A stretch of 64,000 nt of DNA from a virus (lineage: Duplodnaviria > Caudoviricetes). The position numbers and the translations under genes were made by a program. Below are positions 1 through 64,000 of this stretch, piece after piece (positions within the stretch are counted from its first letter, which is position 1; each line of letters opens with the position of its first letter). The stretch lies in IMG/VR virus record IMGVR_UViG_3300049926_000039, positions 5,804 through 69,803 of that record; one strand, 5' to 3'. The notes below the pieces were generated by a model that was given only the letters and a program-made list of their open reading frames with translations, was not told where the DNA came from and made no database searches.

Positions 1-98
1 CGGCACCGCGTTCTGTACCACTGGACGCCGGGTCAAGACCGTTGCGCGTGGCGCCGGATCGGTGAAGGCTACTGGACTCGTTCGGCGGGGGCCGACCG

Positions 99-533
99 GT
101 GATCGAGCACGCGTACATCAACGACGACGTCCTGCTCGCGTGCGTGGACCTCGTCGGCCGGGCCGGAGCCAGCGGTTTCGAGATCGGCTATCTGCACGAG
201 GATGTACCGGTCGAGGACGCCGGCTGGTACGCGTACGCCACGTATCACGGCGCCCGGATCACCGTCGAGGATCACCGTTCGCCGACCGGCGCCGCCCTGG
301 CCTTGGCCGAGCGGCTGCTGCGCGGTGCGATGTGCCGCTGCCGGCGGCCCGTGGCGCTGTCGGACCGTGCCGACGGCTGTCGTTGGCGGCTGCTCGGCAA
401 GCGCTGGGAGCCCGGCTGCGACGCGGAGCCGCTGCACATCAAGGGCGAACGTGGCGACCACGCAGCCATTCAGCGGGCGCTCGCCCAGCCTGCCAACCGC
501 GCCGAGCGACGCGCCCGGCGGAAGGGGGCGTAG
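99..533 (+). CDS. hypothetical protein
   Basis: 144 aa ORF with GC3-biased codons and CRC/C motifs, first gene of a tightly overlapping operon. Confidence 0.6.
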   Translation: MIEHAYINDDVLLACVDLVGRAGASGFEIGYLHEDVPVEDAGWYAYATYHGARITVEDHRSPTGAALALAERLLRGAMCRCRRPVALSDRADGCRWRLLGKRWEPGCDAEPLHIKGERGDHAAIQRALAQPANRAERRARRKGA

Positions 534-536
534 ACG

Positions 537-707
537 GTGATCGAGCACGCGCACATCGGGACCGTGCCGTTCTGCGCTCAGGAGTGGATCGAACGTCCCG
601 GCCCGACCCACGGCGCGGCCGAGGTCCGGTGCCCGCACCAGCCCGAGACGCTGCGGTACATCAAAGTCAGAGACCCGCACCGCCCTTCCCCGGAGTCGTC
701 GCCGTGA
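537..707 (+). CDS. small hypothetical protein (56 aa)
   Basis: GTG start, MIEHAHI N-terminus nearly identical to the previous gene's, GTGA overlap with next gene; below ORF-track cutoff. Confidence 0.5.
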   Translation: MIEHAHIGTVPFCAQEWIERPGPTHGAAEVRCPHQPETLRYIKVRDPHRPSPESSP

Positions 708-1159
708 CCCGCGGGACCCGGTGCGCCGCGCACCGGCACGAGTATCCGACCGCCGAGGAGTACCACCACCTGCAACCCCTGTCGCGGGGCGGGAAAACCG
801 AGCAGGCCAACATGGTGTGGCTGTGCGCTAATGCCCACAGCGACGTGCACTACTTCCTCGACACGATCGAGCGCCGCGCGAGGAAGGGCGAGCGTCATCC
901 CGCGTCCGTTCCCGGCGTGACCGCGGTGCATTACGGCCCGGCGATTCGACGCCTGGCCCGGTTGGGGTGGGCGAGGTATGCCGATGATTTCCTGGCCGGA
1001 CGGCTCGACGCGCACGTGATGTTGTGGTCGTCGTCTGGTGCGCCGCGCCTGGAAATCTCCACCGACCTGACGCCGTACTCGCTCGCCGTTCGCCGTTCCG
1101 AGGCCGCTCACTGGCTGAGCGTGGCCCGGATCAAGCTCGCCCTCGAGGAGAAACCGTGA
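704..1159 (+). CDS. HNH endonuclease (possibly HK97 gp74-like packaging accessory)
   Basis: EYHHLQPLSRGGKTEQANMVWLCANAHSDVH HNH motif; start reassigned to GTG 704. Confidence 0.75.
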   Translation: MTRGTRCAAHRHEYPTAEEYHHLQPLSRGGKTEQANMVWLCANAHSDVHYFLDTIERRARKGERHPASVPGVTAVHYGPAIRRLARLGWARYADDFLAGRLDAHVMLWSSSGAPRLEISTDLTPYSLAVRRSEAAHWLSVARIKLALEEKP

Positions 1160-1338
1160 CGTACCTGCCCGCCGATCGCATGCTTACCCCCGCCGAGGTT
1201 GCCGAGATGTTCCGGGTGGATCCGAAGACCGTGACCCGATGGGCGAAGGCCGGCCGGATCAGCAGTATCCGCACCCCGGGCGGGCACCGCCGGTTCCGAG
1301 AGTCCGAGATCCGCGCGCTGTTCGACGGTGAGGCATGA
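1156..1338 (+). CDS. bldC: BldC-family MerR-like HTH developmental regulator
   Basis: LTPAEVAEMFRVDPKTVTRWAKAGRISSIRTPGGHRRFRESEIRAL closely matches Streptomyces BldC as recalled. Confidence 0.85.
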   Translation: MTYLPADRMLTPAEVAEMFRVDPKTVTRWAKAGRISSIRTPGGHRRFRESEIRALFDGEA

Positions 1339-1342
1339 CCAG

Positions 1343-1462
1343 GTGAGCGCCCCCAAGGAGCCTCCGTGGTTGTTCCGGCTGATGGGCCTCGCCATGCTGG
1401 CCGGGATTCTGATCATCGTTCCGATCATGATCTGGCTGCTGTTCTTCCGGCCGTACCCGTGA
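1343..1462 (+). CDS. small membrane protein (39 aa)
   Basis: MSAPKEPPWLFRLMGLAMLAGILIIVPIMIWLLFFRPYP, single TM helix, GTGA overlap with next gene. Confidence 0.5.
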   Translation: MSAPKEPPWLFRLMGLAMLAGILIIVPIMIWLLFFRPYP

Positions 1463-1659
1463 TCAGCCGTGCCGTCGTCGCGATGTGGTCGGCCGTGCTG
1501 GCTCTCGTCGCGCTCATGGGAGTGCAGTGGTTCGTGACCACGCCCGGGATGGTTACCGATCGGGAGTTGCACACGATGATGCTGGCGGCGATCCCCGCCA
1601 TGACCGTGGTCCTCTCGGCCTTCTGGGTCGATGCGGGACGTCGGGAGAATCGACGGTAA
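1459..1659 (+). CDS. small membrane protein
   Basis: two hydrophobic segments, GTGA coupling. Confidence 0.55.
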   Translation: MISRAVVAMWSAVLALVALMGVQWFVTTPGMVTDRELHTMMLAAIPAMTVVLSAFWVDAGRRENRR

Positions 1660-1698
1660 GTGCCGTAAGGTCAGGGGGGACCGAGCCGAGGAGTGGCC

Positions 1699-2115
1699 AT
1701 GCGAAGGATCGTCGCCACACTGAGCGCCACCGTGCTGGCCGTCGTCGCCGGACTGTCCGCCGCGACTCCCGCTCACGCCGACTTCTCTTGGTGTCCTGCG
1801 GGCAAGTTCTGCATGGCGACCAGCGAGAACGGTAACGGGACCAAGTGGTCGTACTGGGTGTCCGCCCAGAACGGCGGAGTCGAGATGGCGACCGGTCAGC
1901 GTTCGCAGGTGTCGTCGGTGTGGAACCGTACCGGTGGTAACCAGTGGATGTACCAGAACCCGACGTGCACCGGACCGGGGTCGATCTTGTTCAACCCCGG
2001 ACAGGCGTTCAATCTTGTCGGTACCTCGTGGGACAATGCCACCCGCTCGTTCTGGAATCAGGACTCCGGGGCTTCCCCACTGAACGGTGTCGACTGCTTC
2101 CACAAGAACGGATGA
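1699..2115 (+). CDS. secreted peptidase inhibitor I36 / beta-gamma-crystallin-like protein
   Basis: signal peptide (AHA-D), CPAGKFC...SSVWNRT...C...WDN pattern, RBS GAGGAG. Confidence 0.75.
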   Translation: MRRIVATLSATVLAVVAGLSAATPAHADFSWCPAGKFCMATSENGNGTKWSYWVSAQNGGVEMATGQRSQVSSVWNRTGGNQWMYQNPTCTGPGSILFNPGQAFNLVGTSWDNATRSFWNQDSGASPLNGVDCFHKNG

Positions 2116-2555
2116 CGACCATGAAGATTCGCCGCATCGTGTCCCTGCTCGCCGTATCGCTGCTCGCGTCCGTCGGCCTGGCGGTCACGGCAAGTCCCGC
2201 GCAGGCCGACTTCTCCTGGTGCCCGGCCGGTAAGTGGTGCATCGCCACGGACGTCAACGGCAACGGCAACAAGTGGAGCTACTGGGTGAGCGCGCAGGAC
2301 GGCGGCGTCGAGATGGCGTCGAGTCAGCGCTCGCAGATCAGCTCGGTGTGGAACCGCACCGCCACGACGGAGACGCTGACCGACAACCTGACGTGCACCG
2401 GCAACAAGGTGGGCATTCCGGCGGGTATCGCTACGAACCTGTCCGATGTCGGGACGGCCGCTCACACGTCGTGGGACAACATCGCCCGGTCGTTCTATAG
2501 CTCGGGTACGACCCAGCCACCGCCGGGCGGGCCCTGCAACCACCAGAACGGGTGA
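2112..2555 (+). CDS. secreted peptidase inhibitor I36-like protein (tandem paralogue)
   Basis: signal peptide AQA-D; mature N-terminus DFSWCPAGKWC nearly identical to the upstream gene. Confidence 0.75.
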   Translation: MTTMKIRRIVSLLAVSLLASVGLAVTASPAQADFSWCPAGKWCIATDVNGNGNKWSYWVSAQDGGVEMASSQRSQISSVWNRTATTETLTDNLTCTGNKVGIPAGIATNLSDVGTAAHTSWDNIARSFYSSGTTQPPPGGPCNHQNG

Positions 2556-2559
2556 CCGA

Positions 2560-3120
2560 ACGTCACAATCTCGGCCGTGGAGGTCATTCTAAGTCTCACG
2601 CGCTGTAAATAACGCCTCTGAGTGACATCCTGCAAGATCGGCCCCTGACGGGACATCGACCGTTCTGCATGGGTCGGACGGCAGGACAGAGGAACAAGGC
2701 CCTGACCAGGCATTATGCAGGCCAAAGTGGGGGATTACGCAGCGTGAGAGCCGAAAATTGCTCAGAGAAAAAGATCTTTGCGGCGCGGCGCGTTTCATGA
2801 TCGCTCGGACCTAAAAATCGGCCGTTACTCAGCGACGTTTCCGCAGGTCAGAGCCTTGATCACATTACATCTCACGCTCTGTGCATACGCTACTGTGCGT
2901 AGTGGGCCACTGTGGGCGTCGTTGTGCCCGATCGTTGACTACTAAGCGTTGAACTTCACGCGTGTAACTACATGCACGTAACTACACGCGTGTATGGCTC
3001 AACCTCAGTGCAACACGCACACCATCACGCATCATCACCTATGCACACGCACTACCCCATGCCGCGCACCCATGCATGTAGGTAGATCTGCTTAGCTCAT
3101 ACCGTAAGTGTCACAAGTAC
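2560..3120. other. AT-richer non-coding region, candidate packaging/terminus (cos-like) region
   Basis: no credible ORF, strong CA/TG strand skew (3000-3070), palindromes (TACACGCGTGTA), CCGCAGGTCAG motif, A/T runs. Confidence 0.35.
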
Positions 3121-3136
3121 TGCTAGCATCCCGACC

Positions 3137-3577
3137 ATGACCACCTTCCGCTCGGTACCCCTGACCCTCACCACTACCGCCCTCGCCCTGGCCCTGTCCG
3201 CATGCGGCACCTCACCTACCACCCCTGACCCCACCCCTGTGGGTACCCCTGCCACCTCCGCCCCTGCCGCCCCTGCGGGTACCGGTGCCAAGGCCCCCAC
3301 TCAGGGAACCCCCCGTACCAAGCCCCCCGTCAAGGCGGCCCCTGCACCCACCATCACCGAGGGCACGTGGCACGTGGGTGAGGATGTCCCCGCCGGCACG
3401 TACCGCACGGTGGATGTGGTCAGTTCGGAGGGCACCTGCTACTGGATGAAGGCCAAGGACTCGGAGGGTTCGGACATCATTGCCAACGGGGTGCCCACGG
3501 GTGGACATCCGCAGGTCACCTTGGTCAAGGGCCAGTGGTTCACCACCGAGTCATGCGGTACGTGGGTCAAGCGGTAG
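3137..3577 (+). CDS. lipoprotein
   Basis: lipobox LSA-C, Pro/Thr/Ala linker, GTWHVGEDVPAGTYRT...CYW domain; TGCTAGCAT-N7-ATG leaderless promoter. Confidence 0.8.
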   Translation: MTTFRSVPLTLTTTALALALSACGTSPTTPDPTPVGTPATSAPAAPAGTGAKAPTQGTPRTKPPVKAAPAPTITEGTWHVGEDVPAGTYRTVDVVSSEGTCYWMKAKDSEGSDIIANGVPTGGHPQVTLVKGQWFTTESCGTWVKR

Positions 3578-3869
3578 CCCGCCGTGGCGGTGGGGCGGTA
3601 TCCTGATCGGGTAGTTGCCCAGCACGCGCGACCATATCGCGCACCGTAGGACTTGTGTGCCCCTACGCACGCCCCCGCATGTCGGGGCCGTTTGCGTGTC
3701 CGACTCCGGGTCTAGCCTGAGCGCATGGCCTGCGAAGCCGAGCACCACGAGCGGTACCGGAACCCCGGATGGGCATGCCGCGGGCGTGGACTGACGACGT
3801 TGCTCCGCATAGACCGGCCCGCCCTCGTGCCACGTGGCTTCACGCATGAATCGCGATTCGCGATTCGCG

Positions 3870-4175
3870 TCAGTCCCCGCCCATAGGGTTCTCCTCCATC
3901 GGGTCGCTGAGCACCTCGGCCCACATGATTGCCCCCGCAGCAAACAGACGGCGCCGCGACGCGAGTACCTCGATGACCATGCCCCGCTCGACCCGGGCCA
4001 CGAGGTCATCCCAGTTGCTCACGTCGCGGATGGCCAGCAGCCCGACTATCGCGGAGTCCCCGCCGTACAGGTGCAGTTTGACCAGCGTGCCCAGCCCGAA
4101 GCGGTGCGCGGCGGAGTCGGTCAGCGGATCGGGGATGTAGTCGTCGGGGTAGTGGTGCCCGTAGATCCCACTCAC
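3870..4175 (-). CDS. hypothetical protein
   Basis: 101 aa ORF coupled to upstream minus-strand gene. Confidence 0.6.
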   Translation of the reverse strand: MSGIYGHHYPDDYIPDPLTDSAAHRFGLGTLVKLHLYGGDSAIVGLLAIRDVSNWDDLVARVERGMVIEVLASRRRLFAAGAIMWAEVLSDPMEENPMGGD

Positions 4176-4492
4176 GGTTCATCGCCGAAGGGGTCCCCGG
4201 TCGGGGGGCGGTACACGGGCTTGTCGTGGAAGCGCAGGGTCGACCCGATCGGGGGGTCGATGGCATCCGCGATGTCGTCGGTCAGATGCTGCCAGAACGT
4301 CCGCACGTCGGATGCGTGGAACGGCACGAGGTCCGACTTCGTCTCGAACCGAGCGGGCGTCTCGTCGATCAGGCGCTGCCCGGCCGCCTTCGCTTCCCGC
4401 TGTGCGTCGGCCTGAGTGCCGATGCGGTCGGTCCATCCGGCGAGGATCTGCTCGGCGGCTCGAACCAACGCGCTCGTGGTGAATCGAATCAT
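4172..4492 (-). CDS. hypothetical protein
   Basis: ATG 4492 (MIRFTT), overlap with next gene. Confidence 0.55.
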   Translation of the reverse strand: MIRFTTSALVRAAEQILAGWTDRIGTQADAQREAKAAGQRLIDETPARFETKSDLVPFHASDVRTFWQHLTDDIADAIDPPIGSTLRFHDKPVYRPPTGDPFGDEP

Positions 4493-4550
4493 GGCCCTGA
4501 TCGTCGCATGCCGTACGGCGGACCGCGCTGCCCATCGATACGATGCCCTC

Positions 4551-4976
4551 ATGAGTACCTCCGCTCGCCGGCGACGTACCGTCGCCCTCCTCATGTCCCC
4601 GGTCATGGCGCTGGCAGGCGCCCTGGCGATCGCCACCCCGGCATCGGCAAACCCGTACTCGAACACCGACGGCTACTGCGAGCAGGGCCGCATCTGCTTC
4701 TGGGAGAACAGCTACGAGACGGGCCGCCGGTTCACGTACCGCCCGTCGTACGGGACGGGGTTCAATCTGCAGTCGATGGCCAACAAGGTGTCTTCGATCA
4801 TGAACCACTCGGGTGACGACTGGACGGTGTTCGACTGGGGCAACTGCGACCCCGGCCACTGGCATCGGTACGTGTACGACGGCGCCACGATCGACAACAT
4901 GTACGGCTCGGACTGGCAGGACCGGATCAGTTCCACCAGCGTGATCAGCCGGACTTATGCGGGTCCGCCGTGCTGA
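4551..4976 (+). CDS. secreted peptidase inhibitor I36-like protein
   Basis: signal peptide ASA-N, CEQGRICFWENSYETG...VSSIMN...WQDRISS; TACGAT-N6-ATG promoter. Confidence 0.75.
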   Translation: MSTSARRRRTVALLMSPVMALAGALAIATPASANPYSNTDGYCEQGRICFWENSYETGRRFTYRPSYGTGFNLQSMANKVSSIMNHSGDDWTVFDWGNCDPGHWHRYVYDGATIDNMYGSDWQDRISSTSVISRTYAGPPC

Positions 4977-5323
4977 CCCGCAGGGTGGGTACGGCCACGG
5001 CGGCGATGCTGCTCGGGGCTGCCGCGATCCTCGGGCTGGGCACTCCCGCGCAGGCGTCGGACGGCTGCGGATACCCGCACGTCTGCATCTACCAGGGCAC
5101 CGGCCAGTCTCGCCCCACGGGCCGCTTCCAGGACGTCACCTCGGGCTGGCAGTGGCTGAGCCGCTCGTTCGGTGCGAAGTCGTTCCGCAACACTCGCCAT
5201 GACGACGTCGCCTACATCCTGACGACCACCGGTCGGGTGATCTGCGTCCGGCCGGGGGCGACCGGCGGCCTGATGAACGGTGGGGCCACGGCCATCCGCA
5301 TCTCGTACCGCTCGCACTGCTGA
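4970..5323 (+). CDS. secreted I36-like protein
   Basis: signal peptide AQA-S, CGYPHVCIY...SFRNTRHDD...C pattern. Confidence 0.65.
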   Translation: MLTRRVGTATAAMLLGAAAILGLGTPAQASDGCGYPHVCIYQGTGQSRPTGRFQDVTSGWQWLSRSFGAKSFRNTRHDDVAYILTTTGRVICVRPGATGGLMNGGATAIRISYRSHC

Positions 5324-5482
5324 GATGATGACCCGATGACCGCCGCCTACTGCTGACCTAGGGGTCGACAGCCGGTAATGAGACTTCCGCTGAGGGCTTT
5401 TATGCGGGAGCTAACCCCGCAGTAGCGCACTTCATGTGACACGAGCGACGCCCGGACTCGGCACGGTCCGGGCGTCCGTGCG

Positions 5483-5758
5483 TCACGGGGTCTGGTAGTG
5501 CCATCCGTTCGGGGTGCGGGTCCACGAGTGCAGGATCTGCCACGCCCCGCCGGGTAGCTTCGCGTCGAGGATGATCCGGCCGATGTCGGTACGTGCGACG
5601 CCCTCCTCCACCCCGAGATCGGCCGAGGTCCGGTCGGCGTACACGGTGCGCAGGGCCACCTCACCGGCGACCGCGGGCGGCAGTACGTCGTCGGCATGGA
5701 GCAGCGTGCACCGGTAGATCTCAGGCTCGCCACTCTCGGTCACGGTCTGATCAGGCAT
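5483..5758 (-). CDS. hypothetical protein
   Basis: 91 aa ORF with normal composition in an otherwise empty interval. Confidence 0.5.
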   Translation of the reverse strand: MPDQTVTESGEPEIYRCTLLHADDVLPPAVAGEVALRTVYADRTSADLGVEEGVARTDIGRIILDAKLPGGAWQILHSWTRTPNGWHYQTP

Positions 5759-5815
5759 GATGATCCCTATCGGTGGGCGATTCGCTCGGTCCCATCATGG
5801 CAGGAAGGCGTGCGT

Positions 5816-6682
5816 ATGTATCGGGTCCGCTACCTGCAGCAGATGGACACCAGGCTCGGTCGGCACGTCCACCACGATCCACGCAGTCGGGCATACCCCG
5901 TACGGCCGCGCGTCAGTGCACTGGCGTCGATCCGCCACGTCCGTCACGTCCCGGTGTTCAACCAGGGCCATATCGGCAGTTGCACCGGTCACGCCGCGGT
6001 CGGCTGCATGGGTACGGGCCTGTTCTACGGCTCGTTGGAGAACGCGTGGGTGCCGCAGTTCTTCCCGTACTCGGAGGCGGGCGCGGTGGCCTGCTACAGC
6101 CGCGCGACCGTGCTTGACTCGTATGCGGGCGACTACCCGCCGGACGACACGGGTAGCGACGGGTTGAGCGTGGCCAAGGCGCTGCAGGAGAAGGGCGAGA
6201 TCTCCGGCTACGAGCACGCGTTCGGCTTGGATCACGGCCTGCTGGGGCTCATGGAACGTCCGGCGATCGTGGGCGTGGCCTGGATGAACGACATGTTCGA
6301 CCCGGACCGGGAGGGCATCGTGCACCCGACGGGCGCACTGGCCGGCGGCCACGAGTTCGTGTGGGACGAGTACGACGCGGCCCGTGGCCTGGTCGGCTTC
6401 ACCAACTCATGGGGACTGTCGTGGGGCAAGGCGGGCCGATTCTTCATGCCCGCCGAGGAGTTCGGCGCCCTGCTCGCCCAAGACGGCGACGTGACGTCGT
6501 TCGTGCCGATCGACGACCCGGCGCCGCTGCCGATCCCAATCCCGCCGTTGCCGGGCAGGGACGATCCAGGCGACATGCTGTGGAAGCTGACGGACGCCTG
6601 GTCGGCGGGGCATCACACGGGCGGTAACAGGCACGCGGCCCACGCGGTCCGCGATTGGGCTAAGGCGACAGGGAGGCTCTGA
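5816..6682 (+). CDS. papain-like (C1) cysteine protease with small C-terminal domain
   Basis: NQGHIGSCTG (Gln oxyanion, Cys), GGHEF (His), TNSWG (Asn). Confidence 0.85.
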   Translation: MYRVRYLQQMDTRLGRHVHHDPRSRAYPVRPRVSALASIRHVRHVPVFNQGHIGSCTGHAAVGCMGTGLFYGSLENAWVPQFFPYSEAGAVACYSRATVLDSYAGDYPPDDTGSDGLSVAKALQEKGEISGYEHAFGLDHGLLGLMERPAIVGVAWMNDMFDPDREGIVHPTGALAGGHEFVWDEYDAARGLVGFTNSWGLSWGKAGRFFMPAEEFGALLAQDGDVTSFVPIDDPAPLPIPIPPLPGRDDPGDMLWKLTDAWSAGHHTGGNRHAAHAVRDWAKATGRL

Positions 6683-6683
6683 T

Positions 6684-6884
6684 ATGCCGTTCCTCGCGGA
6701 GGAGGGCGACAGTGCGCTGTACGTCCAGTGCGACCGGGGGGCCGAGTGCCCCGATCATGTCGAGGGCTACGAGCACGCGCACTTCACTCCGGAACCCGGC
6801 CGGACCACCGGTTCGGGTCCGACCGGGGCCGATGTGACCCCGCCGTTGCGCAACACACGCCGCACCCCGCCGGACGTCCGATGA
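6684..6884 (+). CDS. hypothetical protein
   Basis: 66 aa, coupled operon. Confidence 0.5.
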   Translation: MPFLAEEGDSALYVQCDRGAECPDHVEGYEHAHFTPEPGRTTGSGPTGADVTPPLRNTRRTPPDVR

Positions 6885-7057
6885 CCGTGGATGTCGAGTG
6901 GGTCGACGGCGAACATCGCACCTACACCGACGTAGAGGACACGTCGGTAGGCACCGAGGTTCTACGCCTGTACGGGTACGTGATCGGCGGCCGTCGAGAA
7001 GTGATCGCCAACCTGCCGCTCTTCCACGTCCGCGAGTGGAAGGTATCCGGCCGATGA
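6881..7057 (+). CDS. hypothetical protein
   Basis: 58 aa, ATGA overlaps. Confidence 0.55.
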   Translation: MTVDVEWVDGEHRTYTDVEDTSVGTEVLRLYGYVIGGRREVIANLPLFHVREWKVSGR

Positions 7058-7335
7058 CCGACCCCGAGGCGCCCGGGGTGATGCTCTCGGCGGTCAACCG
7101 GGACCTCGAATCCATCAAGGTGAGCGAGGTCCCAGGCGGTTTCACGTATGCGGCCATCGCCGTCTATCTGGCCGGCGTGATCGACAAACGTGGGGCCGAT
7201 GATGGACCCTCTGTAACAGCACGCTTGGCCGATCAGCTAGGTAAGGCCATGGCAGCGCTCACCAGGAAGGGCGGCGACAGTGGCGACTCGTTCGACGCCT
7301 TCACCGAATCCATCTCCGAACCGATCCGTGAGTGA
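7054..7335 (+). CDS. probable terminase small subunit
   Basis: 93 aa helical protein just upstream of terL; synteny only. Confidence 0.5.
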   Translation: MTDPEAPGVMLSAVNRDLESIKVSEVPGGFTYAAIAVYLAGVIDKRGADDGPSVTARLADQLGKAMAALTRKGGDSGDSFDAFTESISEPIRE

Positions 7336-7501
7336 CGGCGTGCACGTGCTCACGGCGACGTACGCCGATGGCCGCACCGAGCGGATCCCGTGCCCCTGCG
7401 CATGGTGCGACCTGTGGCGGGCGTACCTACCGCAGATCAATGCGTTCCTGACCGAGGTCGAGCCGACCGTGCCATGGACGTACGGCCAGAGTGCCTCGTG
7501 A
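7328..7501 (+). CDS. hypothetical protein
   Basis: 57 aa, CPCAWC motif, overlaps terL start. Confidence 0.5.
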   Translation: MSDGVHVLTATYADGRTERIPCPCAWCDLWRAYLPQINAFLTEVEPTVPWTYGQSAS

Positions 7502-9135
7502 CGGTCGCCATGGAATTGACCTGCCCTCCACTGTTCGGTACGAAGCGGTCACCCGAACGGCCGACCCTCGGCCCGCAGGTGGCCCGCATCGCTGAGCAGT
7601 TGGGGCAGCCACTGCTACCACATCAGCGCTACATCTGCGATGTCGCGTTCGAGATCGACACCCAGACCGGGTACCTCGCGTATGACGAGGTGGTGGTGAT
7701 CGGCCCTAGACAATTGACCGGCAAGACCTTCCTCATCCACCCCGTCATGACCCACCGATGCGTCGGGTTCGGGGACGCACTGGTCGCATGGGTCAAACGC
7801 GAGCTCGGGCACACCGTCGTCGCGCCGGGTGCGCAACGGGTGCTCCATACCGCGCAGACGTTCGACAAGGCTAAGGAGAACTGGCGGGACACGTACATCT
7901 ACGGCGAGCATGGGCTGAAGAGATCGCCCTTCCGGTCGGTGATCGATGTACGGCTGAAGACGAACATGGAGGCCATCGCCTGGCCGAACGGCTCATCGTG
8001 GTCACCTGCGGCGACTACCGCGAAGACCGGTGGTACCGGTGCCACGCTGGATCTGGGCGTGATCGACGAGTCGTGGTCGCATCAGGATTTCCGTACCGAA
8101 CTGGCCATGCGGCCCGCCATGCTGACTCGGCCATGGGCTCAACTCTGGTCGCTGTCGATGATCCCCGGGCTGTCTCGCTCACAACCCGGTTCGTGGTCGT
8201 ACCTGCGCACGAAGCGGCAGAACGGTCGAGCACGAGTACAGGCGGACATCCGGCACGGCATGGCGTTCTTCGATTGGGCAGCCGCGCCGGGGCTCGACCC
8301 CGGCATGGAATCGACGTGGTGGACTTGCCTGCCCACGCTCGGGTTCCATCCCGGCGCTGTCCGTTCGGTCCGTTCCAGCTATGAGGCTGCGGTGGGGAAC
8401 GGCCAATTGGTCGACTTCTGCGCGGAGATCCTCGGATGGGAGCCTGCCCCGGGGCAACTGAGGTGGGGTGTGGTCAGCGAGGCGACGTGGCGTGCACTGA
8501 TCATCCCGGCCCACCGCGGCGCCTATCAGGACCCGGTCGCGTTCGGGGTGGACGCCCAACCGGATCAGTCGACGGCGAGCATCGGCATGGCCGCACGGAC
8601 GGTCATGGGTGACACGTTCGTGGAACTGATCGAGCGCAAGCCGGGCCTGAACTGGACGATCCCCGCCCTGGTGAAACTGGCCGCCGAGCATGGTCCATGC
8701 GCCATCGGCATCGCCGCGCACGGGCCGGCGGCGAGCATCATCGAACCGCTGCGGCGGGCACTGCTGGAAGCGGACGTCGACTGCCCCCCCTCGGTGGACA
8801 AGAGCATCGTCAAGGCTTTCCAAGGTCCGGACGTGTCGAAAGCGTGCCGTCAGTTCTTCCTCGAAACGGGCGAGGTCGGGGAGTATGACCAGGATGATCC
8901 GGCGCATGACGTGAACCGGCGTCTCGTGCACATCGACCAGCCCGAGCTCAACGCGTCGTTGGCGGGCGCGGTGAAGTACACATTCTCCGACGAGTGGCGC
9001 TGGCAGCGGTCGAGCGACGGAGGCGACGCCTCACCGCTGTACTCCGTGACGCTGGCGCGGGCCGCCGGCGAGTCGGTCGAATGGCTGGGCGGCTCGTACG
9101 ACATCCGCGACAGCTTGGGAGGGGCGAGGCAGTGA
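7498..9135 (+). CDS. terL: terminase large subunit
   Basis: Q motif LLPHQ, Walker A GPRQLTGKT, Walker B GVIDE, nuclease FGVD. Confidence 0.9.
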   Translation: MTVAMELTCPPLFGTKRSPERPTLGPQVARIAEQLGQPLLPHQRYICDVAFEIDTQTGYLAYDEVVVIGPRQLTGKTFLIHPVMTHRCVGFGDALVAWVKRELGHTVVAPGAQRVLHTAQTFDKAKENWRDTYIYGEHGLKRSPFRSVIDVRLKTNMEAIAWPNGSSWSPAATTAKTGGTGATLDLGVIDESWSHQDFRTELAMRPAMLTRPWAQLWSLSMIPGLSRSQPGSWSYLRTKRQNGRARVQADIRHGMAFFDWAAAPGLDPGMESTWWTCLPTLGFHPGAVRSVRSSYEAAVGNGQLVDFCAEILGWEPAPGQLRWGVVSEATWRALIIPAHRGAYQDPVAFGVDAQPDQSTASIGMAARTVMGDTFVELIERKPGLNWTIPALVKLAAEHGPCAIGIAAHGPAASIIEPLRRALLEADVDCPPSVDKSIVKAFQGPDVSKACRQFFLETGEVGEYDQDDPAHDVNRRLVHIDQPELNASLAGAVKYTFSDEWRWQRSSDGGDASPLYSVTLARAAGESVEWLGGSYDIRDSLGGARQ

Positions 9136-9434
9136 TTCGAGATGACCTGCCCCCGACCGAATGGTTCGACCAGTTCCCGGACGCGCCCGGCTGGGAGCAC
9201 GACCAATGGTGCGCCCGACATTGGGCACCCTGCCCGATCCTCGGCGCGAACGGCATTGGTGCCTCCGTCGAACTGATGCAGGTCTTCGTCAACGAGGTGG
9301 CCACCGGTCGCACCCCTGAGGCGCTGAACGCGCAGATGCAGGCAGCGGGTCGGATCTGCTGCACGCTCGGTGATGAACGCATGTACCAGCTGTGGGGGCA
9401 CTGGCCGCCAGCGAGCGACACGGTGACGTCATGA
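9132..9434 (+). CDS. hypothetical protein
   Basis: 100 aa, GTGA coupling, C-rich. Confidence 0.55.
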   Translation: MIRDDLPPTEWFDQFPDAPGWEHDQWCARHWAPCPILGANGIGASVELMQVFVNEVATGRTPEALNAQMQAAGRICCTLGDERMYQLWGHWPPASDTVTS

Positions 9435-9745
9435 CCGATCCTGACCAGCCGCAGCCGCGTACCGACCCGATCGTGGACCGGGTGAACGAGCTTGGCACCA
9501 CCTTCCTCGACATTCTCGGCGCCCTGCTGCTCTCCGCGGGCGCGGCGTACGGGGCGTGGCAGGCGTGGGGTGTTGCCCTGGGGCTGGCAGTCGGCGGGTT
9601 CGCCGTAACCCTGCTCTCGGGCCTCGCCCAGGCCAGAGCACGTCCGCGGGCAGCGCGCGTGCCGCCCGGCGCGCATCCGCACCGCGAGTTTCTTCCCGGG
9701 CCGGAAGACCCGGGCAACCTTCATGTAGCAGGGCGGGGTCGGTGA
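9431..9745 (+). CDS. small membrane protein upstream of portal
   Basis: two TM helices, typical pre-portal position. Confidence 0.6.
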   Translation: MTDPDQPQPRTDPIVDRVNELGTTFLDILGALLLSAGAAYGAWQAWGVALGLAVGGFAVTLLSGLAQARARPRAARVPPGAHPHREFLPGPEDPGNLHVAGRGR

Positions 9746-9748
9746 CGT

Positions 9749-11050
9749 ATGGGACTCTTCGGCCCTAGGACGCAGCGGGCATTCTTCGGCATCACGGGCG
9801 CCGAGGATCTGATCCCGACCCAGACCCGGTTCGGTGGGGGTGTACGCGCGGTCGGCAATCAGGTGGTCACCGACGATCGGGCGATGCGGCACAGCGTGGT
9901 GTGGGCGTGTCTGCGCCTTCAGGCGGGGCTGATCTCGACATTCCCGGTCGACCAGTACCGCGACGTCCTCGGCATCCAGACCGAGTACAGCCCGATGCCG
10001 CCGATCCTCACCGATCCGGGCGGGACGCGGGTGGGCATGGTCGACTGGCTGGCGATGACCCAATTGGATCTCGGCCGGGCCGGGAACACGGTCGGATTGA
10101 TCGTGGAACGCAACGCCATGCGGACCCCGTACTACCCGGACGGCCTGCCGTCGCGGATCGAGCTGCAACCCGCTGCGATGTGCTCGTACGTCAAGCGCAG
10201 GGACAAGCCTGCCCAGTGGCGGATCGACGGCAAGTTCTACGACCCCCGGGACGTCTACCACGAGCGCGCCAACGTGGTCGCTGGGATGGACATCGGCCTG
10301 CCGACGGTGCTGTACGCCGCGCTGGCCATCGGCGAAGGTCTGTCGATGCAGAAGCACGGGCTCGACTGGTTCTCGACGGGCGGTATCCCGAAGGCCCGGA
10401 TGCGGAATCTCGCGAAGCGGCTCAACGCGAACGAGATCGCGACGGCGAAGCAGTGGTACTCGGACACGATCAACAACGGCGACGTGCTGGTAACCGGTAA
10501 CGACTGGGAGTACGACTTCATTCAGGCGCAGCAGGCGGGGATGGAGTTCATCGAGGGCCGCAAGTTGGCCGGCGCCGACGTGTGCCGCTACTTCGATACC
10601 CCTGCCGACCTGGTGGACGTGCAGGCCAGTAGCGGCGGCAGTATCACGTACGCGAACATCACTCAGCGGAACCTGCAGTACCTGCTCTACCACCTCGGCC
10701 CGATGGTGGCCCGCCGCGAGGTGGCCCTGAGCAGGCTGTTGCCCCGCCCCCGGTACGTGAAGCTGAACACCGACGCCCTGTTGCGGATGGACCCGCAGAC
10801 CAGGCAAGAGGTCATGCGCTCGAAGATCGAATCTTGGTTCCTGACGAACAGCGAAGCGCGCGAGCTCGACAACCTGCCGCCGCTGACCGCAGCACAGCGG
10901 GCCGAACTGACCGACATCTACGGACGGCCGTTGGCGGCCGCACGGACGTTGACCCCGACGCAGGGTCCGCCGACCACCACTGATACCGGCACCGAGCAGA
11001 GCGGCACCAACACGGATACGGCCCCGGCACCTGCCCCGGCCGGAGCATGA
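9749..11050 (+). CDS. HK97-family portal protein
   Basis: AMRHSVVWACLRL, FSTGGIP, DVCRYFDTP, SITYANITQ, TNSEARELDNLPP motifs. Confidence 0.92.
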   Translation: MGLFGPRTQRAFFGITGAEDLIPTQTRFGGGVRAVGNQVVTDDRAMRHSVVWACLRLQAGLISTFPVDQYRDVLGIQTEYSPMPPILTDPGGTRVGMVDWLAMTQLDLGRAGNTVGLIVERNAMRTPYYPDGLPSRIELQPAAMCSYVKRRDKPAQWRIDGKFYDPRDVYHERANVVAGMDIGLPTVLYAALAIGEGLSMQKHGLDWFSTGGIPKARMRNLAKRLNANEIATAKQWYSDTINNGDVLVTGNDWEYDFIQAQQAGMEFIEGRKLAGADVCRYFDTPADLVDVQASSGGSITYANITQRNLQYLLYHLGPMVARREVALSRLLPRPRYVKLNTDALLRMDPQTRQEVMRSKIESWFLTNSEARELDNLPPLTAAQRAELTDIYGRPLAAARTLTPTQGPPTTTDTGTEQSGTNTDTAPAPAPAGA

Positions 11051-11063
11051 GGGGAAGGCCATC

Positions 11064-12746
11064 ATGACGGTCACGGCAGCGGCGGAACGGCGCGCAGCGG
11101 CGGATCGACGTCTTTACGCCGCGAACGCCGAGCGCTACAACCACGGCGACATCGCCTACAAGCGGTACCGATCGTTGGCCCCGGGTATCGGCGTGGCCCG
11201 TCGAGTGCCGACGAAGACGCAGATCCGGGCGGTTCCCGAGACGCGCAATGACAAGGAGCTCGTGCACACGTCGGGTTTCTTCACCGTCTACGACCGGGCG
11301 TACCCGATGTGGGACACGTTCGGCCAGTACGAGGAAGTGGTGGTACGCGGGGCGGGCGCGAAGACGATCGCCGCGAAGCCGGATGTCGCCTTCCTGACCA
11401 ACCACACCGGCATGACGATGGCCCGGACGGTGAACGGGACGTTGGTCCTTCAGGAGCGGTCCGAGGGCGGGTGGCATGACGCGTGGTTGAACCCTCAGCG
11501 CAGCGACGTGCATGACCTGGTCGTGGCCATCGATGACAAGAACGTCGATCAGATGTCGTTCGCGTTCACCATCCCGGAGGATGGCGGATGGTGGTCGGAT
11601 GACTTCACCCGGTACGACATCCGCTCGTACGATCTGGACCGTGGCGACGTGAGCGCAGTCAACTACGGGGCGAGCCCGTACACGGACATCTCCGCCCGTG
11701 CGGCCGAGGTGCTGGACGACATCGAGCGTCTGCCGCTGGGTGCGCTGCACGAGGCCGCGGCCCGTCTCACCGCGCGGGCTCGCGAGGGTTCCGGGCGGGA
11801 TGGGCGGATCGAGGTACGCCACGCACCCCGCACGGTCGATCCGGGCGCTTCCCGCGCCGTCCGCACGCTGCAAGGCCGTTTCGCCCGCACCGCGGCCCGG
11901 TACGTGGATCTGTCCGAGCGCGGGAATCTGGGCGTGGCCGATCTGGTGACAGCGCGTCTGCCCTGGTACGAGATCCGGGCGAGTGAGGCCCCCACCGGTG
12001 AGAGCGACGCCCCGGAGTCGACGGACGTGTTCATCTACGACGAGATCGGCGGGTCCATGGGGGTGGACGCGAAAACTTTTGCCGAAGATTTGAACGCCAT
12101 TTCCACGCCACAGATCAACGTTCGTATCAATTCCCCCGGCGGTTCCGTGTTCGACGGGCTCGCCATCCACTCGTCGCTGATGCACCACCCTTCGCACGTC
12201 ACCACGTACGTGGACGGCATCGCGGCGTCGGCGGCGAGCGTGATCGCGCTGGGCGGGGACGAGATCGTGACCATGCCGGGCGGGCAGTGGATGATGCACA
12301 ACGCGTCCATGAGCATCGACGGGCAGGCCGTCGACCTGCGCAAGGGTGCGACGTTCCTCGATCGGCAGTCGGGCAACCTGGCCGAGATGTACGCCAAGCG
12401 GATGAACGTCCCGGTCGAGGATGCGCAGAGGTTGATGGACGAGGAGACGTGGGCGTTCGCCGAGGAGTCGGTGGAGTTGGGCCTGTCCGATCGGGTGGGC
12501 GAACGCAACCCCGCGAAGGTGCCGCAGGACATGTCCGAGCGAATGACCCGGAAGCATGATCTGACCAGGTTCGGCTACCGATACCTAGGCCGCTTCGCCG
12601 CCCCCGCCCCCCGTCAGACGCGCGTACCGGACGTCGCCAACGACCTCGTTCGGCGGGCTACATCGGAGCGCACTACCCCCGAACAGCCGAAAGGCCGTAG
12701 CATCGCCTTGATCGAGGCGCAATTGGGTCTTGACGAACGTAGTTAG
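11064..12746 (+). CDS. fusion: HK97 prohead protease + ClpP-like (S14) protease
   Basis: N-half FLTNH...MSFAF...DVSAVNYGASPYT; C-half INSPGGSVFDG, GIAASAASVI, MMHNA, EETW. Confidence 0.88.
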   Translation: MTVTAAAERRAAADRRLYAANAERYNHGDIAYKRYRSLAPGIGVARRVPTKTQIRAVPETRNDKELVHTSGFFTVYDRAYPMWDTFGQYEEVVVRGAGAKTIAAKPDVAFLTNHTGMTMARTVNGTLVLQERSEGGWHDAWLNPQRSDVHDLVVAIDDKNVDQMSFAFTIPEDGGWWSDDFTRYDIRSYDLDRGDVSAVNYGASPYTDISARAAEVLDDIERLPLGALHEAAARLTARAREGSGRDGRIEVRHAPRTVDPGASRAVRTLQGRFARTAARYVDLSERGNLGVADLVTARLPWYEIRASEAPTGESDAPESTDVFIYDEIGGSMGVDAKTFAEDLNAISTPQINVRINSPGGSVFDGLAIHSSLMHHPSHVTTYVDGIAASAASVIALGGDEIVTMPGGQWMMHNASMSIDGQAVDLRKGATFLDRQSGNLAEMYAKRMNVPVEDAQRLMDEETWAFAEESVELGLSDRVGERNPAKVPQDMSERMTRKHDLTRFGYRYLGRFAAPAPRQTRVPDVANDLVRRATSERTTPEQPKGRSIALIEAQLGLDERS

Positions 12747-12760
12747 ACGTGGACTAGGTC

Positions 12761-12902
12761 CGCTGGCAGTCACACCAGCGATCTTCGGCAGTCACACCGA
12801 CATGCCCACGACGACCAGTCCCTATAGCAACGCCACGCGGGCCCCCATCCGGCAGTCACACCGGCGGCGGTAGACGAACGCTGATCGGCAAGTCACACCC
12901 GG
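12761..12902 (+). repeat. four hairpins presenting loop CAGTCACA in the capsid-gene leader
   Basis: GGCAGTCACACC at three positions plus GGCAAGTCACACC, each closed by a different complementary stem. Confidence 0.8.
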
Positions 12903-12958
12903 ACGCGCCCGTACCTGCGGGGCAGGCTAACCACCTGCAACCCGAAGGAGACGTCGCT

Positions 12959-14428
12959 ATGGCGACGATCGAGGACATCATCATCAGCCTTGAGGCTGAG
13001 CGTGACCAGGAGCAGCGTGACCGGGAGCGGTCGCTGCAGGAGGTCAAGGGAATCTTGGCGTCGGCTCGCGGCGAGGGCCGTAGCAACGTCACCCCCGAAG
13101 AGGACGAGGCGGTCGAGCGCGCCGAGAAGCGCGCCGAAGACTGCAAGGCCCGGCTCAAGGGCGTCGAACACCGGCTCGACATCGCGAAGCGGACGAAGCT
13201 GCGCGAGCTCGAGAACGACGACGAACTACGCCAGCGGGCGGCCGAGCCCGAATCTCTCCCCCGTCGCGGATCGAGTGCCCCGGTCACGGCCGGCGGTAAG
13301 CCCGCGTACGACCGGGTGGCCCGCATCGGGCAGGAAGAGCGCACCTACCACAAGGGCAACACCGGTGACGGCGGCGTGTTCCTGCGCGACATCGCGATGC
13401 AGTACATGTTCCGCGACATCGAGGCAGAGCAGCGGCTCTCCCGCCACATGCAGGAGGAGCGGGTCGAACGCGGTCAGTACATGACCCGCGCGGTGGGCAC
13501 CGGCGCGTTCGCCGGCCTGACGGTCCCGCAGTATCTGACCGAGATGTACGCACCCGCTACGGCGAACCTGTCCCCGTTCGCGGACGTCTGCAATCACCAC
13601 GACCTGCCCGAGTCGGGCATGACGGTCAACATCTCCCGCATCACCACGCCGACGAGTGTGGCGCTGCAGGCGACGGAGAACCTGGCCGTGAGCAACACCG
13701 ACATCGATGACACTCTGCTCACGATCGCGGTACAGACCGCGGCCGGGCAGCAGATCCTCTCGCGTCAGGCGATCGAGCGTGGCACGGGCGTCGAGGGCAT
13801 CGTCATGGATGACCTGTTCCGCCGGTATGCGACGACGAAGGACAGCACGCTGATCAACCAGGCTGTAACCGGGCTGTCCGCGGTGGGCACGTCGGTGCCG
13901 TACGTGGACGCGACCCCGACGGCGGCCGAACTGTGGCCGAAGCTGCTGGGTGCGGCGTCGGGTGTCGAGCAGGCCCTGATCGGCATGGGCAACGCCGACA
14001 TCGCAGTCATGCACTCGCGTCGGTGGTACTGGTTCCAGTCGCAGCTCACGAACTCGTGGCCGCTGGTGTCCCAGCCTGGCCTCGGGTCGACGGGCGAGCC
14101 GGGTGCGGCGCTGGCCGCGAACAACGGCACGGCGTACGCGAAGGGTGCGCGCGGCGTCCTGCCGAGCGGCATGGTCGTGATCACGGACAACAACATCCCG
14201 ACCGTGAAGGGTGGCGGCACCGAGGACGAGATCTACGTGACGTCCAGCCAGGAATGTCACCTGTGGGAGGACCCGAACGCGCCGGTCTTCATCCGGGCGG
14301 AGCAGCCAGCGGCGGCCAGCCTAGGTGTCCTGCTTGTCCTTTATGGATACTTTGCCTACTCATTTGGGCGTTTCGCCAACTCTGTCAGTCTAATTGGGGG
14401 CACCGGCCTCATAGCGCCGGTCTTCTAG
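12959..14428 (+). CDS. major capsid protein (HK97 fold, N-terminal scaffold/delta domain)
   Basis: coiled-coil N-terminus, GTGAFAGLTVPQYL, position after protease, RBS AAGGAG. Confidence 0.9.
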   Translation: MATIEDIIISLEAERDQEQRDRERSLQEVKGILASARGEGRSNVTPEEDEAVERAEKRAEDCKARLKGVEHRLDIAKRTKLRELENDDELRQRAAEPESLPRRGSSAPVTAGGKPAYDRVARIGQEERTYHKGNTGDGGVFLRDIAMQYMFRDIEAEQRLSRHMQEERVERGQYMTRAVGTGAFAGLTVPQYLTEMYAPATANLSPFADVCNHHDLPESGMTVNISRITTPTSVALQATENLAVSNTDIDDTLLTIAVQTAAGQQILSRQAIERGTGVEGIVMDDLFRRYATTKDSTLINQAVTGLSAVGTSVPYVDATPTAAELWPKLLGAASGVEQALIGMGNADIAVMHSRRWYWFQSQLTNSWPLVSQPGLGSTGEPGAALAANNGTAYAKGARGVLPSGMVVITDNNIPTVKGGGTEDEIYVTSSQECHLWEDPNAPVFIRAEQPAAASLGVLLVLYGYFAYSFGRFANSVSLIGGTGLIAPVF

Positions 14429-14449
14429 GCGATCATTGCCCCGCTAATT

Positions 14450-14464
14450 TGATACAATGGACGG
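14450..14464 (+). promoter_or_regulatory. extended -10 leaderless promoter for HNH gene
   Basis: TGATACAAT-N6-ATG(14465). Confidence 0.6.
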
Positions 14465-15124
14465 ATGGAGCAGCAGAGGTGCGGACGGTGCAAGTCCAGT
14501 CTTCCGATCGACAAGTTCTCCCCGAGTTACCGGGGCAGAATCGGGACGTGGTGCAAGTCGTGCATGGCGGATTACGTCCGTGCGCGATCGAAAGGGACGG
14601 CTCCGACGCAGGAGCCCGTGCCCCACGAGACTCGGACGTGCGCGAAATGCGGAGGGACGTTCGTCCCGAAGAGGCTGGACGGTCGGTCGGCGTATTGCGG
14701 GTTCGCCTGCAAGGACAGGGCAAAGAAGGACCGGCAGATAGCCGAGCGGGAGACGGCCAAGCCTATCCGGCACTGCGTCTGGTGCTCAGTGGAGATGCCA
14801 CGGCGGATGCGCTCCGACGCTCGGTTCTGCTCAGAGGAGTGCAACTCCCGCGCGCACGCTATGACGCGGAAGTTCTGGAAGCGGTTCGGCGAGAGCCGGA
14901 CCGACTCGGCCCTGATTCTGAGGACCGAGTTGGCCGAGCGCGACGGGCTCGACTGCTATCTCTGCGGCGCCGCATTGACGTTGTCGAGCAAGCATCCGGA
15001 CCCGCTGTACGCGTCAGTGGATCATGTGCATCCGCTGGCGAAGGGCGGCACGAACGATCGATCGAATCTCAGGCTGGCGCACCTCGTGTGCAACTTGCGG
15101 AAGCGGGCCGAACTGGTCGCCTGA
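14465..15124 (+). CDS. free-standing HNH homing endonuclease with CxxC repeats
   Basis: multiple CxxC, RDGLDCYLCG...SVDHVHPLAKGGTNDRSNLRLAHLVCN. Confidence 0.88.
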   Translation: MEQQRCGRCKSSLPIDKFSPSYRGRIGTWCKSCMADYVRARSKGTAPTQEPVPHETRTCAKCGGTFVPKRLDGRSAYCGFACKDRAKKDRQIAERETAKPIRHCVWCSVEMPRRMRSDARFCSEECNSRAHAMTRKFWKRFGESRTDSALILRTELAERDGLDCYLCGAALTLSSKHPDPLYASVDHVHPLAKGGTNDRSNLRLAHLVCNLRKRAELVA

Positions 15125-15200
15125 GCACCATTAACCCTCAGCGCGTCCTCACCCTGTCCGGGTGTGGGCGCGCTTTCATGCGCCCGGAAGGGCGGTAGGC

Positions 15201-15560
15201 ATGGCATTCGGCATGCAGAACGCGTCAGGCGATACCGCCCTGACGCTCACGGCACAGGGCGCGGCCACGGTCGTGTCCGGTGCGATAGCGGCGGCGGGAG
15301 CGGCGGCGTACGTGCTGTTGCTCGTGCACGTCTCGGCGGTCACGGGGACCCCCACGCTGAACGTCTCGCTCGAACAGTCAGCGAGCGGCACGGGCAGCTG
15401 GTCGGCGGTCCCCGGTTCGGCCATCGCGCAGTTGTCGGCGGCGGGCAACGCGGTGGCGTTCGCCTATCCGACCGCCAACTACGTCCGGGTGACCGCCACG
15501 GTTGCCGGGACCACACCAGCGGTCACGGCGACAGTCGCCGTGATCACGTTCGCAGAGTAG
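15201..15560 (+). CDS. putative virion structural (decoration-like) protein
   Basis: beta-rich Ala/Thr/Val 119 aa protein after MCP. Confidence 0.55.
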   Translation: MAFGMQNASGDTALTLTAQGAATVVSGAIAAAGAAAYVLLLVHVSAVTGTPTLNVSLEQSASGTGSWSAVPGSAIAQLSAAGNAVAFAYPTANYVRVTATVAGTTPAVTATVAVITFAE

Positions 15561-15569
15561 GAGCAGGCC

Positions 15570-15953
15570 ATGGCAAAGGACGACGCTGCGGACGTTCAGC
15601 GGCGCAACACGGACCCGACGATCCCGTTCGACGGCGCGCTGCCGGAGAACATGGCAGGCCCGTACAGCAACGCCGAGCTCGAGGTGGGCGACCGGAAGCG
15701 GTCGGCGTCGCTGACCGAGGCCACCGATGAGGCCACCCGCCTGCGTCCCGAATTCGGCAGGCAGGCGGTTCAGAGCGGCGACGCGATCACCGATTCTGAC
15801 GTCAACGCCAACCCGTCGGCGGGGCTGAACGTGGCTGAGGACTCGGGGCAGAAGGCCCGCCAGGAGCGTGACGAGGCTCAGGGCGTCGCCGGTCTCACGT
15901 CGACTCCGCCGGCGGGACGCAAGTCCCCCTCGGCTGCCAAGGAGAAGGCGTAA
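15570..15953 (+). CDS. hypothetical protein
   Basis: 127 aa, RBS GGAG. Confidence 0.6.
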   Translation: MAKDDAADVQRRNTDPTIPFDGALPENMAGPYSNAELEVGDRKRSASLTEATDEATRLRPEFGRQAVQSGDAITDSDVNANPSAGLNVAEDSGQKARQERDEAQGVAGLTSTPPAGRKSPSAAKEKA

Positions 15954-15956
15954 CTG

Positions 15957-16544
15957 GTGGAGGCGGAGTTGTGTCGCGCGGTCGCCCATGAGGCCGCACG
16001 TCGGGGCGCCCGGGTGAACGTCCACGAACTGTGGGCGGCGCTCGAGGCGGTCAACGACGTGCGGCCGAGGCTGATCGTCGACATCGATTCCGGTCCGGCC
16101 GTGCTGTGGGCGTGGTGGTCGATGGCCACGGCGGTCATCGGAGTGTCGTCGCGGGATGTCCCGCCGGCGGCGTTCAGCGGGGAGAGGCTCCCCGAATCGG
16201 TGACCGCCCTGGTCGGCGACCCCGGGGATGCCTCCACCGTGCTGAGGGTGGCCGATCAAGTCGCCGGCCGCCCCGTGGACGTGCTGGTGCTCGGTGACCC
16301 GTCGGGCAGCGTGGACGGGGCACGGCGGGTGTTCAACGCCTACATCCCGATGGTGCGCGAGAAGGGTCTGGCGCTGGTGCACGGCATCGCGGACCGGCAC
16401 GCGCCGGGCATCCGGCAGTTCTGGCGGGGGGTCGCCTCGGCCGAGAGCCGGGAGTTGATCGGTTCGGTCGAGCCGGTCATCGGATACGGGGTCGTGAAGG
16501 TTCACGGGAAGGTCCACGGGAAGGACAGCGCCGATCATGGCTGA
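15957..16544 (+). CDS. degenerate class I SAM-methyltransferase-like protein
   Basis: Methyltransf_24-like layout (RPRLIVDID, GDPGD, GRPVDVLVL, YIPMVREKGLALVH, FW) but motif residues altered. Confidence 0.45.
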   Translation: MEAELCRAVAHEAARRGARVNVHELWAALEAVNDVRPRLIVDIDSGPAVLWAWWSMATAVIGVSSRDVPPAAFSGERLPESVTALVGDPGDASTVLRVADQVAGRPVDVLVLGDPSGSVDGARRVFNAYIPMVREKGLALVHGIADRHAPGIRQFWRGVASAESRELIGSVEPVIGYGVVKVHGKVHGKDSADHG

Positions 16545-16716
16545 CACGTCCGACCGCCCGTCCGAGGCTGTACGCAGGGCGGGTAAGGCACGCAAGGCGC
16601 GTGCGACGCGAGAACGCCGCGCGTCCGGGTCCGACAGCGAGTCCGTCGACCCGACGTCCGAGTCGCGGTCGAAGCCGCCCGAGGGTCGTTCGACCAAGCC
16701 CGTGACGAGGGCGTGA
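16537..16716 (+). CDS. small basic hypothetical protein
   Basis: 59 aa ORF between coupled genes. Confidence 0.4.
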   Translation: MADTSDRPSEAVRRAGKARKARATRERRASGSDSESVDPTSESRSKPPEGRSTKPVTRA

Positions 16717-16719
16717 CCG

Positions 16720-17592
16720 ATGTCGATCCGGGTCCTTCGTACGGCTAAGGCCACGCTGCAAAGGTCGTTCTACCTCGACGAGGTGGCGACCGCCGCGACG
16801 GGTGCCGTTACCGTGTCTGTGACTCGGCTAGACGGCACGGTGGTGGAGTCCGGTTCGGCGACAGGACCCGGGGTCGGCAACGTGTACTCCTACCTCTTTG
16901 GCGGGCGGGATGTGGTCGATGAACTGGTGATCACATGGAGCGGTACGTTCGGTGGCGATTTGATCACGTACGACCAGGACCGCATCGAGGTGGTCGGCGG
17001 GTTCCTCTTCTCCCTTGCTGAGGGCCGCGCGGTTGACCCCGCACTGGCCTCGTCGGTGAAGTTCCCGACCGCCGACCTGGCCGACTACCGCACCGCGACC
17101 GAGGCAGAGGCGGAGCGGATCTGCGGGCAGGCATTCGTGCCACGCTTCCGCCGGGTCACGGTGAACGGCACCGGTCGGCCGAGCCTGATGATGCCCGACC
17201 CGCTGATCCGGGCGATCCGTTCGGTGAAGGTCAACGGCGTGACGTTCGATGTGGGCAGCACGGCCCTGGTCGGGTTCTCCGACGCGGGCATGATCTATCT
17301 GTCGTCGGGCTGGATTCAGGGTGTGCCCACAGGCCTGCGGAACATCACCATCGAGTACGAGCACGGGTGGGACGCCCCGCCCACGGACATCGTGCGGGCG
17401 TCGAAACTGCGGTTCAAGTCGATGGCTCTGCGCGCGAAGTCGGCGCTGCCGGACACCGCTGAGCGGGTCATCACCGTGGATCAGCAGGGCGGCACGGTCG
17501 TCTACGGTTCGCCGAGCATCGAGAAGGTCGGCATCCCCGAGGTGGACGCCGCGTACGGCCGGTTCCCGTCGCCGCGTCCCGGGTTCGGGTGA
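16720..17592 (+). CDS. head-tail connector/adaptor protein
   Basis: TEAEAERICGQAFVPR...ITIEYEHGWDAPPTDIV adaptor-like motifs, synteny. Confidence 0.7.
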   Translation: MSIRVLRTAKATLQRSFYLDEVATAATGAVTVSVTRLDGTVVESGSATGPGVGNVYSYLFGGRDVVDELVITWSGTFGGDLITYDQDRIEVVGGFLFSLAEGRAVDPALASSVKFPTADLADYRTATEAEAERICGQAFVPRFRRVTVNGTGRPSLMMPDPLIRAIRSVKVNGVTFDVGSTALVGFSDAGMIYLSSGWIQGVPTGLRNITIEYEHGWDAPPTDIVRASKLRFKSMALRAKSALPDTAERVITVDQQGGTVVYGSPSIEKVGIPEVDAAYGRFPSPRPGFG

Positions 17593-17596
17593 TGAC

Positions 17597-18067
17597 GTGA
17601 CGACGTTGATCGCGTGGGCGGCGAAGCGGGCCATCATCGCCCGGATCACGAATTGGGCAGACCCGGCCATCGCGCTGCCCGCCGACCCGCTGTACGGGGT
17701 GCAGGTCGGGTACACCCTGCCTCCGCAACCGGACCGGATCTGCGTGTACGGCGGCCGCGTCCGGTCGGTGCGGGCTCAGGCCACGGGCGAGCATGCCTCG
17801 CTGTTTCAGGAGGACGTGACCGTAGAGGTTCGGGTACGGGTGTTCGAGCCGGGCGGGGACGTCGAGGACACGGAGCGGGTGGCCGAGGGTATCGCTCAGC
17901 GCATCGCTGCGGCGGTGTCGGCGGAGCCGCGACTGACCTCGACGGGGGCGGTCGCGGTGACGTCGACCGACGCGGACCCGACCATCCTGTCCCCCGACCC
18001 CGAGCCGTCGGTGACTGCGAACGTGGTCCTCACCGTGTCCCTGTCGATGTTCACCCAGGGGGCGTGA
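17597..18067 (+). CDS. head-tail joining / tail terminator-like protein
   Basis: synteny, 156 aa. Confidence 0.5.
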   Translation: MTTLIAWAAKRAIIARITNWADPAIALPADPLYGVQVGYTLPPQPDRICVYGGRVRSVRAQATGEHASLFQEDVTVEVRVRVFEPGGDVEDTERVAEGIAQRIAAAVSAEPRLTSTGAVAVTSTDADPTILSPDPEPSVTANVVLTVSLSMFTQGA

Positions 18068-18068
18068 C

Positions 18069-18386
18069 ATGCCGCAGCAGACGACGGTCACGGTCTCCTA
18101 CCGGGAGGCGGGCGAACGCGAACTGATGACCTCCGGTTACGTGCGCGAGGTCATGCAGGGCATCGGTGACCGGATCGCGGCAGACGCCAGCGAGCATGCC
18201 CCCCATCGGTCCGGGGCGGGGGCAAGGTCCATCCACGCGGTCACAGAGCTCGGCCCGAACGGGTGGGAAGTGCGCATCGGATGGTCCCGGCCTAGCTACT
18301 ACCTCGGTTTTCACGAGACCGGAACGGTCTACATGCCGGCCCGTCCGTTCCTCGTGCCCGCGCTCGATCGAGCCCGCGGAATCTAG
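18069..18386 (+). CDS. HK97 gp10-like tail component
   Basis: APHRSG...RSI...YLGFHETGT..MPARPFLVPALD motif. Confidence 0.8.
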   Translation: MPQQTTVTVSYREAGERELMTSGYVREVMQGIGDRIAADASEHAPHRSGAGARSIHAVTELGPNGWEVRIGWSRPSYYLGFHETGTVYMPARPFLVPALDRARGI

Positions 18387-18404
18387 TCAGGAAGGGGTGC
18401 CGTC

Positions 18405-18809
18405 GTGGCATCGACCAGTAAGAGCAAGGCGAACGATCAGGAGCTGGTCGAGCTGCAGCGCGCACTCGTCACCAGCCCGACGGTGGGGATTCCCGTCGCC
18501 GACGAGGAGACAGTGAAGACCTTCCACTCCCGGCGTGCGGAGCAGCGCGAGGCGTACGGCCAGTTCGTGGCCAACTCCGACATCTACCCGCCGGACGGGA
18601 CGGTGCTGGTGTTCACGAAGGGCACTCCGGTCCCGGTGGAGCACGTCGAGAAGTGGGACCTGGAGACGGCCGGCGTGGTGGACCGGGTCGCCACGCCCGA
18701 GGAGGCACGTCGGGCGGGCCCGACCGCGAACGGACCCGCGACGGCGCTGCTCACCGACGAGAACGTCGGCGGAACCAGCCCGCAGGCCAGCAGCACCGAG
18801 AAGAAGTAA
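18405..18809 (+). CDS. hypothetical protein
   Basis: 134 aa, RBS GGAAGG. Confidence 0.6.
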   Translation: MASTSKSKANDQELVELQRALVTSPTVGIPVADEETVKTFHSRRAEQREAYGQFVANSDIYPPDGTVLVFTKGTPVPVEHVEKWDLETAGVVDRVATPEEARRAGPTANGPATALLTDENVGGTSPQASSTEKK

Positions 18810-18821
18810 GGGAGCGCCGTC

Positions 18822-19406
18822 GTGCCGACCGTTGCAACACCCAACATCATGACCGACCCGGGGTTCCTGTACCTGGCGCCGGCCGCTACCGCGTTCCCTG
18901 CGGGCGTCGTCTCGGGCTCGAAGTTCACGGACTCGCCGTCGGCGACGTTCGTGGAGGTCGGCGCGACCGAGGACGGCTCCAAGTTCAAGTACGCCCCGTC
19001 GATCGAGGCGATCAGCGTTGCCGAGTTCCTCGACCCGATCAAGTGGCGCACCGTGTCCCGCGAGGGCTCGATGTCGTTCAACCTGGCCGACTACACGATG
19101 ATGAACCTGAAGCGGGCCATGAACGGTGGCACGCTGTCGACGGTATCGGGGGCGGGCGCAACGCTGCTGACGAAGTTCGTCCCGCCGGTGCTGAACGCAG
19201 AGACCCGGCAGGCGCTCATGTGGGAGTCGGGTGACTCCACCATGCGGATCTTCTTCTATCAGACGATCAACGTGGCGGACGTCGAGTCGGCGTTCGCGAA
19301 GGCCCCGGCGTTCGCGGTGTACCCGTGCGAGTTCCGCATGGAGGTCGACGCGTCCGGCAACACGTTCGAGGTCTACTCGGCCGGTACCGCACGGCTCGGT
19401 CTGTGA
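18822..19406 (+). CDS. major tail protein
   Basis: EVGATEDGSKFKY...VAEFLDPI tail-tube-like motifs, synteny. Confidence 0.8.
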   Translation: MPTVATPNIMTDPGFLYLAPAATAFPAGVVSGSKFTDSPSATFVEVGATEDGSKFKYAPSIEAISVAEFLDPIKWRTVSREGSMSFNLADYTMMNLKRAMNGGTLSTVSGAGATLLTKFVPPVLNAETRQALMWESGDSTMRIFFYQTINVADVESAFAKAPAFAVYPCEFRMEVDASGNTFEVYSAGTARLGL

Positions 19407-20110
19407 TGTCGGGCCGCAGCAGAGGCTCCCGGGGGCGGGGTGGTCAGCAGCCCCCGGACCGGGAGCGGATGCGGCAGGCGTACGTGCGCGACCCCCGGAC
19501 GGTGGAAGGCGAGATCGTGCGGGGGTCGGCCATGGACCTCGGCGATCTCGGCGGGGCGGCGGTCGATCCGGTCATCGCCACGTTCACGTACTTCGGACGG
19601 CAGTTCCGGGTGAATCCGGACCTGACCGAGACGACGATCATCGACCTGTTCGAGGAGGCGGCGAAGGTGCAGATGCCTGCCGACCCCAAGGACATGAAGC
19701 CCGAACAGGCGCTCGCCAACATGGAGCAGTCGAAGGGCTATGTGCGCGAGCACATCCACCCGGACGATTTCGACGACCTGTGGTCGACGGCCCGCGCCAA
19801 CCGGCAGGGCATGCAGGCGCTCATGGAGTTGTGCTGGAAGATCCTTGAGCTGATCTCGGAGCGCCCTACCTCGCCGCCCTCCGACTCCTCGGCTGGGCGG
19901 CCGGACATCAGGCAGAACTCGCCGGCTGGTGCATCCAGTCCGGACGTCGCCGATCCGACCGGGGCCGAGTGGTGGCCGGACGGCGTGCCGTTCAGCCCGG
20001 TCGCGGCGAAGGTAGTCGACCGGTTCCAGCAGCGGGGGCGGCCGGACCTGGCGAATCAGATCATGATCGCGCAGGAGGCTCGCGCGGCGTCGGCCGGGCG
20101 TACGGGCTGA
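19406..20110 (+). CDS. tail assembly chaperone
   Basis: between tail tube and TMP; RPTSPPSDSS signature. Confidence 0.7.
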   Translation: MSGRSRGSRGRGGQQPPDRERMRQAYVRDPRTVEGEIVRGSAMDLGDLGGAAVDPVIATFTYFGRQFRVNPDLTETTIIDLFEEAAKVQMPADPKDMKPEQALANMEQSKGYVREHIHPDDFDDLWSTARANRQGMQALMELCWKILELISERPTSPPSDSSAGRPDIRQNSPAGASSPDVADPTGAEWWPDGVPFSPVAAKVVDRFQQRGRPDLANQIMIAQEARAASAGRTG

Positions 20111-20358
20111 CGTTCGCCGAGATCTGCGACGTGTCGTACCTGTTGCAGGTGCGGGCAATCGAGCGGGAGGCGCTGGCCATCCAGGCTCAGGCCCCGTTCG
20201 TGGACGAGGGGGTGCAATTGCCCACGGTGGCTGAAGCGTTGGCCGAATTCGACGCGTGGCTGATCTCGCCTCCGCCGGACGACCGGTCGGTGGCACCGGA
20301 GGACATCGAACGGGCCGAGCAGTACGAGGCGATGGGCGTGCGGAGGAGGCGAGACTAG
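20107..20358 (+). CDS. second tail-chaperone segment (frameshift product or non-canonical start)
   Basis: LTFAEICDVSYLL... open frame at -1 relative to upstream gene, ends adjacent to TMP ATG; no ATG/GTG start near it. Confidence 0.5.
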   Translation: MTFAEICDVSYLLQVRAIEREALAIQAQAPFVDEGVQLPTVAEALAEFDAWLISPPPDDRSVAPEDIERAEQYEAMGVRRRRD

Positions 20359-23300
20359 ATGGCGACCACGCTGGCGACAGCCTCCCTGCTCGTCTACGCC
20401 GACATGAGCAAGGTCCGGGGGCAGATCACCTCGGGTACGAAGAGCGCAGCGGAACGGGCTGGCACATCGTCGGGTGCGGCGTTCGGGGACAAGTTCACCG
20501 GCAGTGTCCGCAGCTTCTCGGGCCGGGCGGCGTCCACCGTCGGCGCCCTGACCTCGGCCGTGACGGGAGTCGGACTGGCAGGGCTGGTCACGTTCGGACT
20601 GAAGTCCGCGGCCAGCCTGGAACAGGCTCAGATCGGGTTCGAGACGCTGCTCGGGTCGGGCAAGAAGGCGTCGGTGTTCCTAGCCGGTCTGCAGAAGTTC
20701 GCCGCACAGACCCCCTTCGAGCTGCCCGGCCTGATCGACGCGTCGAGGACCCTGCTCGGAGTGGGGCTGAGCGCGAACAAGGTCATGCCGCTGCTCAGGG
20801 CGTTCGGTGACACCGCCGGTGCGGTAGGCATCGGGCAGGAAGCATTCCAGCGCATCATGATCGCCACATCGCAGTCGATCAGCGCGGGCCGGTTTTCGCT
20901 GCAAGACCTGAATCAGATCATGACCAACGGCATCCCGATCTACACGATCCTGTCCAAGGCGCTCGGCAAGCCGGTCCCCGAGATCCGCAAGATGGCCACC
21001 GCCGGGAAACTGCTCGCCAGCGACGTGCTCCCGCTACTGCAGCGGGAGATGGAGAAGGACTACGGCGGGGCGATGGCCCGTCAGTCGCAGACCCTCGCGG
21101 GCGTCTGGTCGACGCTGAAAGACACGGTGGCGATCGGGCTGGCCAGTGCGCTGAAGCCGCTCGTCCCACTGCTCTCGGACTTCATCCCCAAGGCTGCGGC
21201 GGCGGCAGGGTCGGCGCTGACTACGGCGAGCGCGGCCATGGTATCGATACTCGCCGCATTCAGGACAGGGCAGGTGACCTCTAGCGGATTCCTCGGAGGT
21301 ATCCAGTCTCTGACGGTCGCCTTCCACGCGGCGCTGCCGACCATCCGCGAAGTCGGCGGAGCCATCCTGTCCGGGCTCGGCACGGCGCTGAGTTTCGTCG
21401 TTCCCCTCGTGGCGGACATCGTCGGATGGATGACCAGGCACCGCACCGCGACCGCGGCTCTGGCGATCACGTTGCTATCACTGGTCGCCACATACAAAGC
21501 GATCTCGATCGGGCTGGCGATTCAAAAGGCCGGCTTGGTCGCGTATCTCGGGCTGACGAATGCGGTCAAGGTCGCAACGGTGGCGTGGACGGCCGTCCAA
21601 TGGTTGGCCAATGGGGCGCTGGGTGCCACGAAGGCCGTATTAGCGTTCAACTTCGCGGCGTGGGTGAGTTCGACTGCGGCCGTCGTCGCGAACACCGCCG
21701 CCCTAGTCGCTCAGCGGATCGCATCCTTCGCGGTCGCTGCCGCAACGAAGGTGTGGGCGGCGGGGCAGTGGCTGCTCAACGTGGCGCTGACCGCCAACCC
21801 GATCGGCATCGTCATCGTCGCCATCGCTGCCCTGGTCGCGGCGGTCATCATCGCGTGGCGTAACTCGGAGACGTTCCGCCGGGTCGTCACTGCGGCGTGG
21901 GTCGGCATCCAGACCGTAGTCCGCGCCGTTGTCGGATGGTTCACCTCGAGCGTGCTGCCCGTGCTGCGTGCCGTGTGGGACGGGATCGCGGCCGCGGCAA
22001 ACCGAATGTGGGTAGTCACCATCCGTCCGGTGTTGAACGCCCTGGTCGCGTTCGCCCGCGGTGTGGTCGCCCCCGTCGCCCTATGGCTGTGGCACAACGT
22101 CTTCCAGCCTGCGTTCACCGCCATCGGATGGGTGGTCAAGGCGGGCATCGCCGTCGCGCAACTGGCCATCGCCGTCTACGTCGCGTACCTGCGCAACGTG
22201 GTCGCACCGGTCGCGAAGTGGCTGTGGCACAACGTCATCTCGCCGGTGTTCAACGGGATCGCCTCCGTCATCCGTACCCACATCGCCGCCGCACGGGCCA
22301 TCCTGTCCGGGCTGATCGCGTTCTTCCGAGGCCCGGTCGCCACGGTGGTCACTTGGCTCTACCGCAATGTCTTCCTGCCGAATTTCAACGCCATCCGGTC
22401 GGTCATCTCCGGGGCGTGGAACTTCATCCGGCCGATCCTGACCTCCCTCGGCAACTTCGTGAAGGGTGTGCTCGTCGCGAACTTCCGGACCGGAGTCGAG
22501 GCGATCAAGGCCATCTGGAAGGGCATCCAAGCCGCCGCGAGGGCACCCGTCGTGTTCGTCGTGCGGCAGGTCATCAACCCGTTGATCGGCGGGTTCAACC
22601 GGGTGGCGAAGGTGTTTGGCACCTCCCAGATCTCTCCGATCGGCGGGTTCGCCGAGGGTGGGCGGATCCCGGGGGCGCCGAGCTCCCGTGACAACCGGCT
22701 CGGCAGCCTCGTCGGCAGGGGCGGGAAGCTCCTCGGCCCGATCAAGGTCGCTACCGGTGAGTTCATCGTCAACGCCCGGGACACCGCCAAAGCCTTACCG
22801 GTGCTGCGCTGGATCAACGACGGCATGCGCGGTGGGCCGATGGAGGTCGCCCGCCGAATCGGCCGCCCGCTCATGGACACTCCTGGCGACGGGTCGGAGG
22901 GCTGGGGGTTCGCGAAAGGCGGGCTGGTCGGCTTCCTGTCCGACGTGTGGGGGGCGGTCACGAACCCCGGCAAACTGATCAAGGCGCCGCTGGAGGCGAT
23001 GGTCAAGAAGATCCCGGGCGCGGGGCTCCTGCGGGACGTGCTCGTCGGCATGGGCCGCAAGCTGATCTCGGGGCTGACCGGCTTCCTCACCGGCGGGGGC
23101 GGGGCGGGAGCGGCCGGCAACGTCGGCGGGACGATGGCGTTCCTCCGGGCGCAGGCGGGCAAGCCGTACATATGGGCCAGCGCGGGACCAACCGGGTACG
23201 ACTGCTCTGGCATCGTCAGCGCGGCATATAATATGCTTCACGGCAAACGTCCGTATTCGCACACGTTCTCCACCGAGGGGCTCCCGGGGAGGTGGTTCCG

Positions 23301-23778
23301 CGAAGGCAACATGTCTGGCCCGCTGATCGCCGGATGGTCGCACCCGGGCCAGTCGCCGGCGTCGTCGGGCACCGGGCATATGGCCGGGAACCTCGCCGGG
23401 ATGGCGTTCGAGTCCCGGGGGTCCCGGGGCGTGGTGGTCGGTCCGCAGGCCCGGTCGATCGGGGTGTTCGCGCACCGTGGCAGCGCGATGGCCGACGGCG
23501 GGCTGGTGCGGGTGTCCAAGGCCGCGATGGCGGACGGTGGACGGGTCACCCTGGATCGCGGATGGAACCTGGTCGGGAACGGCACCGGACGATCCGAGCA
23601 CCTGTCGACCGGCGGGGGTTCGGATCAGGTCGTCGCCGTGCTGGGCGCGATCCTCGACGCGGTCCGCCGCAACCCTGCGGCCATCGCCGACGGGGTCGGG
23701 CGCCACGTCGCTGCGTCCGCCGGGCGGGCGGACATCTCGCTGGGCGTCCGGGCCGGGCTGTACGGGAGGACCGCCTGA
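20359..23778 (+). CDS. tape measure protein with C-terminal NlpC/P60-like domain
   Basis: 1139 aa, LEQAQIGFETLLG/FAAQTPFE tape domain, Trp repeats, GKPYIWASAGPTGYDCSG...GHMA. Confidence 0.92.
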   Translation: MATTLATASLLVYADMSKVRGQITSGTKSAAERAGTSSGAAFGDKFTGSVRSFSGRAASTVGALTSAVTGVGLAGLVTFGLKSAASLEQAQIGFETLLGSGKKASVFLAGLQKFAAQTPFELPGLIDASRTLLGVGLSANKVMPLLRAFGDTAGAVGIGQEAFQRIMIATSQSISAGRFSLQDLNQIMTNGIPIYTILSKALGKPVPEIRKMATAGKLLASDVLPLLQREMEKDYGGAMARQSQTLAGVWSTLKDTVAIGLASALKPLVPLLSDFIPKAAAAAGSALTTASAAMVSILAAFRTGQVTSSGFLGGIQSLTVAFHAALPTIREVGGAILSGLGTALSFVVPLVADIVGWMTRHRTATAALAITLLSLVATYKAISIGLAIQKAGLVAYLGLTNAVKVATVAWTAVQWLANGALGATKAVLAFNFAAWVSSTAAVVANTAALVAQRIASFAVAAATKVWAAGQWLLNVALTANPIGIVIVAIAALVAAVIIAWRNSETFRRVVTAAWVGIQTVVRAVVGWFTSSVLPVLRAVWDGIAAAANRMWVVTIRPVLNALVAFARGVVAPVALWLWHNVFQPAFTAIGWVVKAGIAVAQLAIAVYVAYLRNVVAPVAKWLWHNVISPVFNGIASVIRTHIAAARAILSGLIAFFRGPVATVVTWLYRNVFLPNFNAIRSVISGAWNFIRPILTSLGNFVKGVLVANFRTGVEAIKAIWKGIQAAARAPVVFVVRQVINPLIGGFNRVAKVFGTSQISPIGGFAEGGRIPGAPSSRDNRLGSLVGRGGKLLGPIKVATGEFIVNARDTAKALPVLRWINDGMRGGPMEVARRIGRPLMDTPGDGSEGWGFAKGGLVGFLSDVWGAVTNPGKLIKAPLEAMVKKIPGAGLLRDVLVGMGRKLISGLTGFLTGGGGAGAAGNVGGTMAFLRAQAGKPYIWASAGPTGYDCSGIVSAAYNMLHGKRPYSHTFSTEGLPGRWFREGNMSGPLIAGWSHPGQSPASSGTGHMAGNLAGMAFESRGSRGVVVGPQARSIGVFAHRGSAMADGGLVRVSKAAMADGGRVTLDRGWNLVGNGTGRSEHLSTGGGSDQVVAVLGAILDAVRRNPAAIADGVGRHVAASAGRADISLGVRAGLYGRTA

Positions 23779-25208
23779 TGTACACGTGGCAGTTCGTCGA
23801 CTCCATCGCCTCATCCCCGACGGTCCGGCTCGACCTCAACACGTTGACCGCGGGCATCTTCGTCACCGAGCAGCCGGAACTGTCCCCGCCGGAACTGCGA
23901 CGTGTGGTGTCGGCGTCGATGCTGGCTGACGGGGAGAAGATCCCCGCGGCGGCGTTCGCCAACCGCACGATCAAGCTTCCGCTCTACGTGTCCCGGTCGA
24001 CGGCCGACCTGCAGGCGACCGTGTTGCAGAACCTCGCCCGGGAGTTGGCCCGGCAGCCCGGCAACATCCTGCGGGTCCAACTCGGCACGACCAACCCGAT
24101 ATTCTTCCGCACCTTCCCCGCGCCGGACGCCACCTACCAGATCTCGATGGCTCTACTGCCTCAGGAGGGCCGGGTCACGCTAGAGATCCCGTGCGAACCG
24201 TTCGGGTACGGGCTCGAAGAGGTACTGACCCCCGTCACGGTGGCTAACAACCCGGCGTCGGCGAACGGTCTGTTCCTCGACATCACCAGCCCGAAGGGCG
24301 ACGTGGAGACCCCGCTGTACTTGACCGTCGCCAACGGGGTCGTCGGCACCGGACGCCGCCGGTCCGCCCTCGCCGTCCGCCGGCGGGGCACCGTATCGGC
24401 GGTCCCACTGTTCCTGCAGGCCGAAGCGATGACCCTCGCCTCGAACGTGACCCTGCCCGGCGCGGACGCGCTGATGTCCGGGGGTGGCAGCAGCTACGCC
24501 CGGATCGCGTACACCGGCACCACCAACGTGGTGGGACGGCTGACCATCGCCAAACACCCGAGCTCGGCCAGCACCGACGCCCGGGGCACGTACCGGGTGT
24601 ACGCCCGGGTCCGGCAGTCCGTCGGCACGGACGTGCACCAGATGCGGATCGTCTGGGGCGGTACCGACGTGCAGGTCACCAACGACACCGTGACCCTCCC
24701 GACTGACGTGGGAGCAGGCGCCCCCACTATCAAGATGATCGACCTGGGGCTGATCCAGATCCCGGTCGGGTTCGACCCGCTCGAACGCGGCATGTCGGGG
24801 GTGGAGGTCGCCACCGAGGGCGTGTTCCTGTCGCTGCAGTCGGGCCGGACATCCGGCACGGGAACCCTCGACGTCGACTATCTGATGTTCCTGCCCGCCG
24901 ACGACAAGGTGGAACTCATCATGTGGCCCGCTACGGCGACCGTCACCGACTTCATCGTGGCGGGCGGCCCGTCGCCGAGCGTGTACGCCCGCAACGCCAG
25001 CGCGCAGATCACCTCGACACAGGCCGTGGAGATCGCCGGTACCGGTCTGATGATTACACCGAACCGCACGAACCGGGTGTTCTTCCATCGCGACGTCGGC
25101 ACGGGGACCGCACTCACCGGATCGGGGGACACCCTGTCCGCGACCACCTCGTTGACGCCGAGCTACTTCCCGCGCTACCTCTTCCCGCTCAAGCCGGTGA
25201 GCACGTGA
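23778..25208 (+). CDS. minor tail (distal tail-like) protein
   Basis: follows TMP, 476 aa, beta-rich. Confidence 0.7.
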   Translation: MYTWQFVDSIASSPTVRLDLNTLTAGIFVTEQPELSPPELRRVVSASMLADGEKIPAAAFANRTIKLPLYVSRSTADLQATVLQNLARELARQPGNILRVQLGTTNPIFFRTFPAPDATYQISMALLPQEGRVTLEIPCEPFGYGLEEVLTPVTVANNPASANGLFLDITSPKGDVETPLYLTVANGVVGTGRRRSALAVRRRGTVSAVPLFLQAEAMTLASNVTLPGADALMSGGGSSYARIAYTGTTNVVGRLTIAKHPSSASTDARGTYRVYARVRQSVGTDVHQMRIVWGGTDVQVTNDTVTLPTDVGAGAPTIKMIDLGLIQIPVGFDPLERGMSGVEVATEGVFLSLQSGRTSGTGTLDVDYLMFLPADDKVELIMWPATATVTDFIVAGGPSPSVYARNASAQITSTQAVEIAGTGLMITPNRTNRVFFHRDVGTGTALTGSGDTLSATTSLTPSYFPRYLFPLKPVST

Positions 25209-25302
25209 GGGCGACCCGGCGCCCACGCGCCCATCTCTCGCGGGAACGGCAACCACTGTGCTCAGGCGGTTTCGCCGGGTCGCACGATCAGGGTAGCGGT
25301 CG

Positions 25303-26940
25303 ATGACCATCCCCGTGCCCCTGTCGGTGCGGCTCCGCACCGACCTGCAGGACATCCACATCACCGACGACATCGCGGACCTGTCGTTCGGCAACGCCTC
25401 CCCGGGCGGGTACACCGAATGCACGACGTCACTGTTCCGGCCGATCTCGTTCACGCCGGGGGAGGTGGCGCAGTTCGGGCGGATGTACGTGTACGACGGC
25501 ACCAACGGGAACGTCGTGTGGGAAGGGATCATGCAGGACCCCGGGCGTAGTTCGGGGCAGGGCGGGGACACGTTCGAACTGGCCGCGGTCGGCGGGTCCA
25601 CCTGCCTGCAAGACGACACCCGGCAGCTCTACTACGTCGACACCGACTTCAACCACTTCATAAAGATCGACAACACGACGGCGGCCAGCCAGATCGACCA
25701 GATCTCCGACGTGAACCTGGCTGGGGACTCGGTCATGCAGTTGCGGATCCCGCAGGGCACCGCCGTGGACGGCGCGATCCCGTCGTTGTGCGTGTCCGGG
25801 CACGTCGGGATCGCTGAGGCGGGGCAGAAATTGGCCCGGGTGTCGTTCGACTGGGACACGGGACTGACCGCCGCAACCCTGACCTCGGCCCTGTACGCGG
25901 CGACCACAGGTGTGGGCGCCGCTGACGTGGCATGGTCCGCCACGTTCAACTCGGCCGGTGGAACCATCTCCCGGGTAGTCGGCACCGACTGGACGAACGG
26001 CCGGAACCGGCCCATCATCCGGTTCCACTACACCGGCGCGGCGGGCAACGTCAGCGCCGACACGTGGTGGCTGCAAATCTCCAACCTCGTCGTCCGGACC
26101 ATGCTGTACCTGCGCGACGGCACCGAACGGACCTCCCCGTACTCCACCGACACCCTGCTCGCCTCGGAGGTCGTCGCGGACCTGCTCGGCCGTATCCTAG
26201 GCGCGCAGATCGACGGCGCCAACGCCACCATCGCAGTGACGACCTACCTGATCGAACACCTCGTCTACCCGGACGGGGTCAACCCCGCGCAGGTGCTCGA
26301 CGACATGATCGCGTTCGAGCGGGCGTACACCTATCACGTGTGGGACTCCAACCCGAACAACGACCTGTTCCGGTTCGAGTGGGTCCCGTGGCCCTCGGTG
26401 ATCCGGTATGAGGCGGACGTCCTCGACGGGTTCTCCGCCCCCGCATCGGGGAACACCATCTACGACCGGGTCATGGTGCGCTGGCACAACCGGGGCGTCA
26501 CGCACGTGTCGCTGCGTACGCAGGTCGTGCCCGCCCTGGTCGCGGCGGGCTACTCCCGGACCGCGTACATCGACCTCGGCGACGAGGCGTCCACAGCGAC
26601 CAACGCGCACCAGGTCGGAGATCAGTTCCTGGCCGAGCATCAGTACCCGGTCAACGCCGGACGGCTGACGATCACCGGCCCGATCGTCGACTACCTGTAC
26701 GGCCGGATGGTCAACCCGTGGGAGATCCGGGCGGGGTCGTTGATCCGGGTGCGGGGAGTCGCGGCGTACACCGACAGTCTGAACAGCAACGGCCGGGACG
26801 GGCTGACCGTGTTCAAGGTCGCAGCCGTGTCGTACTCGGCCAGCGAATCGGCGGCGACGCTGGATCTCGACTCGTACGCCCCGTCCCTGGCCCGCGCCGT
26901 CGCTAAGATCGCTTCGCGCCCGTTCGTCCGGCGCCGATAG
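25303..26940 (+). CDS. minor tail (hub/Tal-like) protein
   Basis: 545 aa, LSFGNASPGGY...VVWEG pattern. Confidence 0.7.
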   Translation: MTIPVPLSVRLRTDLQDIHITDDIADLSFGNASPGGYTECTTSLFRPISFTPGEVAQFGRMYVYDGTNGNVVWEGIMQDPGRSSGQGGDTFELAAVGGSTCLQDDTRQLYYVDTDFNHFIKIDNTTAASQIDQISDVNLAGDSVMQLRIPQGTAVDGAIPSLCVSGHVGIAEAGQKLARVSFDWDTGLTAATLTSALYAATTGVGAADVAWSATFNSAGGTISRVVGTDWTNGRNRPIIRFHYTGAAGNVSADTWWLQISNLVVRTMLYLRDGTERTSPYSTDTLLASEVVADLLGRILGAQIDGANATIAVTTYLIEHLVYPDGVNPAQVLDDMIAFERAYTYHVWDSNPNNDLFRFEWVPWPSVIRYEADVLDGFSAPASGNTIYDRVMVRWHNRGVTHVSLRTQVVPALVAAGYSRTAYIDLGDEASTATNAHQVGDQFLAEHQYPVNAGRLTITGPIVDYLYGRMVNPWEIRAGSLIRVRGVAAYTDSLNSNGRDGLTVFKVAAVSYSASESAATLDLDSYAPSLARAVAKIASRPFVRRR

Positions 26941-26948
26941 GAGGCGTC

Positions 26949-27377
26949 ATGCCACTGGATCTCGGCACCCCTACCACCCTGTATTTCGTCGCGGACGAGA
27001 ACACCCCTCAGACGCTGCTCGCGTTCCGGGGGCACACCGTGGGGTTGACGGCGGCGCAGTTCGCGGCGCTGCCACCGGGCCCGGCCATCGACACGGTCAC
27101 CTACCAGGGCACTGTCCTGCCCGGGTTCCAGCGTCCCGCCGCCGGCGGGGTCGGCGTCGAATGGGTGATCACCGCGCCGACCGACCCCGACGACGCGATG
27201 CTCGCGGCGCTGCCCGGAGGGCTGGGGTGGGCGGTTCCAGCATCCCGGGATACCTGGACGGCGGCGGACCGGGCGCTGAGGAAGGCCGGGCTGCCGCCCA
27301 ACGCGATCCGGACCCGGTTCCCACTGCTGTACGACGCCGCCGTGGACAACTACAAGGCGCAGCACGGTATCCCGTGA
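26949..27377 (+). CDS. hypothetical tail-associated protein
   Basis: 142 aa, RBS GGAGG. Confidence 0.55.
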   Translation: MPLDLGTPTTLYFVADENTPQTLLAFRGHTVGLTAAQFAALPPGPAIDTVTYQGTVLPGFQRPAAGGVGVEWVITAPTDPDDAMLAALPGGLGWAVPASRDTWTAADRALRKAGLPPNAIRTRFPLLYDAAVDNYKAQHGIP

Positions 27378-27394
27378 CGGAGGAGAATCGACCC

Positions 27395-27970
27395 ATGACG
27401 ATCGATCCACAACCAGGGGACGTCGGGTTCGCCACCATCGCGGGGATGGGCGGCGAGGTCCCGTACTGGGGTCAGACCCTGCTACGCGACGCCTGTCGGT
27501 TCGATCACGTGTTCTGGGTGGTCAACGCGCTGGACGATCCGCTGTTTCCGGACGGCCGGATCGTGCAGGCCATGCCGCGCGGTGCCGAGTTCCGGCCGCT
27601 GCGTCCCCGGGTCGCCCCCGGGTTCGCATACGCGTCGGTCCCACTGCTCGACGCTCAGCGGGAGATGGTTCCGGCCATCGCTACGGGGTTCGTGGTAGCA
27701 CGGGGCGGGCGCGGAATCGGGTACTCGTTCCTGTCGTACCCGGCGCTCGCCGCGATCCAGTGGCACATCCCGATCCCGCACCTGAAGGCGTACATCGCCA
27801 ACCGCGGCCGCCTCATGTGCAGCCAGCTTTGCGACGAAGGGCTCCGCAGGGTCGGGTATCACTGCTTTGACGACGGTCGCTGGAACCTCGACGTCACTCC
27901 CGGGGACCTTTACTACCAGCTCGATCCGCGAGTCATTCAGCCCGCGCCGCCCAGCGTGGACGGCGCGTAG
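27395..27970 (+). CDS. permuted papain-like NlpC/P60 (YiiX/YebB-like) hydrolase, candidate lysin
   Basis: PGDVGF, FDHVF (His) before MCSQLCD (Cys), VTPGDL; adjacent to holin. Confidence 0.7.
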   Translation: MTIDPQPGDVGFATIAGMGGEVPYWGQTLLRDACRFDHVFWVVNALDDPLFPDGRIVQAMPRGAEFRPLRPRVAPGFAYASVPLLDAQREMVPAIATGFVVARGGRGIGYSFLSYPALAAIQWHIPIPHLKAYIANRGRLMCSQLCDEGLRRVGYHCFDDGRWNLDVTPGDLYYQLDPRVIQPAPPSVDGA

Positions 27971-27987
27971 AGATCGGAGATCTCATC

Positions 27988-28335
27988 ATGCGAATCCAAC
28001 GTGAACCCGCCGTACTCCTGACCCTGGTCGCCACCGGCGTCCGGTTCCTGTCCGCGTTCGTCTTCCACCTCAGCGACACGCAGCAGGGATGGATCAACGC
28101 GGCCGCCGCAGCGGCCGCCGGCCTGGTCGTAGCGGTATGGGTCCGCCGCGAGGGCCAGCTACCCGCAATCCTCGGCTTCGTGTCGGCCCTGCTCGCGCTG
28201 GGCGTGGCGTTCGGGCTGCACCTCGATGCCGAGCACCAGGCGGTCATCATGTCGTTCGTCGGTGGCGTAGTGGCCCTGTTCATCCGTACGCAGGTGGTGG
28301 CGCCGGTCCCGCCGAACGGCCCGGTCGTGGCCTGA
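27988..28335 (+). CDS. holin
   Basis: MRIQREPAV, four TM helices, IRTQVVAP C-terminus typical of actinophage holins. Confidence 0.75.
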   Translation: MRIQREPAVLLTLVATGVRFLSAFVFHLSDTQQGWINAAAAAAAGLVVAVWVRREGQLPAILGFVSALLALGVAFGLHLDAEHQAVIMSFVGGVVALFIRTQVVAPVPPNGPVVA

Positions 28336-28340
28336 GCGCA

Positions 28341-28385
28341 GACAAGAGCGGCCGCCCTTGATCGGGGGCGGTCGCTCTTTCTGTC
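28341..28385. terminator. bidirectional intrinsic terminator
   Basis: GACAAGAGCGGCCGCCCT-loop-GGGGGCGGTCGCTCTTTCTGTC imperfect inverted repeat between convergent operons. Confidence 0.75.
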
Positions 28386-28396
28386 GTACCGGCAGG

Positions 28397-28723
28397 CTAG
28401 GGTTCGCGCTCGGGCTGCCACGTGGCCGTCTTGCCGTTGCGGGCACGCTGCCATTCATAGGCGTGGTCGGGGCCGCAGAACAGAGGGTCCGCGCTGGCGT
28501 CGGCAAGCTCGACGGCGCACCACACGCACAGGTGCTCGGCCAGCCGCCTGTCCAGTTCGAGGCCAGTTGCCCGCTCGTAGATCACAGTCCCCCCCTCCGT
28601 GTCGCCCCACGGGTCGTCGCAGAGCATGTCCGGGAAGGGTGCCCGCAGGGGCGGAAGGACCATGTCGGCGGGTATCCCGAAGATGCGGGCGATCTGGGCC
28701 GACGTGAATCCACGCGAAGTCAC
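28397..28723 (-). CDS. hypothetical protein (CxxC...C)
   Basis: 108 aa, GTGA coupling. Confidence 0.55.
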   Translation of the reverse strand: MTSRGFTSAQIARIFGIPADMVLPPLRAPFPDMLCDDPWGDTEGGTVIYERATGLELDRRLAEHLCVWCAVELADASADPLFCGPDHAYEWQRARNGKTATWQPEREP

Positions 28724-28920
28724 GACTCCGCCCTCCGGCTCGCCTTGTACGCGGCGATGTCCTGGGGATCCCAGACCGGGCGGACGTGCGACCCGTCGAT
28801 CACCTTCGCCACCGGTCCGGGCGCCTGACCCCGGGACACGTACGCGCGCCACGTCGCCGGGGTCACGCCGAGGTTGGCAGCGATGTCCTCGGTGAACGGG
28901 CGGCCCTTATCGTCAGGCAT
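28720..28920 (-). CDS. AlpA/excisionase-like HTH protein
   Basis: EDIAANLGVTPATWRAYVSRGQAPGP...PVWD. Confidence 0.75.
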   Translation of the reverse strand: MPDDKGRPFTEDIAANLGVTPATWRAYVSRGQAPGPVAKVIDGSHVRPVWDPQDIAAYKASRRAES

Positions 28921-29137
28921 GACCCCTCCGTTCGCGTCTCTCCCGAATGACCGCTTCGAGAACCGCGACGTTCTGCTGGATCTCTTCGTTGCGGCGCACG
29001 GACGGCCGGAACCGCTCGTACGTTCGGCCGATGGCCAGCGTCATCACCAGCAACCGCAGCGGTAGGCGCTCGAACGCATCGCGCAGTCCAGCGAGGTGCT
29101 CGATGTGATCGTCAGTGGTCCACTCGTCGTCAGGCAC
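28913..29137 (-). CDS. hypothetical protein
   Basis: 74 aa coupled ORF. Confidence 0.5.
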   Translation of the reverse strand: MPDDEWTTDDHIEHLAGLRDAFERLPLRLLVMTLAIGRTYERFRPSVRRNEEIQQNVAVLEAVIRERRERRGHA

Positions 29138-29513
29138 GGGTACGGCCCTCGCACCACTCGGCCGCACGGCGGAGCGCACCCTCCACCATCTCGCCGTCGG
29201 CTGCCTCGTGGTCGTTCCAGTACACGATGGCGTCGATCGGCTCGGGGTCGGACGGCCAGCCGCGGAAGTAGTTCGGCTGAGGGTCGGCGGTGAGGTAGGC
29301 GAGCAGGCCTTCCGTCGCCGCGCGGGCGCGTAGGTCCTGCACGTCGATCCGGTACAACAGCCCAGGGTCGATCGCTGCGATGATCGCACCCCACGCGCAC
29401 ATGCACCCAGTGCTGCGATCGATCAGCTTCCCGCGGGCCCACCCGTTGACGTGCAGCAGGTGGGCAGCATCGCGTAGCGTCTCGGCCGCTGCGGCGTAGT
29501 CGGTCTCAGGCAT
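29130..29513 (-). CDS. DUF6197-like protein
   Basis: LRDAAHLLHVNGWARG...CAWGAI...WND...ALRRAA. Confidence 0.65.
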   Translation of the reverse strand: MPETDYAAAAETLRDAAHLLHVNGWARGKLIDRSTGCMCAWGAIIAAIDPGLLYRIDVQDLRARAATEGLLAYLTADPQPNYFRGWPSDPEPIDAIVYWNDHEAADGEMVEGALRRAAEWCEGRTRA

Positions 29514-29754
29514 GGGGATCGGTTCCCGTCTCGTCGTCCGTCCCGATGGGGGGCGTCTCATCGAGTAGCACGCGTGCAAGTACGCGCGCATGACGCGCCA
29601 TGAGTTCTTGGCGCGGGTTGCCCTTCGACCAGTACGGCATGTAACTGGGCCATGCCCCGCTCCCTCGCGAGGAGAGCTTGACCAGCCACAACCTCCCGAC
29701 GATCCGCCGCGTGGAGAGTTTGAAGACGAGGGGTGGGGTCGTCGGCTCAGCCAT
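29506..29754 (-). CDS. hypothetical protein, paralogue of 29747-29965
   Basis: STRRIVGRLWLVKL...YMPYWSKGNP. Confidence 0.6.
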   Translation of the reverse strand: MAEPTTPPLVFKLSTRRIVGRLWLVKLSSRGSGAWPSYMPYWSKGNPRQELMARHARVLARVLLDETPPIGTDDETGTDPHA

Positions 29755-29965
29755 GGGTACGGCCCTCGTCTCGTTGCGCAGCGCGCCACTCCAATACCCG
29801 AGCGAGCCGGTCAACGACGACCCGCCACGGGTCGCCCTTCGACCACCATGGCATGTACTTGGTTCCGCCGTGGCCCTGCTCTGCGAGCTTCACCAGCCAC
29901 AGGGACCCGACGAGCCGCCGCGTGGAGACTGTGATGATCCGGGACTCGGACGCAGGCTCAGGCAT
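29747..29965 (-). CDS. hypothetical protein, paralogue of 29506-29754
   Basis: STRRLVGSLWLVKL...YMPWWSKGDP. Confidence 0.6.
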   Translation of the reverse strand: MPEPASESRIITVSTRRLVGSLWLVKLAEQGHGGTKYMPWWSKGDPWRVVVDRLARVLEWRAAQRDEGRTHG

Positions 29966-30362
29966 GGCCCTGCTCCTCGCACCACGCGGCGGCCTTCTCC
30001 ATGGCCTGCACGACGATGCCCTCGGTCATGTCGTCCTGGTCGTTCCACTCCTCGATGCCGGATCCGTCGCCCACGATCGTGCCGTGGAACGGCTCCGGGT
30101 CATGAGCCAGGAATCGGCACAGCGTCGTCACCGCCGACCCGAAGACCGTGTCGTGATCGATCGCACGTATGGCGGTGACGTCAGTGATGATGAAACCGAT
30201 CTCAGAGTTCCGAGCGACGATCATCGCGCCAACGGCACAGACCGTGCCCGAATGCCGTATCAGGTTCCCCTGGGCCCACCCTCGGGTGCGGATGACGTCG
30301 GCGCTGGCGCGGAGGGTGTCGGCTGTCTCGGCAGCGGTGGCGGGTTCGAGATGGATGTTCAT
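29958..30362 (-). CDS. DUF6197-like protein
   Basis: LRASADVIRTRGWAQG...CAVGAM...WND...AMEKAA. Confidence 0.65.
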   Translation of the reverse strand: MNIHLEPATAAETADTLRASADVIRTRGWAQGNLIRHSGTVCAVGAMIVARNSEIGFIITDVTAIRAIDHDTVFGSAVTTLCRFLAHDPEPFHGTIVGDGSGIEEWNDQDDMTEGIVVQAMEKAAAWCEEQGHA

Positions 30363-30377
30363 GGGCGAGCCTTTCGG

Positions 30378-30614
30378 TCAGCCGAGGACACTCGGCATGG
30401 GCTTGTGCAGGACACGTTCGCGGGGGTCGCAGACGAGATGCCCGTCGGCGTCGCTGAAGATGGGCTCCATCCACCCCCGCACCGCGGGATGATCCACGCC
30501 GGTAAGGCGGATCGCAGAGTCGCAGTGCTGGCAGCGAAGCGGGAACTCAGGCACGGTGTCGGGCGTACCCGGACCGTGGACGAAGAACCGAACGACGGCA
30601 CGGAGCGGGTTCAC
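30378..30614 (-). CDS. hypothetical protein (CxxC)
   Basis: GTGA-coupled ORF. Confidence 0.5.
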   Translation of the reverse strand: MNPLRAVVRFFVHGPGTPDTVPEFPLRCQHCDSAIRLTGVDHPAVRGWMEPIFSDADGHLVCDPRERVLHKPMPSVLG

Positions 30615-30874
30615 GCTGGCCACCGCCTGCATTTCGAGCAGGGGACGGACGACACGAGTTGGTAGTCGTCCGTACTGATCACCGCGACCGTGGTGCCCTC
30701 CTGGATGACCACCTGCGCCTCGCCGATCTGCACCGTGGCCGTACCGGGCAGGAACACCGTGCGCACGTACATCGACGGGTCGGCCGGGAGGTGAGCGTGG
30801 GCAATAGCGGGATCGATGATCCGCAGCTCACAACAGTGTGAGGCCTTCAGGTCGATGGGTGCGGCATCCGTCAT
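30611..30874 (-). CDS. hypothetical protein
   Basis: 87 aa, own promoter upstream. Confidence 0.55.
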   Translation of the reverse strand: MTDAAPIDLKASHCCELRIIDPAIAHAHLPADPSMYVRTVFLPGTATVQIGEAQVVIQEGTTVAVISTDDYQLVSSVPCSKCRRWPA

Positions 30875-30911
30875 GCCCGGTACCGTACAACGCGCGTTGT
30901 ACTAATCGCAA
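30875..30911 (-). promoter_or_regulatory. leaderless promoter with 18-bp palindromic operator
   Basis: TTGCGA-N18-TACGGT-N7-ATG; perfect palindrome GTACAACGCGCGTTGTAC at 30885-30902. Confidence 0.65.
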
Positions 30912-31012
30912 GGGGGCCTTTACCGAGACGACGATGGCCTCACCCGTTGGACCGGGGAGGCCATCAACTACCTGTCGTCTGTCCCGATAAAGACCGGCCG
31001 TCAGGCGCCTAC

Positions 31013-31654
31013 CTACCGCCGAGGATACCGGGCCGCGCGGAACCCCGAACGCTGAGCGGTGTACAACATCCCGACCATGGCGTAGTCGTACGCCTCCGAC
31101 CACGCGTCGTCGTACTCGGGCCGCCACTCCTTGCCGGCGGCGTCGTGCAGCGTCTCGAACAGGATGCGCTTGACGGCCAGGTACTCGCCCACCGTCGCCC
31201 CCCGGATCGACCCGTCCGGGCGGTGGAACGCGGCGTGCGAACGGCCGAACGTCGCGAGGTGGGTATCGAGGATCGCCATCGACTCGGCGTCAGCTGGGTC
31301 GTACGTCTGAGACAGGGCGACCAGGGCGGCCAGCAGTTTGTCCCGCTGGCGCTTGCCCGGACTGTCGGTCTCCACCTCGGTAGCCGCGACCAGATCGGCG
31401 GGGAACAGCGCGGCAAGGCTGGGCGCGAAGTCGAGCAGGCGACGATAGAACTCGCGGACGGTGTCGTCGCCGTTGTCGCCGAGCAGGGCGATCGAACGGC
31501 GGAGCAGGTCGTTGGTCGTCAAGACGTTCCCCGTTCCCATGCAGTGCGGGCAAGGTTCCCTGGCGGCGGGCGTGTCAAGGGCGTGGACCCCCGAATCGGT
31601 CAGCGGGTCGGGGGACGGTAGCGGAGCGTCGGCGGTGCCAGTCGGCTCGGACAT
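31013..31654 (-). CDS. single-domain globin with N-terminal CxxCxGxG motif
   Basis: EFYRRL (B10 Tyr), ALFP (CD1 Phe), QRDKLLAAL (E7 Gln), FGRSH (F8 His), W...DAW..AYD; CPHCMGTG; RBS AAAGGAA. Confidence 0.8.
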   Translation of the reverse strand: MSEPTGTADAPLPSPDPLTDSGVHALDTPAAREPCPHCMGTGNVLTTNDLLRRSIALLGDNGDDTVREFYRRLLDFAPSLAALFPADLVAATEVETDSPGKRQRDKLLAALVALSQTYDPADAESMAILDTHLATFGRSHAAFHRPDGSIRGATVGEYLAVKRILFETLHDAAGKEWRPEYDDAWSEAYDYAMVGMLYTAQRSGFRAARYPRR

Positions 31655-31706
31655 GTTCGGTTCCTTTCGTCGGAAGGGCCACACGGTCGACTCCTCACAG
31701 GTCGGG

Positions 31707-31937
31707 TCAGAAGTACGGATTGGGCGGGACGTCGGTGATGCGACGGCGGAACTTGGGCTCGATCGGCTTCAGTTTCGGCCGATCCTCGTACCACTCCAGC
31801 CATTCGGCCTCGCCCCACTCGTCGGAGTCATTCGGCTCGTTCGGGTCCGGGCCGTCGGCGGGGTCCCACAGTTCCTCCGGGATCCACAGACGGCCGCGGT
31901 CGGGGTACCCGACGACCTTCCATCCGTCGTCGGTCAT
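31707..31937 (-). CDS. acidic hypothetical protein
   Basis: 76 aa MTDDGWKVVG... Confidence 0.55.
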   Translation of the reverse strand: MTDDGWKVVGYPDRGRLWIPEELWDPADGPDPNEPNDSDEWGEAEWLEWYEDRPKLKPIEPKFRRRITDVPPNPYF

Positions 31938-32360
31938 GGCATGATCCTTCGGATGGGACGGCATGTGGCACGCGAGCACAGACACCGCCGTACGGTCGCG
32001 GTGAACGCCCGGCGCGCGGTGATGACGGCCGGGGCGGTGGTCGTGGTGACGACGGCGGGGGCGATCGTGCCGCTGCACCTCGCGCCCATACCGACGCAGG
32101 CAACCCCGATATTCGTTACGCCCATACGCGTCTCGCCTGCCCCGTCGCCCACCCGTGCCGAACCCCGCGCCACGAAGCCGACCACCCCCGCCCGGACGGA
32201 TAGGGACACGGGGGCGACGCCGCACAGGGCCGTACAGCGGGCTAACACCAGCGCCCCCCGGGACGGCGGAAAGACATCCGGGCGTATGGCCGGCGGCGGT
32301 GCACTAGCAGCCACGGGCGACGGGCGGGACGGTACCCACGCCATCTCGGGCTCCCACCCT

Positions 32361-32765
32361 TCACAACAGCACGCTCCCCAGAAACCCGCAGAACAACAGC
32401 AGGGTCAGCGCGGTCAGCGAGCCGAGCACGTACGCCAGAGTCGCCGACTCCCAGGTGTACCGGTCGGGCGGGGGGCGGTCCGGGATCTCGGCGGTCAGCA
32501 CGCGGTCCATCTCGGCGAGCTCCTGCGCCCGCACCCACGTCCTGATCAGCAGCCGGGTGTCCCCCGGATCCATCCTGCGCAGGTCGGCCAGCGGGATGCC
32601 CGACCGGATGGAGAACAGTTCGAGCTCGGCGCCGGGCCGCAGCATCCGCTCGGTGTCCGTCAGCGTGCGAGGGTCGGCGCGGATCAGCCGCACAAGATCC
32701 CGCTCTCGCCACTCGGCGAGGGGCGACCGTCGGGGCGGCCGACTAGATCTGACATGTTCCTGCAC
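32361..32765 (-). CDS. hypothetical protein with C-terminal TM helix
   Basis: RBS GAGGAGG, 134 aa. Confidence 0.55.
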   Translation of the reverse strand: MQEHVRSSRPPRRSPLAEWRERDLVRLIRADPRTLTDTERMLRPGAELELFSIRSGIPLADLRRMDPGDTRLLIRTWVRAQELAEMDRVLTAEIPDRPPPDRYTWESATLAYVLGSLTALTLLLFCGFLGSVLL

Positions 32766-33183
32766 GGGTACGCCTCCTCGGGTTGTGGTGATCGTTGGCG
32801 AGATCTTCACCCGCAAGCGCGCCATCCCGAATGGCCGCACGCTCCGCAGCTCGAGCAGCGGAGCGATCGGGCAGCCAACGGATCGGCACCATCACGCCGG
32901 TGGACTGCCGCATCCACCACTCATCGTCGGGATCGGTGAGGTGCCGCGACCCGCGCACCTCGGGCTCGTTCGAGATGCCGTAGTAGATCGGCCGCAGCGT
33001 CGTCGCCCACAGGTAGCAGTACAACAGGTGGGGCACATCGGCGCGGACCGGACGGCGGACGGGCAGCGCCCGGGGGGGCGGTAGTTGCTGCACCGCATCC
33101 TGCGCACGCCACCTGGCGATCTGCACGATCAGGGCCAGCACCAGCCACGCGGTGAGGGTGAGCAGAACGAGTCCGAGCGTCAT
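32743..33183 (-). CDS. N-terminally membrane-anchored GIY-YIG nuclease
   Basis: TM helix then LLYCY...IYYGIS...RGSRH...AERAAI...LAN. Confidence 0.65.
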   Translation of the reverse strand: MTLGLVLLTLTAWLVLALIVQIARWRAQDAVQQLPPPRALPVRRPVRADVPHLLYCYLWATTLRPIYYGISNEPEVRGSRHLTDPDDEWWMRQSTGVMVPIRWLPDRSAARAAERAAIRDGALAGEDLANDHHNPRRRTRAGTCQI

Positions 33184-33419
33184 CGGGCCCACATCGCAGC
33201 CACCGCGGCTGCCATGCCACCGGCCATGCCCATCAGTCCGGACACGATCAGCAGCACGTCCACCGACAGCGAGTCCGCACCCTGCCGGTGCATCCACGCC
33301 CACATGCACCCGACCAGCACCATGAAGCCGAGGGCGGTCAGGGCTACGGCGGCACCCATCCACCGGACGACCCGGCGCTGCACGACGAACTCCGTCTGAC
33401 CCCGGGTGCTGTGACTCAT
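33180..33419 (-). CDS. small two-TM membrane protein
   Basis: 79 aa, ATGA coupling. Confidence 0.6.
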   Translation of the reverse strand: MSHSTRGQTEFVVQRRVVRWMGAAVALTALGFMVLVGCMWAWMHRQGADSLSVDVLLIVSGLMGMAGGMAAAVAAMWAR

Positions 33420-33805
33420 GACGGCCGCCACTCCTCGCGGTATCCGGGCTTATCGGCGTACGGCAACGCGCGTATCTTGACGGCGGTCAACAGGCCGTAC
33501 GCCTCGCCCGCAGGCGCCTCGCGGTGCAGGTCGTAGTAGGTCCGGGCTTGTTCGTACTCGTCCAATAGCCGTCGGTCGGCGGCCACCTCGGCCAGCACGC
33601 GGGCCGGGTCCCAGCGGGCGATGTGCACGGGATTCACCTTCGACCACGGCCCGCCACTGAAGCCTTCCGAGACGGTGAGGCCCTGGTCGTAGGAGTGCAC
33701 GTCCTCGCCGGACCTGCTCACCGTCCACGGGCCCGGCGTCGCTCCCCGTGCCACCCGCTCGTCCTCATCGAGCTGGGCGCGCAGCCAGGTCACCAGGCCG
33801 TTCAT
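33416..33805 (-). CDS. DUF6221-like protein
   Basis: WLRAQLDEDERVA...HIARWDPARVLAEVAADRRLL...ALPYADKPGYREEWRP. Confidence 0.75.
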   Translation of the reverse strand: MNGLVTWLRAQLDEDERVARGATPGPWTVSRSGEDVHSYDQGLTVSEGFSGGPWSKVNPVHIARWDPARVLAEVAADRRLLDEYEQARTYYDLHREAPAGEAYGLLTAVKIRALPYADKPGYREEWRPS

Positions 33806-34191
33806 CGCGGCATCGCCACATACGCGAGGGCCAGCAGGGCGACGCCGGCGACCAGCACCCCGTGCCACCACATCGGGCGCGGGGGGCGGCCGGTCGCGAG
33901 GGCCATCTGCCGGGCCTGCACCCCGGTCACGGCGTAGGTCGACGCCACATAGGCGAGCAGGGCGAAGAACCCGAGGGATGCCGCCGCGAACGCGATGGTG
34001 CGGTGGTCGACGTGGAACCACATCCACGCGCACCCGATCGCGACCAGGACGAATCCGACAGCCCACGGAATCCAGCCGCCGAACAGAATCAGGTAGGCGT
34101 GATCGTGCCCGACTTTCCGGTTCGCGGCGAGACGGCGGATCTCGCGGTCGTGGGTCCGCCGCTCGGCGGAGCTGACATATCGGCGGGCCAT
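33802..34191 (-). CDS. membrane protein (possible Spd-like spread protein)
   Basis: three TM helices, downstream of tra genes. Confidence 0.55.
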   Translation of the reverse strand: MARRYVSSAERRTHDREIRRLAANRKVGHDHAYLILFGGWIPWAVGFVLVAIGCAWMWFHVDHRTIAFAAASLGFFALLAYVASTYAVTGVQARQMALATGRPPRPMWWHGVLVAGVALLALAYVAMPR

Positions 34192-34206
34192 CGGTTCGTC
34201 CTGTCT

Positions 34207-34545
34207 CTAGATCTTCAGTCTGACGCCGGAGACTCTGCGCTTGGCGTCAGCCGTCTCTACCGCCTGCGCGGCGAGGCTGGCCTGATTGCGGAGCCGGTCG
34301 ATCCGACCCTCGATCATGCCGAGGTACTCCTCGATCTTCGCGATGTCCTGCTCGACTACGCGACCGTGGTAGGAGCTGAGGGCTTGCGCGTCCGGGCCGC
34401 CGGCGTACTCGTAAGCCGCGCGGATGAGGTCGCCCACTCCGATCTGTACGGGGTTGAGTTCGCGGCGGGCGGTCCGGACATCGCGCTTGTGCGCCAACAG
34501 GCGGGCAAGCAATTGGGCGAGTCCGTCGGGTGTGCGGATGGTCAT
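34207..34545 (-). CDS. hypothetical protein in transfer operon
   Basis: 112 aa helical/coiled-coil. Confidence 0.6.
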   Translation of the reverse strand: MTIRTPDGLAQLLARLLAHKRDVRTARRELNPVQIGVGDLIRAAYEYAGGPDAQALSSYHGRVVEQDIAKIEEYLGMIEGRIDRLRNQASLAAQAVETADAKRRVSGVRLKI

Positions 34546-34585
34546 TACGGGCGTTCCTTTCGGCGAGCGTTGCGGATGGGGCGGG

Positions 34586-34954
34586 TCAGACCTTGAGGGT
34601 GGAACCCTTCTTCTCCCGCTCGGCGCGGGCGACGGCGACGGGCACCACGACGAGGCGGACGAAGTCGATGTTGGCGGCTTTCATGTAGAACGCGGCCGAG
34701 GTCATGTGCTCGGCGGAGCGCTGCATCTGCCGGATGACCCGGTTGGCCGACTTGTTGGCGTCCGACCCGATCCCGAGCCGGTTGGTCCCGTCGAGCCCCC
34801 ACTGACGCAGGGTGGCGACGATGCGGGGATGCAGCGCGGCGGCGGTGTTGAGGGACTGGTCGGCGCCCTGCATGAGCCCGGCGCGGAAGGCGTCGGTCAT
34901 TTGCTTCATGTCCTCGGCGGTGTAGATGTCGATCCTCGGGGGGAACGTCGGCAT
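34586..34954 (-). CDS. TraA-like plasmid transfer accessory protein
   Basis: size, helical pattern (PRIDIYTAEDMKQ...ANRVIRQMQRSAE) and position next to traB resemble Streptomyces plasmid TraA; weak recall. Confidence 0.45.
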   Translation of the reverse strand: MPTFPPRIDIYTAEDMKQMTDAFRAGLMQGADQSLNTAAALHPRIVATLRQWGLDGTNRLGIGSDANKSANRVIRQMQRSAEHMTSAAFYMKAANIDFVRLVVVPVAVARAEREKKGSTLKV

Positions 34955-34959
34955 GGCGA

Positions 34960-35155
34960 GCCTCTTTCTGCTGACTTTCTGGCTACGGTCTGTGACTTGA
35001 CGGACTTTCCGTGATCACTTAATCTATGACAAACGCTGTCTTTCCGCTGAGTTTCCAACGACTTGAATCCTCTCTTTCCGGGCGGAAAGTCGGCCGATCT
35101 CCTTAGGTCGCGTCCCTCCCTCTGCCCGACTTTCCACTCCCGCGACTTTCCGGGC
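34960..35155. repeat. clt-like locus: 8-bp GACTTTCC repeats directly downstream of traB
   Basis: exact GACTTTCC at 35003, 35128, 35144, inverted at 35084; variants at 34973, 35038, 35049, 35072. Confidence 0.7.
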
Positions 35156-35164
35156 CTGCGGACG

Positions 35165-37345
35165 TCACGCACCGTGCGTGCGCGGGCCCGCGATGTACGT
35201 GAGCAGGTAGTGCCCGCGCACGCCGTCCCGCTCGATCGTGAGCCCCGGAGGCGAGACGAACTTGCCCTCATCGCACAGTCCCGTGAACCGCTTCGAGATC
35301 CACGACTCGGACGGCTGGACGACCATCTCGGCCACCACGTCCGCGTTCGTGAACCGCATGACCTTGCGCTCGGCCATCCTGACCAGCGCGGCGTCGAACT
35401 CGGCCACCGCGTGCTCGGGCGACGACGGGCGGGGCTTCAGTCCCGGGCCGTCCAACTCGATGTTCTGGCCGTCACCGAGCGGCTCGACCGGCTCGCGCGG
35501 GTCGCCGTACTCGGCGCGTTCCTCCGCTGTGGGCGCGGCCGGAGCATCCGGGTCCAAGTCTTCGCCCAGGTCGTCGCCGTCGAGCTCCATCGTTTGCTGC
35601 ATGTCGGTCCCTTCGCTTGCGTTTGCGCTGGTCACGGTCGTGACAGCGGGCTCTGCGTCGTCCTCGCCCTTCGCGCCGAACATGACCGCGGACGGGCGGC
35701 ACAGGTTCCACACGGGGCCGAGCACGCTGATCTCCTCATCGGTGAAGGTCGCCGGCGTGAACGTGGTCCGCGCCTTGAGCACCGCCTCGCGAAGGTCGCC
35801 GTAGTCCTCGCGGGTCTCGTAGGTGCGGCAGTCGATCGGGTACCGGGTCGGGTCCACCCCCGGCGCCTTGTCGAGGTAGTGGGCGCCCGGGACGCTGGCC
35901 GCGAACTGTTCGGCGTTGGCGCCCGCCTCGCGGGTCTCGTCCGAGATGACGAACGCCGAGTCATAGTCCTGCGTGATCCCGAACTGCTTCCACGCGCCGA
36001 CCGCCGCGCGGACGTCGGTGGACAGCGCCGTACCGACCGCGCGGGGCAGGGTGATCGACAGGCGGAAGCCGAGCGAACGGCCCTTGGTGGCCAGCCACTC
36101 GAAGTTCGCGCCCTCCTTCACGATGTCGAACTCGTCCGCGAAGATGTAGATGAACGGCATGCCCGTCGTGTACGCGGCGGCGGCGTTGAAATTGCGGTAT
36201 CCGCTCAGCGCGTCCGCCCGGTATTTGCCAAGCCTGCGCAACGCAGCGAAGAGCGCGAGCGACTGCGCACGCGAAGCCGAGGCGAGCGTGCACATGTCCA
36301 GGCACCATCCTGCGTTCTGCATGATCTTCGCTTGGTCGATGTAGATGGCGACGACATCGGTTCGCGAAAGAACCTCCGCGATCTCGATCGCCGCGTCGCC
36401 CGACTTCCCCGAACCGGTCATGCCCTGTCGACCGAGGAACACGTCGTTCGGGGAGCGAAACTTCGGTGCGACCCGGGAGCGAAGTTCGTCTGGGGTTCGC
36501 GCGAAGGAGAACCACTGCGGCGCCCCGTCGGAGTAGTACGCGGTGCGAATCGGCGCAGCGAAGCTTTCGCCCGGGTGAGACAACCCCGGCCACGGGCGCC
36601 ACGTCTTGTGCGGGTCGGTGTGCACGAGGCGAATCTGCGAGGTCCCGCCGCGTTCGGCGGGCACGATCGAACTTCGCCCGCGAATGATTCCGGGGTTCTC
36701 CTCCAGCGCGGGCAACGCACTTCGCAGTTGCGAGATCGGTACGCCCGTATGGTCGATGGTCGCGGTCACCGCGAACTCGTCGCCGTCGATAGTGTTCGCG
36801 CGGATGCGTGCGCCCTTCGGCCACTTCAGCAGGTCCGCCAGGCCGCCGCCCTCTTCGCCCGAGCTGGTCGCCGCGCGGAACGCGTCGATGCGGTAGAGCA
36901 GCCACGTCCCCGCGAAGAAGATCGAGCACAGCAGGTAGATCACCGCAGCGGACGCGGGGACCGTGAACACGTCCGCGATCCGGTTCCACCAGTGCGGCCC
37001 AGTCCGGTGCCAGCCGAGGATTACGCCGATCGAGACGGCCACCGCGAACGCCTCGATGGTGAGCGCGACGTGCCAGATCACGAACGGGATCCGCTTGGTC
37101 ACCTTGTGGCCGATGCCCAGCGCCACCCCGGGGCCGACCGTGCCGAACAGGAACAGCGACAGCCAGACCATCATCCACTTCAGTTCGGGGCTGAAGAACA
37201 GGAAGAACCGCAGCACGATGACCAGGGCGGGGACGCCGAACAGGGCCGTGAGCAGCACCGATAGGAACGGCTGTGCCCGGTCGTCGGGCTCCCGCTTGCG
37301 GGGGTTCCGCTCGCTGGTGACGTTGACGTTCGATGTCCGGCTCAC
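35165..37345 (-). CDS. traB: TraB-family FtsK/SpoIIIE conjugative DNA translocase
   Basis: N-terminal TM helices, Walker A GMTGSGKS, Walker B IFADE, C-terminal winged helix (SESWISKRFTGLCDEG...GHYLL). Confidence 0.85.
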   Translation of the reverse strand: MSRTSNVNVTSERNPRKREPDDRAQPFLSVLLTALFGVPALVIVLRFFLFFSPELKWMMVWLSLFLFGTVGPGVALGIGHKVTKRIPFVIWHVALTIEAFAVAVSIGVILGWHRTGPHWWNRIADVFTVPASAAVIYLLCSIFFAGTWLLYRIDAFRAATSSGEEGGGLADLLKWPKGARIRANTIDGDEFAVTATIDHTGVPISQLRSALPALEENPGIIRGRSSIVPAERGGTSQIRLVHTDPHKTWRPWPGLSHPGESFAAPIRTAYYSDGAPQWFSFARTPDELRSRVAPKFRSPNDVFLGRQGMTGSGKSGDAAIEIAEVLSRTDVVAIYIDQAKIMQNAGWCLDMCTLASASRAQSLALFAALRRLGKYRADALSGYRNFNAAAAYTTGMPFIYIFADEFDIVKEGANFEWLATKGRSLGFRLSITLPRAVGTALSTDVRAAVGAWKQFGITQDYDSAFVISDETREAGANAEQFAASVPGAHYLDKAPGVDPTRYPIDCRTYETREDYGDLREAVLKARTTFTPATFTDEEISVLGPVWNLCRPSAVMFGAKGEDDAEPAVTTVTSANASEGTDMQQTMELDGDDLGEDLDPDAPAAPTAEERAEYGDPREPVEPLGDGQNIELDGPGLKPRPSSPEHAVAEFDAALVRMAERKVMRFTNADVVAEMVVQPSESWISKRFTGLCDEGKFVSPPGLTIERDGVRGHYLLTYIAGPRTHGA

Positions 37346-38439
37346 GTGCTCACCCCTACCTCTGGCGCAGCGCCGTTGACGTGCTGGTCGGGGGCGGCCG
37401 GCGGGGTGAATTCGCCCAGCGTCAGCCCGTGCCGCCTGCGGTAGTCCTTAACCCATAGCTCAATGGAGCGCTTCGACTTGCCTACCTCCTTGGCGAGGTC
37501 GGCGGCACGCTCACCACCCTCGACCACCCTGCGGGCGAAGACGTCACGGCGGTCCCGATCTCCGTCCTTACTGCCCCGTTCCGGGAAGTTTGGGCGGGAA
37601 TCTCGCGGCGGTGGGGCCGACGCCACGTCTACAGACGGCGGGCGGATCTCCGCCTTAACGCCGCGGGGCATGGGGGCACGCCGTTGCGGCTTCAGCCCGC
37701 CGATTAGCCGACGGTTGTAAATCGGATGCTCAGCGTCGACCAGCACGCGCTCAGCGATCAGGGCATCATCGAGAGTCGGGTACGGCTCGAAAGTCCAGCG
37801 CACGACCAGGGGGAACCACTCTGTTGACTGCGCTTTGTGGGACCGCACGCGCGCGGGAAAGTCGGCAGTCGAACCGATGTACAGCGGCGGGATGGGGTCC
37901 TCCCCGAGCGCGCGGTAGACGCCAGGCTGCCTCGCGCCGAGATCCAGATCGACCGGGACCCCTGCCGCAACGCTCGCCTCCGCCACGACCTCCACCGGGT
38001 CCGGCTGGATCGACCGCCGTCGCCGCTTCAGCTCGAAGAGGCACATCGACGTGACAACAATCAGGCCGTCCACCGACAGCGGGAGGAGGTGCGAATACTC
38101 TTCGCCGTACCGCGAAGCGACGGCCGTCATATGCCAGTACGAAACCCAGGCAGCGACCGCCCCGACGACGCCCGCAGCAACGTAGCGAATCGCCGAGGCG
38201 AGCGAACGGCCGGCGGGCATGTACGACAGGAACTCGACCACAGCGAAGAACGCAAGCGGTGCCCAGGCGGCAATGACCCTGCCCACGAGCGAAGGTTGGG
38301 CGTGCATCGCGTTCGCGAAGACGGACGCCGCGACGCCCGCCGCCAGGCCGAAGCGAACCGCCCAGACGAGGGCGCCACGGGGGGACGCGGCCCCGCCGAT
38401 CTTCGCATCTACAAGCTTCGCTTCGCTCCTGGTCTTCAT
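37342..38439 (-). CDS. DUF2637 (SpdA-like) membrane domain + GIY-YIG + HTH fusion
   Basis: VAASVFANAMHA...AWVSYWHM...LPLSVDGLIVV; GVY...LYIGST...RVRSH...IAE...PIYN; C-terminal AADLAKEVGKSKRSIELW. Confidence 0.75.
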   Translation of the reverse strand: MKTRSEAKLVDAKIGGAASPRGALVWAVRFGLAAGVAASVFANAMHAQPSLVGRVIAAWAPLAFFAVVEFLSYMPAGRSLASAIRYVAAGVVGAVAAWVSYWHMTAVASRYGEEYSHLLPLSVDGLIVVTSMCLFELKRRRRSIQPDPVEVVAEASVAAGVPVDLDLGARQPGVYRALGEDPIPPLYIGSTADFPARVRSHKAQSTEWFPLVVRWTFEPYPTLDDALIAERVLVDAEHPIYNRRLIGGLKPQRRAPMPRGVKAEIRPPSVDVASAPPPRDSRPNFPERGSKDGDRDRRDVFARRVVEGGERAADLAKEVGKSKRSIELWVKDYRRRHGLTLGEFTPPAAPDQHVNGAAPEVGVST

Positions 38440-38508
38440 GGTTTCGCAGAGTACAGGAGGCACGCGACTTGCGCGACTAACGACACTTGGTATGGCAAGA
38501 TGGTTCGC

Positions 38509-38778
38509 ATGAGCAGCGAAGCGAAGGACGCGGCCCCCGAACCCCGCGAAACGATGACGACCGAGCAGGCAGCGAAGATCCTCGACACGTCGCGTGCGAC
38601 GGTGATCCGTCTCTGCGAAGCGGGGGCCATCGAGCACCGGTGGACTTCGCCCGGGACCGGCCGCGAAGATCGCAACGGGCATCCGCTTCGCGGTCACCGC
38701 CGTCTGTACGCGGATTCGGTGCGCGCGTACGCGGGTCAGCGGGACGCTCCGACGACCCCCGAAGATTCGTCCGCCTGA
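38509..38778 (+). CDS. excisionase/BldC-like HTH regulator, divergent from transfer operon
   Basis: MTTEQAAKILDTSRATVIRLCEAG...GHRRLYADSV. Confidence 0.75.
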   Translation: MSSEAKDAAPEPRETMTTEQAAKILDTSRATVIRLCEAGAIEHRWTSPGTGREDRNGHPLRGHRRLYADSVRAYAGQRDAPTTPEDSSA

Positions 38779-38811
38779 CACCCTTGACACTTAACCGATT
38801 TCGGTTAACGT
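38776..38811 (+). promoter_or_regulatory. repeated early promoter with palindromic operator (copy 1)
   Basis: TTGACA-N16-TAACGT overlapping TTAACCGATTTCGGTTAA. Confidence 0.8.
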
Positions 38812-38849
38812 TAGGGGTGTCAGTTACCGACGCACCCCCGGGAGTCACG

Positions 38850-39752
38850 ATGACCCACCCGATCACCTTCCCGAAGACCTCCGCCGACACGTGGACCAAC
38901 CACGAGACCGGCGTAGAGATCGTTGTGTACGGCAAGGGCTACCGCGCATTCCGTCCCGCCGACACGTCGACCGGGTCCATCGGCCTCTGCCGGGAGGTTC
39001 GGACGCTGGCCGAGGCCCGCCACCACGCCGCCCGATTCATCGCCGATGTCGCCCGTCCGGCCATCGCCGAGGCGTGGGACGAGGCGCATCGGTCTGAGAT
39101 GTCGGAACGGCGCGCTGCGGCCATGGAGCGCATGGAGCGCGAGAACGCCGAGGCGATGGAGCGCGCGAGCGACCGTCAGGTCGACGCGTGGCAGGTACGG
39201 CACGAGGACACCCCGCGCGTGAGCGCCTACTGGATGATCGACGCTCGCGAGGCCGACCACGCCGAGGCGCTGGTCGAGAACACCGAGCGGCTCGCCCGTG
39301 AGGTCTCGCTGAACGGGATCAAGAACGCCCGCCCCACCGCCGCCGCACGGGTCCACTCCTGCGGCAACCCGATGACCCCGAGCGTCTTCGGCCCGCACGA
39401 CCCCACCTTCCAGTACCGCTCTCAGCCGATCTGGCTGTGCACACGATGCGACAAGTGGGAGCCCCGGGACGGATGGGACGGCCCACTGCCCGAGGCGCCG
39501 AACGAGGACGCCCACCCGTACGCCGCCGAACGTCAGCGCTCGGTCGACGGGTTCCGGGGAGCCGCTCGCAAACTGTGGCGCAACCGGGCCGAAGGTCACG
39601 AGTACCCCGACGTGTCGCGATCCCTGCGGAACACCATGCGCACCTACGCCCGCGTCGTACGCACGTGGGACGACCTCGCCGTCGTTGCCGCACAGGCCGC
39701 ACGGTCCGACGCGTACTTCGCCACCACCGACGCCTACACCTGCACGTACTGA
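38850..39752 (+). CDS. hypothetical protein
   Basis: 300 aa, RBS GGGAG. Confidence 0.65.
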   Translation: MTHPITFPKTSADTWTNHETGVEIVVYGKGYRAFRPADTSTGSIGLCREVRTLAEARHHAARFIADVARPAIAEAWDEAHRSEMSERRAAAMERMERENAEAMERASDRQVDAWQVRHEDTPRVSAYWMIDAREADHAEALVENTERLAREVSLNGIKNARPTAAARVHSCGNPMTPSVFGPHDPTFQYRSQPIWLCTRCDKWEPRDGWDGPLPEAPNEDAHPYAAERQRSVDGFRGAARKLWRNRAEGHEYPDVSRSLRNTMRTYARVVRTWDDLAVVAAQAARSDAYFATTDAYTCTY

Positions 39753-39774
39753 TCGCCCGGGGAAGGGGACCACC

Positions 39775-39996
39775 ATGGCTCGCGCAGAGATAGATCTAAA
39801 CACGCTCAAGATCGGTGACTGCGTGGTCATCAGTGGCGGCGGCACCACCCAAGGATTCGGGTGGAAGACGCGGATCAAGCGCATCACCCCCACGCTGATC
39901 GTCTGCGAGAACGGCCACCGGTTCAACCGGACTACGGGATACCCGAGCCCGCACGGCGACAACTACGCCACGATCGTCCGCGTCATCACCGACTGA
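39775..39996 (+). CDS. hypothetical protein
   Basis: 73 aa SH3-like beta pattern. Confidence 0.6.
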   Translation: MARAEIDLNTLKIGDCVVISGGGTTQGFGWKTRIKRITPTLIVCENGHRFNRTTGYPSPHGDNYATIVRVITD

Positions 39997-40025
39997 AACC
40001 CACCCTCGCCCGAAAGGATCAACCC

Positions 40026-40592
40026 GTGAAACTCTCCGACGTCAAGCCGGGCGTGGCCTACTACCACGACCCCGCCAAGGACTGGCGCGACTACGCCAGC
40101 TACCGAGCGTTCAAGATGGTCTTCGACGACGTCACCACCCGGTACGCCAAGATCGGCAGATTCCGCACTACCTACTCCCCGTCGCCGAGGGGCCAGTACC
40201 TGAAGGGAATCGCGAAGGGCGACCCCGGCGAGGAGGTGTCGGTCTACAAGCGGCAGGACCGCGAGACGTACGTGCGGTTCGCGGACCTGCACGGGCCCTG
40301 GGATGAGGCCGTCGCCGAGCGGGCAGCGGCGAGGGTCGTCCGCGACGCCGCGCGCGCTGAGGCGGACGCACGCTCGGACGCGGCGATCGCCCGGGCGGAG
40401 CGGCTGCAGGCCCGCGCCGCAGCTCTGGGGATGACCGTGACCGTCCGCGCCCGGGGCCGGGGCAGTGAGGTGGCCGTAACCATGACCGGCGATGACCTGG
40501 CAGCGTTCCTGGATCGCCTGGACGGGTCCGGCGAGGACGGCATATTCATCGTCCCGGCCGCCGAAATGCTTCAGAAGGCATCCACCGACTGA
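40026..40592 (+). CDS. hypothetical protein
   Basis: 188 aa, RBS AAAGGA. Confidence 0.6.
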   Translation: MKLSDVKPGVAYYHDPAKDWRDYASYRAFKMVFDDVTTRYAKIGRFRTTYSPSPRGQYLKGIAKGDPGEEVSVYKRQDRETYVRFADLHGPWDEAVAERAAARVVRDAARAEADARSDAAIARAERLQARAAALGMTVTVRARGRGSEVAVTMTGDDLAAFLDRLDGSGEDGIFIVPAAEMLQKASTD

Positions 40593-40645
40593 CCCACCCA
40601 CGCCCCGTCCGCGCGAGGCATCCCACCACATCAGGAAGGCTCGCC

Positions 40646-40858
40646 ATGCCTCTGACCCTGCGCACCGTCAACACCCGCAACGTCGTCACCGCGATCTCCA
40701 TCGGCGCCATCACCCTGCCGATGCTGGCCCGGGTGTTCGGCGTCGGCCAGCACGACGGCCGACTGCTCACCGCCGTAGGCACGCTGGCCGCCGCCGGCAA
40801 GCTCGAGATCGAGAAGAACGACCTGCACACCCTGCACCTGACCGGAGGTCCCCGCTGA
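40646..40858 (+). CDS. hypothetical protein
   Basis: 70 aa, RBS GGAAGG. Confidence 0.6.
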   Translation: MPLTLRTVNTRNVVTAISIGAITLPMLARVFGVGQHDGRLLTAVGTLAAAGKLEIEKNDLHTLHLTGGPR

Positions 40859-41118
40859 TGCCGATCGTCACCGGACAGTTCGACGTCATCGCCGAATTTG
40901 GCGATGCGAAGGAGCGTCGCGTCGTTGCCAGCGTCTGGCCCGCCGGCCCGTACGAGGTCTACGCCGTGTCGTGCAACGGCGACGCGCAAGGGCATGAGTG
41001 CTCCAGCCGGCAAGACATTCTGATCGAGGACGGCGACACGTGGGCAAGCCTCGACGCCGCGATCGAGTTCGCGGTGGAGCACGTCGCCGAACACGAGGAG
41101 CGCACGCCATCCCGCTGA
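40858..41118 (+). CDS. hypothetical protein
   Basis: 86 aa, TGATG coupling. Confidence 0.6.
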   Translation: MPIVTGQFDVIAEFGDAKERRVVASVWPAGPYEVYAVSCNGDAQGHECSSRQDILIEDGDTWASLDAAIEFAVEHVAEHEERTPSR

Positions 41119-41155
41119 CACCCTTGACACTCAACCGGATTCGGCAGCCCGACCG

Positions 41156-41758
41156 GTGATCCGAGTCGCTGAGATCTCTTACGAGTTGACCAAAGAGGTA
41201 CTCGCCGCAGCACACTACATTGGCAGGCCCGGTTCGACTTCCGTCCGACTTGGCCTATGGATCGACAACGCGCTCGCCGGCGTCATCACATACGGCACCA
41301 TCCCGCGCCCTAATGCGCGTGCCATCTGCGGCCCCGAGTACGCGCCTAACGTGCTAGAACTCACCCGGCTCGCGTTGTACGACTGGGCGCCCCGAAACAG
41401 CGAGTCGAGATTCATCGCCGAATCGTTCCGCCACTTGCGCATGGAACGCCCGGACATTTTTATTTTGATCTCGTACGCAGACGGGCGCCACGGCCACGTC
41501 GGCACGATCTACCAGGCGACGAACTGGATCTACACGGGGTCAAGCACGGGTGATGTGATCTACCGCTGCGAAGACGGCCGCACGCTACATCCGCGGACTG
41601 TCGGCTGGACGGACCTTCCTCCAGGAAGGTGGATACCGGCGGGCGACAAGCACCGTTACGTGCAGTTTCTGGGCACGCCGCATCGCAAGCGCGCCTTGAG
41701 ACGTGCCCTCCGCTGGCCGGATCTGCCATATCCGAAACTTGACACCCTTGACACTTAA
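41156..41758 (+). CDS. Mom-family (GNAT-fold) adenine modification enzyme
   Basis: AHY...GVITYG...LELTRL...PRNSESRFI...ISYADGRHGHVGTIYQATNWIYTG. Confidence 0.75.
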   Translation: MIRVAEISYELTKEVLAAAHYIGRPGSTSVRLGLWIDNALAGVITYGTIPRPNARAICGPEYAPNVLELTRLALYDWAPRNSESRFIAESFRHLRMERPDIFILISYADGRHGHVGTIYQATNWIYTGSSTGDVIYRCEDGRTLHPRTVGWTDLPPGRWIPAGDKHRYVQFLGTPHRKRALRRALRWPDLPYPKLDTLDT

Positions 41759-41775
41759 CCGGATTCGGTTAAGCT
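41740..41775 (+). promoter_or_regulatory. repeated early promoter with operator (copy 3; copy 2 is truncated at 41116-41144)
   Basis: TTGACA-N16-TAAGCT overlapping TTAACCGGATTCGGTTAA. Confidence 0.8.
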
Positions 41776-41967
41776 AGAGATGTAAGGCAAGCGGGACGGG
41801 AAGCGGGATCTAGGTAGACCGGGTAAGCGAGGTACCGGGCACCGAAAAGGGTGGTTCTCCACCTCTGCCGAAGCTGATCGAAATGCAGACATGAGGGCGC
41901 GTTTCCCGCGAGCCAAGCTGACAGCCCGGAAAGACGGGCACCCAAATTCTGTCAGGGAGGGCCGCCA

Positions 41968-42150
41968 ATGTTCGAGGTCGAGTACACCGAATCCCGGGAC
42001 GGGGAGATGCAGACGTTCGTTCGCCGGCACTCGTCGAAGGCCGCCGCAAACGACTTCTACGACGCGATGCGCCGCACGGGCACCCCCTCGCATCGCATTC
42101 GGAAGAACTACGACGAGCCCTGCATCTCCGAGCGGATCCCGAAGACCTGA
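41968..42150 (+). CDS. hypothetical protein
   Basis: 60 aa, RBS GGAGG. Confidence 0.6.
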   Translation: MFEVEYTESRDGEMQTFVRRHSSKAAANDFYDAMRRTGTPSHRIRKNYDEPCISERIPKT

Positions 42151-42187
42151 CCTGATCCACTACAACTCAACAGCCAAGGAGGCGGAA

Positions 42188-42415
42188 ATGCTCAACACCG
42201 ATCTTCAGCCCGGCAACTACATCACCGTCACACCCAAGGGCGAGCGCGTCTTCGAGGTGGCCGCAATTGACGACCTCAGCTCGGACATGGTGTTCGTCTG
42301 GCCGATCGACGGGCGCACCTCCGGGCAGTGGGTCTTCACCACCTTCGCCCGGATCGTCTCGGACGAGCCGGACATGGACTGCCACTGCGGGCACCCGGAA
42401 TGCGGTGCCTGCTGA
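42188..42415 (+). CDS. hypothetical protein
   Basis: 75 aa, RBS AAGGAGG. Confidence 0.6.
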   Translation: MLNTDLQPGNYITVTPKGERVFEVAAIDDLSSDMVFVWPIDGRTSGQWVFTTFARIVSDEPDMDCHCGHPECGAC

Positions 42416-42423
42416 CCTACCCG

Positions 42424-42640
42424 CCGGGGGCTTCGGCCCCCGGCCCACGGCTCCGCGGGTAATGCCTCAAACGAGGCGCGCGATGGAGAGGGTTCGACTC
42501 CCTCTCGGGCCACGGGAGCAATGCACGGTGAGCGGACCGCCCGAACGTGGGCTACCTGGTCAAAAATCCGTGGGACCTCGGGATGGAAGGAACGGCAGGC
42601 CGCAAGGCTCCGCGCGGGTTCGACTCCCGCCCCGCAGGAC
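42424..42640 (+). ncRNA. structured RNA with two tRNA-like T-arm modules lacking anticodon loops
   Basis: C(UUCG)G hairpin 42424-42443; GAGGG-TTCGACT-CCCTC 42488-42504; GCGGG-TTCGACT-CCCGC 42614-42630. Confidence 0.55.
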
Positions 42641-42790
42641 GTGATGGAAAAGCTGAGGCGGCACGGACGCGTACGGATCGTCTCAGCCGGTAGAGACCCC
42701 GGACAGACACGGGGACCTAGATACCGAGTGACGGCAGGCCGGCGTTACCCCATCGCGCACGTAACCACCGAACAGAAGGAGGTGACGCAC

Positions 42791-43069
42791 GTGCCACAAG
42801 CCAACCCGGAAGCTGCTCGACTCGCCGAAGCCCTGCGTGCCGCAATGAAGGATCAAGCCCTAAGCGGTGCTGCGCTGGCTGACGCGATCGAGCGGCTCAC
42901 GGGCGACCGGCCGCACCCCATGTGGGTGTCGCGCCGATTGTCCGGTGAGCGTCCGCTGATCAGCGTCTCGCCCGACCTGGTGACCATCGCCCGCGCGTTG
43001 GGGCTGAGCCCGCTCGTGCTCGCGATGAACGCGATCACCCCCGAACTGGTCGATAAGGTCGAGCACTGA
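42791..43069 (+). CDS. XRE/Cro-like HTH regulator
   Basis: LSGAALADAI...WVSRRLSGERP...IARALGL; RBS AAGGAGG. Confidence 0.75.
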   Translation: MPQANPEAARLAEALRAAMKDQALSGAALADAIERLTGDRPHPMWVSRRLSGERPLISVSPDLVTIARALGLSPLVLAMNAITPELVDKVEH

Positions 43070-43257
43070 TGACGTTCGGCGACGACCTGGTCATGGAACC
43101 CCTATGGATCGAGGAGGGCGACGGGCACGCCGCACCCGACAGGCCACGATCATGCTCGACGTCGCCAACCTCGCACTCGGGCACTGGCTGACCGTCGTCT
43201 CACTCACCCTGACCGCTGCGTCCGTTGCCTACTTCGCCTTCCGGAAAGGACCGACCA

Positions 43258-43533
43258 ATGCCCGAATGGCACACCGATCCACGACTGCTCGCCGCAGGCA
43301 ACGCCCGAGGACTGCCCGGAGGTGACCCCGCCGCGACGCCCGGGCCCGACGACCTTCAGAACGTCGCGGGATGGGCCAGCGTCAACCGCGACGACCTGAC
43401 CGGAGACCTCGACACCGCCGCCGCTCGCCTCGGCGTCAACGTGGCCGACTTGGTCAAGATGCGCCGCTCGCTCGGCATCGCCACCACGCACCGTCGCCCG
43501 TCCCGACTCGCCCGACTCTTCCGGAGAGGCTGA
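43258..43533 (+). CDS. hypothetical protein
   Basis: 91 aa, RBS AAAGGA. Confidence 0.55.
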   Translation: MPEWHTDPRLLAAGNARGLPGGDPAATPGPDDLQNVAGWASVNRDDLTGDLDTAAARLGVNVADLVKMRRSLGIATTHRRPSRLARLFRRG

Positions 43534-43538
43534 CCGAC

Positions 43539-43730
43539 ATGCCGCACGCAGATACCGATCCCGTGATCCTCACCTACTCGTCGGACCGCAACATCAGTTT
43601 CCACGGCACGATCGAAACCGGATACACGTGGGGCGAGTGGCGGGACATGATCGCCACACACCGGGACGAGGCGATCGATGACGCCGTTTACAACTTGATC
43701 GACATCACCGTCGTGGACGACGAGGACTGA
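43539..43730 (+). CDS. hypothetical protein
   Basis: 63 aa acidic. Confidence 0.55.
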   Translation: MPHADTDPVILTYSSDRNISFHGTIETGYTWGEWRDMIATHRDEAIDDAVYNLIDITVVDDED

Positions 43731-43732
43731 CC

Positions 43733-44059
43733 GTGGCCACCCTCAGAAAGACCGACGAGAAGCGGACCGTCAGCTTTCAGATCACCGGCGCGCTGCCGCT
43801 GAAGGAACTTCCCGGGCAACTCCACTCGCCGTGGTTCCGGCCAACCGAGGTCGCGCTGACGATCGCCGGCGGGCAGGTCATCGAACTGGAACTGTCCGGA
43901 CCCCGACGACTGCCCGCCGGATACGGCAGACCGGCCCGCGACGCCCGCGAGGCCGGTAGCCGCCGGTTCGGTCTCGTCGAACTCTCCGGGCCGAAGCTGC
44001 CTGAGATCGTCCGCCAGGCCGTGGCCGCCGTCGAGCACGCGAACGGGCGCGCGTCATGA
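43733..44059 (+). CDS. hypothetical protein
   Basis: 108 aa coupled ORF. Confidence 0.6.
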   Translation: MATLRKTDEKRTVSFQITGALPLKELPGQLHSPWFRPTEVALTIAGGQVIELELSGPRRLPAGYGRPARDAREAGSRRFGLVELSGPKLPEIVRQAVAAVEHANGRAS

Positions 44060-44481
44060 CCGCCGCGAAACGCTGGCCGCAGGTCGGGGACGCCGCCGTG
44101 GAACTGACCGCCAGCCATGGACCCGACGACCGGGACCAGGTCGGGCGAACCCTCAGGATCATGAACGTCGTCGGACCGTGGATCGTCACCGACGACGGGG
44201 GGAAGTACGACTGGGAGGGGCGCTTCCCGATGTCCGAGGGGCGCTACTCGGCCCGGCGGCTCATGGCCACCACCGACCCGCGCGTCCTTCGCGTCTACGG
44301 ACGCTCCCACCTGTCGGCGCTCGCGTCGATCACCGCCAACATCGCCAACCTCGAGCACAAGACGCCCGAGGACACGGTGGCCGCGCTCGCCCGCATCATC
44401 GCCCTCGCCGACGACTCGCGCCGCGCGATGATCGCGCTCATGGCCGAGGCGTCACGCACAGAACAGGAGAGCAGCCGGTGA
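44056..44481 (+). CDS. hypothetical protein
   Basis: 141 aa, ATGA coupling. Confidence 0.6.
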   Translation: MTAAKRWPQVGDAAVELTASHGPDDRDQVGRTLRIMNVVGPWIVTDDGGKYDWEGRFPMSEGRYSARRLMATTDPRVLRVYGRSHLSALASITANIANLEHKTPEDTVAALARIIALADDSRRAMIALMAEASRTEQESSR

Positions 44482-44690
44482 CCTACCTGCCTGAGATCTG
44501 CGTCGTATGCGGGGCCACTGCCGAGGCCATCCGTTTCCGCGTGCATACCACCACCTTCCGCGAATGGGCGATCGGCCTGTTCACCGGCCGCCATTCGTGG
44601 GTCTGGGTGTGCAGCATCGATCACGCCGAACTCGCGTTGCAGCCCTACGCCAACCAGCGCATCACACTCCGATCGGAGAGCAGCCGGTGA
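44478..44690 (+). CDS. hypothetical protein (CxxC...C..H)
   Basis: 70 aa, flanked by a 16-bp duplication. Confidence 0.55.
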   Translation: MTYLPEICVVCGATAEAIRFRVHTTTFREWAIGLFTGRHSWVWVCSIDHAELALQPYANQRITLRSESSR

Positions 44691-44914
44691 GCGGCGACAG
44701 GCGGGCGGCGAAGATCGCGGCATACGACCAGGCCGAGGCGCGGGCGGTGGACATCCTGATGTCGCACGTCGCCGAACTCGACGGGCAGGACTCGGCCGTG
44801 GCGGGCGTCGCCCTGTCGAGGTGGCTCGACCGTCAGGCGTTGAGCCGGTACGCCCTGGCCTCGCTGCTCGCCGCGGTGGCGCTGCGGCTGTACCGATCGG
44901 AGGGCGGCCGGTGA
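44687..44914 (+). CDS. hypothetical protein
   Basis: 75 aa, GTGA coupling. Confidence 0.55.
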   Translation: MSGDRRAAKIAAYDQAEARAVDILMSHVAELDGQDSAVAGVALSRWLDRQALSRYALASLLAAVALRLYRSEGGR

Positions 44915-45753
44915 GAGTCGTACGCAAGGACGGGTCTAAGAACCATTGGTACATCGACCTCGACGCCGACGGTGCGCGGGTACCCGGCGTGACCTCCATC
45001 ATCGATGCCGGGACGCCAAAGAAGGGCCTCATCAACTGGGCAGGCAACGAGACCGCCGCATACACGCTCGATCACTGGGACGAGCTCGCCAAGCTCAGCC
45101 CTGCCGCGCGACTGAAGAAGATGCAGGGCGGACGGTACGAGAACCTGGACAAGGCATCCAACCAGGGCACGGCCGTACACAAGATGGGCGAACGGATCAT
45201 TCGCGGGGAGCGAGTCACCGTCCCCGATCTACTCCTGCCCTTCGTCAAGTCGTACGTGCGATTCATCGACGAATTCCAGCTACGAGCCCGTTACGTCGAG
45301 GCGCTGGTGTACTCGGAGACGCACCAGTACTGCGGACAGCTCGACATCTTTGGCGACATCCTGCTACCCGACATGCCCGAATACGATCATCTGCCGCGCG
45401 ATGACGACGGGTTCGTCTGCGACTGCCTGATCGACGCGAAGACCGGACGAACCGGGGTCTACGGCGAGACCGCGCTGCAACTCTCGGGGTACCGGTTCGC
45501 GGAGTACATGCAGACCGACCCGCGCGATCCGGACACCGCGTTCCCGATGCCCGAGGTGACATGGACAGGCGCCGTATGGATCCGGCCGGACGGGTACTCG
45601 CTCCTGCCTGTCGTCACCGGAGAAGAGCAGTACCGGACGTTTCGCTACGTCCGCGAGGTCGGAGAGTTCGACAAGGATTCCCGCGACCTGATCGGTACGC
45701 CGATCGAGCCGCCCACCGCGTCCACCTACACGCTCGCCAAGGTTGAGGACTGA
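44911..45753 (+). CDS. PD-(D/E)XK exonuclease (RecE/Cas4-like)
   Basis: GTAVH...YCGQLD...LIDAKTG...LQLSGY. Confidence 0.8.
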   Translation: MRVVRKDGSKNHWYIDLDADGARVPGVTSIIDAGTPKKGLINWAGNETAAYTLDHWDELAKLSPAARLKKMQGGRYENLDKASNQGTAVHKMGERIIRGERVTVPDLLLPFVKSYVRFIDEFQLRARYVEALVYSETHQYCGQLDIFGDILLPDMPEYDHLPRDDDGFVCDCLIDAKTGRTGVYGETALQLSGYRFAEYMQTDPRDPDTAFPMPEVTWTGAVWIRPDGYSLLPVVTGEEQYRTFRYVREVGEFDKDSRDLIGTPIEPPTASTYTLAKVED

Positions 45754-45756
45754 CCC

Positions 45757-46740
45757 ATGACCGAACCGCTGACCAGGGAACAGGCTGAGAAGGCCGACCA
45801 CATCCTCCGCAATCGCACCCCGAACCTGAACAAGGCGCTCGCCGCGTTCCAGGCCGAAATGCCCGCGCTCGAACGGGACCGACACGTTGACGTAGAGACG
45901 AAAGATCCAAGCAAGGCGTATGGGTACAGCTACGCCACCCTCGCCAACGTGACCGCCGTCGCCATGCCGCTGCTCGGCAAGCACGGGCTCAGCTTCACCG
46001 CGTTCCCAGGTGCCGGGTCCGACGGCAAGGGCATGTCGCTGAAGTACTCACTGCTCCACGAGTCTGGGGAAGAGCGGACGGGGGAGTGGCCATTCTCCGC
46101 CGAGGGCGGGATACAGATCCTCGGCGGGCGTCTTACCTACCTACGTCGCTATTGCCTGCTCGCCGTAACCGGGCTCGCCGCGGCCGAAGACGACGACGCG
46201 GCCGCCGCTCAGGCCGAGGACGAGGCCAACGCCGGGACGGTGCAGCGCCGGCAGCGGCCGCCCGTAAAGGCCACGGCCCGCCCCGCTACCGCCACCACCC
46301 GGGCGCCCGCCCTGGGCGCTGCGGAGGGCGAGACCGTACAGCGTCAGCGCCCGGCCAGTCCGCCGCTCCCGGGCGAAGAGGCCGACACTCCCACCGTGCC
46401 GATGCAGCGCAAGCTCGCTATTCAGTTCGGCCAGCTCGAAGTGACCGATCGGGACGAACGGCTGGCCCTGATGACCGACATGATCGGACGACCGATCACC
46501 TCGATCAAGGATCTGACCAAGAGCGAGGCGCACGCCGCGATCGACGCCATCGACAAGGCGCTGAAGACCGACAACCCGCTCACGTCGATGCTGGAGATCT
46601 ACCAGCGCACCTCGGCCGAACCTGCCGCAGCCGAGGGCCGTCCCGCCGGCCAGCGGTCGCGCAACGCCCGCGAGGCGGTCACCAACGGCGGAGACGAGGG
46701 CGCGGAAGAGGCGCCGTGGGAAGGACAGATGCCGGTATGA
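45757..46740 (+). CDS. ERF-family single-strand annealing protein
   Basis: YSYATLANV...LLGKHGLSF...TYLRRYCLLAVTGLAAAEDDDA. Confidence 0.85.
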   Translation: MTEPLTREQAEKADHILRNRTPNLNKALAAFQAEMPALERDRHVDVETKDPSKAYGYSYATLANVTAVAMPLLGKHGLSFTAFPGAGSDGKGMSLKYSLLHESGEERTGEWPFSAEGGIQILGGRLTYLRRYCLLAVTGLAAAEDDDAAAAQAEDEANAGTVQRRQRPPVKATARPATATTRAPALGAAEGETVQRQRPASPPLPGEEADTPTVPMQRKLAIQFGQLEVTDRDERLALMTDMIGRPITSIKDLTKSEAHAAIDAIDKALKTDNPLTSMLEIYQRTSAEPAAAEGRPAGQRSRNAREAVTNGGDEGAEEAPWEGQMPV

Positions 46741-47102
46741 ACGACTTCCGCGTCCTAGTAACGGGCGCGCGTGTCGTCTCGCCGCGGGTCGTGGTCGTCG
46801 TTCAAGGAGAATGCCCGTACGGCGGCGTTGACCTCGTGGCGAAGAAGTGGGCCGAAGGTTCGCCGGGGGTGGCATCGGAAGGTCACCCAGCCGAATGGGA
46901 TCGACTGGGCAGGAGGGCCGGTCCGGTCCGTAACGCGCACATGGTCAGCCTCGGCGCCGATGTGTGCCTAGCCTTCCCGGCCAAGGGCTCGCGCGGCACG
47001 TGGGACTGCCTTCAGCGGGCCGTGGACGCCGGGATTCCGTCGCACCTGTATCCGCTGCACATCCGAGAGGACGACGAGCGGGAAGGGGAGATGCCGATAT
47101 GA
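46737..47102 (+). CDS. SLOG-family (DUF2493-like) protein
   Basis: RVLVTG...VQGECPYGGVD...AEWDRLGRRAGPVRNAHM...CLAFP...SRGT. Confidence 0.8.
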   Translation: MNDFRVLVTGARVVSPRVVVVVQGECPYGGVDLVAKKWAEGSPGVASEGHPAEWDRLGRRAGPVRNAHMVSLGADVCLAFPAKGSRGTWDCLQRAVDAGIPSHLYPLHIREDDEREGEMPI

Positions 47103-47284
47103 CCGCGACCTCCATCATCGCGGGAGTAGCCATCCTGCTCGCCGTGTTCGCCGTCGTGTTCATCGGCATGGCCCGAACGGCGGGCATCAAGGAAGCCCTC
47201 GTTTCTTGGGCGTACGCGCTGGGGTTCACGGGCGCCATTCTCGCGGGAGCCTTTCTGATCTCCGCAGGGATGGGGAAGCTATGA
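47099..47284 (+). CDS. small membrane protein
   Basis: two TM helices. Confidence 0.55.
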   Translation: MTATSIIAGVAILLAVFAVVFIGMARTAGIKEALVSWAYALGFTGAILAGAFLISAGMGKL

Positions 47285-47634
47285 CCACCACGCCCGAGGG
47301 CTTCACCGTCGAGCGCTGCCGGACCGAGACGTGCAAGGCGCCGATCATCTGGGCGCGCACCACAAACGCCAAGACCGGAAAGTCCGGGACCATGCCGGTC
47401 GACGCCGAACCGGTCGCCGGCGGCAACGTCCGCCTATACAGCCGTCAGGGCATCGTGTGGGCCGAAGTGGTGCCCAGCCAGGTGACCCCGGCGGACTTGT
47501 TCGTATCCAGCGGCAGCGACGCCTACCCGCCGTTTCCCATGCCGGAGGAGACACTTCCGGCGCCGACCGAACCCCTGCGCACGTCGCACTTTGTTACGTG
47601 CCAGCGAGCGGCCGATTGGCGGAAGCCGAGGTGA
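47281..47634 (+). CDS. hypothetical zinc-binding protein
   Basis: CRTETCKAPIIW...MPVD...SHFVTC. Confidence 0.7.
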   Translation: MTTTPEGFTVERCRTETCKAPIIWARTTNAKTGKSGTMPVDAEPVAGGNVRLYSRQGIVWAEVVPSQVTPADLFVSSGSDAYPPFPMPEETLPAPTEPLRTSHFVTCQRAADWRKPR

Positions 47635-47725
47635 CCAGCGCGGCATGGGAATGGATCTCAGTGGGGGTATCTGGTCTCGCTGGCATCGCCATCGGGATGT
47701 TCATCGCTTGCACGGGCCGACGGCG

Positions 47726-48376
47726 ATGAACGTCATCGGGCTCGACCTCTCGCTGACCGCCCCCGGGCTGTCCGTCCCCGACCGGACCGAGACGCTGTAC
47801 ACCGACGCCAAGCGCGGGGACAAGCGGCTCTGCGACATCCGAGACTGGCTTACCCACTACGCCCACACCCGCGCGCCCGTCCTGGCGATGATCGAGGCCG
47901 TGCCGCCGTACCAGTCAGGGTCGGCGATTCTCGATCTCGTGCACGGCGTAACCCGGGAAGTATTGGCCCGGTACGACATCCCGTTCGCCTACGTCAGCCC
48001 TTCCTCTCTTAAGCAATTCGCCACGGGTGACGGATGGGCCGACAAGACGGCAGTGATGGACGCCGTGGAGGAGATGTCCGGCACGCGGCCGGCGGACGAC
48101 AACGCCGCAGACGCGTGGGTCCTGCGCCGGATGGGCGAGTGCCTGTGGGCTGACCCGTTCTTCCATCGCGGGCATCACCTGCAATCGCTCAGCTCGATCG
48201 CATGGCCGCTGAAGCCCGGCGACCCGAAATGGCCGCAGCCCTACGGAAAGCTCACGCGCAAGCCCGTGACTAAGAAGTGTCGACACGGGGTCGTCTGCCT
48301 ACGCAACGGCTACGAGTGGCTCCACCCGTTCGACGTCGCGCCCTGCGACAAGCCGCCCAAAGGGAAGGCATCGTGA
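47726..48376 (+). CDS. ruvC: RuvC-like Holliday junction resolvase
   Basis: VIGLDLSLTAPG, IEA, PSSLKQFATGDGWADK, DDNAADA. Confidence 0.85.
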   Translation: MNVIGLDLSLTAPGLSVPDRTETLYTDAKRGDKRLCDIRDWLTHYAHTRAPVLAMIEAVPPYQSGSAILDLVHGVTREVLARYDIPFAYVSPSSLKQFATGDGWADKTAVMDAVEEMSGTRPADDNAADAWVLRRMGECLWADPFFHRGHHLQSLSSIAWPLKPGDPKWPQPYGKLTRKPVTKKCRHGVVCLRNGYEWLHPFDVAPCDKPPKGKAS

Positions 48377-48570
48377 TTCTTTGCCACAGCCAAACGAACG
48401 GCGATGGGTCGCCGAAAGCGTCCTACCGGGATAAGGCAAGTGCGGGACGGGCTGCATCCCGGCTAATCCGATACGGCCACGCTGCACTTGCCAGGACGTA
48501 CGAATGTCCGCCAGGTGGGTGTGGAGGATGGCACGTCACGACCCGCCCACCGAAGGAGGACCCCCGATGA
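48373..48570 (+). CDS. small zinc-binding hypothetical protein
   Basis: C...YECPPGGCGGWHVT. Confidence 0.55.
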   Translation: MILCHSQTNGDGSPKASYRDKASAGRAASRLIRYGHAALARTYECPPGGCGGWHVTTRPPKEDPR

Positions 48571-49004
48571 CCGGGGAGTACCAGGAGCTCACCGCCGCCG
48601 ACTTGGCGTACCGATGGCGCGAACGGACCGTGCTCGAATCCCTCGATGAATCGCTCGCCGAGGCGCGGGCCACCAGCGAGGAGTACGCAACACCCGACTC
48701 GGCCCTGCGTTGGCTACTGAGGCTCGCATGGAGCGACCTGCAGATGGCACGCCACGACGCCCGCAACGGGAAATGGTCGATCGCCTGTGATCACCAGGTC
48801 AGCCGAATCGCCGGGCTGACCCGACTGGTTGGCCCCGTGTCGTGGGAGGTCGTCCCGGTCGACCTGATCCTCGACGGCATCTACGAACGCATCCACGAAG
48901 CCATCGGGACGCCGACGCCACTGTCCGACGACGATCGGCAGCAAGCCCGCGAAGTGATGGAGGCACGGTATGTACATCACACGCCAGGACAGGAGAAGAA
49001 ATGA
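48567..49004 (+). CDS. hypothetical protein
   Basis: 145 aa, RBS AAGGAGG. Confidence 0.6.
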   Translation: MTGEYQELTAADLAYRWRERTVLESLDESLAEARATSEEYATPDSALRWLLRLAWSDLQMARHDARNGKWSIACDHQVSRIAGLTRLVGPVSWEVVPVDLILDGIYERIHEAIGTPTPLSDDDRQQAREVMEARYVHHTPGQEKK

Positions 49005-49246
49005 ACAACAACCAGGCGCTCAGCATTGAGTACACACCCACTTCCCATCCCGTAGAACCCGGCCCAGAGACCTCTGTGCAGGTCACGATCACCGTCAGCA
49101 TCGCCGGCGAGACCAAGGAATTCGACGCCGATGCCGTCATCACCAGTGACGCGTTTTTCGTCGCGGGTGGACTGCTGTCGGGACTGACAGATGATGCCTG
49201 GCGGTGGATGGTCCGCGAGGGCCGCGCGCGCCGCGAACCCCAATAG
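49001..49246 (+). CDS. hypothetical protein
   Basis: 81 aa, ATGA coupling. Confidence 0.55.
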   Translation: MNNNQALSIEYTPTSHPVEPGPETSVQVTITVSIAGETKEFDADAVITSDAFFVAGGLLSGLTDDAWRWMVREGRARREPQ

Positions 49247-49333
49247 TCCCCCGGCCGGGCTACGCGCCTCACTGGACCGTGGCCCGACCGGGCCGTTCCG
49301 CATCCGCGTTCGAGAACGGAGAGAACAGACCCG

Positions 49334-49923
49334 ATGACCAAGATCCCACTACCGACCAGCAGTGAACGTGCCCTCGCCCAGGCCGAAGCCGCCGCAGACC
49401 GACGAGTAGCCGTCCCGCAGGAGTACTACACGGCCGAGCAGATCGGCGAGGGCGTCTGGGTGGCGCTGGCCGCCTGCCGCGACGAGGACCCCGAACTCTT
49501 CCACCCCATCGACGGCTCGCCCGTCGCCGTGGCCCTCGCCCAGACCATCTGCGCCGGATGCCCCCGTCACCCGAGCCTGCCGCGCCTACCGCTACGCCCA
49601 TCGGCGCGTCCGGGGTGTGGGGCGGCGTCTACTACGCGACCCACTCCGCCGGCGTCCGCAACGCCCGCATGAAGTGCGCCCTCATGAAGTGCCTGAACGG
49701 GGTACGCCGCACCAACCCGTATTGCTCGTTCGCCTGCGAGCACAAAGCCAAGGCCGGAACCGACGCCGGGTACCGGATGCACCTGGACGAGATCAGCCGC
49801 CTGCGCAAGGCGGGACAGGACGTACCCGACGCTGTGAAGATCTGTCCGCCGTGCGCCGCGGCGAAGGAAGCCCGCTCCCGGCAACGCATGCCCAACCGGC
49901 CAGACCTGCGGGTCGACGCCTAA
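49334..49923 (+). pseudogene. whiB: WhiB-family regulator interrupted by two apparent 1-bp C insertions
   Basis: AACRDEDPELFHP...ICAGC in one frame, GVWGG in another; removing one C near 49561-49565 and one near 49589-49590 restores CAGCPVTRACRAYATPIGASGVWGG. Confidence 0.75.
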
Positions 49924-49940
49924 ACCCTGGAAGGATCCAC

Positions 49941-50753
49941 ATGGAGTACAAGGTCCGGCTCACCGCAGCGCTGCCGAAAGGCCCCGCCAACGGATGGGAC
50001 GACGTCCAGATTGCCGAGGCGCTCGCCCGCGCCCGGGTCGAACAGCGCACCGAACTGCCCCGCGTCGCCATCATCGTGTACGGCGTCCGCAACGCCGAGA
50101 TCAGTAAGGATCACGTCACCACCGCCGTGCTCGAGATCCTGCGCGTGCAGCCCGTGATCTCGGAGCAGGGACGCCGGGCAGTAGAGGTCATGCTGGCCGA
50201 CGAGTACGCCGAACAGACCGGCGAGATGATGCTGCCGTTCGATCTGGCGAGCCTGTCCAAGTCCGCCTTCGCAGACCTCCCCCGCACGGCCTCCGAGATC
50301 GACCAGACGGAGGAGGACGAACGGGACGGCATGTCGCCCACCGACGAACTACGGCGCCACCTCGAGCGGGTGCACGGACGCGACGACGCGGCGAGCCTGA
50401 CCGCACTGGAGGCGGAGCACCGACACGAGGCCGACCACGACGGGGACCTCCCGGACGTACTCGCCCACGACCGGGAGTGGATGGGGTGGACCCGCGCCGA
50501 CATCGAGGCGGCCACGGCGGAGACGGATGGGGAAGAGCCGGACGACGACGCCGGACACGGTGACCTGCCGATGAACACCGAGGGCCGGATCGTGGCCGCG
50601 TTGGAGTCCGACGACGACGGCACGCCGACCAATGACGAGATCGAGGGCCCAGACCCCGACTACGGCAAAGATCTGGACGACGAGGACGCGTGGCAGACGG
50701 CGAATCCCTCGCTAGGTTCCGGGCCGTCGCTGTTCTCGGGTACCGACCAGTGA
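49941..50753 (+). CDS. hypothetical protein, acidic C-terminus
   Basis: 270 aa, RBS GGAAGGA. Confidence 0.65.
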   Translation: MEYKVRLTAALPKGPANGWDDVQIAEALARARVEQRTELPRVAIIVYGVRNAEISKDHVTTAVLEILRVQPVISEQGRRAVEVMLADEYAEQTGEMMLPFDLASLSKSAFADLPRTASEIDQTEEDERDGMSPTDELRRHLERVHGRDDAASLTALEAEHRHEADHDGDLPDVLAHDREWMGWTRADIEAATAETDGEEPDDDAGHGDLPMNTEGRIVAALESDDDGTPTNDEIEGPDPDYGKDLDDEDAWQTANPSLGSGPSLFSGTDQ

Positions 50754-51226
50754 GGTACTACTTCGCCGGCCGGTATTCGCGGCACGCCGAGCTCGCCGGA
50801 TACCGCGACCAGCTCGAACTGATCCCGGGAGCCGAGGTCACCTCACGGTGGATCGACTGCCACGACGGCGAGCTCGAAGCCAGCTACACGCCCGAGGTGC
50901 TGAACGCCGACCCCGAGGCGTGCTGGCGGCACGGGCAAGCCGACATGGAAGACCTGGATGCCGCCGACGCCATCGTCTCGTTCACGGGGGACGGCGGAGG
51001 CGGCAAGGGTGGACGGCACATCGAGCACGGATGGGCCATCGGTCAATGGATGGCGATGGAGCACTCCGCATTCCGGCTGATCATCGTCGGACCTCGGGAG
51101 AACATCTTTCACTGCCACCCGGCCACCGAGGTCTACCCGGACTTTCAAGCGTTCCTCGCGCACGAACTGATGACGCTCGGGGAGCGAATGGCACGGGAGC
51201 TGCACCCCGGGATTCTGGACGGGTGA
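50750..51226 (+). CDS. nucleoside 2-deoxyribosyltransferase-like protein
   Basis: YFAGRYS...DMEDLDAADAIV...GGRHIEHGWA. Confidence 0.7.
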   Translation: MRYYFAGRYSRHAELAGYRDQLELIPGAEVTSRWIDCHDGELEASYTPEVLNADPEACWRHGQADMEDLDAADAIVSFTGDGGGGKGGRHIEHGWAIGQWMAMEHSAFRLIIVGPRENIFHCHPATEVYPDFQAFLAHELMTLGERMARELHPGILDG

Positions 51227-51233
51227 CCATGCT

Positions 51234-51275
51234 TGACACCCTTGACACTTAACCGAATCCGGTTAGTGTTGAGGC
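51234..51275 (+). promoter_or_regulatory. repeated early promoter with operator (copy 4), leaderless
   Basis: TTGACA-N16-TAGTGT-N6-ATG, operator TTAACCGAATCCGGTTAG. Confidence 0.8.
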
Positions 51276-51482
51276 ATGACACAGACGAACTCCGAGACGC
51301 TGGTCGGACGCACCACTCGCTCCGTGCTCTTCCGCGACAACACCAGCGGCGAGAGCCGGCGCTACCCGACCGGGACGACGGTCTACGTCGCCGAGCGGCG
51401 CGACGGGTGCGGGTTCAACATCCGCATCCCTCGCACGCTGCTTACCCAGCACGTCTACCCGAGCGACGTCGAACCGTACTGA
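51276..51482 (+). CDS. hypothetical protein
   Basis: 68 aa, leaderless start. Confidence 0.6.
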   Translation: MTQTNSETLVGRTTRSVLFRDNTSGESRRYPTGTTVYVAERRDGCGFNIRIPRTLLTQHVYPSDVEPY

Positions 51483-51643
51483 TCCCGAAGGGGGCACGCG
51501 ATGTTAGAGGCAATCTGCCGTAAATGCGGCCAGACGTTCAACCCCGCCGACGATGACGACACGATCCACCTCGTAAGGGTCGGCGACGACACGCACGGGG
51601 ACGAGGAGTGTGGCGGCGAAGGCGAGGTCACGGGGGAGTGGTG

Positions 51644-51913
51644 GTGAACGCGTTCGAGATCACGACCGAACTGCTGGCCGAGCGCAAGCGGCAGGACGGG
51701 AAGTGGAACCGCCCGCACGAGTGGGGCCACGGCGACTGTTCCAGCCCCGACGTGGCCATGCTGGTCAAGGCTGCCGTACTGGCCGAGGAGGCGGGCGAGG
51801 TAGTCAAGGCCGTGCTCGACGCCGGACCCGACGAGGCCGCCACTGACCCCGACGTACGGCGCGAGGTCATCCAGACCCTCGCCGTCGCCTACGCCATCCT
51901 GGAGGGCATGTGA
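51644..51913 (+). CDS. MazG-like nucleotide pyrophosphohydrolase
   Basis: LAEEAGEVVKA...RREVIQTLAV. Confidence 0.75.
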   Translation: MNAFEITTELLAERKRQDGKWNRPHEWGHGDCSSPDVAMLVKAAVLAEEAGEVVKAVLDAGPDEAATDPDVRREVIQTLAVAYAILEGM

Positions 51914-53211
51914 GCTACGCCGACTTCCTCGCCACGAAGCATCGGCGCCACGGCGAGCACGGGCGGGCATGCGAGGCGTCCGACGTCAACCCATCGCTGC
52001 ATCCATGGCAGCGGGAGGGTGTCGCGTGGGCCGTCCGCAAGGGGCGCGCCGCGCTTTGGTGGTCGACTGGACTCGGCAAGTCGCGGGCGCAGATCGAATG
52101 GTGCCGACTGTCCGGCGAGCGATCGCTGATCGTCGCACCGCTCGCGGTGTGTCAGCAGACGGTACGGGAGGGGGCGGCCATCGGAGTTCCGGTCACCTAC
52201 GTCCGCGACGACGCCGCCGCCGCAGGTCCGGGAATCTGGATCACGAATTACGAGATGGTCGAGCGGTTCGATCCGACACTGCTGGATGCGGTGGTAGTCG
52301 ATGAATCTTCCATCCTCAAACAGAGCACCGGCAAGACCCGGACCATGCTCATCCGGCACTTCGCGGCGACCCCCCTCCGGCTGTCGTGTACGGCCACGCC
52401 GGCGCCCAACGATCCCGAGGAACTGACCAACCAGGCCGCGTTTCTGGGCATGATGTCGCGCGCTGAGATGTTGTCGGCGTACTACATCAATGATCAGAAG
52501 ACGAACGGCTATCGACTGAAGGGCCACGCCCGACTCCCGCTCTACCGGTGGCTGGCTACCTGGGCCATGGCAATCAGGGTGCCGTCAGATATCGGCGGAG
52601 ACGACACCGGATACATCCTGCCCGCGCTGCACATCATCCCGGAAATCGTCCATGTCGACATGGCCGCACCGGACGGCCAGCTCTTCCGCGCGGACATCGG
52701 CGGTGTCAGCGGCCGAGCGGAGGTGCGGCGCGAGACGCTGGAGGCGCGAGCAACCCGCGCGGTCGAGATAGTCAAGGCCGAGCCGGACGAGCCGTGGATC
52801 CTATGGACCCAGCTAAACGACGAGGCCGCAGCGTTGGCCAAGGCGCTACCGGGAGCGGTCAATGTGATGGGCGCATGGACTCCCGAAGAGAAGGCTGCGG
52901 CGTACCTCGGATTTGCTGACGGTTCAATCCGATACCTGATCACTAAGGGTTCTATGTCGGCCCTCGGTCTCAATTGGCAGCACTGTGCACGGCAGGCGTT
53001 CGTCGGGATGAACGACTCGTGGGAGCTCTGGTTCCAGGCGATCCGGCGCTCGTGGCGGTTCGGCCAGACGCGCGAGGTGCACGTGCACGCCGTACTATCT
53101 CAGCTCGAATCGCAGATCGCGGCGAACGTAGAGCGCAAAGGCCGGCAGGCCGACCGGCTGATCGACGGACTAGTGCTGGCCATGCGCGAGCAGTGGGTCA
53201 GTGAACGATGA
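51910..53211 (+). CDS. SF2 (SNF2-like) helicase
   Basis: LHPWQ, TGLGKS, VVDESS, SCTATP, GLNWQ, QAIRRSWRFGQ. Confidence 0.88.
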   Translation: MSYADFLATKHRRHGEHGRACEASDVNPSLHPWQREGVAWAVRKGRAALWWSTGLGKSRAQIEWCRLSGERSLIVAPLAVCQQTVREGAAIGVPVTYVRDDAAAAGPGIWITNYEMVERFDPTLLDAVVVDESSILKQSTGKTRTMLIRHFAATPLRLSCTATPAPNDPEELTNQAAFLGMMSRAEMLSAYYINDQKTNGYRLKGHARLPLYRWLATWAMAIRVPSDIGGDDTGYILPALHIIPEIVHVDMAAPDGQLFRADIGGVSGRAEVRRETLEARATRAVEIVKAEPDEPWILWTQLNDEAAALAKALPGAVNVMGAWTPEEKAAAYLGFADGSIRYLITKGSMSALGLNWQHCARQAFVGMNDSWELWFQAIRRSWRFGQTREVHVHAVLSQLESQIAANVERKGRQADRLIDGLVLAMREQWVSER

Positions 53212-53915
53212 TCCAGGTAGGGCCTAGCCTGGCCGAGTGGCAGACCGAAAACGGGGACGACCCTAGCCATTACATCTACGGTCTGCACGATCCTCGCACT
53301 CTCGCCCTGCGCTACATCGGCAAGTCGGACAATCCCGCGCAGCGACTCGCGCGGCAGATGAATGAGCGCGCCGAGACTCACCGCTGTCACTGGATCGGCG
53401 AACTCCGCTCGCTGGGGTTACGCCCGATTCAGGTCATCATCGACTCGACGCCGCCCGGGTCCGACTGGCAGTCCGTGGAGCAGGCGTACATCGCCGCTGC
53501 TCGCGCTGCGGGTGACCCGCTGACCAACGGGACGGATGGGGGGGGCGGAGTAGTCGGGCTGAGCGCCGAGTCTCGGGAGCGCATGCGGCGCGCGTGGACC
53601 GGGCGCAAACACACCCCCGAAGAGCTTGCCAAGATGTCCGCAGCAAGCTTGGGCCGGAAGCACACCGAGTCCTGGCGCCTGATGATGAGCAGGCGCATGA
53701 GTGGACGCGAGTTCAGCGCTGAACATCGGGCGCGACTCCGCCGTGGCGTCCAGAAGCTAGCAGGTGACCAGGTCCGCGAAATCCGGGCCCTGCTCGCCCG
53801 GAACGTCTCGCAGTGCACGATCGCGGCGCAGTACGGCGTTCACCAGGGGACCATCAGCAACATCGCGCGAGGGATCACCTACCGCGACATCGGCACGGAG
53901 GGAGTCAATCGATGA
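53208..53915 (+). CDS. GIY-YIG homing endonuclease with NUMOD3-like repeats and HTH
   Basis: YIYGL...YIGKS...R...E...LTN; GRKHTPEELAKMS/GRKHTESW repeats; C-terminal IAAQYGVHQGTISNI. Confidence 0.85.
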   Translation: MIQVGPSLAEWQTENGDDPSHYIYGLHDPRTLALRYIGKSDNPAQRLARQMNERAETHRCHWIGELRSLGLRPIQVIIDSTPPGSDWQSVEQAYIAAARAAGDPLTNGTDGGGGVVGLSAESRERMRRAWTGRKHTPEELAKMSAASLGRKHTESWRLMMSRRMSGREFSAEHRARLRRGVQKLAGDQVREIRALLARNVSQCTIAAQYGVHQGTISNIARGITYRDIGTEGVNR

Positions 53916-54823
53916 ACATCGACGACGAGTTCTACGACACCGACGAGGCCGCCGGCTCGGCGTTCCGCATGATCCTCGGCGATAGCTGCGAGGAACTGCC
54001 CAAGCTCGAATCGGACAGCGTAGACCTTTCGGTCCATTCCCCGCCGTTCGACTCACTCTACACATACAGCCCGACCATCCGCGACATGGGGAACTCTCCC
54101 GACCGGGAGACCTTCCACAAGCACTACGGATTCGTCGTGCGCGAACTCCTGCGACTGACCAGGCCGGGCAGGATGGCGTGCGTGCATGTGATGGACCTGC
54201 CGACCACCAAGGCGACGCACGGCGTCGTCGGGCTGACGGACTTCTCCGCCGAGGTCGTCCGCGACTACCAGGATGCGGGGTGGATATTCGTCAACCGCAT
54301 CACGATCCGCAAGAACCCGCAGGCCGCCGCGACCCGCACCAAGTCCCACGGGCTCGCGTTTGCTCAGCTTCGCCGCGACCGTTCACAAACCAGGCCCGTC
54401 TACCCCGACTACCTACTGCTGTTCCGCAAGCCGGGGCAGAATACAGTGCCGATCATCTCGCCGCTCAGCGACTCCGGCGACCAGCGGATCGACAATGATC
54501 TCTGGATCAAGTGGGCCGAGGCGATCTGGGACGACATCCGCGAGACCAACACGCTGAACGTCGCGGTAGCTCGAGATGACGCGGACGAGCGGCACCTGTG
54601 CCCTCTGTCCCTCGACCTGATCGAGCGGTGCGTGCGGTTGTGGAGCAACCCCGGCGAACACGTGCTGTCGCCGTGCGCCGGCATTGGCAGCGAGGGGCAC
54701 TCGTCACTCAAGCTCGGTCGCCGGTTCACCGGCGTCGAACTGAAGCGCTCGTACTGGCAGACCGCCGTCAACAACCTGCGTCAGGTCGAAGCCGAGGCCA
54801 ACGCGCTGACACTGTTCGCCTGA
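53912..54823 (+). CDS. DNA methyltransferase (N4-C/N6-A, beta class)
   Basis: SVDLSVHSPPF motif IV precedes VLSPCAGIGSEG motif I. Confidence 0.88.
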   Translation: MNIDDEFYDTDEAAGSAFRMILGDSCEELPKLESDSVDLSVHSPPFDSLYTYSPTIRDMGNSPDRETFHKHYGFVVRELLRLTRPGRMACVHVMDLPTTKATHGVVGLTDFSAEVVRDYQDAGWIFVNRITIRKNPQAAATRTKSHGLAFAQLRRDRSQTRPVYPDYLLLFRKPGQNTVPIISPLSDSGDQRIDNDLWIKWAEAIWDDIRETNTLNVAVARDDADERHLCPLSLDLIERCVRLWSNPGEHVLSPCAGIGSEGHSSLKLGRRFTGVELKRSYWQTAVNNLRQVEAEANALTLFA

Positions 54824-54839
54824 GAGAGGACCGCTCGCC

Positions 54840-56000
54840 ATGCCGTTCACCTCACCACCCGGCGCGCTCGCCCGCGCCGTCAAGTACGCCGCACGATGGA
54901 TCGACCCCAAGCCCATCGACGCCGCCCACGGAGGGCTCCTGTTCCAGGTCGCCGGGGGCAAACTCCATGTCACCGGATTCAACGAGAACGCCACCGGCCG
55001 CGCGACCATCGACGTCGAGACCGACGGCGACATGAGCTTCCTGATCTCCGGACGGCTGATCGCCCAACTCGTCGACACGTTCCCCGACAAGCCCGCCACC
55101 TTCACCGACGAGGGAGCGGCCATCGGGCTGAAAGCCGGACGGTGGGAGGGCACCCTACCCGCCATGTCCGTAAGTGATTACCCGCGACTGCCGAGTGAGG
55201 CCACCATCGCGGGGCACGTCAACGGTGACGCGCTGGCCGACGCCGTGGCCCGGGTCGCCGTGGCCGCCGGCAAAGACATCGTGTCCCGGGTCGCCCTCGC
55301 GGGCGTACACGTCGCGTTCGGGGACGGCACCCTGACCCTGACCGCCACCGACTCGTACCGAGCCGTACGGCAGTCGGTGGAGTGGACGCCATACAACGGG
55401 GGACCGGTCGGTGACGCCGCTATCGTGTTCGCTTCGGTCCTGGTCGACGCCGCCGAGGCGTTCACCGGGAAGGTCGACGCCGTGGCCGTCGGGTGGAAGG
55501 CCGGATCATTCAGCCTCACCACCCCCGAACGTTCGCTGGTCACGCGCACCATCGGCGACCCGACCAAGCCGGACGACGAATTCCCCACCTTCGGTCTTGC
55601 CGGGCTGTTCGCCACGACCAGCACCGCCACGGCCATCGTCAGCGCGCGGGACATGGCCATGCCGATCAAGCGGGCCGACCTGATCCGCGACCGCAAGTCC
55701 GAGACGGTCAGCCTCACATTCCGCGAGAACACGGTGTCCGTATCCGCGAGCTCGGAGGCCAGCAGCGGAGGTGAGGACATCGACGCGAAGTACGACGGCG
55801 CGGACTGCACCGTCATGGTCCGGTCCGGGCTACTGCACGCCGCGCTCGCCACCGCACCGGGAGACGAGGTGGTCATGGGGCTCGTGCCCGAGTCGATGGC
55901 CCGCGGCGTGCGACCGAAACCGATCGTTCTCACCTCGGCCGCCGACCCGACGTGGCGCCACATCGTCATGCCCGTACAGGCCCAGGGAAGCCTCAGATGA
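54840..56000 (+). CDS. dnaN: DNA polymerase III beta sliding clamp
   Basis: three-domain pattern, LAGVH...LTATDSYRA, DYPRLP, C-terminal HIVMPV. Confidence 0.85.
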   Translation: MPFTSPPGALARAVKYAARWIDPKPIDAAHGGLLFQVAGGKLHVTGFNENATGRATIDVETDGDMSFLISGRLIAQLVDTFPDKPATFTDEGAAIGLKAGRWEGTLPAMSVSDYPRLPSEATIAGHVNGDALADAVARVAVAAGKDIVSRVALAGVHVAFGDGTLTLTATDSYRAVRQSVEWTPYNGGPVGDAAIVFASVLVDAAEAFTGKVDAVAVGWKAGSFSLTTPERSLVTRTIGDPTKPDDEFPTFGLAGLFATTSTATAIVSARDMAMPIKRADLIRDRKSETVSLTFRENTVSVSASSEASSGGEDIDAKYDGADCTVMVRSGLLHAALATAPGDEVVMGLVPESMARGVRPKPIVLTSAADPTWRHIVMPVQAQGSLR

Positions 56001-56320
56001 CCGACCCGCTCGCTACCGAACGATTCCGCACGATCGCTGCTGACGCCTTCCGATCAGAGTTTGACCGGGTGTACGGCGACGGAAGACAGATGGACGAGGG
56101 CGTCATTTCCGGGGTCCTGGTCGACCACTTCCCGTCCGCTCACTTCGAGTACCGCACGAACCAGCACGGCGTCCACATACGGCGCGTCGTGGCCGAGGGT
56201 GTGTGGGAGGTCGACCCAGACAACGTGCCACCCGGAGACAGCCTCGGCGAGCAGCCGCACGACGGCGTGCACTGCCACAACGACGGACGGCCGCACCTCG
56301 GGCCCTGCGTCGACACGTGA
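55997..56320 (+). CDS. hypothetical protein
   Basis: 107 aa, ATGA coupling. Confidence 0.55.
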   Translation: MTDPLATERFRTIAADAFRSEFDRVYGDGRQMDEGVISGVLVDHFPSAHFEYRTNQHGVHIRRVVAEGVWEVDPDNVPPGDSLGEQPHDGVHCHNDGRPHLGPCVDT

Positions 56321-56442
56321 CCTGACCGATTCTGATCACGCCGCACCGGGCGTTGAGGGTGTCCGGTGCGGCGCCTTGACCATGGGTCCATGGGGATAGA
56401 GAATGGTTAGACACGGAAAAGACGCGGGACATATGGAGAGAT

Positions 56443-56697
56443 ATGGACGTGCAGATAGAGGCCGAGACGCCCGACCCTATGGGCGCTTATCCGCCGTACA
56501 TGTCGCCGGCCCAGGTCGCCGAATGTATCGGCGTAGACGAGAAGCAACTGAGCCAGTGGCGATATCTGAAGATCGGGCCACCGTACGTCAAACTCGTCCC
56601 CGGGCGAAGCGGTACGGTCCGGTACTCACGGGAGGACGTCCGGTCATTCATGGCGGCACGAGTCGTCGACTGTGACCCTCGGGCGGTGACCGGATGA
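56443..56697 (+). CDS. AlpA/excisionase-like HTH protein
   Basis: MSPAQVAECIGVDEKQLSQWRYLKIGPPYVK...VRYSREDV. Confidence 0.8.
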   Translation: MDVQIEAETPDPMGAYPPYMSPAQVAECIGVDEKQLSQWRYLKIGPPYVKLVPGRSGTVRYSREDVRSFMAARVVDCDPRAVTG

Positions 56698-57473
56698 CCT
56701 GGTTCAAGGTCGACGACGGGTGGCACAAGCACCGCAAGCGCATCCGTGCGGGGCTCGATATGGAGGGCATGGCGGCTCAAGGACTGTGGGCGGCAGCGGG
56801 CTCGTGGGCGTCCGACGAACACACCGACGGATGGGTGCCGGCCGAGGTTGTCGACTATCTTTCCCCCAAGATCGGCCGAAAACTTGCCGCGCGTTTGGTA
56901 AAAGCTGCGCTGTGGTCCGCAGAAAATCGCAACGGTGAAGAAGGTTGGCAGTTCCATGCATGGGTGGACCGCAACCCCACCAGCGAAGAAGAAGCTGCCC
57001 GGTCGGCGAAGAAGTCCAGCGGTGGCGCATTGGGCAATCACCGCAGGTGGCACGTGGGGCGAAGGGTTGACCCGAGGTGCCTCTACTGCTCGGATACCGT
57101 ATCGGTATACCGATCGGATACCCGATCGGAAGACCAATCAGAGAACCGATTGGAAGTCCAATCGGCCGACCGAAACGGGGGGCGAACCGTTACGCATCCC
57201 CCGACCCGTCCCGACCCGTCCCGTCCCGAACCCTTAAGTTCAAAGTCAAAATCAAGTACTAAAACCGGGGGGGTTGATCTAGGTTCTCCACTTACTAAGA
57301 ATAATCCACCCAATGTCGACGAATCGGACTTACCGTACGCTCAGCGGCACCGCAAACGGTGGTGCGACGAACACGGCTCACCGGACGACAGGCACTGCGT
57401 GGCCTGCCTGCAAGAGCACGGCGACATCGGCTATTGGTCGAAGCGTTCACTGTCGTCCAGGGGTGAGAAGTGA
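56694..57473 (+). CDS. phage replication initiator (lambda O-like)
   Basis: MTWFKVDD...GLW...SW...TDGWVP N-terminus; PTRPDPSRP linker; precedes DnaB. Confidence 0.8.
   Translation: MTWFKVDDGWHKHRKRIRAGLDMEGMAAQGLWAAAGSWASDEHTDGWVPAEVVDYLSPKIGRKLAARLVKAALWSAENRNGEEGWQFHAWVDRNPTSEEEAARSAKKSSGGALGNHRRWHVGRRVDPRCLYCSDTVSVYRSDTRSEDQSENRLEVQSADRNGGRTVTHPPTRPDPSRPEPLSSKSKSSTKTGGVDLGSPLTKNNPPNVDESDLPYAQRHRKRWCDEHGSPDDRHCVACLQEHGDIGYWSKRSLSSRGEK
57093..57265. repeat. candidate replication origin: 12-bp iteron-like repeats, CCCGT repeats, AT-rich tract
   Basis: 12-nt periodic CC(G/A)AT(C/T)(G/A) units 57105-57164; AT-rich 57233-57263. Confidence 0.6.
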
Positions 57474-58849
57474 CCACGGCCGAGGTGGAGTCTGACCAGG
57501 ATTGGTCCGCGCCGGCCCACGACAACCTCGCGGAGTGTTGCGCCCTCGGCGCGATGATGATGTCCCCCGCCATCGCGGACACGGTCGGGGAGATCCTGAC
57601 TGCGGCGGACTTCTACAAGCCGATGCACGGGGCGATCTTCGCTGCCATCGGGCGCCTAGCTGCCACCGGTAGGCCGATCGACGGAGCCACGGTCGCCGCA
57701 GAGCTGGCCGACTCCGGAGACCTCGTGCGGATCGGCGGGGTGCCGTACCTGCACACGCTGATCGAGTCCGTGCCTACGCCCGCCAACGGTCCGTACTACG
57801 CGCTGAAGGTCGCGGACGCATCCCGGCGCCGCAGGATCGTCGAGGCAGGGCTACGGATCGTGCAGCTAGGCCGCAGTGAGAGTGCGGTGGGCGAAGTCGC
57901 CGAACAGGCTCAGGAGGCGATCCACGCGGCGACCACGGACCCGCGGGACCGGACGGTCATCACGAGCATCGGCGACCTCGCCGAACCGACGCTGAGGCAC
58001 ATCGAGGACGTCGCCGACGGGAAGATCCCGCCCGGTATCCCGACCGGGTTCAAGGATTACGACAGGCTCACCGGCGGGCACCGTCCCGGCCAGCTCATCA
58101 TTCCGGCGGGCCGTACGTCGATGGGCAAATCGGTGTGGACTCAGAACGTGGTGGCCCACTGCGCGCAGCACGTCGTCCGCCCGGTCATCCTGTTCTCGAA
58201 TGAGATGCCCGAGTTAGACATGATGATGCGGTTCTACAGCGAGGTGGCCCGCGTCCCGCTACACAAGATCCTGCACGGGACGATCGACGGAGAGGACCGG
58301 GCGAAACTGCGGGACGCGCGGGACCTAGTGCTGACGTGGCCGCTGTACGTGGTCGATACTTGCCGGACGATCCCGTCGATCCGGGCCTACCTGCGGCGGT
58401 TCACTCAGAAACACGGCGATCTGGCCCTGTTCGCCGTGGACTACCTCCAGATGATCTCACCGGTGGCCACCGGTGGCCGGCGGCCGGACCGGCACGTCGA
58501 GGTGGGGTCTTTCGCCCGGGACCTGAAGGTCATGGCGGTGGACCTGCAAGCGGTGTGCGTTGCTCCGTGCCAGCTCAACCGGGGCACGGAGACACGCGGC
58601 GGCAAGAACGCAAACGTCCCGCGACTGTCCGATCTGCGAGAGTCCGGCGACCTCGAGCAGACCGCCGACAATGTGATCCTGCTGTATCGCCCGTCGTACT
58701 ACGACAAGCAATCGCCGCGCACCGGTGAGGCGGATTTCATCATCGCAAAGCACCGGCACGGGGCCACGGACACGGTCACCGTCGCCGAGCAGCTGCACCT
58801 GATGCGCTTCGTGGACATGGCGATTGTGGAGCCCCGATCATGGGAGTGA
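57470..58849 (+). CDS. dnaB: DnaB replicative helicase
   Basis: DFYKPMHGAIF, AGRTSMGKS, VDYLQM, CQLNR, PRLSDLRESGDLEQTAD, IAKHRHG. Confidence 0.93.
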   Translation: MTTAEVESDQDWSAPAHDNLAECCALGAMMMSPAIADTVGEILTAADFYKPMHGAIFAAIGRLAATGRPIDGATVAAELADSGDLVRIGGVPYLHTLIESVPTPANGPYYALKVADASRRRRIVEAGLRIVQLGRSESAVGEVAEQAQEAIHAATTDPRDRTVITSIGDLAEPTLRHIEDVADGKIPPGIPTGFKDYDRLTGGHRPGQLIIPAGRTSMGKSVWTQNVVAHCAQHVVRPVILFSNEMPELDMMMRFYSEVARVPLHKILHGTIDGEDRAKLRDARDLVLTWPLYVVDTCRTIPSIRAYLRRFTQKHGDLALFAVDYLQMISPVATGGRRPDRHVEVGSFARDLKVMAVDLQAVCVAPCQLNRGTETRGGKNANVPRLSDLRESGDLEQTADNVILLYRPSYYDKQSPRTGEADFIIAKHRHGATDTVTVAEQLHLMRFVDMAIVEPRSWE

Positions 58850-58955
58850 CTTGCGCTCTTGCCCCCACCCGTTAGGATCTTCGCCGGAAGATCGGATGTG
58901 CGACACGCGATGATCCAAGTCGCGCAAGTCGCGCAAGTGACGCTAGGATGCCCCC

Positions 58956-59375
58956 ATGACGTCGAGCTCGCTGATTCCTCCCTCTGATCCCCCCGTGACC
59001 CCCACGGCGGAGGGCGGTCCTCCGTTCGGCGGGCTCGACGCCCCCAAACCGGCGTGGCATCTGGCCAACTGCTACCGCGACGAGATGGGCCAGCCGTTCC
59101 TTGACCCGGACGAGCGCGACGCGTGGGCAGTAGCTCACGCCGAGGCCACGGGCCATGTCGTACACCTGACCGTCGAGTCTCCGACCGGGGACATGGGCGT
59201 GGTGGCGGATCTGCATCTGGCCGTGGCGATCCGCTGTTTCCCGGGATCGGTATGGCGCTGGTGCTGCCCGGCGGAGTCGTGCCGAGGAAGGGATGGCGCC
59301 CCGAAGTGGAACGGGCCGTTCCCGACCGGCCAGGTCGCGCTGGCGTCGTGGCGTGGTCACGGGGCCCGCTGGTGA
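58956..59375 (+). CDS. hypothetical protein
   Basis: 139 aa; TAGGAT-N6-ATG leaderless promoter. Confidence 0.6.
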   Translation: MTSSSLIPPSDPPVTPTAEGGPPFGGLDAPKPAWHLANCYRDEMGQPFLDPDERDAWAVAHAEATGHVVHLTVESPTGDMGVVADLHLAVAIRCFPGSVWRWCCPAESCRGRDGAPKWNGPFPTGQVALASWRGHGARW

Positions 59376-59659
59376 CCTCCCCGTTGCCCGTCCACCCGCC
59401 GTCGCCGGACCTTCAGGCAGGCGTGGCGATCGACCTGTCGGACCCGTCCAACCCCCTCGTGGTGTTCCGGCTGATCTGTGGCCCGGTGGAGTCGACGTTC
59501 CGCATCCTGGCCGCCAACGCGGTCGACTTCGGCCCGAAGGTAGGCGAGGCCCTGCGGAGCGCGGGCATGCAGGCGCTCGCCCAGTCCGGTTCCGCGCTGC
59601 TGAAGCCGGTCCCCGGTCTGATCGTCCCCGGCCACCTGAACGGCCAGCGGCCCCAGTGA
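59372..59659 (+). CDS. hypothetical protein
   Basis: 95 aa, GTGA coupling. Confidence 0.55.
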   Translation: MTSPLPVHPPSPDLQAGVAIDLSDPSNPLVVFRLICGPVESTFRILAANAVDFGPKVGEALRSAGMQALAQSGSALLKPVPGLIVPGHLNGQRPQ

Positions 59660-59826
59660 CCGTCCGCGTAGCGCTGGCCGCCCTCGTGGTCATGGGAGCG
59701 GCAGCACTGGCCGCATTGGGCGCCATGGGGGTTTGGGTCGCCCTCGACCACGCGTCGCATCCTTGCTAGCCAGCGCTATCCGTGCTGTGATCTCTGCGAG
59801 GTAGCGCAACCGACGAAGGGCACGCC

Positions 59827-60201
59827 ATGGCTCTGTACACACCCGCCGGCCTGACGGTTGCTCGACTTTCATACGGTGCCCTGACGATCGGCGATGTCGA
59901 GACCCCCGTGATCACCCCGGCGGGTGGTGGCGATTTCGTCCAGATGCTCGGCGATTACCTGATGATCGTGTTCGCCACCACGGGTACCGCGTCAACGATC
60001 ACGTACGACTCGGTTCAGCCCTCCGACCAGGGGCAGGACACCAACGTCACGACAGTGATGGCCGCGACCGAGCGGCGCCGGGTGACGTTCAAGTGCGATA
60101 ACCGGTTCAAGCAGACCGTGACCAACGTCGGGTACCTCGGCTTGACGTACACGTCGGTGGCCGCGCTGACGTTCACGGTGTTCTACCTGGTCGCGAACTG
60201 A
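59827..60201 (+). CDS. putative virion structural protein
   Basis: 124 aa Thr/Val-rich beta protein. Confidence 0.55.
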   Translation: MALYTPAGLTVARLSYGALTIGDVETPVITPAGGGDFVQMLGDYLMIVFATTGTASTITYDSVQPSDQGQDTNVTTVMAATERRRVTFKCDNRFKQTVTNVGYLGLTYTSVAALTFTVFYLVAN

Positions 60202-60240
60202 CGTCCGGCGGCCGACGTCTCTCGGCTGGCTGAACGGATT

Positions 60241-60272
60241 CGACCCGCGCGCACCCCTTGCCGCGCGGGTCG
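60241..60272 (+). terminator. 11-bp GC hairpin, terminator-like
   Basis: CGACCCGCGCG...CGCGCGGGTCG. Confidence 0.45.
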
Positions 60273-60323
60273 TTCGCTGCCTGCCGTAGCGCTTCCCGTG
60301 CTCACCGTGCGACGATTCCGCGT

Positions 60324-60626
60324 GTGATCACCGATCCGCTCTGTTGGGAGTGCCCGCGCTGCCAGACGGCCGGGCAGACCTCACCAGCGGATGCGCGGAC
60401 GCCGATGCACAACTGTCCGGGCCTGGCGTTGATGTCGATCCCGATGATTCCGGCGGGTTCCCGTGCCGATGTGCGGCTGGTCGAGCGTGACGATTACGTC
60501 GCCGGCGAGGACGTGCGTACCGACGCCGAAGGGCGCCCGTGGATGCGCGCCGAGGTGGAGCGCGAGAGCGGGCAGGTCGATGTATGGGTGTACGCCCCCA
60601 CGGCGCACACGGGCTACCGGGCGTAG
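60324..60626 (+). CDS. hypothetical protein (CPRC...HNC)
   Basis: 100 aa. Confidence 0.6.
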   Translation: MITDPLCWECPRCQTAGQTSPADARTPMHNCPGLALMSIPMIPAGSRADVRLVERDDYVAGEDVRTDAEGRPWMRAEVERESGQVDVWVYAPTAHTGYRA

Positions 60627-60637
60627 TCCCAGAGGGG

Positions 60638-60865
60638 ATGGGTGGCATGGCGACATCCGGACACGGATACGAGGCGTACGACGCGGGGGTTGATACGGCC
60701 CGTTCGGATTCTCAACAGGCGTACCTGGACGCGATCGCCGAGCAGACGGCCGCCGCAGTGAAGAAGATCCGGGGTCAGATCAAGGGGCTCGAGCGGTCCC
60801 TGAAGACGGCCGAGGCCGAGGCCGAGCAGGCGCGTAAGGCCGCGCGCAAGGGTGGGGATTCCTGA
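60638..60865 (+). CDS. small coiled-coil protein
   Basis: 75 aa, TGATG coupling. Confidence 0.55.
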   Translation: MGGMATSGHGYEAYDAGVDTARSDSQQAYLDAIAEQTAAAVKKIRGQIKGLERSLKTAEAEAEQARKAARKGGDS

Positions 60866-61359
60866 TGGCGTGGACTACGAACAGCCCGAACAGCCGGGTC
60901 TTCGTGGCGTGGATCGATCAGGTCATGCAGGTGTCGGGGACGGGTTACACCGGGATCGACTCGGACACGATCAACGGGGCCCTGTTCAACAACACGACGA
61001 CCCCGGACGCCACGGTGGCGGTGGCGTCGACCGGGTTCAACACCGGAGTCTGGGTCACCGCGAATGAGGTCACGGACGTCACGAACTGGGTCTCGGGCGG
61101 CCGGGCGCTGGCGTCGAAGACGTTCACCTTCCCGGGTGCCGCTGCGATCTGGATGTTCGACGCGGCGGACCTCGCCGGCGGCGGCAACGTGACGATCACG
61201 AGCGCGTGGGGCATCCTGCACTACGACAACACGATCACTGCGGGCACGGTAGCAAAACAGGGTATCTGTTACAATTACTTCGGCGGGGCGCAGAGCGTAA
61301 CAGCCGGAACTTTCACGGTGATCTACAACGTGGCGGGCATCATGCGAGGGACGGTCTGA
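60865..61359 (+). CDS. putative tail-fibre-associated structural protein
   Basis: DTINGALF...NEVT...SGGRAL...FDAAD...GTFTV pattern. Confidence 0.65.
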   Translation: MAWTTNSPNSRVFVAWIDQVMQVSGTGYTGIDSDTINGALFNNTTTPDATVAVASTGFNTGVWVTANEVTDVTNWVSGGRALASKTFTFPGAAAIWMFDAADLAGGGNVTITSAWGILHYDNTITAGTVAKQGICYNYFGGAQSVTAGTFTVIYNVAGIMRGTV

Positions 61360-61401
61360 TCAGGGGAAACGCCAACAACAACGGTGTGCTACAGTGCGTA
61401 T

Positions 61402-62181
61402 ATGACGCCTGAATGCCGCATCGACGGCTGCTCTGGACTGCCGATAGCCCGAGGTCTGTGCAGTAACGATTACCAGCGAGCAAAGCACGCCGGGACGCTG
61501 GATGAGGTTGCCCCCAAGGTTCACGGCCCGTGTCAGCGCTGCGGTGGAGTCATCCCTACCGAGCGCAGGTTTGGTGCAAAGTACTGCTCAGTTGCCTGCA
61601 AGGACGCAGACATGGATGCTCGGAAACACGAGGTCGTCATGGCGCGGCAGGCGACCAGGCGGATTTCGTGCGCCTGGTGTGATGCGGAGATCGTCCAGGT
61701 ACGCAGTGACCAGAGGTTTTGTTCTGCGAAGTGCGCCGATACGTGGCACAACGAGAGGACCCGCGTGCGGACGCTACGGGCGAAAAAGGCTGTCCCGCGA
61801 TTCTGCGAGGAGTGCGGCGGGCAGATCTCGGCGAACCGATCGATGCAGGCGATCTACTGTTCGCCGGAGTGCACGACCCTTGCGCAGGCGACGACGACGC
61901 CGAAGAAGTCCCGCGTTACCGGCGACTACAACCGTGAGTACCTGTACGGGTTGACCCCTGAGCAGTACGCGGTGATGCTTGCAGACCAAGAGGACCGGTG
62001 CGCGATCTGCCGCGTCGACCTCCCTGGCGGAAAGGGCGGTTGGCACGTGGACCACGATCACGGGACCGGCCGCATTCGCGGTCTGCTCTGCCACCGGTGC
62101 AATCTCGGCCTCGGCAACTTCCAAGATGACGCGAACCGACTTCAGGCCGCGTACGACTACCTCATGCGCGGGACGGTCTGA
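61402..62181 (+). CDS. endonuclease VII-family (HNH) homing endonuclease
   Basis: QEDRCAIC...HVDHDHGTGRIRGLLCHRCNLGLG; TGCTACAGT-N6-ATG leaderless promoter at 61387. Confidence 0.88.
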   Translation: MTPECRIDGCSGLPIARGLCSNDYQRAKHAGTLDEVAPKVHGPCQRCGGVIPTERRFGAKYCSVACKDADMDARKHEVVMARQATRRISCAWCDAEIVQVRSDQRFCSAKCADTWHNERTRVRTLRAKKAVPRFCEECGGQISANRSMQAIYCSPECTTLAQATTTPKKSRVTGDYNREYLYGLTPEQYAVMLADQEDRCAICRVDLPGGKGGWHVDHDHGTGRIRGLLCHRCNLGLGNFQDDANRLQAAYDYLMRGTV

Positions 62182-62183
62182 TC

Positions 62184-63116
62184 ATGATCCGTAAACTGCT
62201 CGCCACCGCTGTTGCGTCGGTGCTGCTCGGTACCGTCGCCCTCGCCTCGCCCGCCGCTGCGTCGAACCCGTCCGGGCTTCCGTGGCGCTCCGGTGCCTAC
62301 ACCTACGACTTCACGGCGTTCGGGACGTGGCGCGGCCATACCGTGGACACGAACCTGCAGTACTCGGATCGCGGATCATGGGGTGGCATCGAATACCCGT
62401 GGATGCTGGATTTCCCGCCAGCTCCGGGAGAGCTGGTCATCGCTCAGCCGTTCTGGCCGCAGAGGTCCGGCGGGACCCTGTCCAAGTGCGCGTCGGGTAG
62501 TTACGACACGCATTGGCGCCGGTACGGCACGAATCTGGTCGCGGCGGGGTTGCCGTCGATGTTGACCGAGCTGGCGTGGGAGATGAACGGCAATTGGTGG
62601 GAGTGGTCGGCAACCAACACGACCAGCTACATCAACTGCTGGCGCAAGGTCGTCAACGCGGTCCACGTGACGGCCCCGAACGCCCGGTTCCTGTGGACCA
62701 TCAACGCGCACACGCCTGGGGTCGGCGGGAACCCGATGAACGCCTACCCGGGCGACGCGTACGTGACGGAACTGGGTATCGACGCCTACGACCACTACCC
62801 GAAGTCGACCACGGACGCGCAGTTCACGGCGCAGGCCACCGCCGTCGCGGGGATCACCTGGCTGAAGGATCAGGCGGTCGCGCACGGCAAGAAGTGGTCG
62901 GTTCCGGAGTGGGGTGTCTCCAACCCGGTAAGCCCCGACTACGGTGGCGATAACGCGTTCTTCGTGTCGAAGATGCAGGACACGTTCCGGGCGAACCTGG
63001 CGACGATCGACTTCGAGTCGTACTTCGACGCTGAGGACTCGGAGATCTTCGATACGTCCTCGGGCTGGTCGAACCCGAATGCGGCATCGGCGTACATCGC
63101 CGGTCTGCACCCTTGA
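62184..63116 (+). CDS. secreted glycoside hydrolase family 26
   Basis: signal peptide AAA-S; LAWEMNGNWW (acid/base Glu), YPGDAYV..LGID.YD, VPEWG (nucleophile Glu). Confidence 0.85.
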   Translation: MIRKLLATAVASVLLGTVALASPAAASNPSGLPWRSGAYTYDFTAFGTWRGHTVDTNLQYSDRGSWGGIEYPWMLDFPPAPGELVIAQPFWPQRSGGTLSKCASGSYDTHWRRYGTNLVAAGLPSMLTELAWEMNGNWWEWSATNTTSYINCWRKVVNAVHVTAPNARFLWTINAHTPGVGGNPMNAYPGDAYVTELGIDAYDHYPKSTTDAQFTAQATAVAGITWLKDQAVAHGKKWSVPEWGVSNPVSPDYGGDNAFFVSKMQDTFRANLATIDFESYFDAEDSEIFDTSSGWSNPNAASAYIAGLHP

Positions 63117-63125
63117 GGCCGGGCC

Positions 63126-63425
63126 GTGTCGGACCCGGTCGCTGACACCCCGTTCTACTTCGCCAGGGGTCTGTGCCTCGACGGGGTGACGCAGTGGCGG
63201 GCCGGGTTCATCGTGCTGGCGGACAAGACCATCAATCAGATCCTGGTCGACAACCCGTGCGGGCGGGTGTTCCTGAACCTGCACTTCCAGGCGAACGGGG
63301 TCACCCGTCACATAGGCGTCCCGAAGAACAGCCGGATCGTGTTCGACCGGGCGCAGATCGAGCAGGCGTTCGGCGGGCCGGTCCACTGGGACGACCCGGG
63401 GGTCCGCTACGGGGTGACGTCGTAG
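63126..63425 (+). CDS. hypothetical protein
   Basis: 99 aa. Confidence 0.55.
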   Translation: MSDPVADTPFYFARGLCLDGVTQWRAGFIVLADKTINQILVDNPCGRVFLNLHFQANGVTRHIGVPKNSRIVFDRAQIEQAFGGPVHWDDPGVRYGVTS

Positions 63426-64000
63426 ATGCCGCTGGGCGCGTCCAACATCATCCAGGTGGTGCACGGGACCACCGGTTCGGCGAATCCGCCGTCAGCGACG
63501 GTGACGGTGACGGCGGCGGCGACCGGGGCGGGGAACTCGCTCGTTCTCTGTTTCACCACTGCGGCGGCGCTGCCGTCACCGCCGACCGGATTCACGGAGT
63601 TGCGTTCTCAGGAGAACCGCAACGCGCATGTGATCTGGACGAAACCCAACGTGTCGGCGGGGGAGACGTCGTGGAATGTGGTCCTGGACGTCGCCAACGC
63701 GTCGGCGTGGGTGCTGTACGAGATCAGCGGCCTGGACGCCATGCCGTACGACTCGGCCGCCTCCAACGGATCCAACACCGGGGCTTCGACGTGGTCGACG
63801 GGCACGACAGGGGGCAGCGCGGCCAGCGACTCCATCGTCATCGCATCCCACGCGGGGCTGCTGTTCGACGGTGTCGGCGCGATCGGCGCCTGGTCCGCGC
63901 AGACCAACTCGTTCGCCGAGGACGGCGAAGACAAGACCACCATCGTCACCGGCGGGAACAACGTCAACATCGCGGCGGCGCACCTGTTCCCGGGCACGAC
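63426..64000 (+). CDS. minor tail / tail-fibre-like protein (3' truncated by window)
   Basis: manual translation MPLGASNIIQVVHGTTGSANPPSATVTV... stays open to window end; Thr/Ala/Gly/Ser-rich. Confidence 0.65.
   Translation, partial: MPLGASNIIQVVHGTTGSANPPSATVTVTAAATGAGNSLVLCFTTAAALPSPPTGFTELRSQENRNAHVIWTKPNVSAGETSWNVVLDVANASAWVLYEISGLDAMPYDSAASNGSNTGASTWSTGTTGGSAASDSIVIASHAGLLFDGVGAIGAWSAQTNSFAEDGEDKTTIVTGGNNVNIAAAHLFPGT

Follow-up and report, generated by a model that had tools for sequence, protein, structure and literature searches.

A TraB/FtsK-type translocase gene and a clt-like repeat array in tailed phages with presumed filamentous actinomycete hosts

Can a tailed phage with its own head and tail genes also pass its DNA directly from one hyphal cell to the next? 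The question is raised by a block of genes at positions 33802-38778 of the window, a 64,000-nt stretch that makes up part of a 69.8-kb virus record. The initial annotation read this block as a Streptomyces-type conjugation module and its carrier as a candidate conjugative phage-plasmid. Our own reading, to which we give an even chance, is that the block would be a phage-borne dsDNA transfer system.

The source genome is that of a complete-looking, uncultured tailed phage, presumably of a filamentous actinomycete, ~70 kb in length (CheckV completeness of the record: 100%). Genes were called by GC3. The virion module is on the plus strand at 7474-26940, its minor tail proteins extending up to 26940, and the head and tail genes that had been called apparently intact are all in place: TerL (7474-9135), portal (9749-11050), protease (11064-12746), major head protein (12959-14428), and tape measure (20359-23778). 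Terminase, portal, protease, HK97-type capsid and tape measure are those of a siphovirus-like member of the Caudoviricetes, and the virion genes are 45-75% identical to those of the complete relatives G001 and G002. A GH25 lysin gene lies beyond the window limits. The early and replication genes, also on the plus strand (44911-58849), encode an exonuclease, ERF, a RuvC-like protein, a helicase, and a methylase, along with DnaN (54840-56000) and DnaB (57470-58849). The last two had been presented, together with an initiator, as a replicon; they are indeed present, whereas the initiator is not confirmed, and like the helicase and ERF/exonuclease they are ordinary phage genes and not evidence for a plasmid replicon. 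The reported lack of an integrase extends to the entire record, since a six-frame search of all 69.8 kb turned up no tyrosine or serine recombinase. The same search found neither ParA nor ParB, and integrase, ParA and ParB are likewise absent from the two complete relatives, both of which have terminal repeats. With ParA, ParB and recombinase all absent from G000, G001 and G002, the “plasmid” half of the proposed phage-plasmid is left without support, and nothing in these sequences points to a plasmid lifestyle. Given these absences, the phage may be lytic, persist in a carrier state, or be episomal. An AICE, defined by an integrase with its att site, a Rep, and an FtsK-like Tra, is not what is seen either: there is no integrase and no tRNA, and the carrier is a 70-kb phage genome.

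The centerpiece of the block is g63 (35165-37345, minus strand), whose 726-aa product is recognized by NCBIfam plasmid_TraB, Foldseek, and an AF2 model as a TraB/FtsK-type membrane-anchored dsDNA translocase. Four N-terminal transmembrane (TM) helices, an FtsK motor, and a winged helix at the C-terminus are predicted, along with a disordered linker. The plasmid_TraB family matches residues 235-696 (5e-60), but its 204 bits are well short of the 800 bits that NCBIfam (NF041214) requires of an equivalog, and judged by its sequence g63 is a distant homologue of actinomycete TraB rather than an equivalog. Streptomyces plasmid TraBs of the functional type, including that of pJV1, are found by tblastn at 24-35% identity, the best plasmid match being pCQ3 TraB (34.6%, 7e-27), and the nearest ESM Atlas clusters are actinobacterial TraBs. 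The fold matches the FtsK motor in Foldseek (5.6e-14, TM-score 0.62-0.64 depending on the target). Pfam FtsK_SpoIIIE has no g63 match at 0.01, a g63 profile run against PDB sequences reaches FtsK only at E 0.17, and the sequence is closer to conjugative TraBs than to chromosomal FtsK. The Walker A (GMTGSGKS) and Walker B (FADEFD) motifs and the arginines are unchanged across 35 homologues, and fold and ATPase residues together are those of the FtsK/SpoIIIE-type motor characteristic of TraB. Membrane association is indicated by four hydrophobic helices within residues 27-144, modeled at pLDDT 85-93 (80 for the model overall). The C-terminal domain (residues 636-726) is a predicted winged helix (pLDDT 89) for which the fold search returned generic winged helices alone (best E 0.06) and no FtsK-gamma match. 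A tblastn search of 50,697 phage records yielded no g63 homologue, which sets g63 apart from the FtsK-like family common in phages. The traB assignment thus stands: an intact TraB-type translocase gene sits in an otherwise ordinary tailed-phage genome.

Directly after the traB stop codon, a 210-bp spacer (34955-35164, minus strand) is filled by an array of the 8-bp word GGAAAGTC (GACTTTCC on the plus strand), present in 7-9 copies that are mostly direct, with one inverted. Seven matches with up to one mismatch occur in this spacer against 0.13 expected (Poisson P ~1e-10), and the rest of the 64 kb contains three exact copies alone. A clt is made up of short direct (and inverted) repeats clustered beside a tra gene, and the clt-like repeats of the initial annotation are real; arrays built on other words occupy the matching place in nine relatives (L006, L007, L008, L009, L012, and L129-L132), the word in L006 being TGGAAGCG. 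Their common layout is two copies 16 bp apart, a gap, an inverted copy, then direct copies at 9-12 bp, and this arrangement suggests that the array is a candidate clt. In 10 related genomes, the repeat word changes along with helix 3 of the TraB winged helix. ISKRF goes with GGAAA(G/C) in the window (WIN), L012, L008, and L130; CSERF with TGGAAG in L006 and L131; ISERF with TGAAGAG in L129; and SR(R/W) with CTGCAA in L132 and L009. The L129 TraB is among the closest overall (56% identity), yet both its helix 3 and its word differ, which argues against pure kinship as the cause of the co-variation. Such co-variation is as expected for a cognate clt, and we infer that the g63 winged helix reads its own repeats.

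All genes of the module are on the minus strand, apart from a divergent HTH_17 gene on the plus strand. Upstream of traB is g64 (37342-38439, minus strand), whose stop codon overlaps the traB start. Its 365-aa product combines a membrane domain of the DUF2637 type with a GIY-YIG-like insertion and an HTH at the C-terminus. The DUF2637 gene annotated beside traB is confirmed by a Pfam match past the cut-off (6.4e-9), TM segments are predicted, and the middle part matches a phrog endonuclease (2.9e-7) and NCBIfam Cho (7e-4). In eight relatives the orthologues upstream of traB are multi-TM proteins with an HTH and without the GIY-YIG part. No match to g64 was found by tblastn in 72,556 plasmids or in the phage records. 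After the array come g62 (34586-34954, minus strand), a soluble protein of 122 aa that is kept in relatives (46% identity in G001), g61 (34207-34545, minus strand), a soluble 112-aa protein with no family match, and g60 (33802-34191, minus strand), a small membrane protein of 129 aa, again with no family match, in which hydropathy predicts three TM helices. The label “traA-like” lacks support in g62: it matches no TraA family in NCBIfam (at E 1 or better) or in the Pfam copy searched, which lacks PF28214, and hhalign values are low, with 0.4% against pCQ3 TraA and 24% against a weakly TraA-like protein. The annotated membrane genes are present (g60 and g64), but the label Spd-like is not borne out by homology: g64 matches DUF2637 alone, no SpdB2 homology was found for it, g60-g62 match no family, and the likeness comes down to small membrane proteins near traB, g60 being Spd-like by analogy only. 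The divergent HTH annotated at the edge of the block is an 88-aa DNA-binding protein of the HTH_17 (MerR/Xis/BldC) type (38512-38778, plus strand; Pfam HTH_17, 9.6e-8). Orthologues of 83-129 aa are found at the matching position in relatives, and it is the candidate regulator of the module. The leftward block that holds traB also encodes a DUF6221 protein, g59 (33416-33805, minus strand; Pfam 2.7e-30), and two DUF6197 proteins, g50 and g51 (29130-30362, minus strand; Pfam 2.2e-17 and 3.7e-16). The DUF6197 genes are among the accessory genes of this block, as is a globin gene.

A model of how the block might work can be proposed from these parts. As a membrane-anchored hexameric pump of the FtsK/TraB type, g63 would bind the 8-bp GGAAAGTC repeats after its own gene through its winged helix, and these would load it onto the phage genome. 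Aided by its co-translated partner, the DUF2637/HTH protein, and by the small membrane proteins encoded downstream, it would then drive phage dsDNA, without prior processing, through the cross-walls of hyphae or into hyphae in contact, with the divergent HTH_17 protein probably controlling the operon. Infection, or a carrier state, would in this way spread through the mycelium without virions. A TraB relative accompanied by docking repeats is what leads us to think that phage DNA may spread between hyphal cells without virions; whether by conjugative or intramycelial transfer, we infer this from homology and from the anatomy of the locus. Pumping DNA is slow, and its benefit to a phage that is strictly lytic may be small. 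The stronger proposal, that an entire clade of integrase-less, partition-less, and possibly strictly lytic phages uses such a pump and a private clt to pass its replicating genomes between hyphae or through cross-walls, is tentative, and we consider it rather doubtful.

The same pump and site could instead serve segregation, distributing an extrachromosomal phage genome, in a carrier or pseudolysogenic state, among hyphal compartments and into spores. Pump and site would then make up for the lack of ParABS or integrase, in the way that FtsK/SpoIIIE moves DNA through septa as they close. This fits the absence of integrase, ParA and ParB from the record and both complete relatives, the FtsK-like fold of g63, and the position of the module between tail and early genes, in a leftward block with accessory genes where temperate siphoviruses keep their maintenance genes. 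Against it, neither a repressor nor any other trait of a stable non-lytic state came to light, and the g63 sequence leans toward the conjugative TraBs. We regard segregation as unlikely, although it overlaps mechanistically with intramycelial spread, so that sequence cannot separate the two.

It is slightly less likely still that the repeats are operators or promoter elements, and that the ATPase serves phage DNA metabolism (concatemer handling, or manipulation of the host nucleoid) or acts on competitors such as plasmids, AICEs and superinfecting phages, without exporting DNA. Every array surrounds a conserved GGACGCG...TAAGG element that lies close upstream of the next genes, and since this element is promoter-like, the repeats could be operators; a scan for promoter and terminator consensus sequences was uninformative. 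In three more distant relatives (L010, L013, and L014) the array is absent after traB. FtsK-superfamily ATPases are also common in lytic Streptomyces phages, among them Geonosis, Mandalore, Naboo, Jaresh, and AndoPrime (PMC11536984, PMC13587820, bioRxiv 2024.02.16.580700), where the authors suggest roles in replication or development (PMC11536984, PMC13587820). However, no cognate array or membrane partner is reported for these genes, and g63 has no homologue in the 50,697 phage records. With its four TM helices and a multi-TM partner whose translation is coupled to its own, g63 looks like a membrane pore and not like a cytoplasmic enzyme. Furthermore, the repeat word follows the winged helix of the pump itself and not the HTH_17 regulator, whose helix-turn-helix is kept across genomes with differing 8-mer arrays and does not co-vary with them.

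The survey of relatives gave ~74 homologues (42-57% identity) with the same synteny, mostly on phage contigs of 62-72 kb. TraB-type genes normally belong to plasmids and AICEs, and the prophage of Nonomuraea sp. NPDC049480 (contig 32, about 1-37 kb) has related virion genes next to an integrase gene, a DUF2637 gene and a TraB-like gene, possibly a tandem AICE. It is nevertheless highly improbable that the block is an AICE or plasmid fragment newly inserted in a prophage, or that assembly wrongly joined two elements. Its position and neighbors are identical in 12 of the 12 relatives inspected, which come from independent samples and sources; GC and GC3 are uniform along the window; integrase, tRNA and att-like features are absent; and TraB has diverged between relatives (43%, 35%) in step with the virion genes. 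We thus reject a chimera. The module is a subclade trait and not a feature of the capsid lineage: a search run without its own positive control showed no traB gene on 20 further viral contigs, seven of them complete, whose capsids are 52-60% identical. A blastn search with positions 33000-40000 found no match in the phage records, and the best TerL match among phage isolates is at ~25% identity; taken with the tblastn results, this makes a clade without a cultured relative in that phage collection. A pattern search for TraB relatives over 185,579 species genomes returned nothing. By capsid alignment, related capsid genes occur in prophages of three mycelial hosts, Micromonospora, Streptomyces, and Nonomuraea. 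Among these prophages, that of Nonomuraea sp. NPDC049480 is the only one in which a TraB-like gene adjoins the virion genes, and this gene is closer to canonical TraBs than to g63.

A plasmid-phage carrying TraB was known before the present phage. The plasmid-phage pZL12 is cited as depending on a major tra gene for its transfer (PMC3583192, PMC4487206), so the precedent named in the initial annotation is sound, and pCQ3 shows the same combination. Like the present phage, the Streptomyces plasmid-phages pZL12/phiZL12, pCQ3 (NC_013449), and pSLE1 unite tailed-phage virion genes and a TraB-type gene on one replicon of a mycelial actinomycete, and pCQ3 has a DUF6197 gene (3.9e-14) just downstream of traB, as this phage has near its own. 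The virion genes of pZL12 and pCQ3 are nevertheless unrelated to those of the present phage, and both carry ParAB and an integrase; pCQ3 shares ~6 of 108 genes with it, none of them capsid or tail. ParA/ParB and tyrosine recombinases are carried by pCQ3 and pSLE1 (PMC4487206), and by neither the present phage nor its complete relatives. Compared to the pCQ3 group, the present TraB is much more divergent, it has four TM helices, and its partner is a DUF2637/HTH protein, not an annotated TraA.

The transfer systems of pSVH1, pJV1, pWTY27, and pIJ101 (TraB/TraA-clt) offer a close layout, with a single membrane-associated FtsK-like translocase ending in a wHTH, short direct repeats near the tra 3′ end, and Spd-type small membrane genes and a divergent regulator nearby (PMC3583192, PMC4447253). 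The pWTY27 clt abuts the tra 3′ end and is bound by the Tra protein, and pSVH1 TraB reads 8-bp repeats via helix α3 of its wHTH (PMC3583192). The differences are that plasmid TraB systems use a GntR-type TraR where this module has HTH_17, that g63 scores below the family cut-off, and that the present arrays have more copies (7-15) than a plasmid clt and are carried by phages of 62-72 kb. FtsK/SpoIIIE with KOPS/SRS is similar in its 4-TM N-terminal anchor, long linker, C-terminal winged helix (DNA-reading, putatively so in g63), and 8-bp target; however, KOPS/SRS are dispersed and oriented along the genome, whereas the putative GGAAAGTC target is one local array, and the C-terminal domain of g63 has no FtsK-gamma match. 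SpdB2 homologues are found on the actinophages phiC31 and VWB (Thoma et al., 2015, PMC4447253), which, unlike the present phage, have no TraB.

If the transfer reading is true, infection would spread inside a multicellular bacterium with no extracellular step, evading receptors and surface defenses. A working pump would give phages of filamentous actinomycetes a second, virion-free route of spread, would change how predation, plaque or pock formation, and defense are viewed in the main antibiotic-producing bacteria, and would blur the boundary between phages and conjugative elements well beyond pZL12, the sole studied case. With a single pump gene, a single membrane partner, and a site of 210 bp, the system is compact enough to be tested, and the natural variation in helix 3 and repeat word would offer a ready-made specificity code for TraB-type translocases.

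Other words cluster within the module as well. GCGAAG/CTTCGC words gather at 38100-38700, from the HTH_17 gene across the divergent intergenic region into the 5′ end of g64. These 600 bp hold 15 hexamers, compared with 1.5 per kb over the whole window; the cluster is at the same position in 9 of 10 relatives, and at a guess these words are operators. Inside the traB coding sequence (36140-36910), GCGAA/TTCGC words form a second zone of 11 hexamers in ~775 bp, and in 9 of 10 relatives traB is likewise enriched in these words between +600 and +1200 nt.

The evidence says that the putative translocase encoded by g63 (35165-37345, minus strand) is a real but strongly diverged TraB. The protein has four N-terminal TM helices, a Walker A motif (GMTGSGKS) and a Walker B motif (FADEFD). 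It has no Pfam match at 0.01, and it matches the NCBIfam family plasmid_TraB over residues 235-696 (5e-60), far under the equivalog cut-off. With tblastn it matches 26 actinomycete plasmids, including pJV1 and several annotated TraBs, the best being the Streptomyces plasmid-phage pCQ3 (34.6% identity, 7e-27). In the AlphaFold model, built from 35 homologues (pLDDT 80), a TM bundle and a motor are joined by a disordered linker and, at the C-terminus, a winged helix. The top Foldseek match is the FtsK motor (5.6e-14), with TcpA and EccC next, and in the ESM Atlas the closest clusters are those of actinobacterial TraBs. Modeled alone, the C-terminal domain is a winged helix (pLDDT 89) that matches generic winged helices only. 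Profile searching against 1.8 billion cluster representatives returned 594 matches, about 45 of them full-length, and the latter grade into the general TraB family.

The initial annotation covered the stretch between the end of g60 (33802) and the point where a small divergent gene stops (38778), and placed traB there in an operon; apart from two labels, this is confirmed. On the minus strand, g64 (37342-38439) encodes a protein with a DUF2637 domain (Pfam 6.4e-9), a middle part resembling GIY-YIG, and an HTH at the C-terminus; the gene overlaps traB by 4 bp. After traB comes a 210-bp spacer (34955-35164) that holds a repeat array, then g62 and g61 (both soluble), g60 (three TM helices), and a DUF6221 gene, all on the same strand. 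The gene for an HTH_17 protein (38512-38778) is divergent from the module. The GIY-YIG-like segment of g64 (37690-37930; residues about 170-250) is an insertion: in eight relatives the orthologues lack it but carry the multi-TM domain and the HTH at the C-terminus; a second small TM and GIY-YIG-like protein is encoded at 32743-33192. The labels “traA-like” and “initiator” did not hold: the family searches gave no TraA match, hhalign gave 0.4% against pCQ3 TraA and 24% against a weakly TraA-like protein, and no initiator was identified. L134 is a remote locus of TraB-like type (profile E 2e-86), close to phage holin and tail genes; there the gene that directly follows traB (12376-12708) has a precomputed weak match to Pfam PF28214 “TraA-like”.

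In the spacer, GGAAAGTC occurs seven times with no more than one mismatch, where 0.13 occurrences would be expected (P about 1e-10), and there are two weaker copies besides. A clt-like array is present at the same spot in nine relatives, with 3-13 copies in a common layout: two copies spaced by 16 bp, a ~44-bp gap containing a conserved GGACGCG...TAAGG element, one inverted copy, and then direct copies every 9-12 bp. It is absent after traB in three more distant relatives. The array word varies among genomes and, in this small sample of related genomes, tracks helix 3 of the TraB winged helix: ISKRF goes with GGAAA(G/C), CSERF with TGGAAG, ISERF with TGAAGAG, and SR(R/W) with CTGCAA. At the relative's locus L129, TraB is among the closest overall, yet it has another helix 3 and another word. 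The HTH of the HTH_17 protein is kept across genomes whose array words differ, so this protein is a poor candidate for reading the array. In the TraB of the conjugative plasmid pSVH1, helix alpha3 of the wHTH reads 8-bp repeats, and in pWTY27 clt abuts the 3′ end of the tra gene (PMC3583192). The placing of the array and its co-variation with helix 3 match this published biology.

Our best reading, for which we judge the chances about even, is that of a phage-borne TraB/clt system that would carry the dsDNA of the phage from one hyphal compartment, or one hypha, to another. A role in segregating a carrier-state phage genome, which would look the same at the level of sequence, is unlikely. It is somewhat less likely again that the array is an operator or that the pump has some other function; this reading keeps its share because a promoter-like element lies inside the array and FtsK-like genes with no assigned role commonly occur in lytic Streptomyces phages (PMC11536984, PMC13587820).

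A second word, GCGAA(G)/(C)TTCGC, is packed in two zones at 17-37 copies per zone (per 800 bp). Zone 1 (38100-38700) lies 1200 to 600 nt upstream of traB and takes in the HTH_17 gene, the intergenic region between the divergent genes with its promoter, and g64 at its 5′ end. Zone 2 (36140-36910) falls within the coding sequence of traB, at 600 to 1200 nt. Copies stand in either orientation and fall in several reading frames. Nine of ten relatives show the pattern, with the word constant even where the 8-mer arrays differ, and the same two zones occur at L006, L007, L012, L014, and L129-L132. We would guess that they are sites of the conserved HTH_17 protein, in a kil/kor-type switch.

A chimera of two elements is very unlikely, since the module is a clade trait whose gene order is conserved across the 12 loci inspected. 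At all 12, the HTH_17 gene is followed by a divergent multi-TM/HTH gene coupled to traB and by small genes, with ERF on one side of the module and tail genes on the other. There are 74 proteins with 42-57% identity to g63, many of them encoded on 62-72-kb contigs of independent metagenomes. Two complete IMG/VR relatives, G001 and G002, have terminal repeats of 127 and 123 bp; their virion genes are 45-75% identical to those of the window, and their TraBs 43% and 35%. The module is not universal, as 20 other viral contigs (7 complete) with a 52-60% identical capsid lack it. No isolated phage is close, with TerL at about 25% identity at best and TraB without a match.

The window corresponds to bases 5804-69803 of an IMG/VR virus record; this 69,803-bp record is rated complete by CheckV, and no terminal repeats were detected on it. 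Since the DNA is 67% G+C, its 108 genes were called by third-position GC. The layout is that of an ordinary siphovirus, with a large terminase (phrog_9), portal, fused S78/ClpP protease, major head protein (phrog_2263), and tape measure; a lysin of GH25 type is encoded immediately beyond the window. The rightward early block encodes an exonuclease and ERF, a RuvC-like protein, helicase, methylase, DnaN, and DnaB. Between tail and early genes lies a leftward block of 17 genes (28397-38439) that contains the traB module. This block also holds a globin-domain gene (31013-31684; Pfam 5.4e-7), with globin genes recurring there in L131 and L132, and two DUF6197 genes (29130-30362); in pCQ3, DUF6197 also adjoins traB. 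The protease (11064-12746) is a single 560-aa protein joining a Peptidase_S78 prohead protease domain (4e-17) to a ClpP-type domain (1.6e-27), and its match in G001 is confined to the first 229 residues. No tRNA was found in the genome. Judging by gene order in the relatives that assembled as circles, the contig is a nearly complete genome in permuted form: it has the same circular map, opened between early genes and lysin (g108/g1). The record ends lie at genome 1 and 69803 (64000 being the window end), and its last gene continues past the contig end.

The absence of an integrase, noted initially from the window, extends to every frame of the whole record, as does that of resolvase-type recombinase, ParA, and ParB; integrase and ParAB are also absent from G001 and G002. 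The label “phage-plasmid” is unsupported, because no plasmid maintenance gene is present. The precedent named for it does stand: pZL12/phiZL12, as cited in PMC3583192 and PMC4487206, has virion genes and TraB on one element. This combination is already published, and the plasmid-phages pCQ3 and pSLE1 have it too; however, pCQ3 has only about six genes in common with the window phage, and it carries ParAB and a recombinase. Thoma et al. proposed that phage-borne SpdB2 homologues might spread phage DNA (PMC4447253). What is new is that a large clade, uncultured, has neither integrase nor partition genes, that its TraB is very divergent, with four TM helices and a coupled DUF2637/HTH partner, and that a private repeat array co-varies with TraB helix 3.

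Capsid relatives (52-62% identity) are prophages in Micromonospora, Streptomyces, Nonomuraea, and Nocardioides genomes. In Nonomuraea sp. NPDC049480 (contig 32, about 1.1-37 kb; L126/L127), an integrated prophage with a 60% identical capsid carries a tyrosine integrase, a BldC-like gene, an M48 peptidase, a DUF2637 gene (6.5e-21), and a TraB-like gene of canonical type (672 aa) on the strand opposite to the tail genes. Because this TraB is closer to canonical TraBs (pCQ3, 1e-59) than to g63 (3e-20), capture of TraB by phages seems to have happened on more than one occasion. The prophage may offer a cultured handle on phage-borne TraB. In the window, a 60-aa HTH_17/MerR protein (1156-1338; 7e-15), initially labeled BldC-like, is 80% identical to the product of a G002 gene and 46% to that of a gene in the Nonomuraea prophage.

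What the first reader, a model, noticed from the sequence alone, without database searches (positions are those of the whole stretch)
37342..38439. DUF2637/Spd membrane domain fused to a GIY-YIG nuclease and an HTH
Seen: a multi-TM DUF2637-like N-terminus, an apparently intact GIY-YIG (GVY, LYIG, R, E, N) and a C-terminal HTH, translationally coupled to traB. Established: DUF2637 proteins in actinomycete conjugative elements usually pair the TM region with a DNA-binding tail. I do not recall a nuclease in between. Inference: a membrane-tethered nuclease that could nick or linearise DNA for TraB pumping, resolve concatemers, or act as a kil/exclusion function. With 32743-33183 this gives two membrane-tethered GIY-YIGs in one operon.
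Basis: partly seen in the sequence, partly recalled or inferred. Interest (0 to 1): 0.72.

Follow-up and report, generated by a model that had tools for sequence, protein, structure and literature searches.

The report
Membrane-anchored nuclease beside phage TraB pump
An uncultured actinomycete phage encodes, directly ahead of a plasmid-type DNA pump (TraB), a membrane protein with an apparently working DNA-cutting domain between its membrane anchor and its DNA-binding tail; this rare, undescribed arrangement could show how DNA is prepared for that pump.

Summary
Gene 37342-38439 (-) encodes 365 aa with three parts:
- a four-helix DUF2637 membrane domain (Pfam E 6e-9);
- an 80-aa GIY-YIG nuclease domain. 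The model has pLDDT about 95, and its best structural matches are the UvrC nuclease domain (TM 0.72). Y175, Y187, G189, R197, H201, E230 and N242 are all present;
- a flexible linker followed by a three-helix HTH.

Its stop codon overlaps the TraB start (GTGA).

The architecture is rare but not unique. I found 10 proteins with it among about 15 billion, all singletons from metagenomes. In six loci TraB follows directly.

Two sister loci have the same membrane domain (74-75% identity) and the same TraB family but no nuclease domain, so the domain is facultative and the gene is mosaic. Where present, it is the most conserved part of the protein (dN/dS about 0.13).

A second, single-helix-anchored GIY-YIG gene (32743-33183) is conserved in the same operon in five loci, including one that lacks the fusion.

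The element is a complete phage genome. Earlier notes of this scan report TraB modules in other phages, and FtsK-like motors fused to GIY-YIG in other genomes.

Best reading (about 0.4): a cytoplasm-facing, HTH-guided nuclease subunit of the TraB/Spd-like transfer apparatus. Rivals are a selfish homing-type cassette and an exclusion or kil nuclease. Function is untested. I class it as a new variant of a known kind.

The parts
37342..38439 (-). Whole gene, 365 aa: DUF2637 membrane domain, GIY-YIG nuclease, linker, HTH
   Evidence: Coding GC pattern. Identical public gene call P0004. Domains.
38014..38382 (-). Residues 20-142: four transmembrane helices (DUF2637). Predicted N-in/C-in topology, so the rest of the protein faces the cytoplasm.
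   Evidence: Pfam PF10935 E 6.4e-9. AF2 helices 20-47, 49-72, 79-111 and 113-142. 74-75% identical to nuclease-less P0006 and P0007. The topology is inferred from the K/R distribution read in the sequence.
37939..38013 (-). Residues 143-167: basic juxtamembrane stretch (KRRRR) and a short helix with the conserved AAGVPV motif that precedes the nuclease in most fused relatives
   Evidence: Alignments. AF2 helix 152-159.
37705..37938 (-). Residues 168-245: GIY-YIG nuclease domain (Y175, R176, Y187, G189, R197, H201, E230, N242)
   Evidence: conservation. (pLDDT about 95). (UvrC GIY-YIG domains, TM 0.72). (dN 0.17 against dS 1.35).
37573..37704 (-). Residues 246-289: Pro/Arg-rich disordered linker of about 45 aa between nuclease and HTH
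   Evidence: pLDDT 40-50 with no secondary structure. Poorly conserved.
37420..37572 (-). Residues 290-340: three-helix HTH (HTH_23 / transposase-type)
   Evidence: pLDDT 90-97. Pfam HTH_23 E 0.007 for the query. Relatives reach 1.2e-6. Foldseek matches ArdK, KorA and TnpE-type HTH domains.
37345..37419 (-). Residues 341-365: C-terminal tail with the VNG motif shared by DUF2637 proteins
   Evidence: N355 and G356 are invariant in the close set and present in nuclease-less DUF2637 proteins.
37342..37345 (-). GTGA stop/start overlap with traB
   Evidence: Sequence read. The two genes overlap or abut in L005, L006, L001 and L010.
35165..37345 (-). traB: membrane-anchored FtsK-like dsDNA translocase, 726 aa, with Walker A GMTGSGKS and Walker B-like FADEFD
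   Evidence: NCBIfam plasmid_TraB E 5e-60. Motifs read. 45-59% identical TraB genes follow the relatives.
35003..35151 (.). Cluster of GACTTTCC 8-mers just 3' of traB (clt-like)
   Evidence: Four of the seven exact copies in the window lie here. 1.2 copies are expected in the whole window, and 0 of 100 shuffles reach 7.
38509..38778 (+). Divergent 89-aa HTH_17 / excisionase-type gene, probably the regulator of the operon
   Evidence: Pfam HTH_17 E 1e-7. TIGR01764 E 6e-6. A small divergent HTH gene is also present in L001, L006 and L010.
32743..33183 (-). Second GIY-YIG gene of the operon, 146 aa, with one N-terminal membrane helix
   Evidence: Subfamily HMM E 1.3e-8. Membrane helix. Orthologues lie downstream of traB in L005, L006, L008 and L011, with Y, Y-x-G, R and N invariant.

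Best explanation
The gene encodes an inner-membrane protein of the DUF2637 type. This is the four-helix, DNA-binding membrane protein that sits next to TraB in Micromonosporaceae transfer modules. In this version an active GIY-YIG endonuclease has been inserted into the cytoplasmic linker between the membrane anchor and the HTH tail.

The gene is translated together with TraB, an FtsK-like dsDNA pump, from an operon carried by a complete actinophage genome.

Proposed mechanism (inferred):
1. The protein assembles at the membrane beside the TraB hexamer.
2. Its HTH binds the element's DNA.
3. The nuclease, held on a flexible tether of about 45 aa as in I-TevI-type enzymes, nicks or cuts nearby.
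4. The cut gives the pump a linear or unit-length substrate from circular or concatemeric phage DNA. The DNA can then be moved between hyphal compartments or cells.

The small single-helix GIY-YIG protein of the same operon would supply the same activity in relatives that lack the fusion.

Shown: the domains, the catalytic residues, the fold, the coupling to traB, the conservation and the facultative distribution. Inferred: the topology, the interaction with TraB, the substrate and the purpose of the cut.
For: Domains and fold.

The catalytic spacing Y-12-Y-10-R-4-H-29-E-12-N follows that of UvrC. The residues Y19, Y29, Y43 and N88 of UvrC are named in the PDB titles.

The nuclease is the best-conserved domain of the fused family: 38-74% identity, against 9-28% for the membrane part. 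Its dN/dS is about 0.13 against L010.

There is a GTGA overlap with traB. TraB follows directly in six loci: the window, L001, L005, L006, L010 and L011.

A second membrane-anchored GIY-YIG is conserved in the same operon in five loci, including L008, which lacks the fusion. Every locus long enough to judge therefore has at least one.

The pairing of DUF2637 with TraB also occurs in a Micromonospora chersina chromosome.

SpdB2 is an oligomeric four-helix membrane protein that binds DNA and interacts with TraB. Its homologues in phages were proposed to spread phage DNA (PMC4447253).

Untested leads from this scan: FtsK-like motors fused directly to GIY-YIG domains in other genomes.
Against: No experiment exists for any member of the family.

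In model Streptomyces plasmids TraB alone suffices for transfer and no nuclease is known (PMC4447253).

Two sister loci lack the fused domain, so it is not indispensable to the module.

The direct Pfam GIY-YIG score is below threshold.

Homology of DUF2637 to characterised Spd proteins is not shown.

The mosaic, presence/absence pattern fits a mobile cassette equally well.

No target site of the HTH is known.
Confidence: 0.4

Rival explanations
1. Selfish homing-type cassette. The GIY-YIG domain is a mobile nuclease that has lodged in-frame in the insertion-tolerant linker of the membrane-protein gene. It spreads between co-infecting related phages by cutting nuclease-less alleles, and it adds nothing to DNA transfer.
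For: The domain is present or absent at the same position in homologous genes of related elements: the window, L010, L001 and L005 have it, while L008 and L009 do not.

The gene is mosaic. The window's membrane domain is 74-75% identical to nuclease-less P0006 and P0007. Its nuclease, however, nests with P0005, P0125 and P0274 (SH-aLRT 96), whose membrane domains are only 20-26% identical.

The nuclease-flexible linker-HTH layout is that of I-TevI-type homing enzymes (established knowledge).

L008 carries a different insert, a CxxC...H...H motif, at the same place.
Against: The domain is retained with every catalytic residue across family members that share only 24-43% overall identity. It is also the slowest-evolving part of the protein.

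Eight of the ten fused nucleases cluster together, which suggests long vertical retention (weak support).

The HTH is ancestral to the host gene and was not brought by the cassette.

Membrane tethering is an odd handicap for a homing enzyme.

A separate GIY-YIG gene is conserved in the operon.
Confidence: 0.2
2. Exclusion, competition or kil nuclease. The membrane-anchored enzyme destroys DNA that is not the element's own at the membrane or septal pore. That DNA could be competing phage or plasmid DNA entering the cell, or host DNA. This would give superinfection exclusion, host takeover or pock-like growth arrest.
For: The enzyme is a membrane-tethered, cytoplasm-facing nuclease in a phage early operon.

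The gene occupies the traA position of the pSN22/pJV1 layout, between the divergent regulator and traB. tra and spd genes of Streptomyces plasmids form kil-kor systems (PMC4447253).

There is a weak similarity of the nuclease region to the PADLOC candidate PDC-S14 (E 0.002).
Against: No significant match to any known defence system was found.

Tight translational coupling to TraB, conserved across six loci, is more easily explained by a shared task.

A sequence-specific-looking HTH on a tether suggests a defined site rather than bulk degradation.

No immunity or modification partner is evident next to it.
Confidence: 0.2
3. Non-catalytic role. The GIY-YIG fold serves only as a DNA-binding or protein-docking module, and the protein acts as a membrane-bound regulator or DNA tether.
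For: The direct Pfam score is sub-threshold. HTH proteins at this position could regulate the divergent promoter region. One family member, P0163, has substitutions at two motif positions: Y187 to R and H201 to Y.
Against: All metal-binding and catalytic residues (Y175, R197, E230, N242) are invariant in all 10 fused proteins, and G189, R197, E230 and N242 in 144 relatives. H-to-Y at the 201 position is the natural state in UvrC (Y43; PDB titles). Inactivated nuclease folds normally lose these residues.
Confidence: 0.07

Closest known systems
DUF2637 (PF10935) membrane/HTH proteins next to TraB in Micromonosporaceae elements (e.g. P0052 of Micromonospora chersina; P0006 and P0007 from metagenomes)
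   Same: Same N-terminal four-helix domain (74-75% identity to P0006 and P0007), same HTH tail and VNG end, and the same position directly upstream of a TraB/FtsK-like gene.
   Different: Those proteins have only a variable Pro-rich linker, or other small inserts, where this protein has a complete GIY-YIG nuclease.
SpdB2 and other Spd proteins of Streptomyces conjugative plasmids (pSVH1, pSN22, pIJ101), with SpdB2 homologues in phages phiC31 and VWB
   Same: An integral membrane protein with four helices that binds DNA, is encoded in the tra/spd operon with overlapping stop/start codons, and partners TraB. Phage copies were proposed to spread phage DNA (PMC4447253).
   Different: No detectable sequence homology was shown here. 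No Spd protein is known to carry a nuclease. This gene lies upstream of traB, the traA position in pSN22/pJV1.
UvrC / Cho N-terminal GIY-YIG domain
   Same: Best structural match (1ycz and 1yd6; TM 0.72, rmsd 2.1 A over 80 residues). Same catalytic residue set and spacing. Weak NCBIfam Cho hit at E 7e-4.
   Different: No UvrB-binding, RNase H-like or HhH domains, so this is not a repair protein. It is membrane anchored and lies in a phage transfer operon.
I-TevI-type GIY-YIG homing endonucleases
   Same: A catalytic GIY-YIG domain joined by a long flexible linker to a C-terminal HTH DNA-binding domain. The YIGS-x6-R-x3-H motif spacing is the same (from memory of I-TevI). The domain shows a presence/absence polymorphism among related phages.
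   Different: It is not free-standing or intron-encoded. It is an in-frame domain of a polytopic membrane protein. The HTH belongs to the host gene family and was there before the nuclease.
Streptomyces plasmid-phages (pZL12/phiZL12; pSLE1; pCQ3 and pCQ4 plasmids)
   Same: Elements that combine virion genes with a TraB-type transfer function. pZL12 is cited through PMC4487206. The window's TraB gives its best plasmid hits to pCQ3 and pCQ4, at 33-35% identity.
   Different: In pCQ3 the gene upstream of traB is a soluble TraA with no membrane helix and no DUF2637 match; it was not scanned for nuclease domains. The present lineage is uncultured and has no relative in 50,697 phage records.

Membership tests
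GIY-YIG nuclease superfamily (PF01541) | Pfam model score above the gathering threshold | tested here: not met
   13.9 bits against a cut-off of 22.6, E 0.07, covering only profile positions 15-37. By transitivity, 41 of the 47 relatives scanned match PF01541 at E <= 0.01, best E 2.3e-17.
GIY-YIG nuclease superfamily (PF01541) | Motif residues: Tyr of 'GIY', Tyr-x-Gly of 'YIG', Arg about 10 residues after, His/Tyr at +4, metal-binding Glu, and Asn | tested here: met
   Y175, Y187, G189, R197, H201, E230 and N242 are present. G189, R197, E230 and N242 are invariant, and Y175, Y187 and H201 at least 90% conserved, in 144 sequences.
GIY-YIG nuclease superfamily (PF01541) | Three-stranded sheet flanked by helices (beta-beta-alpha-beta-alpha) | tested here: met
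   AF2 elements: b173-178, b187-191, a194-203, b214-219, a223-237, with pLDDT about 95. The top nine Foldseek hits are UvrC GIY-YIG domains, TM 0.69-0.75 and probability 1.0.
GIY-YIG nuclease superfamily (PF01541) | Mg-dependent endonuclease activity | not testable with these tools
   Needs a biochemical assay.
DUF2637 (PF10935) | Pfam model score above the gathering threshold | tested here: met
   36.3 bits against 22.8, E 6.4e-9, residues 87-144. More than 100 full-length DUF2637 relatives match at E 1e-26 to 1e-35 over the N-terminal third.
DUF2637 (PF10935) | Polytopic membrane domain followed by a DNA-binding tail | tested here: met
   Four long helices at 20-142 and an HTH at 291-337. 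Relatives carry HTH_11, HTH_24 or HTH_23 tails.
Spd (plasmid spread) proteins of Streptomyces plasmids, SpdB2 type | Sequence homology to a characterised Spd protein | tested here: inconclusive
   The pSN22 and pJV1 Spd/TraA proteins give no DUF2637 hit. hhalign against the pSN22 251-aa Spd gives probability 3% and E 0.014, sharing only an LPLxVD-like motif. pSVH1 SpdB2 itself was not available.
Spd (plasmid spread) proteins of Streptomyces plasmids, SpdB2 type | Membrane protein encoded in one operon with traB, with overlapping stop/start codons | tested here: met
   GTGA overlap. Conserved adjacency in six loci.
Spd (plasmid spread) proteins of Streptomyces plasmids, SpdB2 type | Required for intramycelial spreading or pock formation; interacts with TraB | not testable with these tools
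   Needs genetics and interaction assays.
I-TevI-like homing endonucleases | GIY-YIG domain, flexible linker and C-terminal DNA-binding domain | tested here: met
   Nuclease at 168-245, disordered linker at 246-289 and HTH at 290-340.
I-TevI-like homing endonucleases | Free-standing or intron/intein-borne selfish ORF | tested here: not met
   It is an in-frame internal domain of a membrane protein. The flanking membrane and HTH parts are homologous to nuclease-less genes.
I-TevI-like homing endonucleases | Cleaves the cognate nuclease-less allele | not testable with these tools
   A presence/absence polymorphism exists, but cleavage specificity is unknown.

The most novel reading that the evidence does not exclude
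Membrane-anchored GIY-YIG nucleases, either fused to the DUF2637 partner of TraB or encoded as the small single-helix protein in the same operon, are the DNA-processing component of a TraB-type double-stranded DNA transfer machine. They would be the functional counterpart of a relaxase for FtsK-like conjugation. By cutting the element at an HTH-defined site, they would let a circular or concatemeric genome be threaded through the TraB pore, giving a phage a virion-free route through the mycelium.
Probability: 0.2. Interest if true: 0.85.

Novelty: new variant of a known kind. Interest (0 to 1): 0.6.

Why it matters
TraB-type conjugation moves double-stranded DNA through an FtsK-like hexamer. 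In the model plasmids TraB alone is sufficient and no DNA-processing enzyme is known. To my knowledge, how a closed circular or concatemeric molecule is fed into the pore is unresolved.

Here a phage-borne TraB operon consistently carries membrane-anchored nucleases. One of them is fused to the DNA-binding membrane partner and co-translated with the pump. This offers a concrete, testable candidate for a processing step, and a natural experiment, because related operons exist with and without the fused domain.

It also adds a tethered-nuclease architecture (membrane anchor, GIY-YIG, linker, HTH) that I could not find described. Together with untested notes of this scan on FtsK-GIY-YIG fusions in other phages, it hints at a recurrent link between FtsK-like pumps and GIY-YIG nucleases on mobile elements.

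If the domain turns out to be a selfish cassette, it would instead be an unusual case of a homing-type nuclease living as an in-frame domain of a membrane protein.

Tried and rejected
- Single-sequence AF2 gave an unusable model, mean pLDDT 42.
- A 150-sequence alignment mixing DUF2637-only and GIY-YIG-only proteins (A4) placed the DUF2637 proteins on the nuclease domain, so I discarded it. A5, which leaves out the DUF2637-only proteins, was used instead.
- phmmer against PDB sequences gave nothing meaningful.
- tblastn of the protein against 50,697 phage and 72,556 plasmid records gave no match. TraB also has no match in the phage records.
- Pattern scans of IMG/VR and of the GTDB species genomes with the close-family alignment found no relatives. 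The nine-sequence alignment was too divergent for that tool.
- A second word-index search restricted to the nuclease region added only one protein, P0274.
- Defence-system reading: PADLOC gave only E 0.002-0.006 hits on the nuclease region.
- TraA of pCQ3 as an equivalent protein: it has no membrane helix and no DUF2637 match.
- The 1113-aa intein-containing protein near P0225 in L004 is not detectably TraB.
- I tried to centre a family-wide genome search on the Micromonospora locus, but the record is not held.
- I fetched PaV-LD to check the scan's FtsK-GIY-YIG notes. I dropped this because the notes concern a relative, not PaV-LD itself.
- Cluster look-ups gave no organism names, because all members are metagenomic singletons.
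- The careful tree search did not finish, so only the quick tree is reported.


Full report
**1. The gene**

The longest ORF on the minus strand runs from 38790 to 37342. Only the part from the ATG at 38439 is coding:
- GC by codon position is 0.72/0.52/0.80 for 37342-38439, whereas GC3 is 0.63 upstream.
- The upstream stretch is occupied on the other strand by an 89-aa HTH_17/excisionase-type gene at 38509-38778.
- A public gene call gives exactly this 365-aa protein, P0004, on a 69.8-kb contig.
- Homologues start at the same point.

**2. The three domains**

(a) Membrane domain. Pfam DUF2637 is significant (36.3 bits, cut-off 22.8). More than 100 Micromonosporaceae-type DUF2637 proteins match the N-terminal third at E 1e-26 to 1e-35. 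With an alignment, AF2 gives four long helices at residues 20-142. Basic residues cluster at the N-terminus, in the second loop and right after helix 4 (KRRRR). This implies N-in/C-in topology, so the rest of the protein faces the cytoplasm. This is an inference from the sequence.

(b) GIY-YIG domain. The direct Pfam hit is below threshold (E 0.07; NCBIfam Cho E 7e-4), so I tested it independently:
- An exhaustive phmmer search of 1.84 billion representatives with residues 160-255 gave 513 hits at E <= 1e-3.
- Of the 47 relatives scanned, 41 are PF01541, best E 2e-17.
- In a 144-sequence alignment G189, R197, E230 and N242 are invariant, and Y175, R176, Y187 and H201 are at least 90% conserved.
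- The AF2 model has pLDDT about 95 over 170-245, with beta-beta-alpha-beta-alpha order.
- The top nine Foldseek PDB hits are the UvrC GIY-YIG domain (1ycz, 1yd6; TM 0.69-0.75, best rmsd 2.1 A, probability 1.0).
- PHROGs 'endonuclease' families also match at E 3e-7.

(c) Linker and HTH. Residues 246-289 are disordered. Residues 291-337 form a three-helix HTH with pLDDT 90-97. It is HTH_23/transposase-like, and relatives reach E 1e-6.

**3. Coupling to TraB and the operon**

- The stop TGA overlaps the GTG start of the next gene (GTGA).
- That gene is a 726-aa TraB: NF041214 E 5e-60, with Walker A GMTGSGKS and a Walker B-like FADEFD visible.
- Four of the seven exact GACTTTCC copies in the window lie at 35003-35151, just 3' of traB. 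The whole window is expected to hold 1.2 copies.
- The window is part of an IMG/VR virus record of 69,803 bp that CheckV rates 100% complete.
- It carries portal, protease, capsid and tape-measure genes, plus Mom, ERF and RuvC-like genes.

**4. How common is the fusion?**

- Among the 150 best nuclease-domain relatives plus P0005, only nine have membrane helices in front of the nuclease. P0274 came from a second search.
- The fused family is therefore P0004, P0005, P0274, P0125, P0128, P0160, P0163, P0192, P0215 and P0225.
- The nine looked up are singleton clusters (P0274 was not looked up), and all ten come only from metagenomes.
- None is in the phage or plasmid collections, IMG/VR or the GTDB species genomes.
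- A literature search for GIY-YIG with TraB and Streptomyces found nothing. DUF2637 is barely mentioned in the library.

**5. Context of the relatives**

- TraB of the same family (32-59% identity) follows directly in L001, L005, L006, L010 and L011. The two genes overlap or abut in four of these, and are 107 nt apart in L011.
- A small divergent HTH gene sits upstream in L001, L006 and L010.
- L006 shares many further genes with the window across the 38.5-48.3 kb region, including ERF, so these are related phages.
- A nuclease-less DUF2637 gene also sits two genes upstream of an FtsK/TraB-like gene in a Micromonospora chersina chromosome.

**6. The nuclease domain is facultative and the gene is mosaic**

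- P0006 (L009) and P0007 (L008) have a membrane domain 74-75% identical to the window's and a TraB 50-59% identical. They have no GIY-YIG. P0007 has a CxxC...H...H motif there instead.
- Conversely, the window's nuclease is 65-74% identical to those of P0005, P0274 and P0125, whose membrane domains are only 20-26% identical. These four nucleases form a supported clade (SH-aLRT 96).
- Eight of the ten fused nucleases group together, with weak support (quick tree only).
- A recombination junction therefore lies between helix 4 and the conserved AAGVPV motif.
- Where present, the nuclease is the slowest-evolving part of the protein. Against L010, dN is 0.17 and dS 1.35. dN is 0.32 for the HTH, 0.61 for the linker and 1.13 for the membrane part. 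dS is near saturation, so the ratio is rough.

**7. A second membrane-anchored GIY-YIG**

The 146-aa product of 32743-33183 has one N-terminal membrane helix. It matches an HMM of this nuclease subfamily at E 1.3e-8. Orthologues lie downstream of traB in L005, L006, L008 and L011, with the Tyr, Tyr-x-Gly, Arg and Asn positions invariant. L008, which lacks the fused domain, still has this gene. Every locus long enough to judge thus carries at least one membrane-anchored GIY-YIG in the TraB operon. The Micromonospora chromosomal module has none within the 16.8 kb held.

**8. Comparison with known systems**

- In pSN22 and pJV1 the order is divergent GntR regulator, traA, traB, spd genes. The gene studied here occupies the traA position.
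- Their TraA and Spd proteins do not match DUF2637. A profile comparison with a pSN22 Spd protein is not significant, at probability 3%. The label 'Spd' therefore rests on analogy only.
- The analogy is real, though. SpdB2 is a four-helix oligomeric membrane protein that binds DNA and interacts with TraB. Its phage homologues were proposed to help spread phage DNA. Spd genes are too diverse to be recognised by sequence (PMC4447253).
- The same paper states that TraB alone suffices for transfer in the model plasmids. This argues against a universal need for a nuclease.
- Plasmid-phages with transfer functions are known: pZL12, cited through PMC4487206. The window's TraB gives its best plasmid hits to pCQ3 and pCQ4. 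The gene upstream of traB in pCQ3 has no membrane helix and no DUF2637 match.
- No defence-system model matches.

**9. Reading**

What is shown is a cytoplasm-facing, membrane-anchored, HTH-tethered GIY-YIG nuclease. It is co-translated with a TraB pump in a lineage of uncultured actinophages and is under purifying selection, yet it is not present in all relatives.

- Most likely (about 0.4): it works with TraB on the element's own DNA, cutting near an HTH-bound site to give the pump a linear or unit-length substrate. The small GIY-YIG protein would cover the same step where the fusion is absent.
- Selfish homing-type cassette (about 0.2): this fits the mosaic and the presence/absence pattern.
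- Exclusion or kil nuclease (about 0.2): this fits the membrane location and the phage setting.
- Non-catalytic role (about 0.07): unlikely, given the invariant catalytic residues.

**10. Earlier notes of this scan**

These notes report TraB modules in several other complete actinophage genomes. They also report FtsK-like motors fused directly to GIY-YIG domains in cyanophage relatives and one other genome. I did not test them. If they hold, they show a recurrent link between such pumps and this nuclease fold.

**Verdict**

The architecture is rare and I could not find it described. It belongs to a known kind of module, so I class it as a new variant of a known kind, with interest 0.6.

Noticed in passing
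window 32743-33183 (-); L005:9677-10192, L006:13009-13419, L008:5514-5972, L011:9770-10165: A small GIY-YIG protein with a single membrane helix, from the same nuclease subfamily, is conserved downstream of traB in five related loci. One of them lacks the fused nuclease.
   Followed up: yes
L008:379-1290 (protein P0007): The closest nuclease-less relative carries a CxxC-x12-H-x5-H (C2H2 zinc-finger-like) motif at the linker position where the window's protein has the GIY-YIG domain. The linker seems to be a hot spot for domain insertion.
   Followed up: partly
window 38509-38778 (+): An 89-aa HTH_17/excisionase-type gene is transcribed divergently, only 69 nt from the start of the studied gene. 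It is the likely regulator of the tra-like operon, in the position of the GntR TraR of pSN22/pJV1. It also matches PADLOC 'mad1' at E 2e-6.
   Followed up: partly
window 35003-35151: Four of the seven exact GACTTTCC copies in the window cluster just 3' of traB (1.2 copies expected in the whole window), like a clt/TRS array. One further copy lies inside the nuclease-coding region at 37856-37863, encoding the D-F-P of the TADFPAR motif. That one is probably chance.
   Followed up: partly
window 37345-37419 and the C-termini of DUF2637 proteins: A short (V/I)NG motif near the C-terminus is conserved across DUF2637 proteins with and without the nuclease. It is a possible docking motif of unknown function.
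   Followed up: no
L004:5931-9272: Near the fused protein P0225 lies a 1113-aa protein containing a LAGLIDADG-type intein. It is not detectably TraB, and this locus shows no TraB next to the fusion.
   Followed up: partly
window 41156-41758 (+), 45757-46740 (+), 47486-48376 (+): A Mom-family protein (E 2e-40), an ERF single-strand annealing protein and a RuvC-like protein lie in the early region beyond the divergent side of the tra-like operon. ERF and its neighbours are syntenic with L006.
   Followed up: partly
window 33802-34191 (-), 33180-33431 (-), 33416-34066 (-): Between traB and the second nuclease there are small proteins with two or three membrane helices and a DUF6221 protein. These are Spd-like small membrane proteins, and homologues recur after traB in L005, L006 and L008.
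   Followed up: partly
proteins P0126, P0127, P0130: Some soluble relatives of this nuclease subfamily carry two GIY-YIG domains in tandem. About 35 others have an N-terminal extension of about 100 aa without membrane helices, of unknown nature.
   Followed up: no
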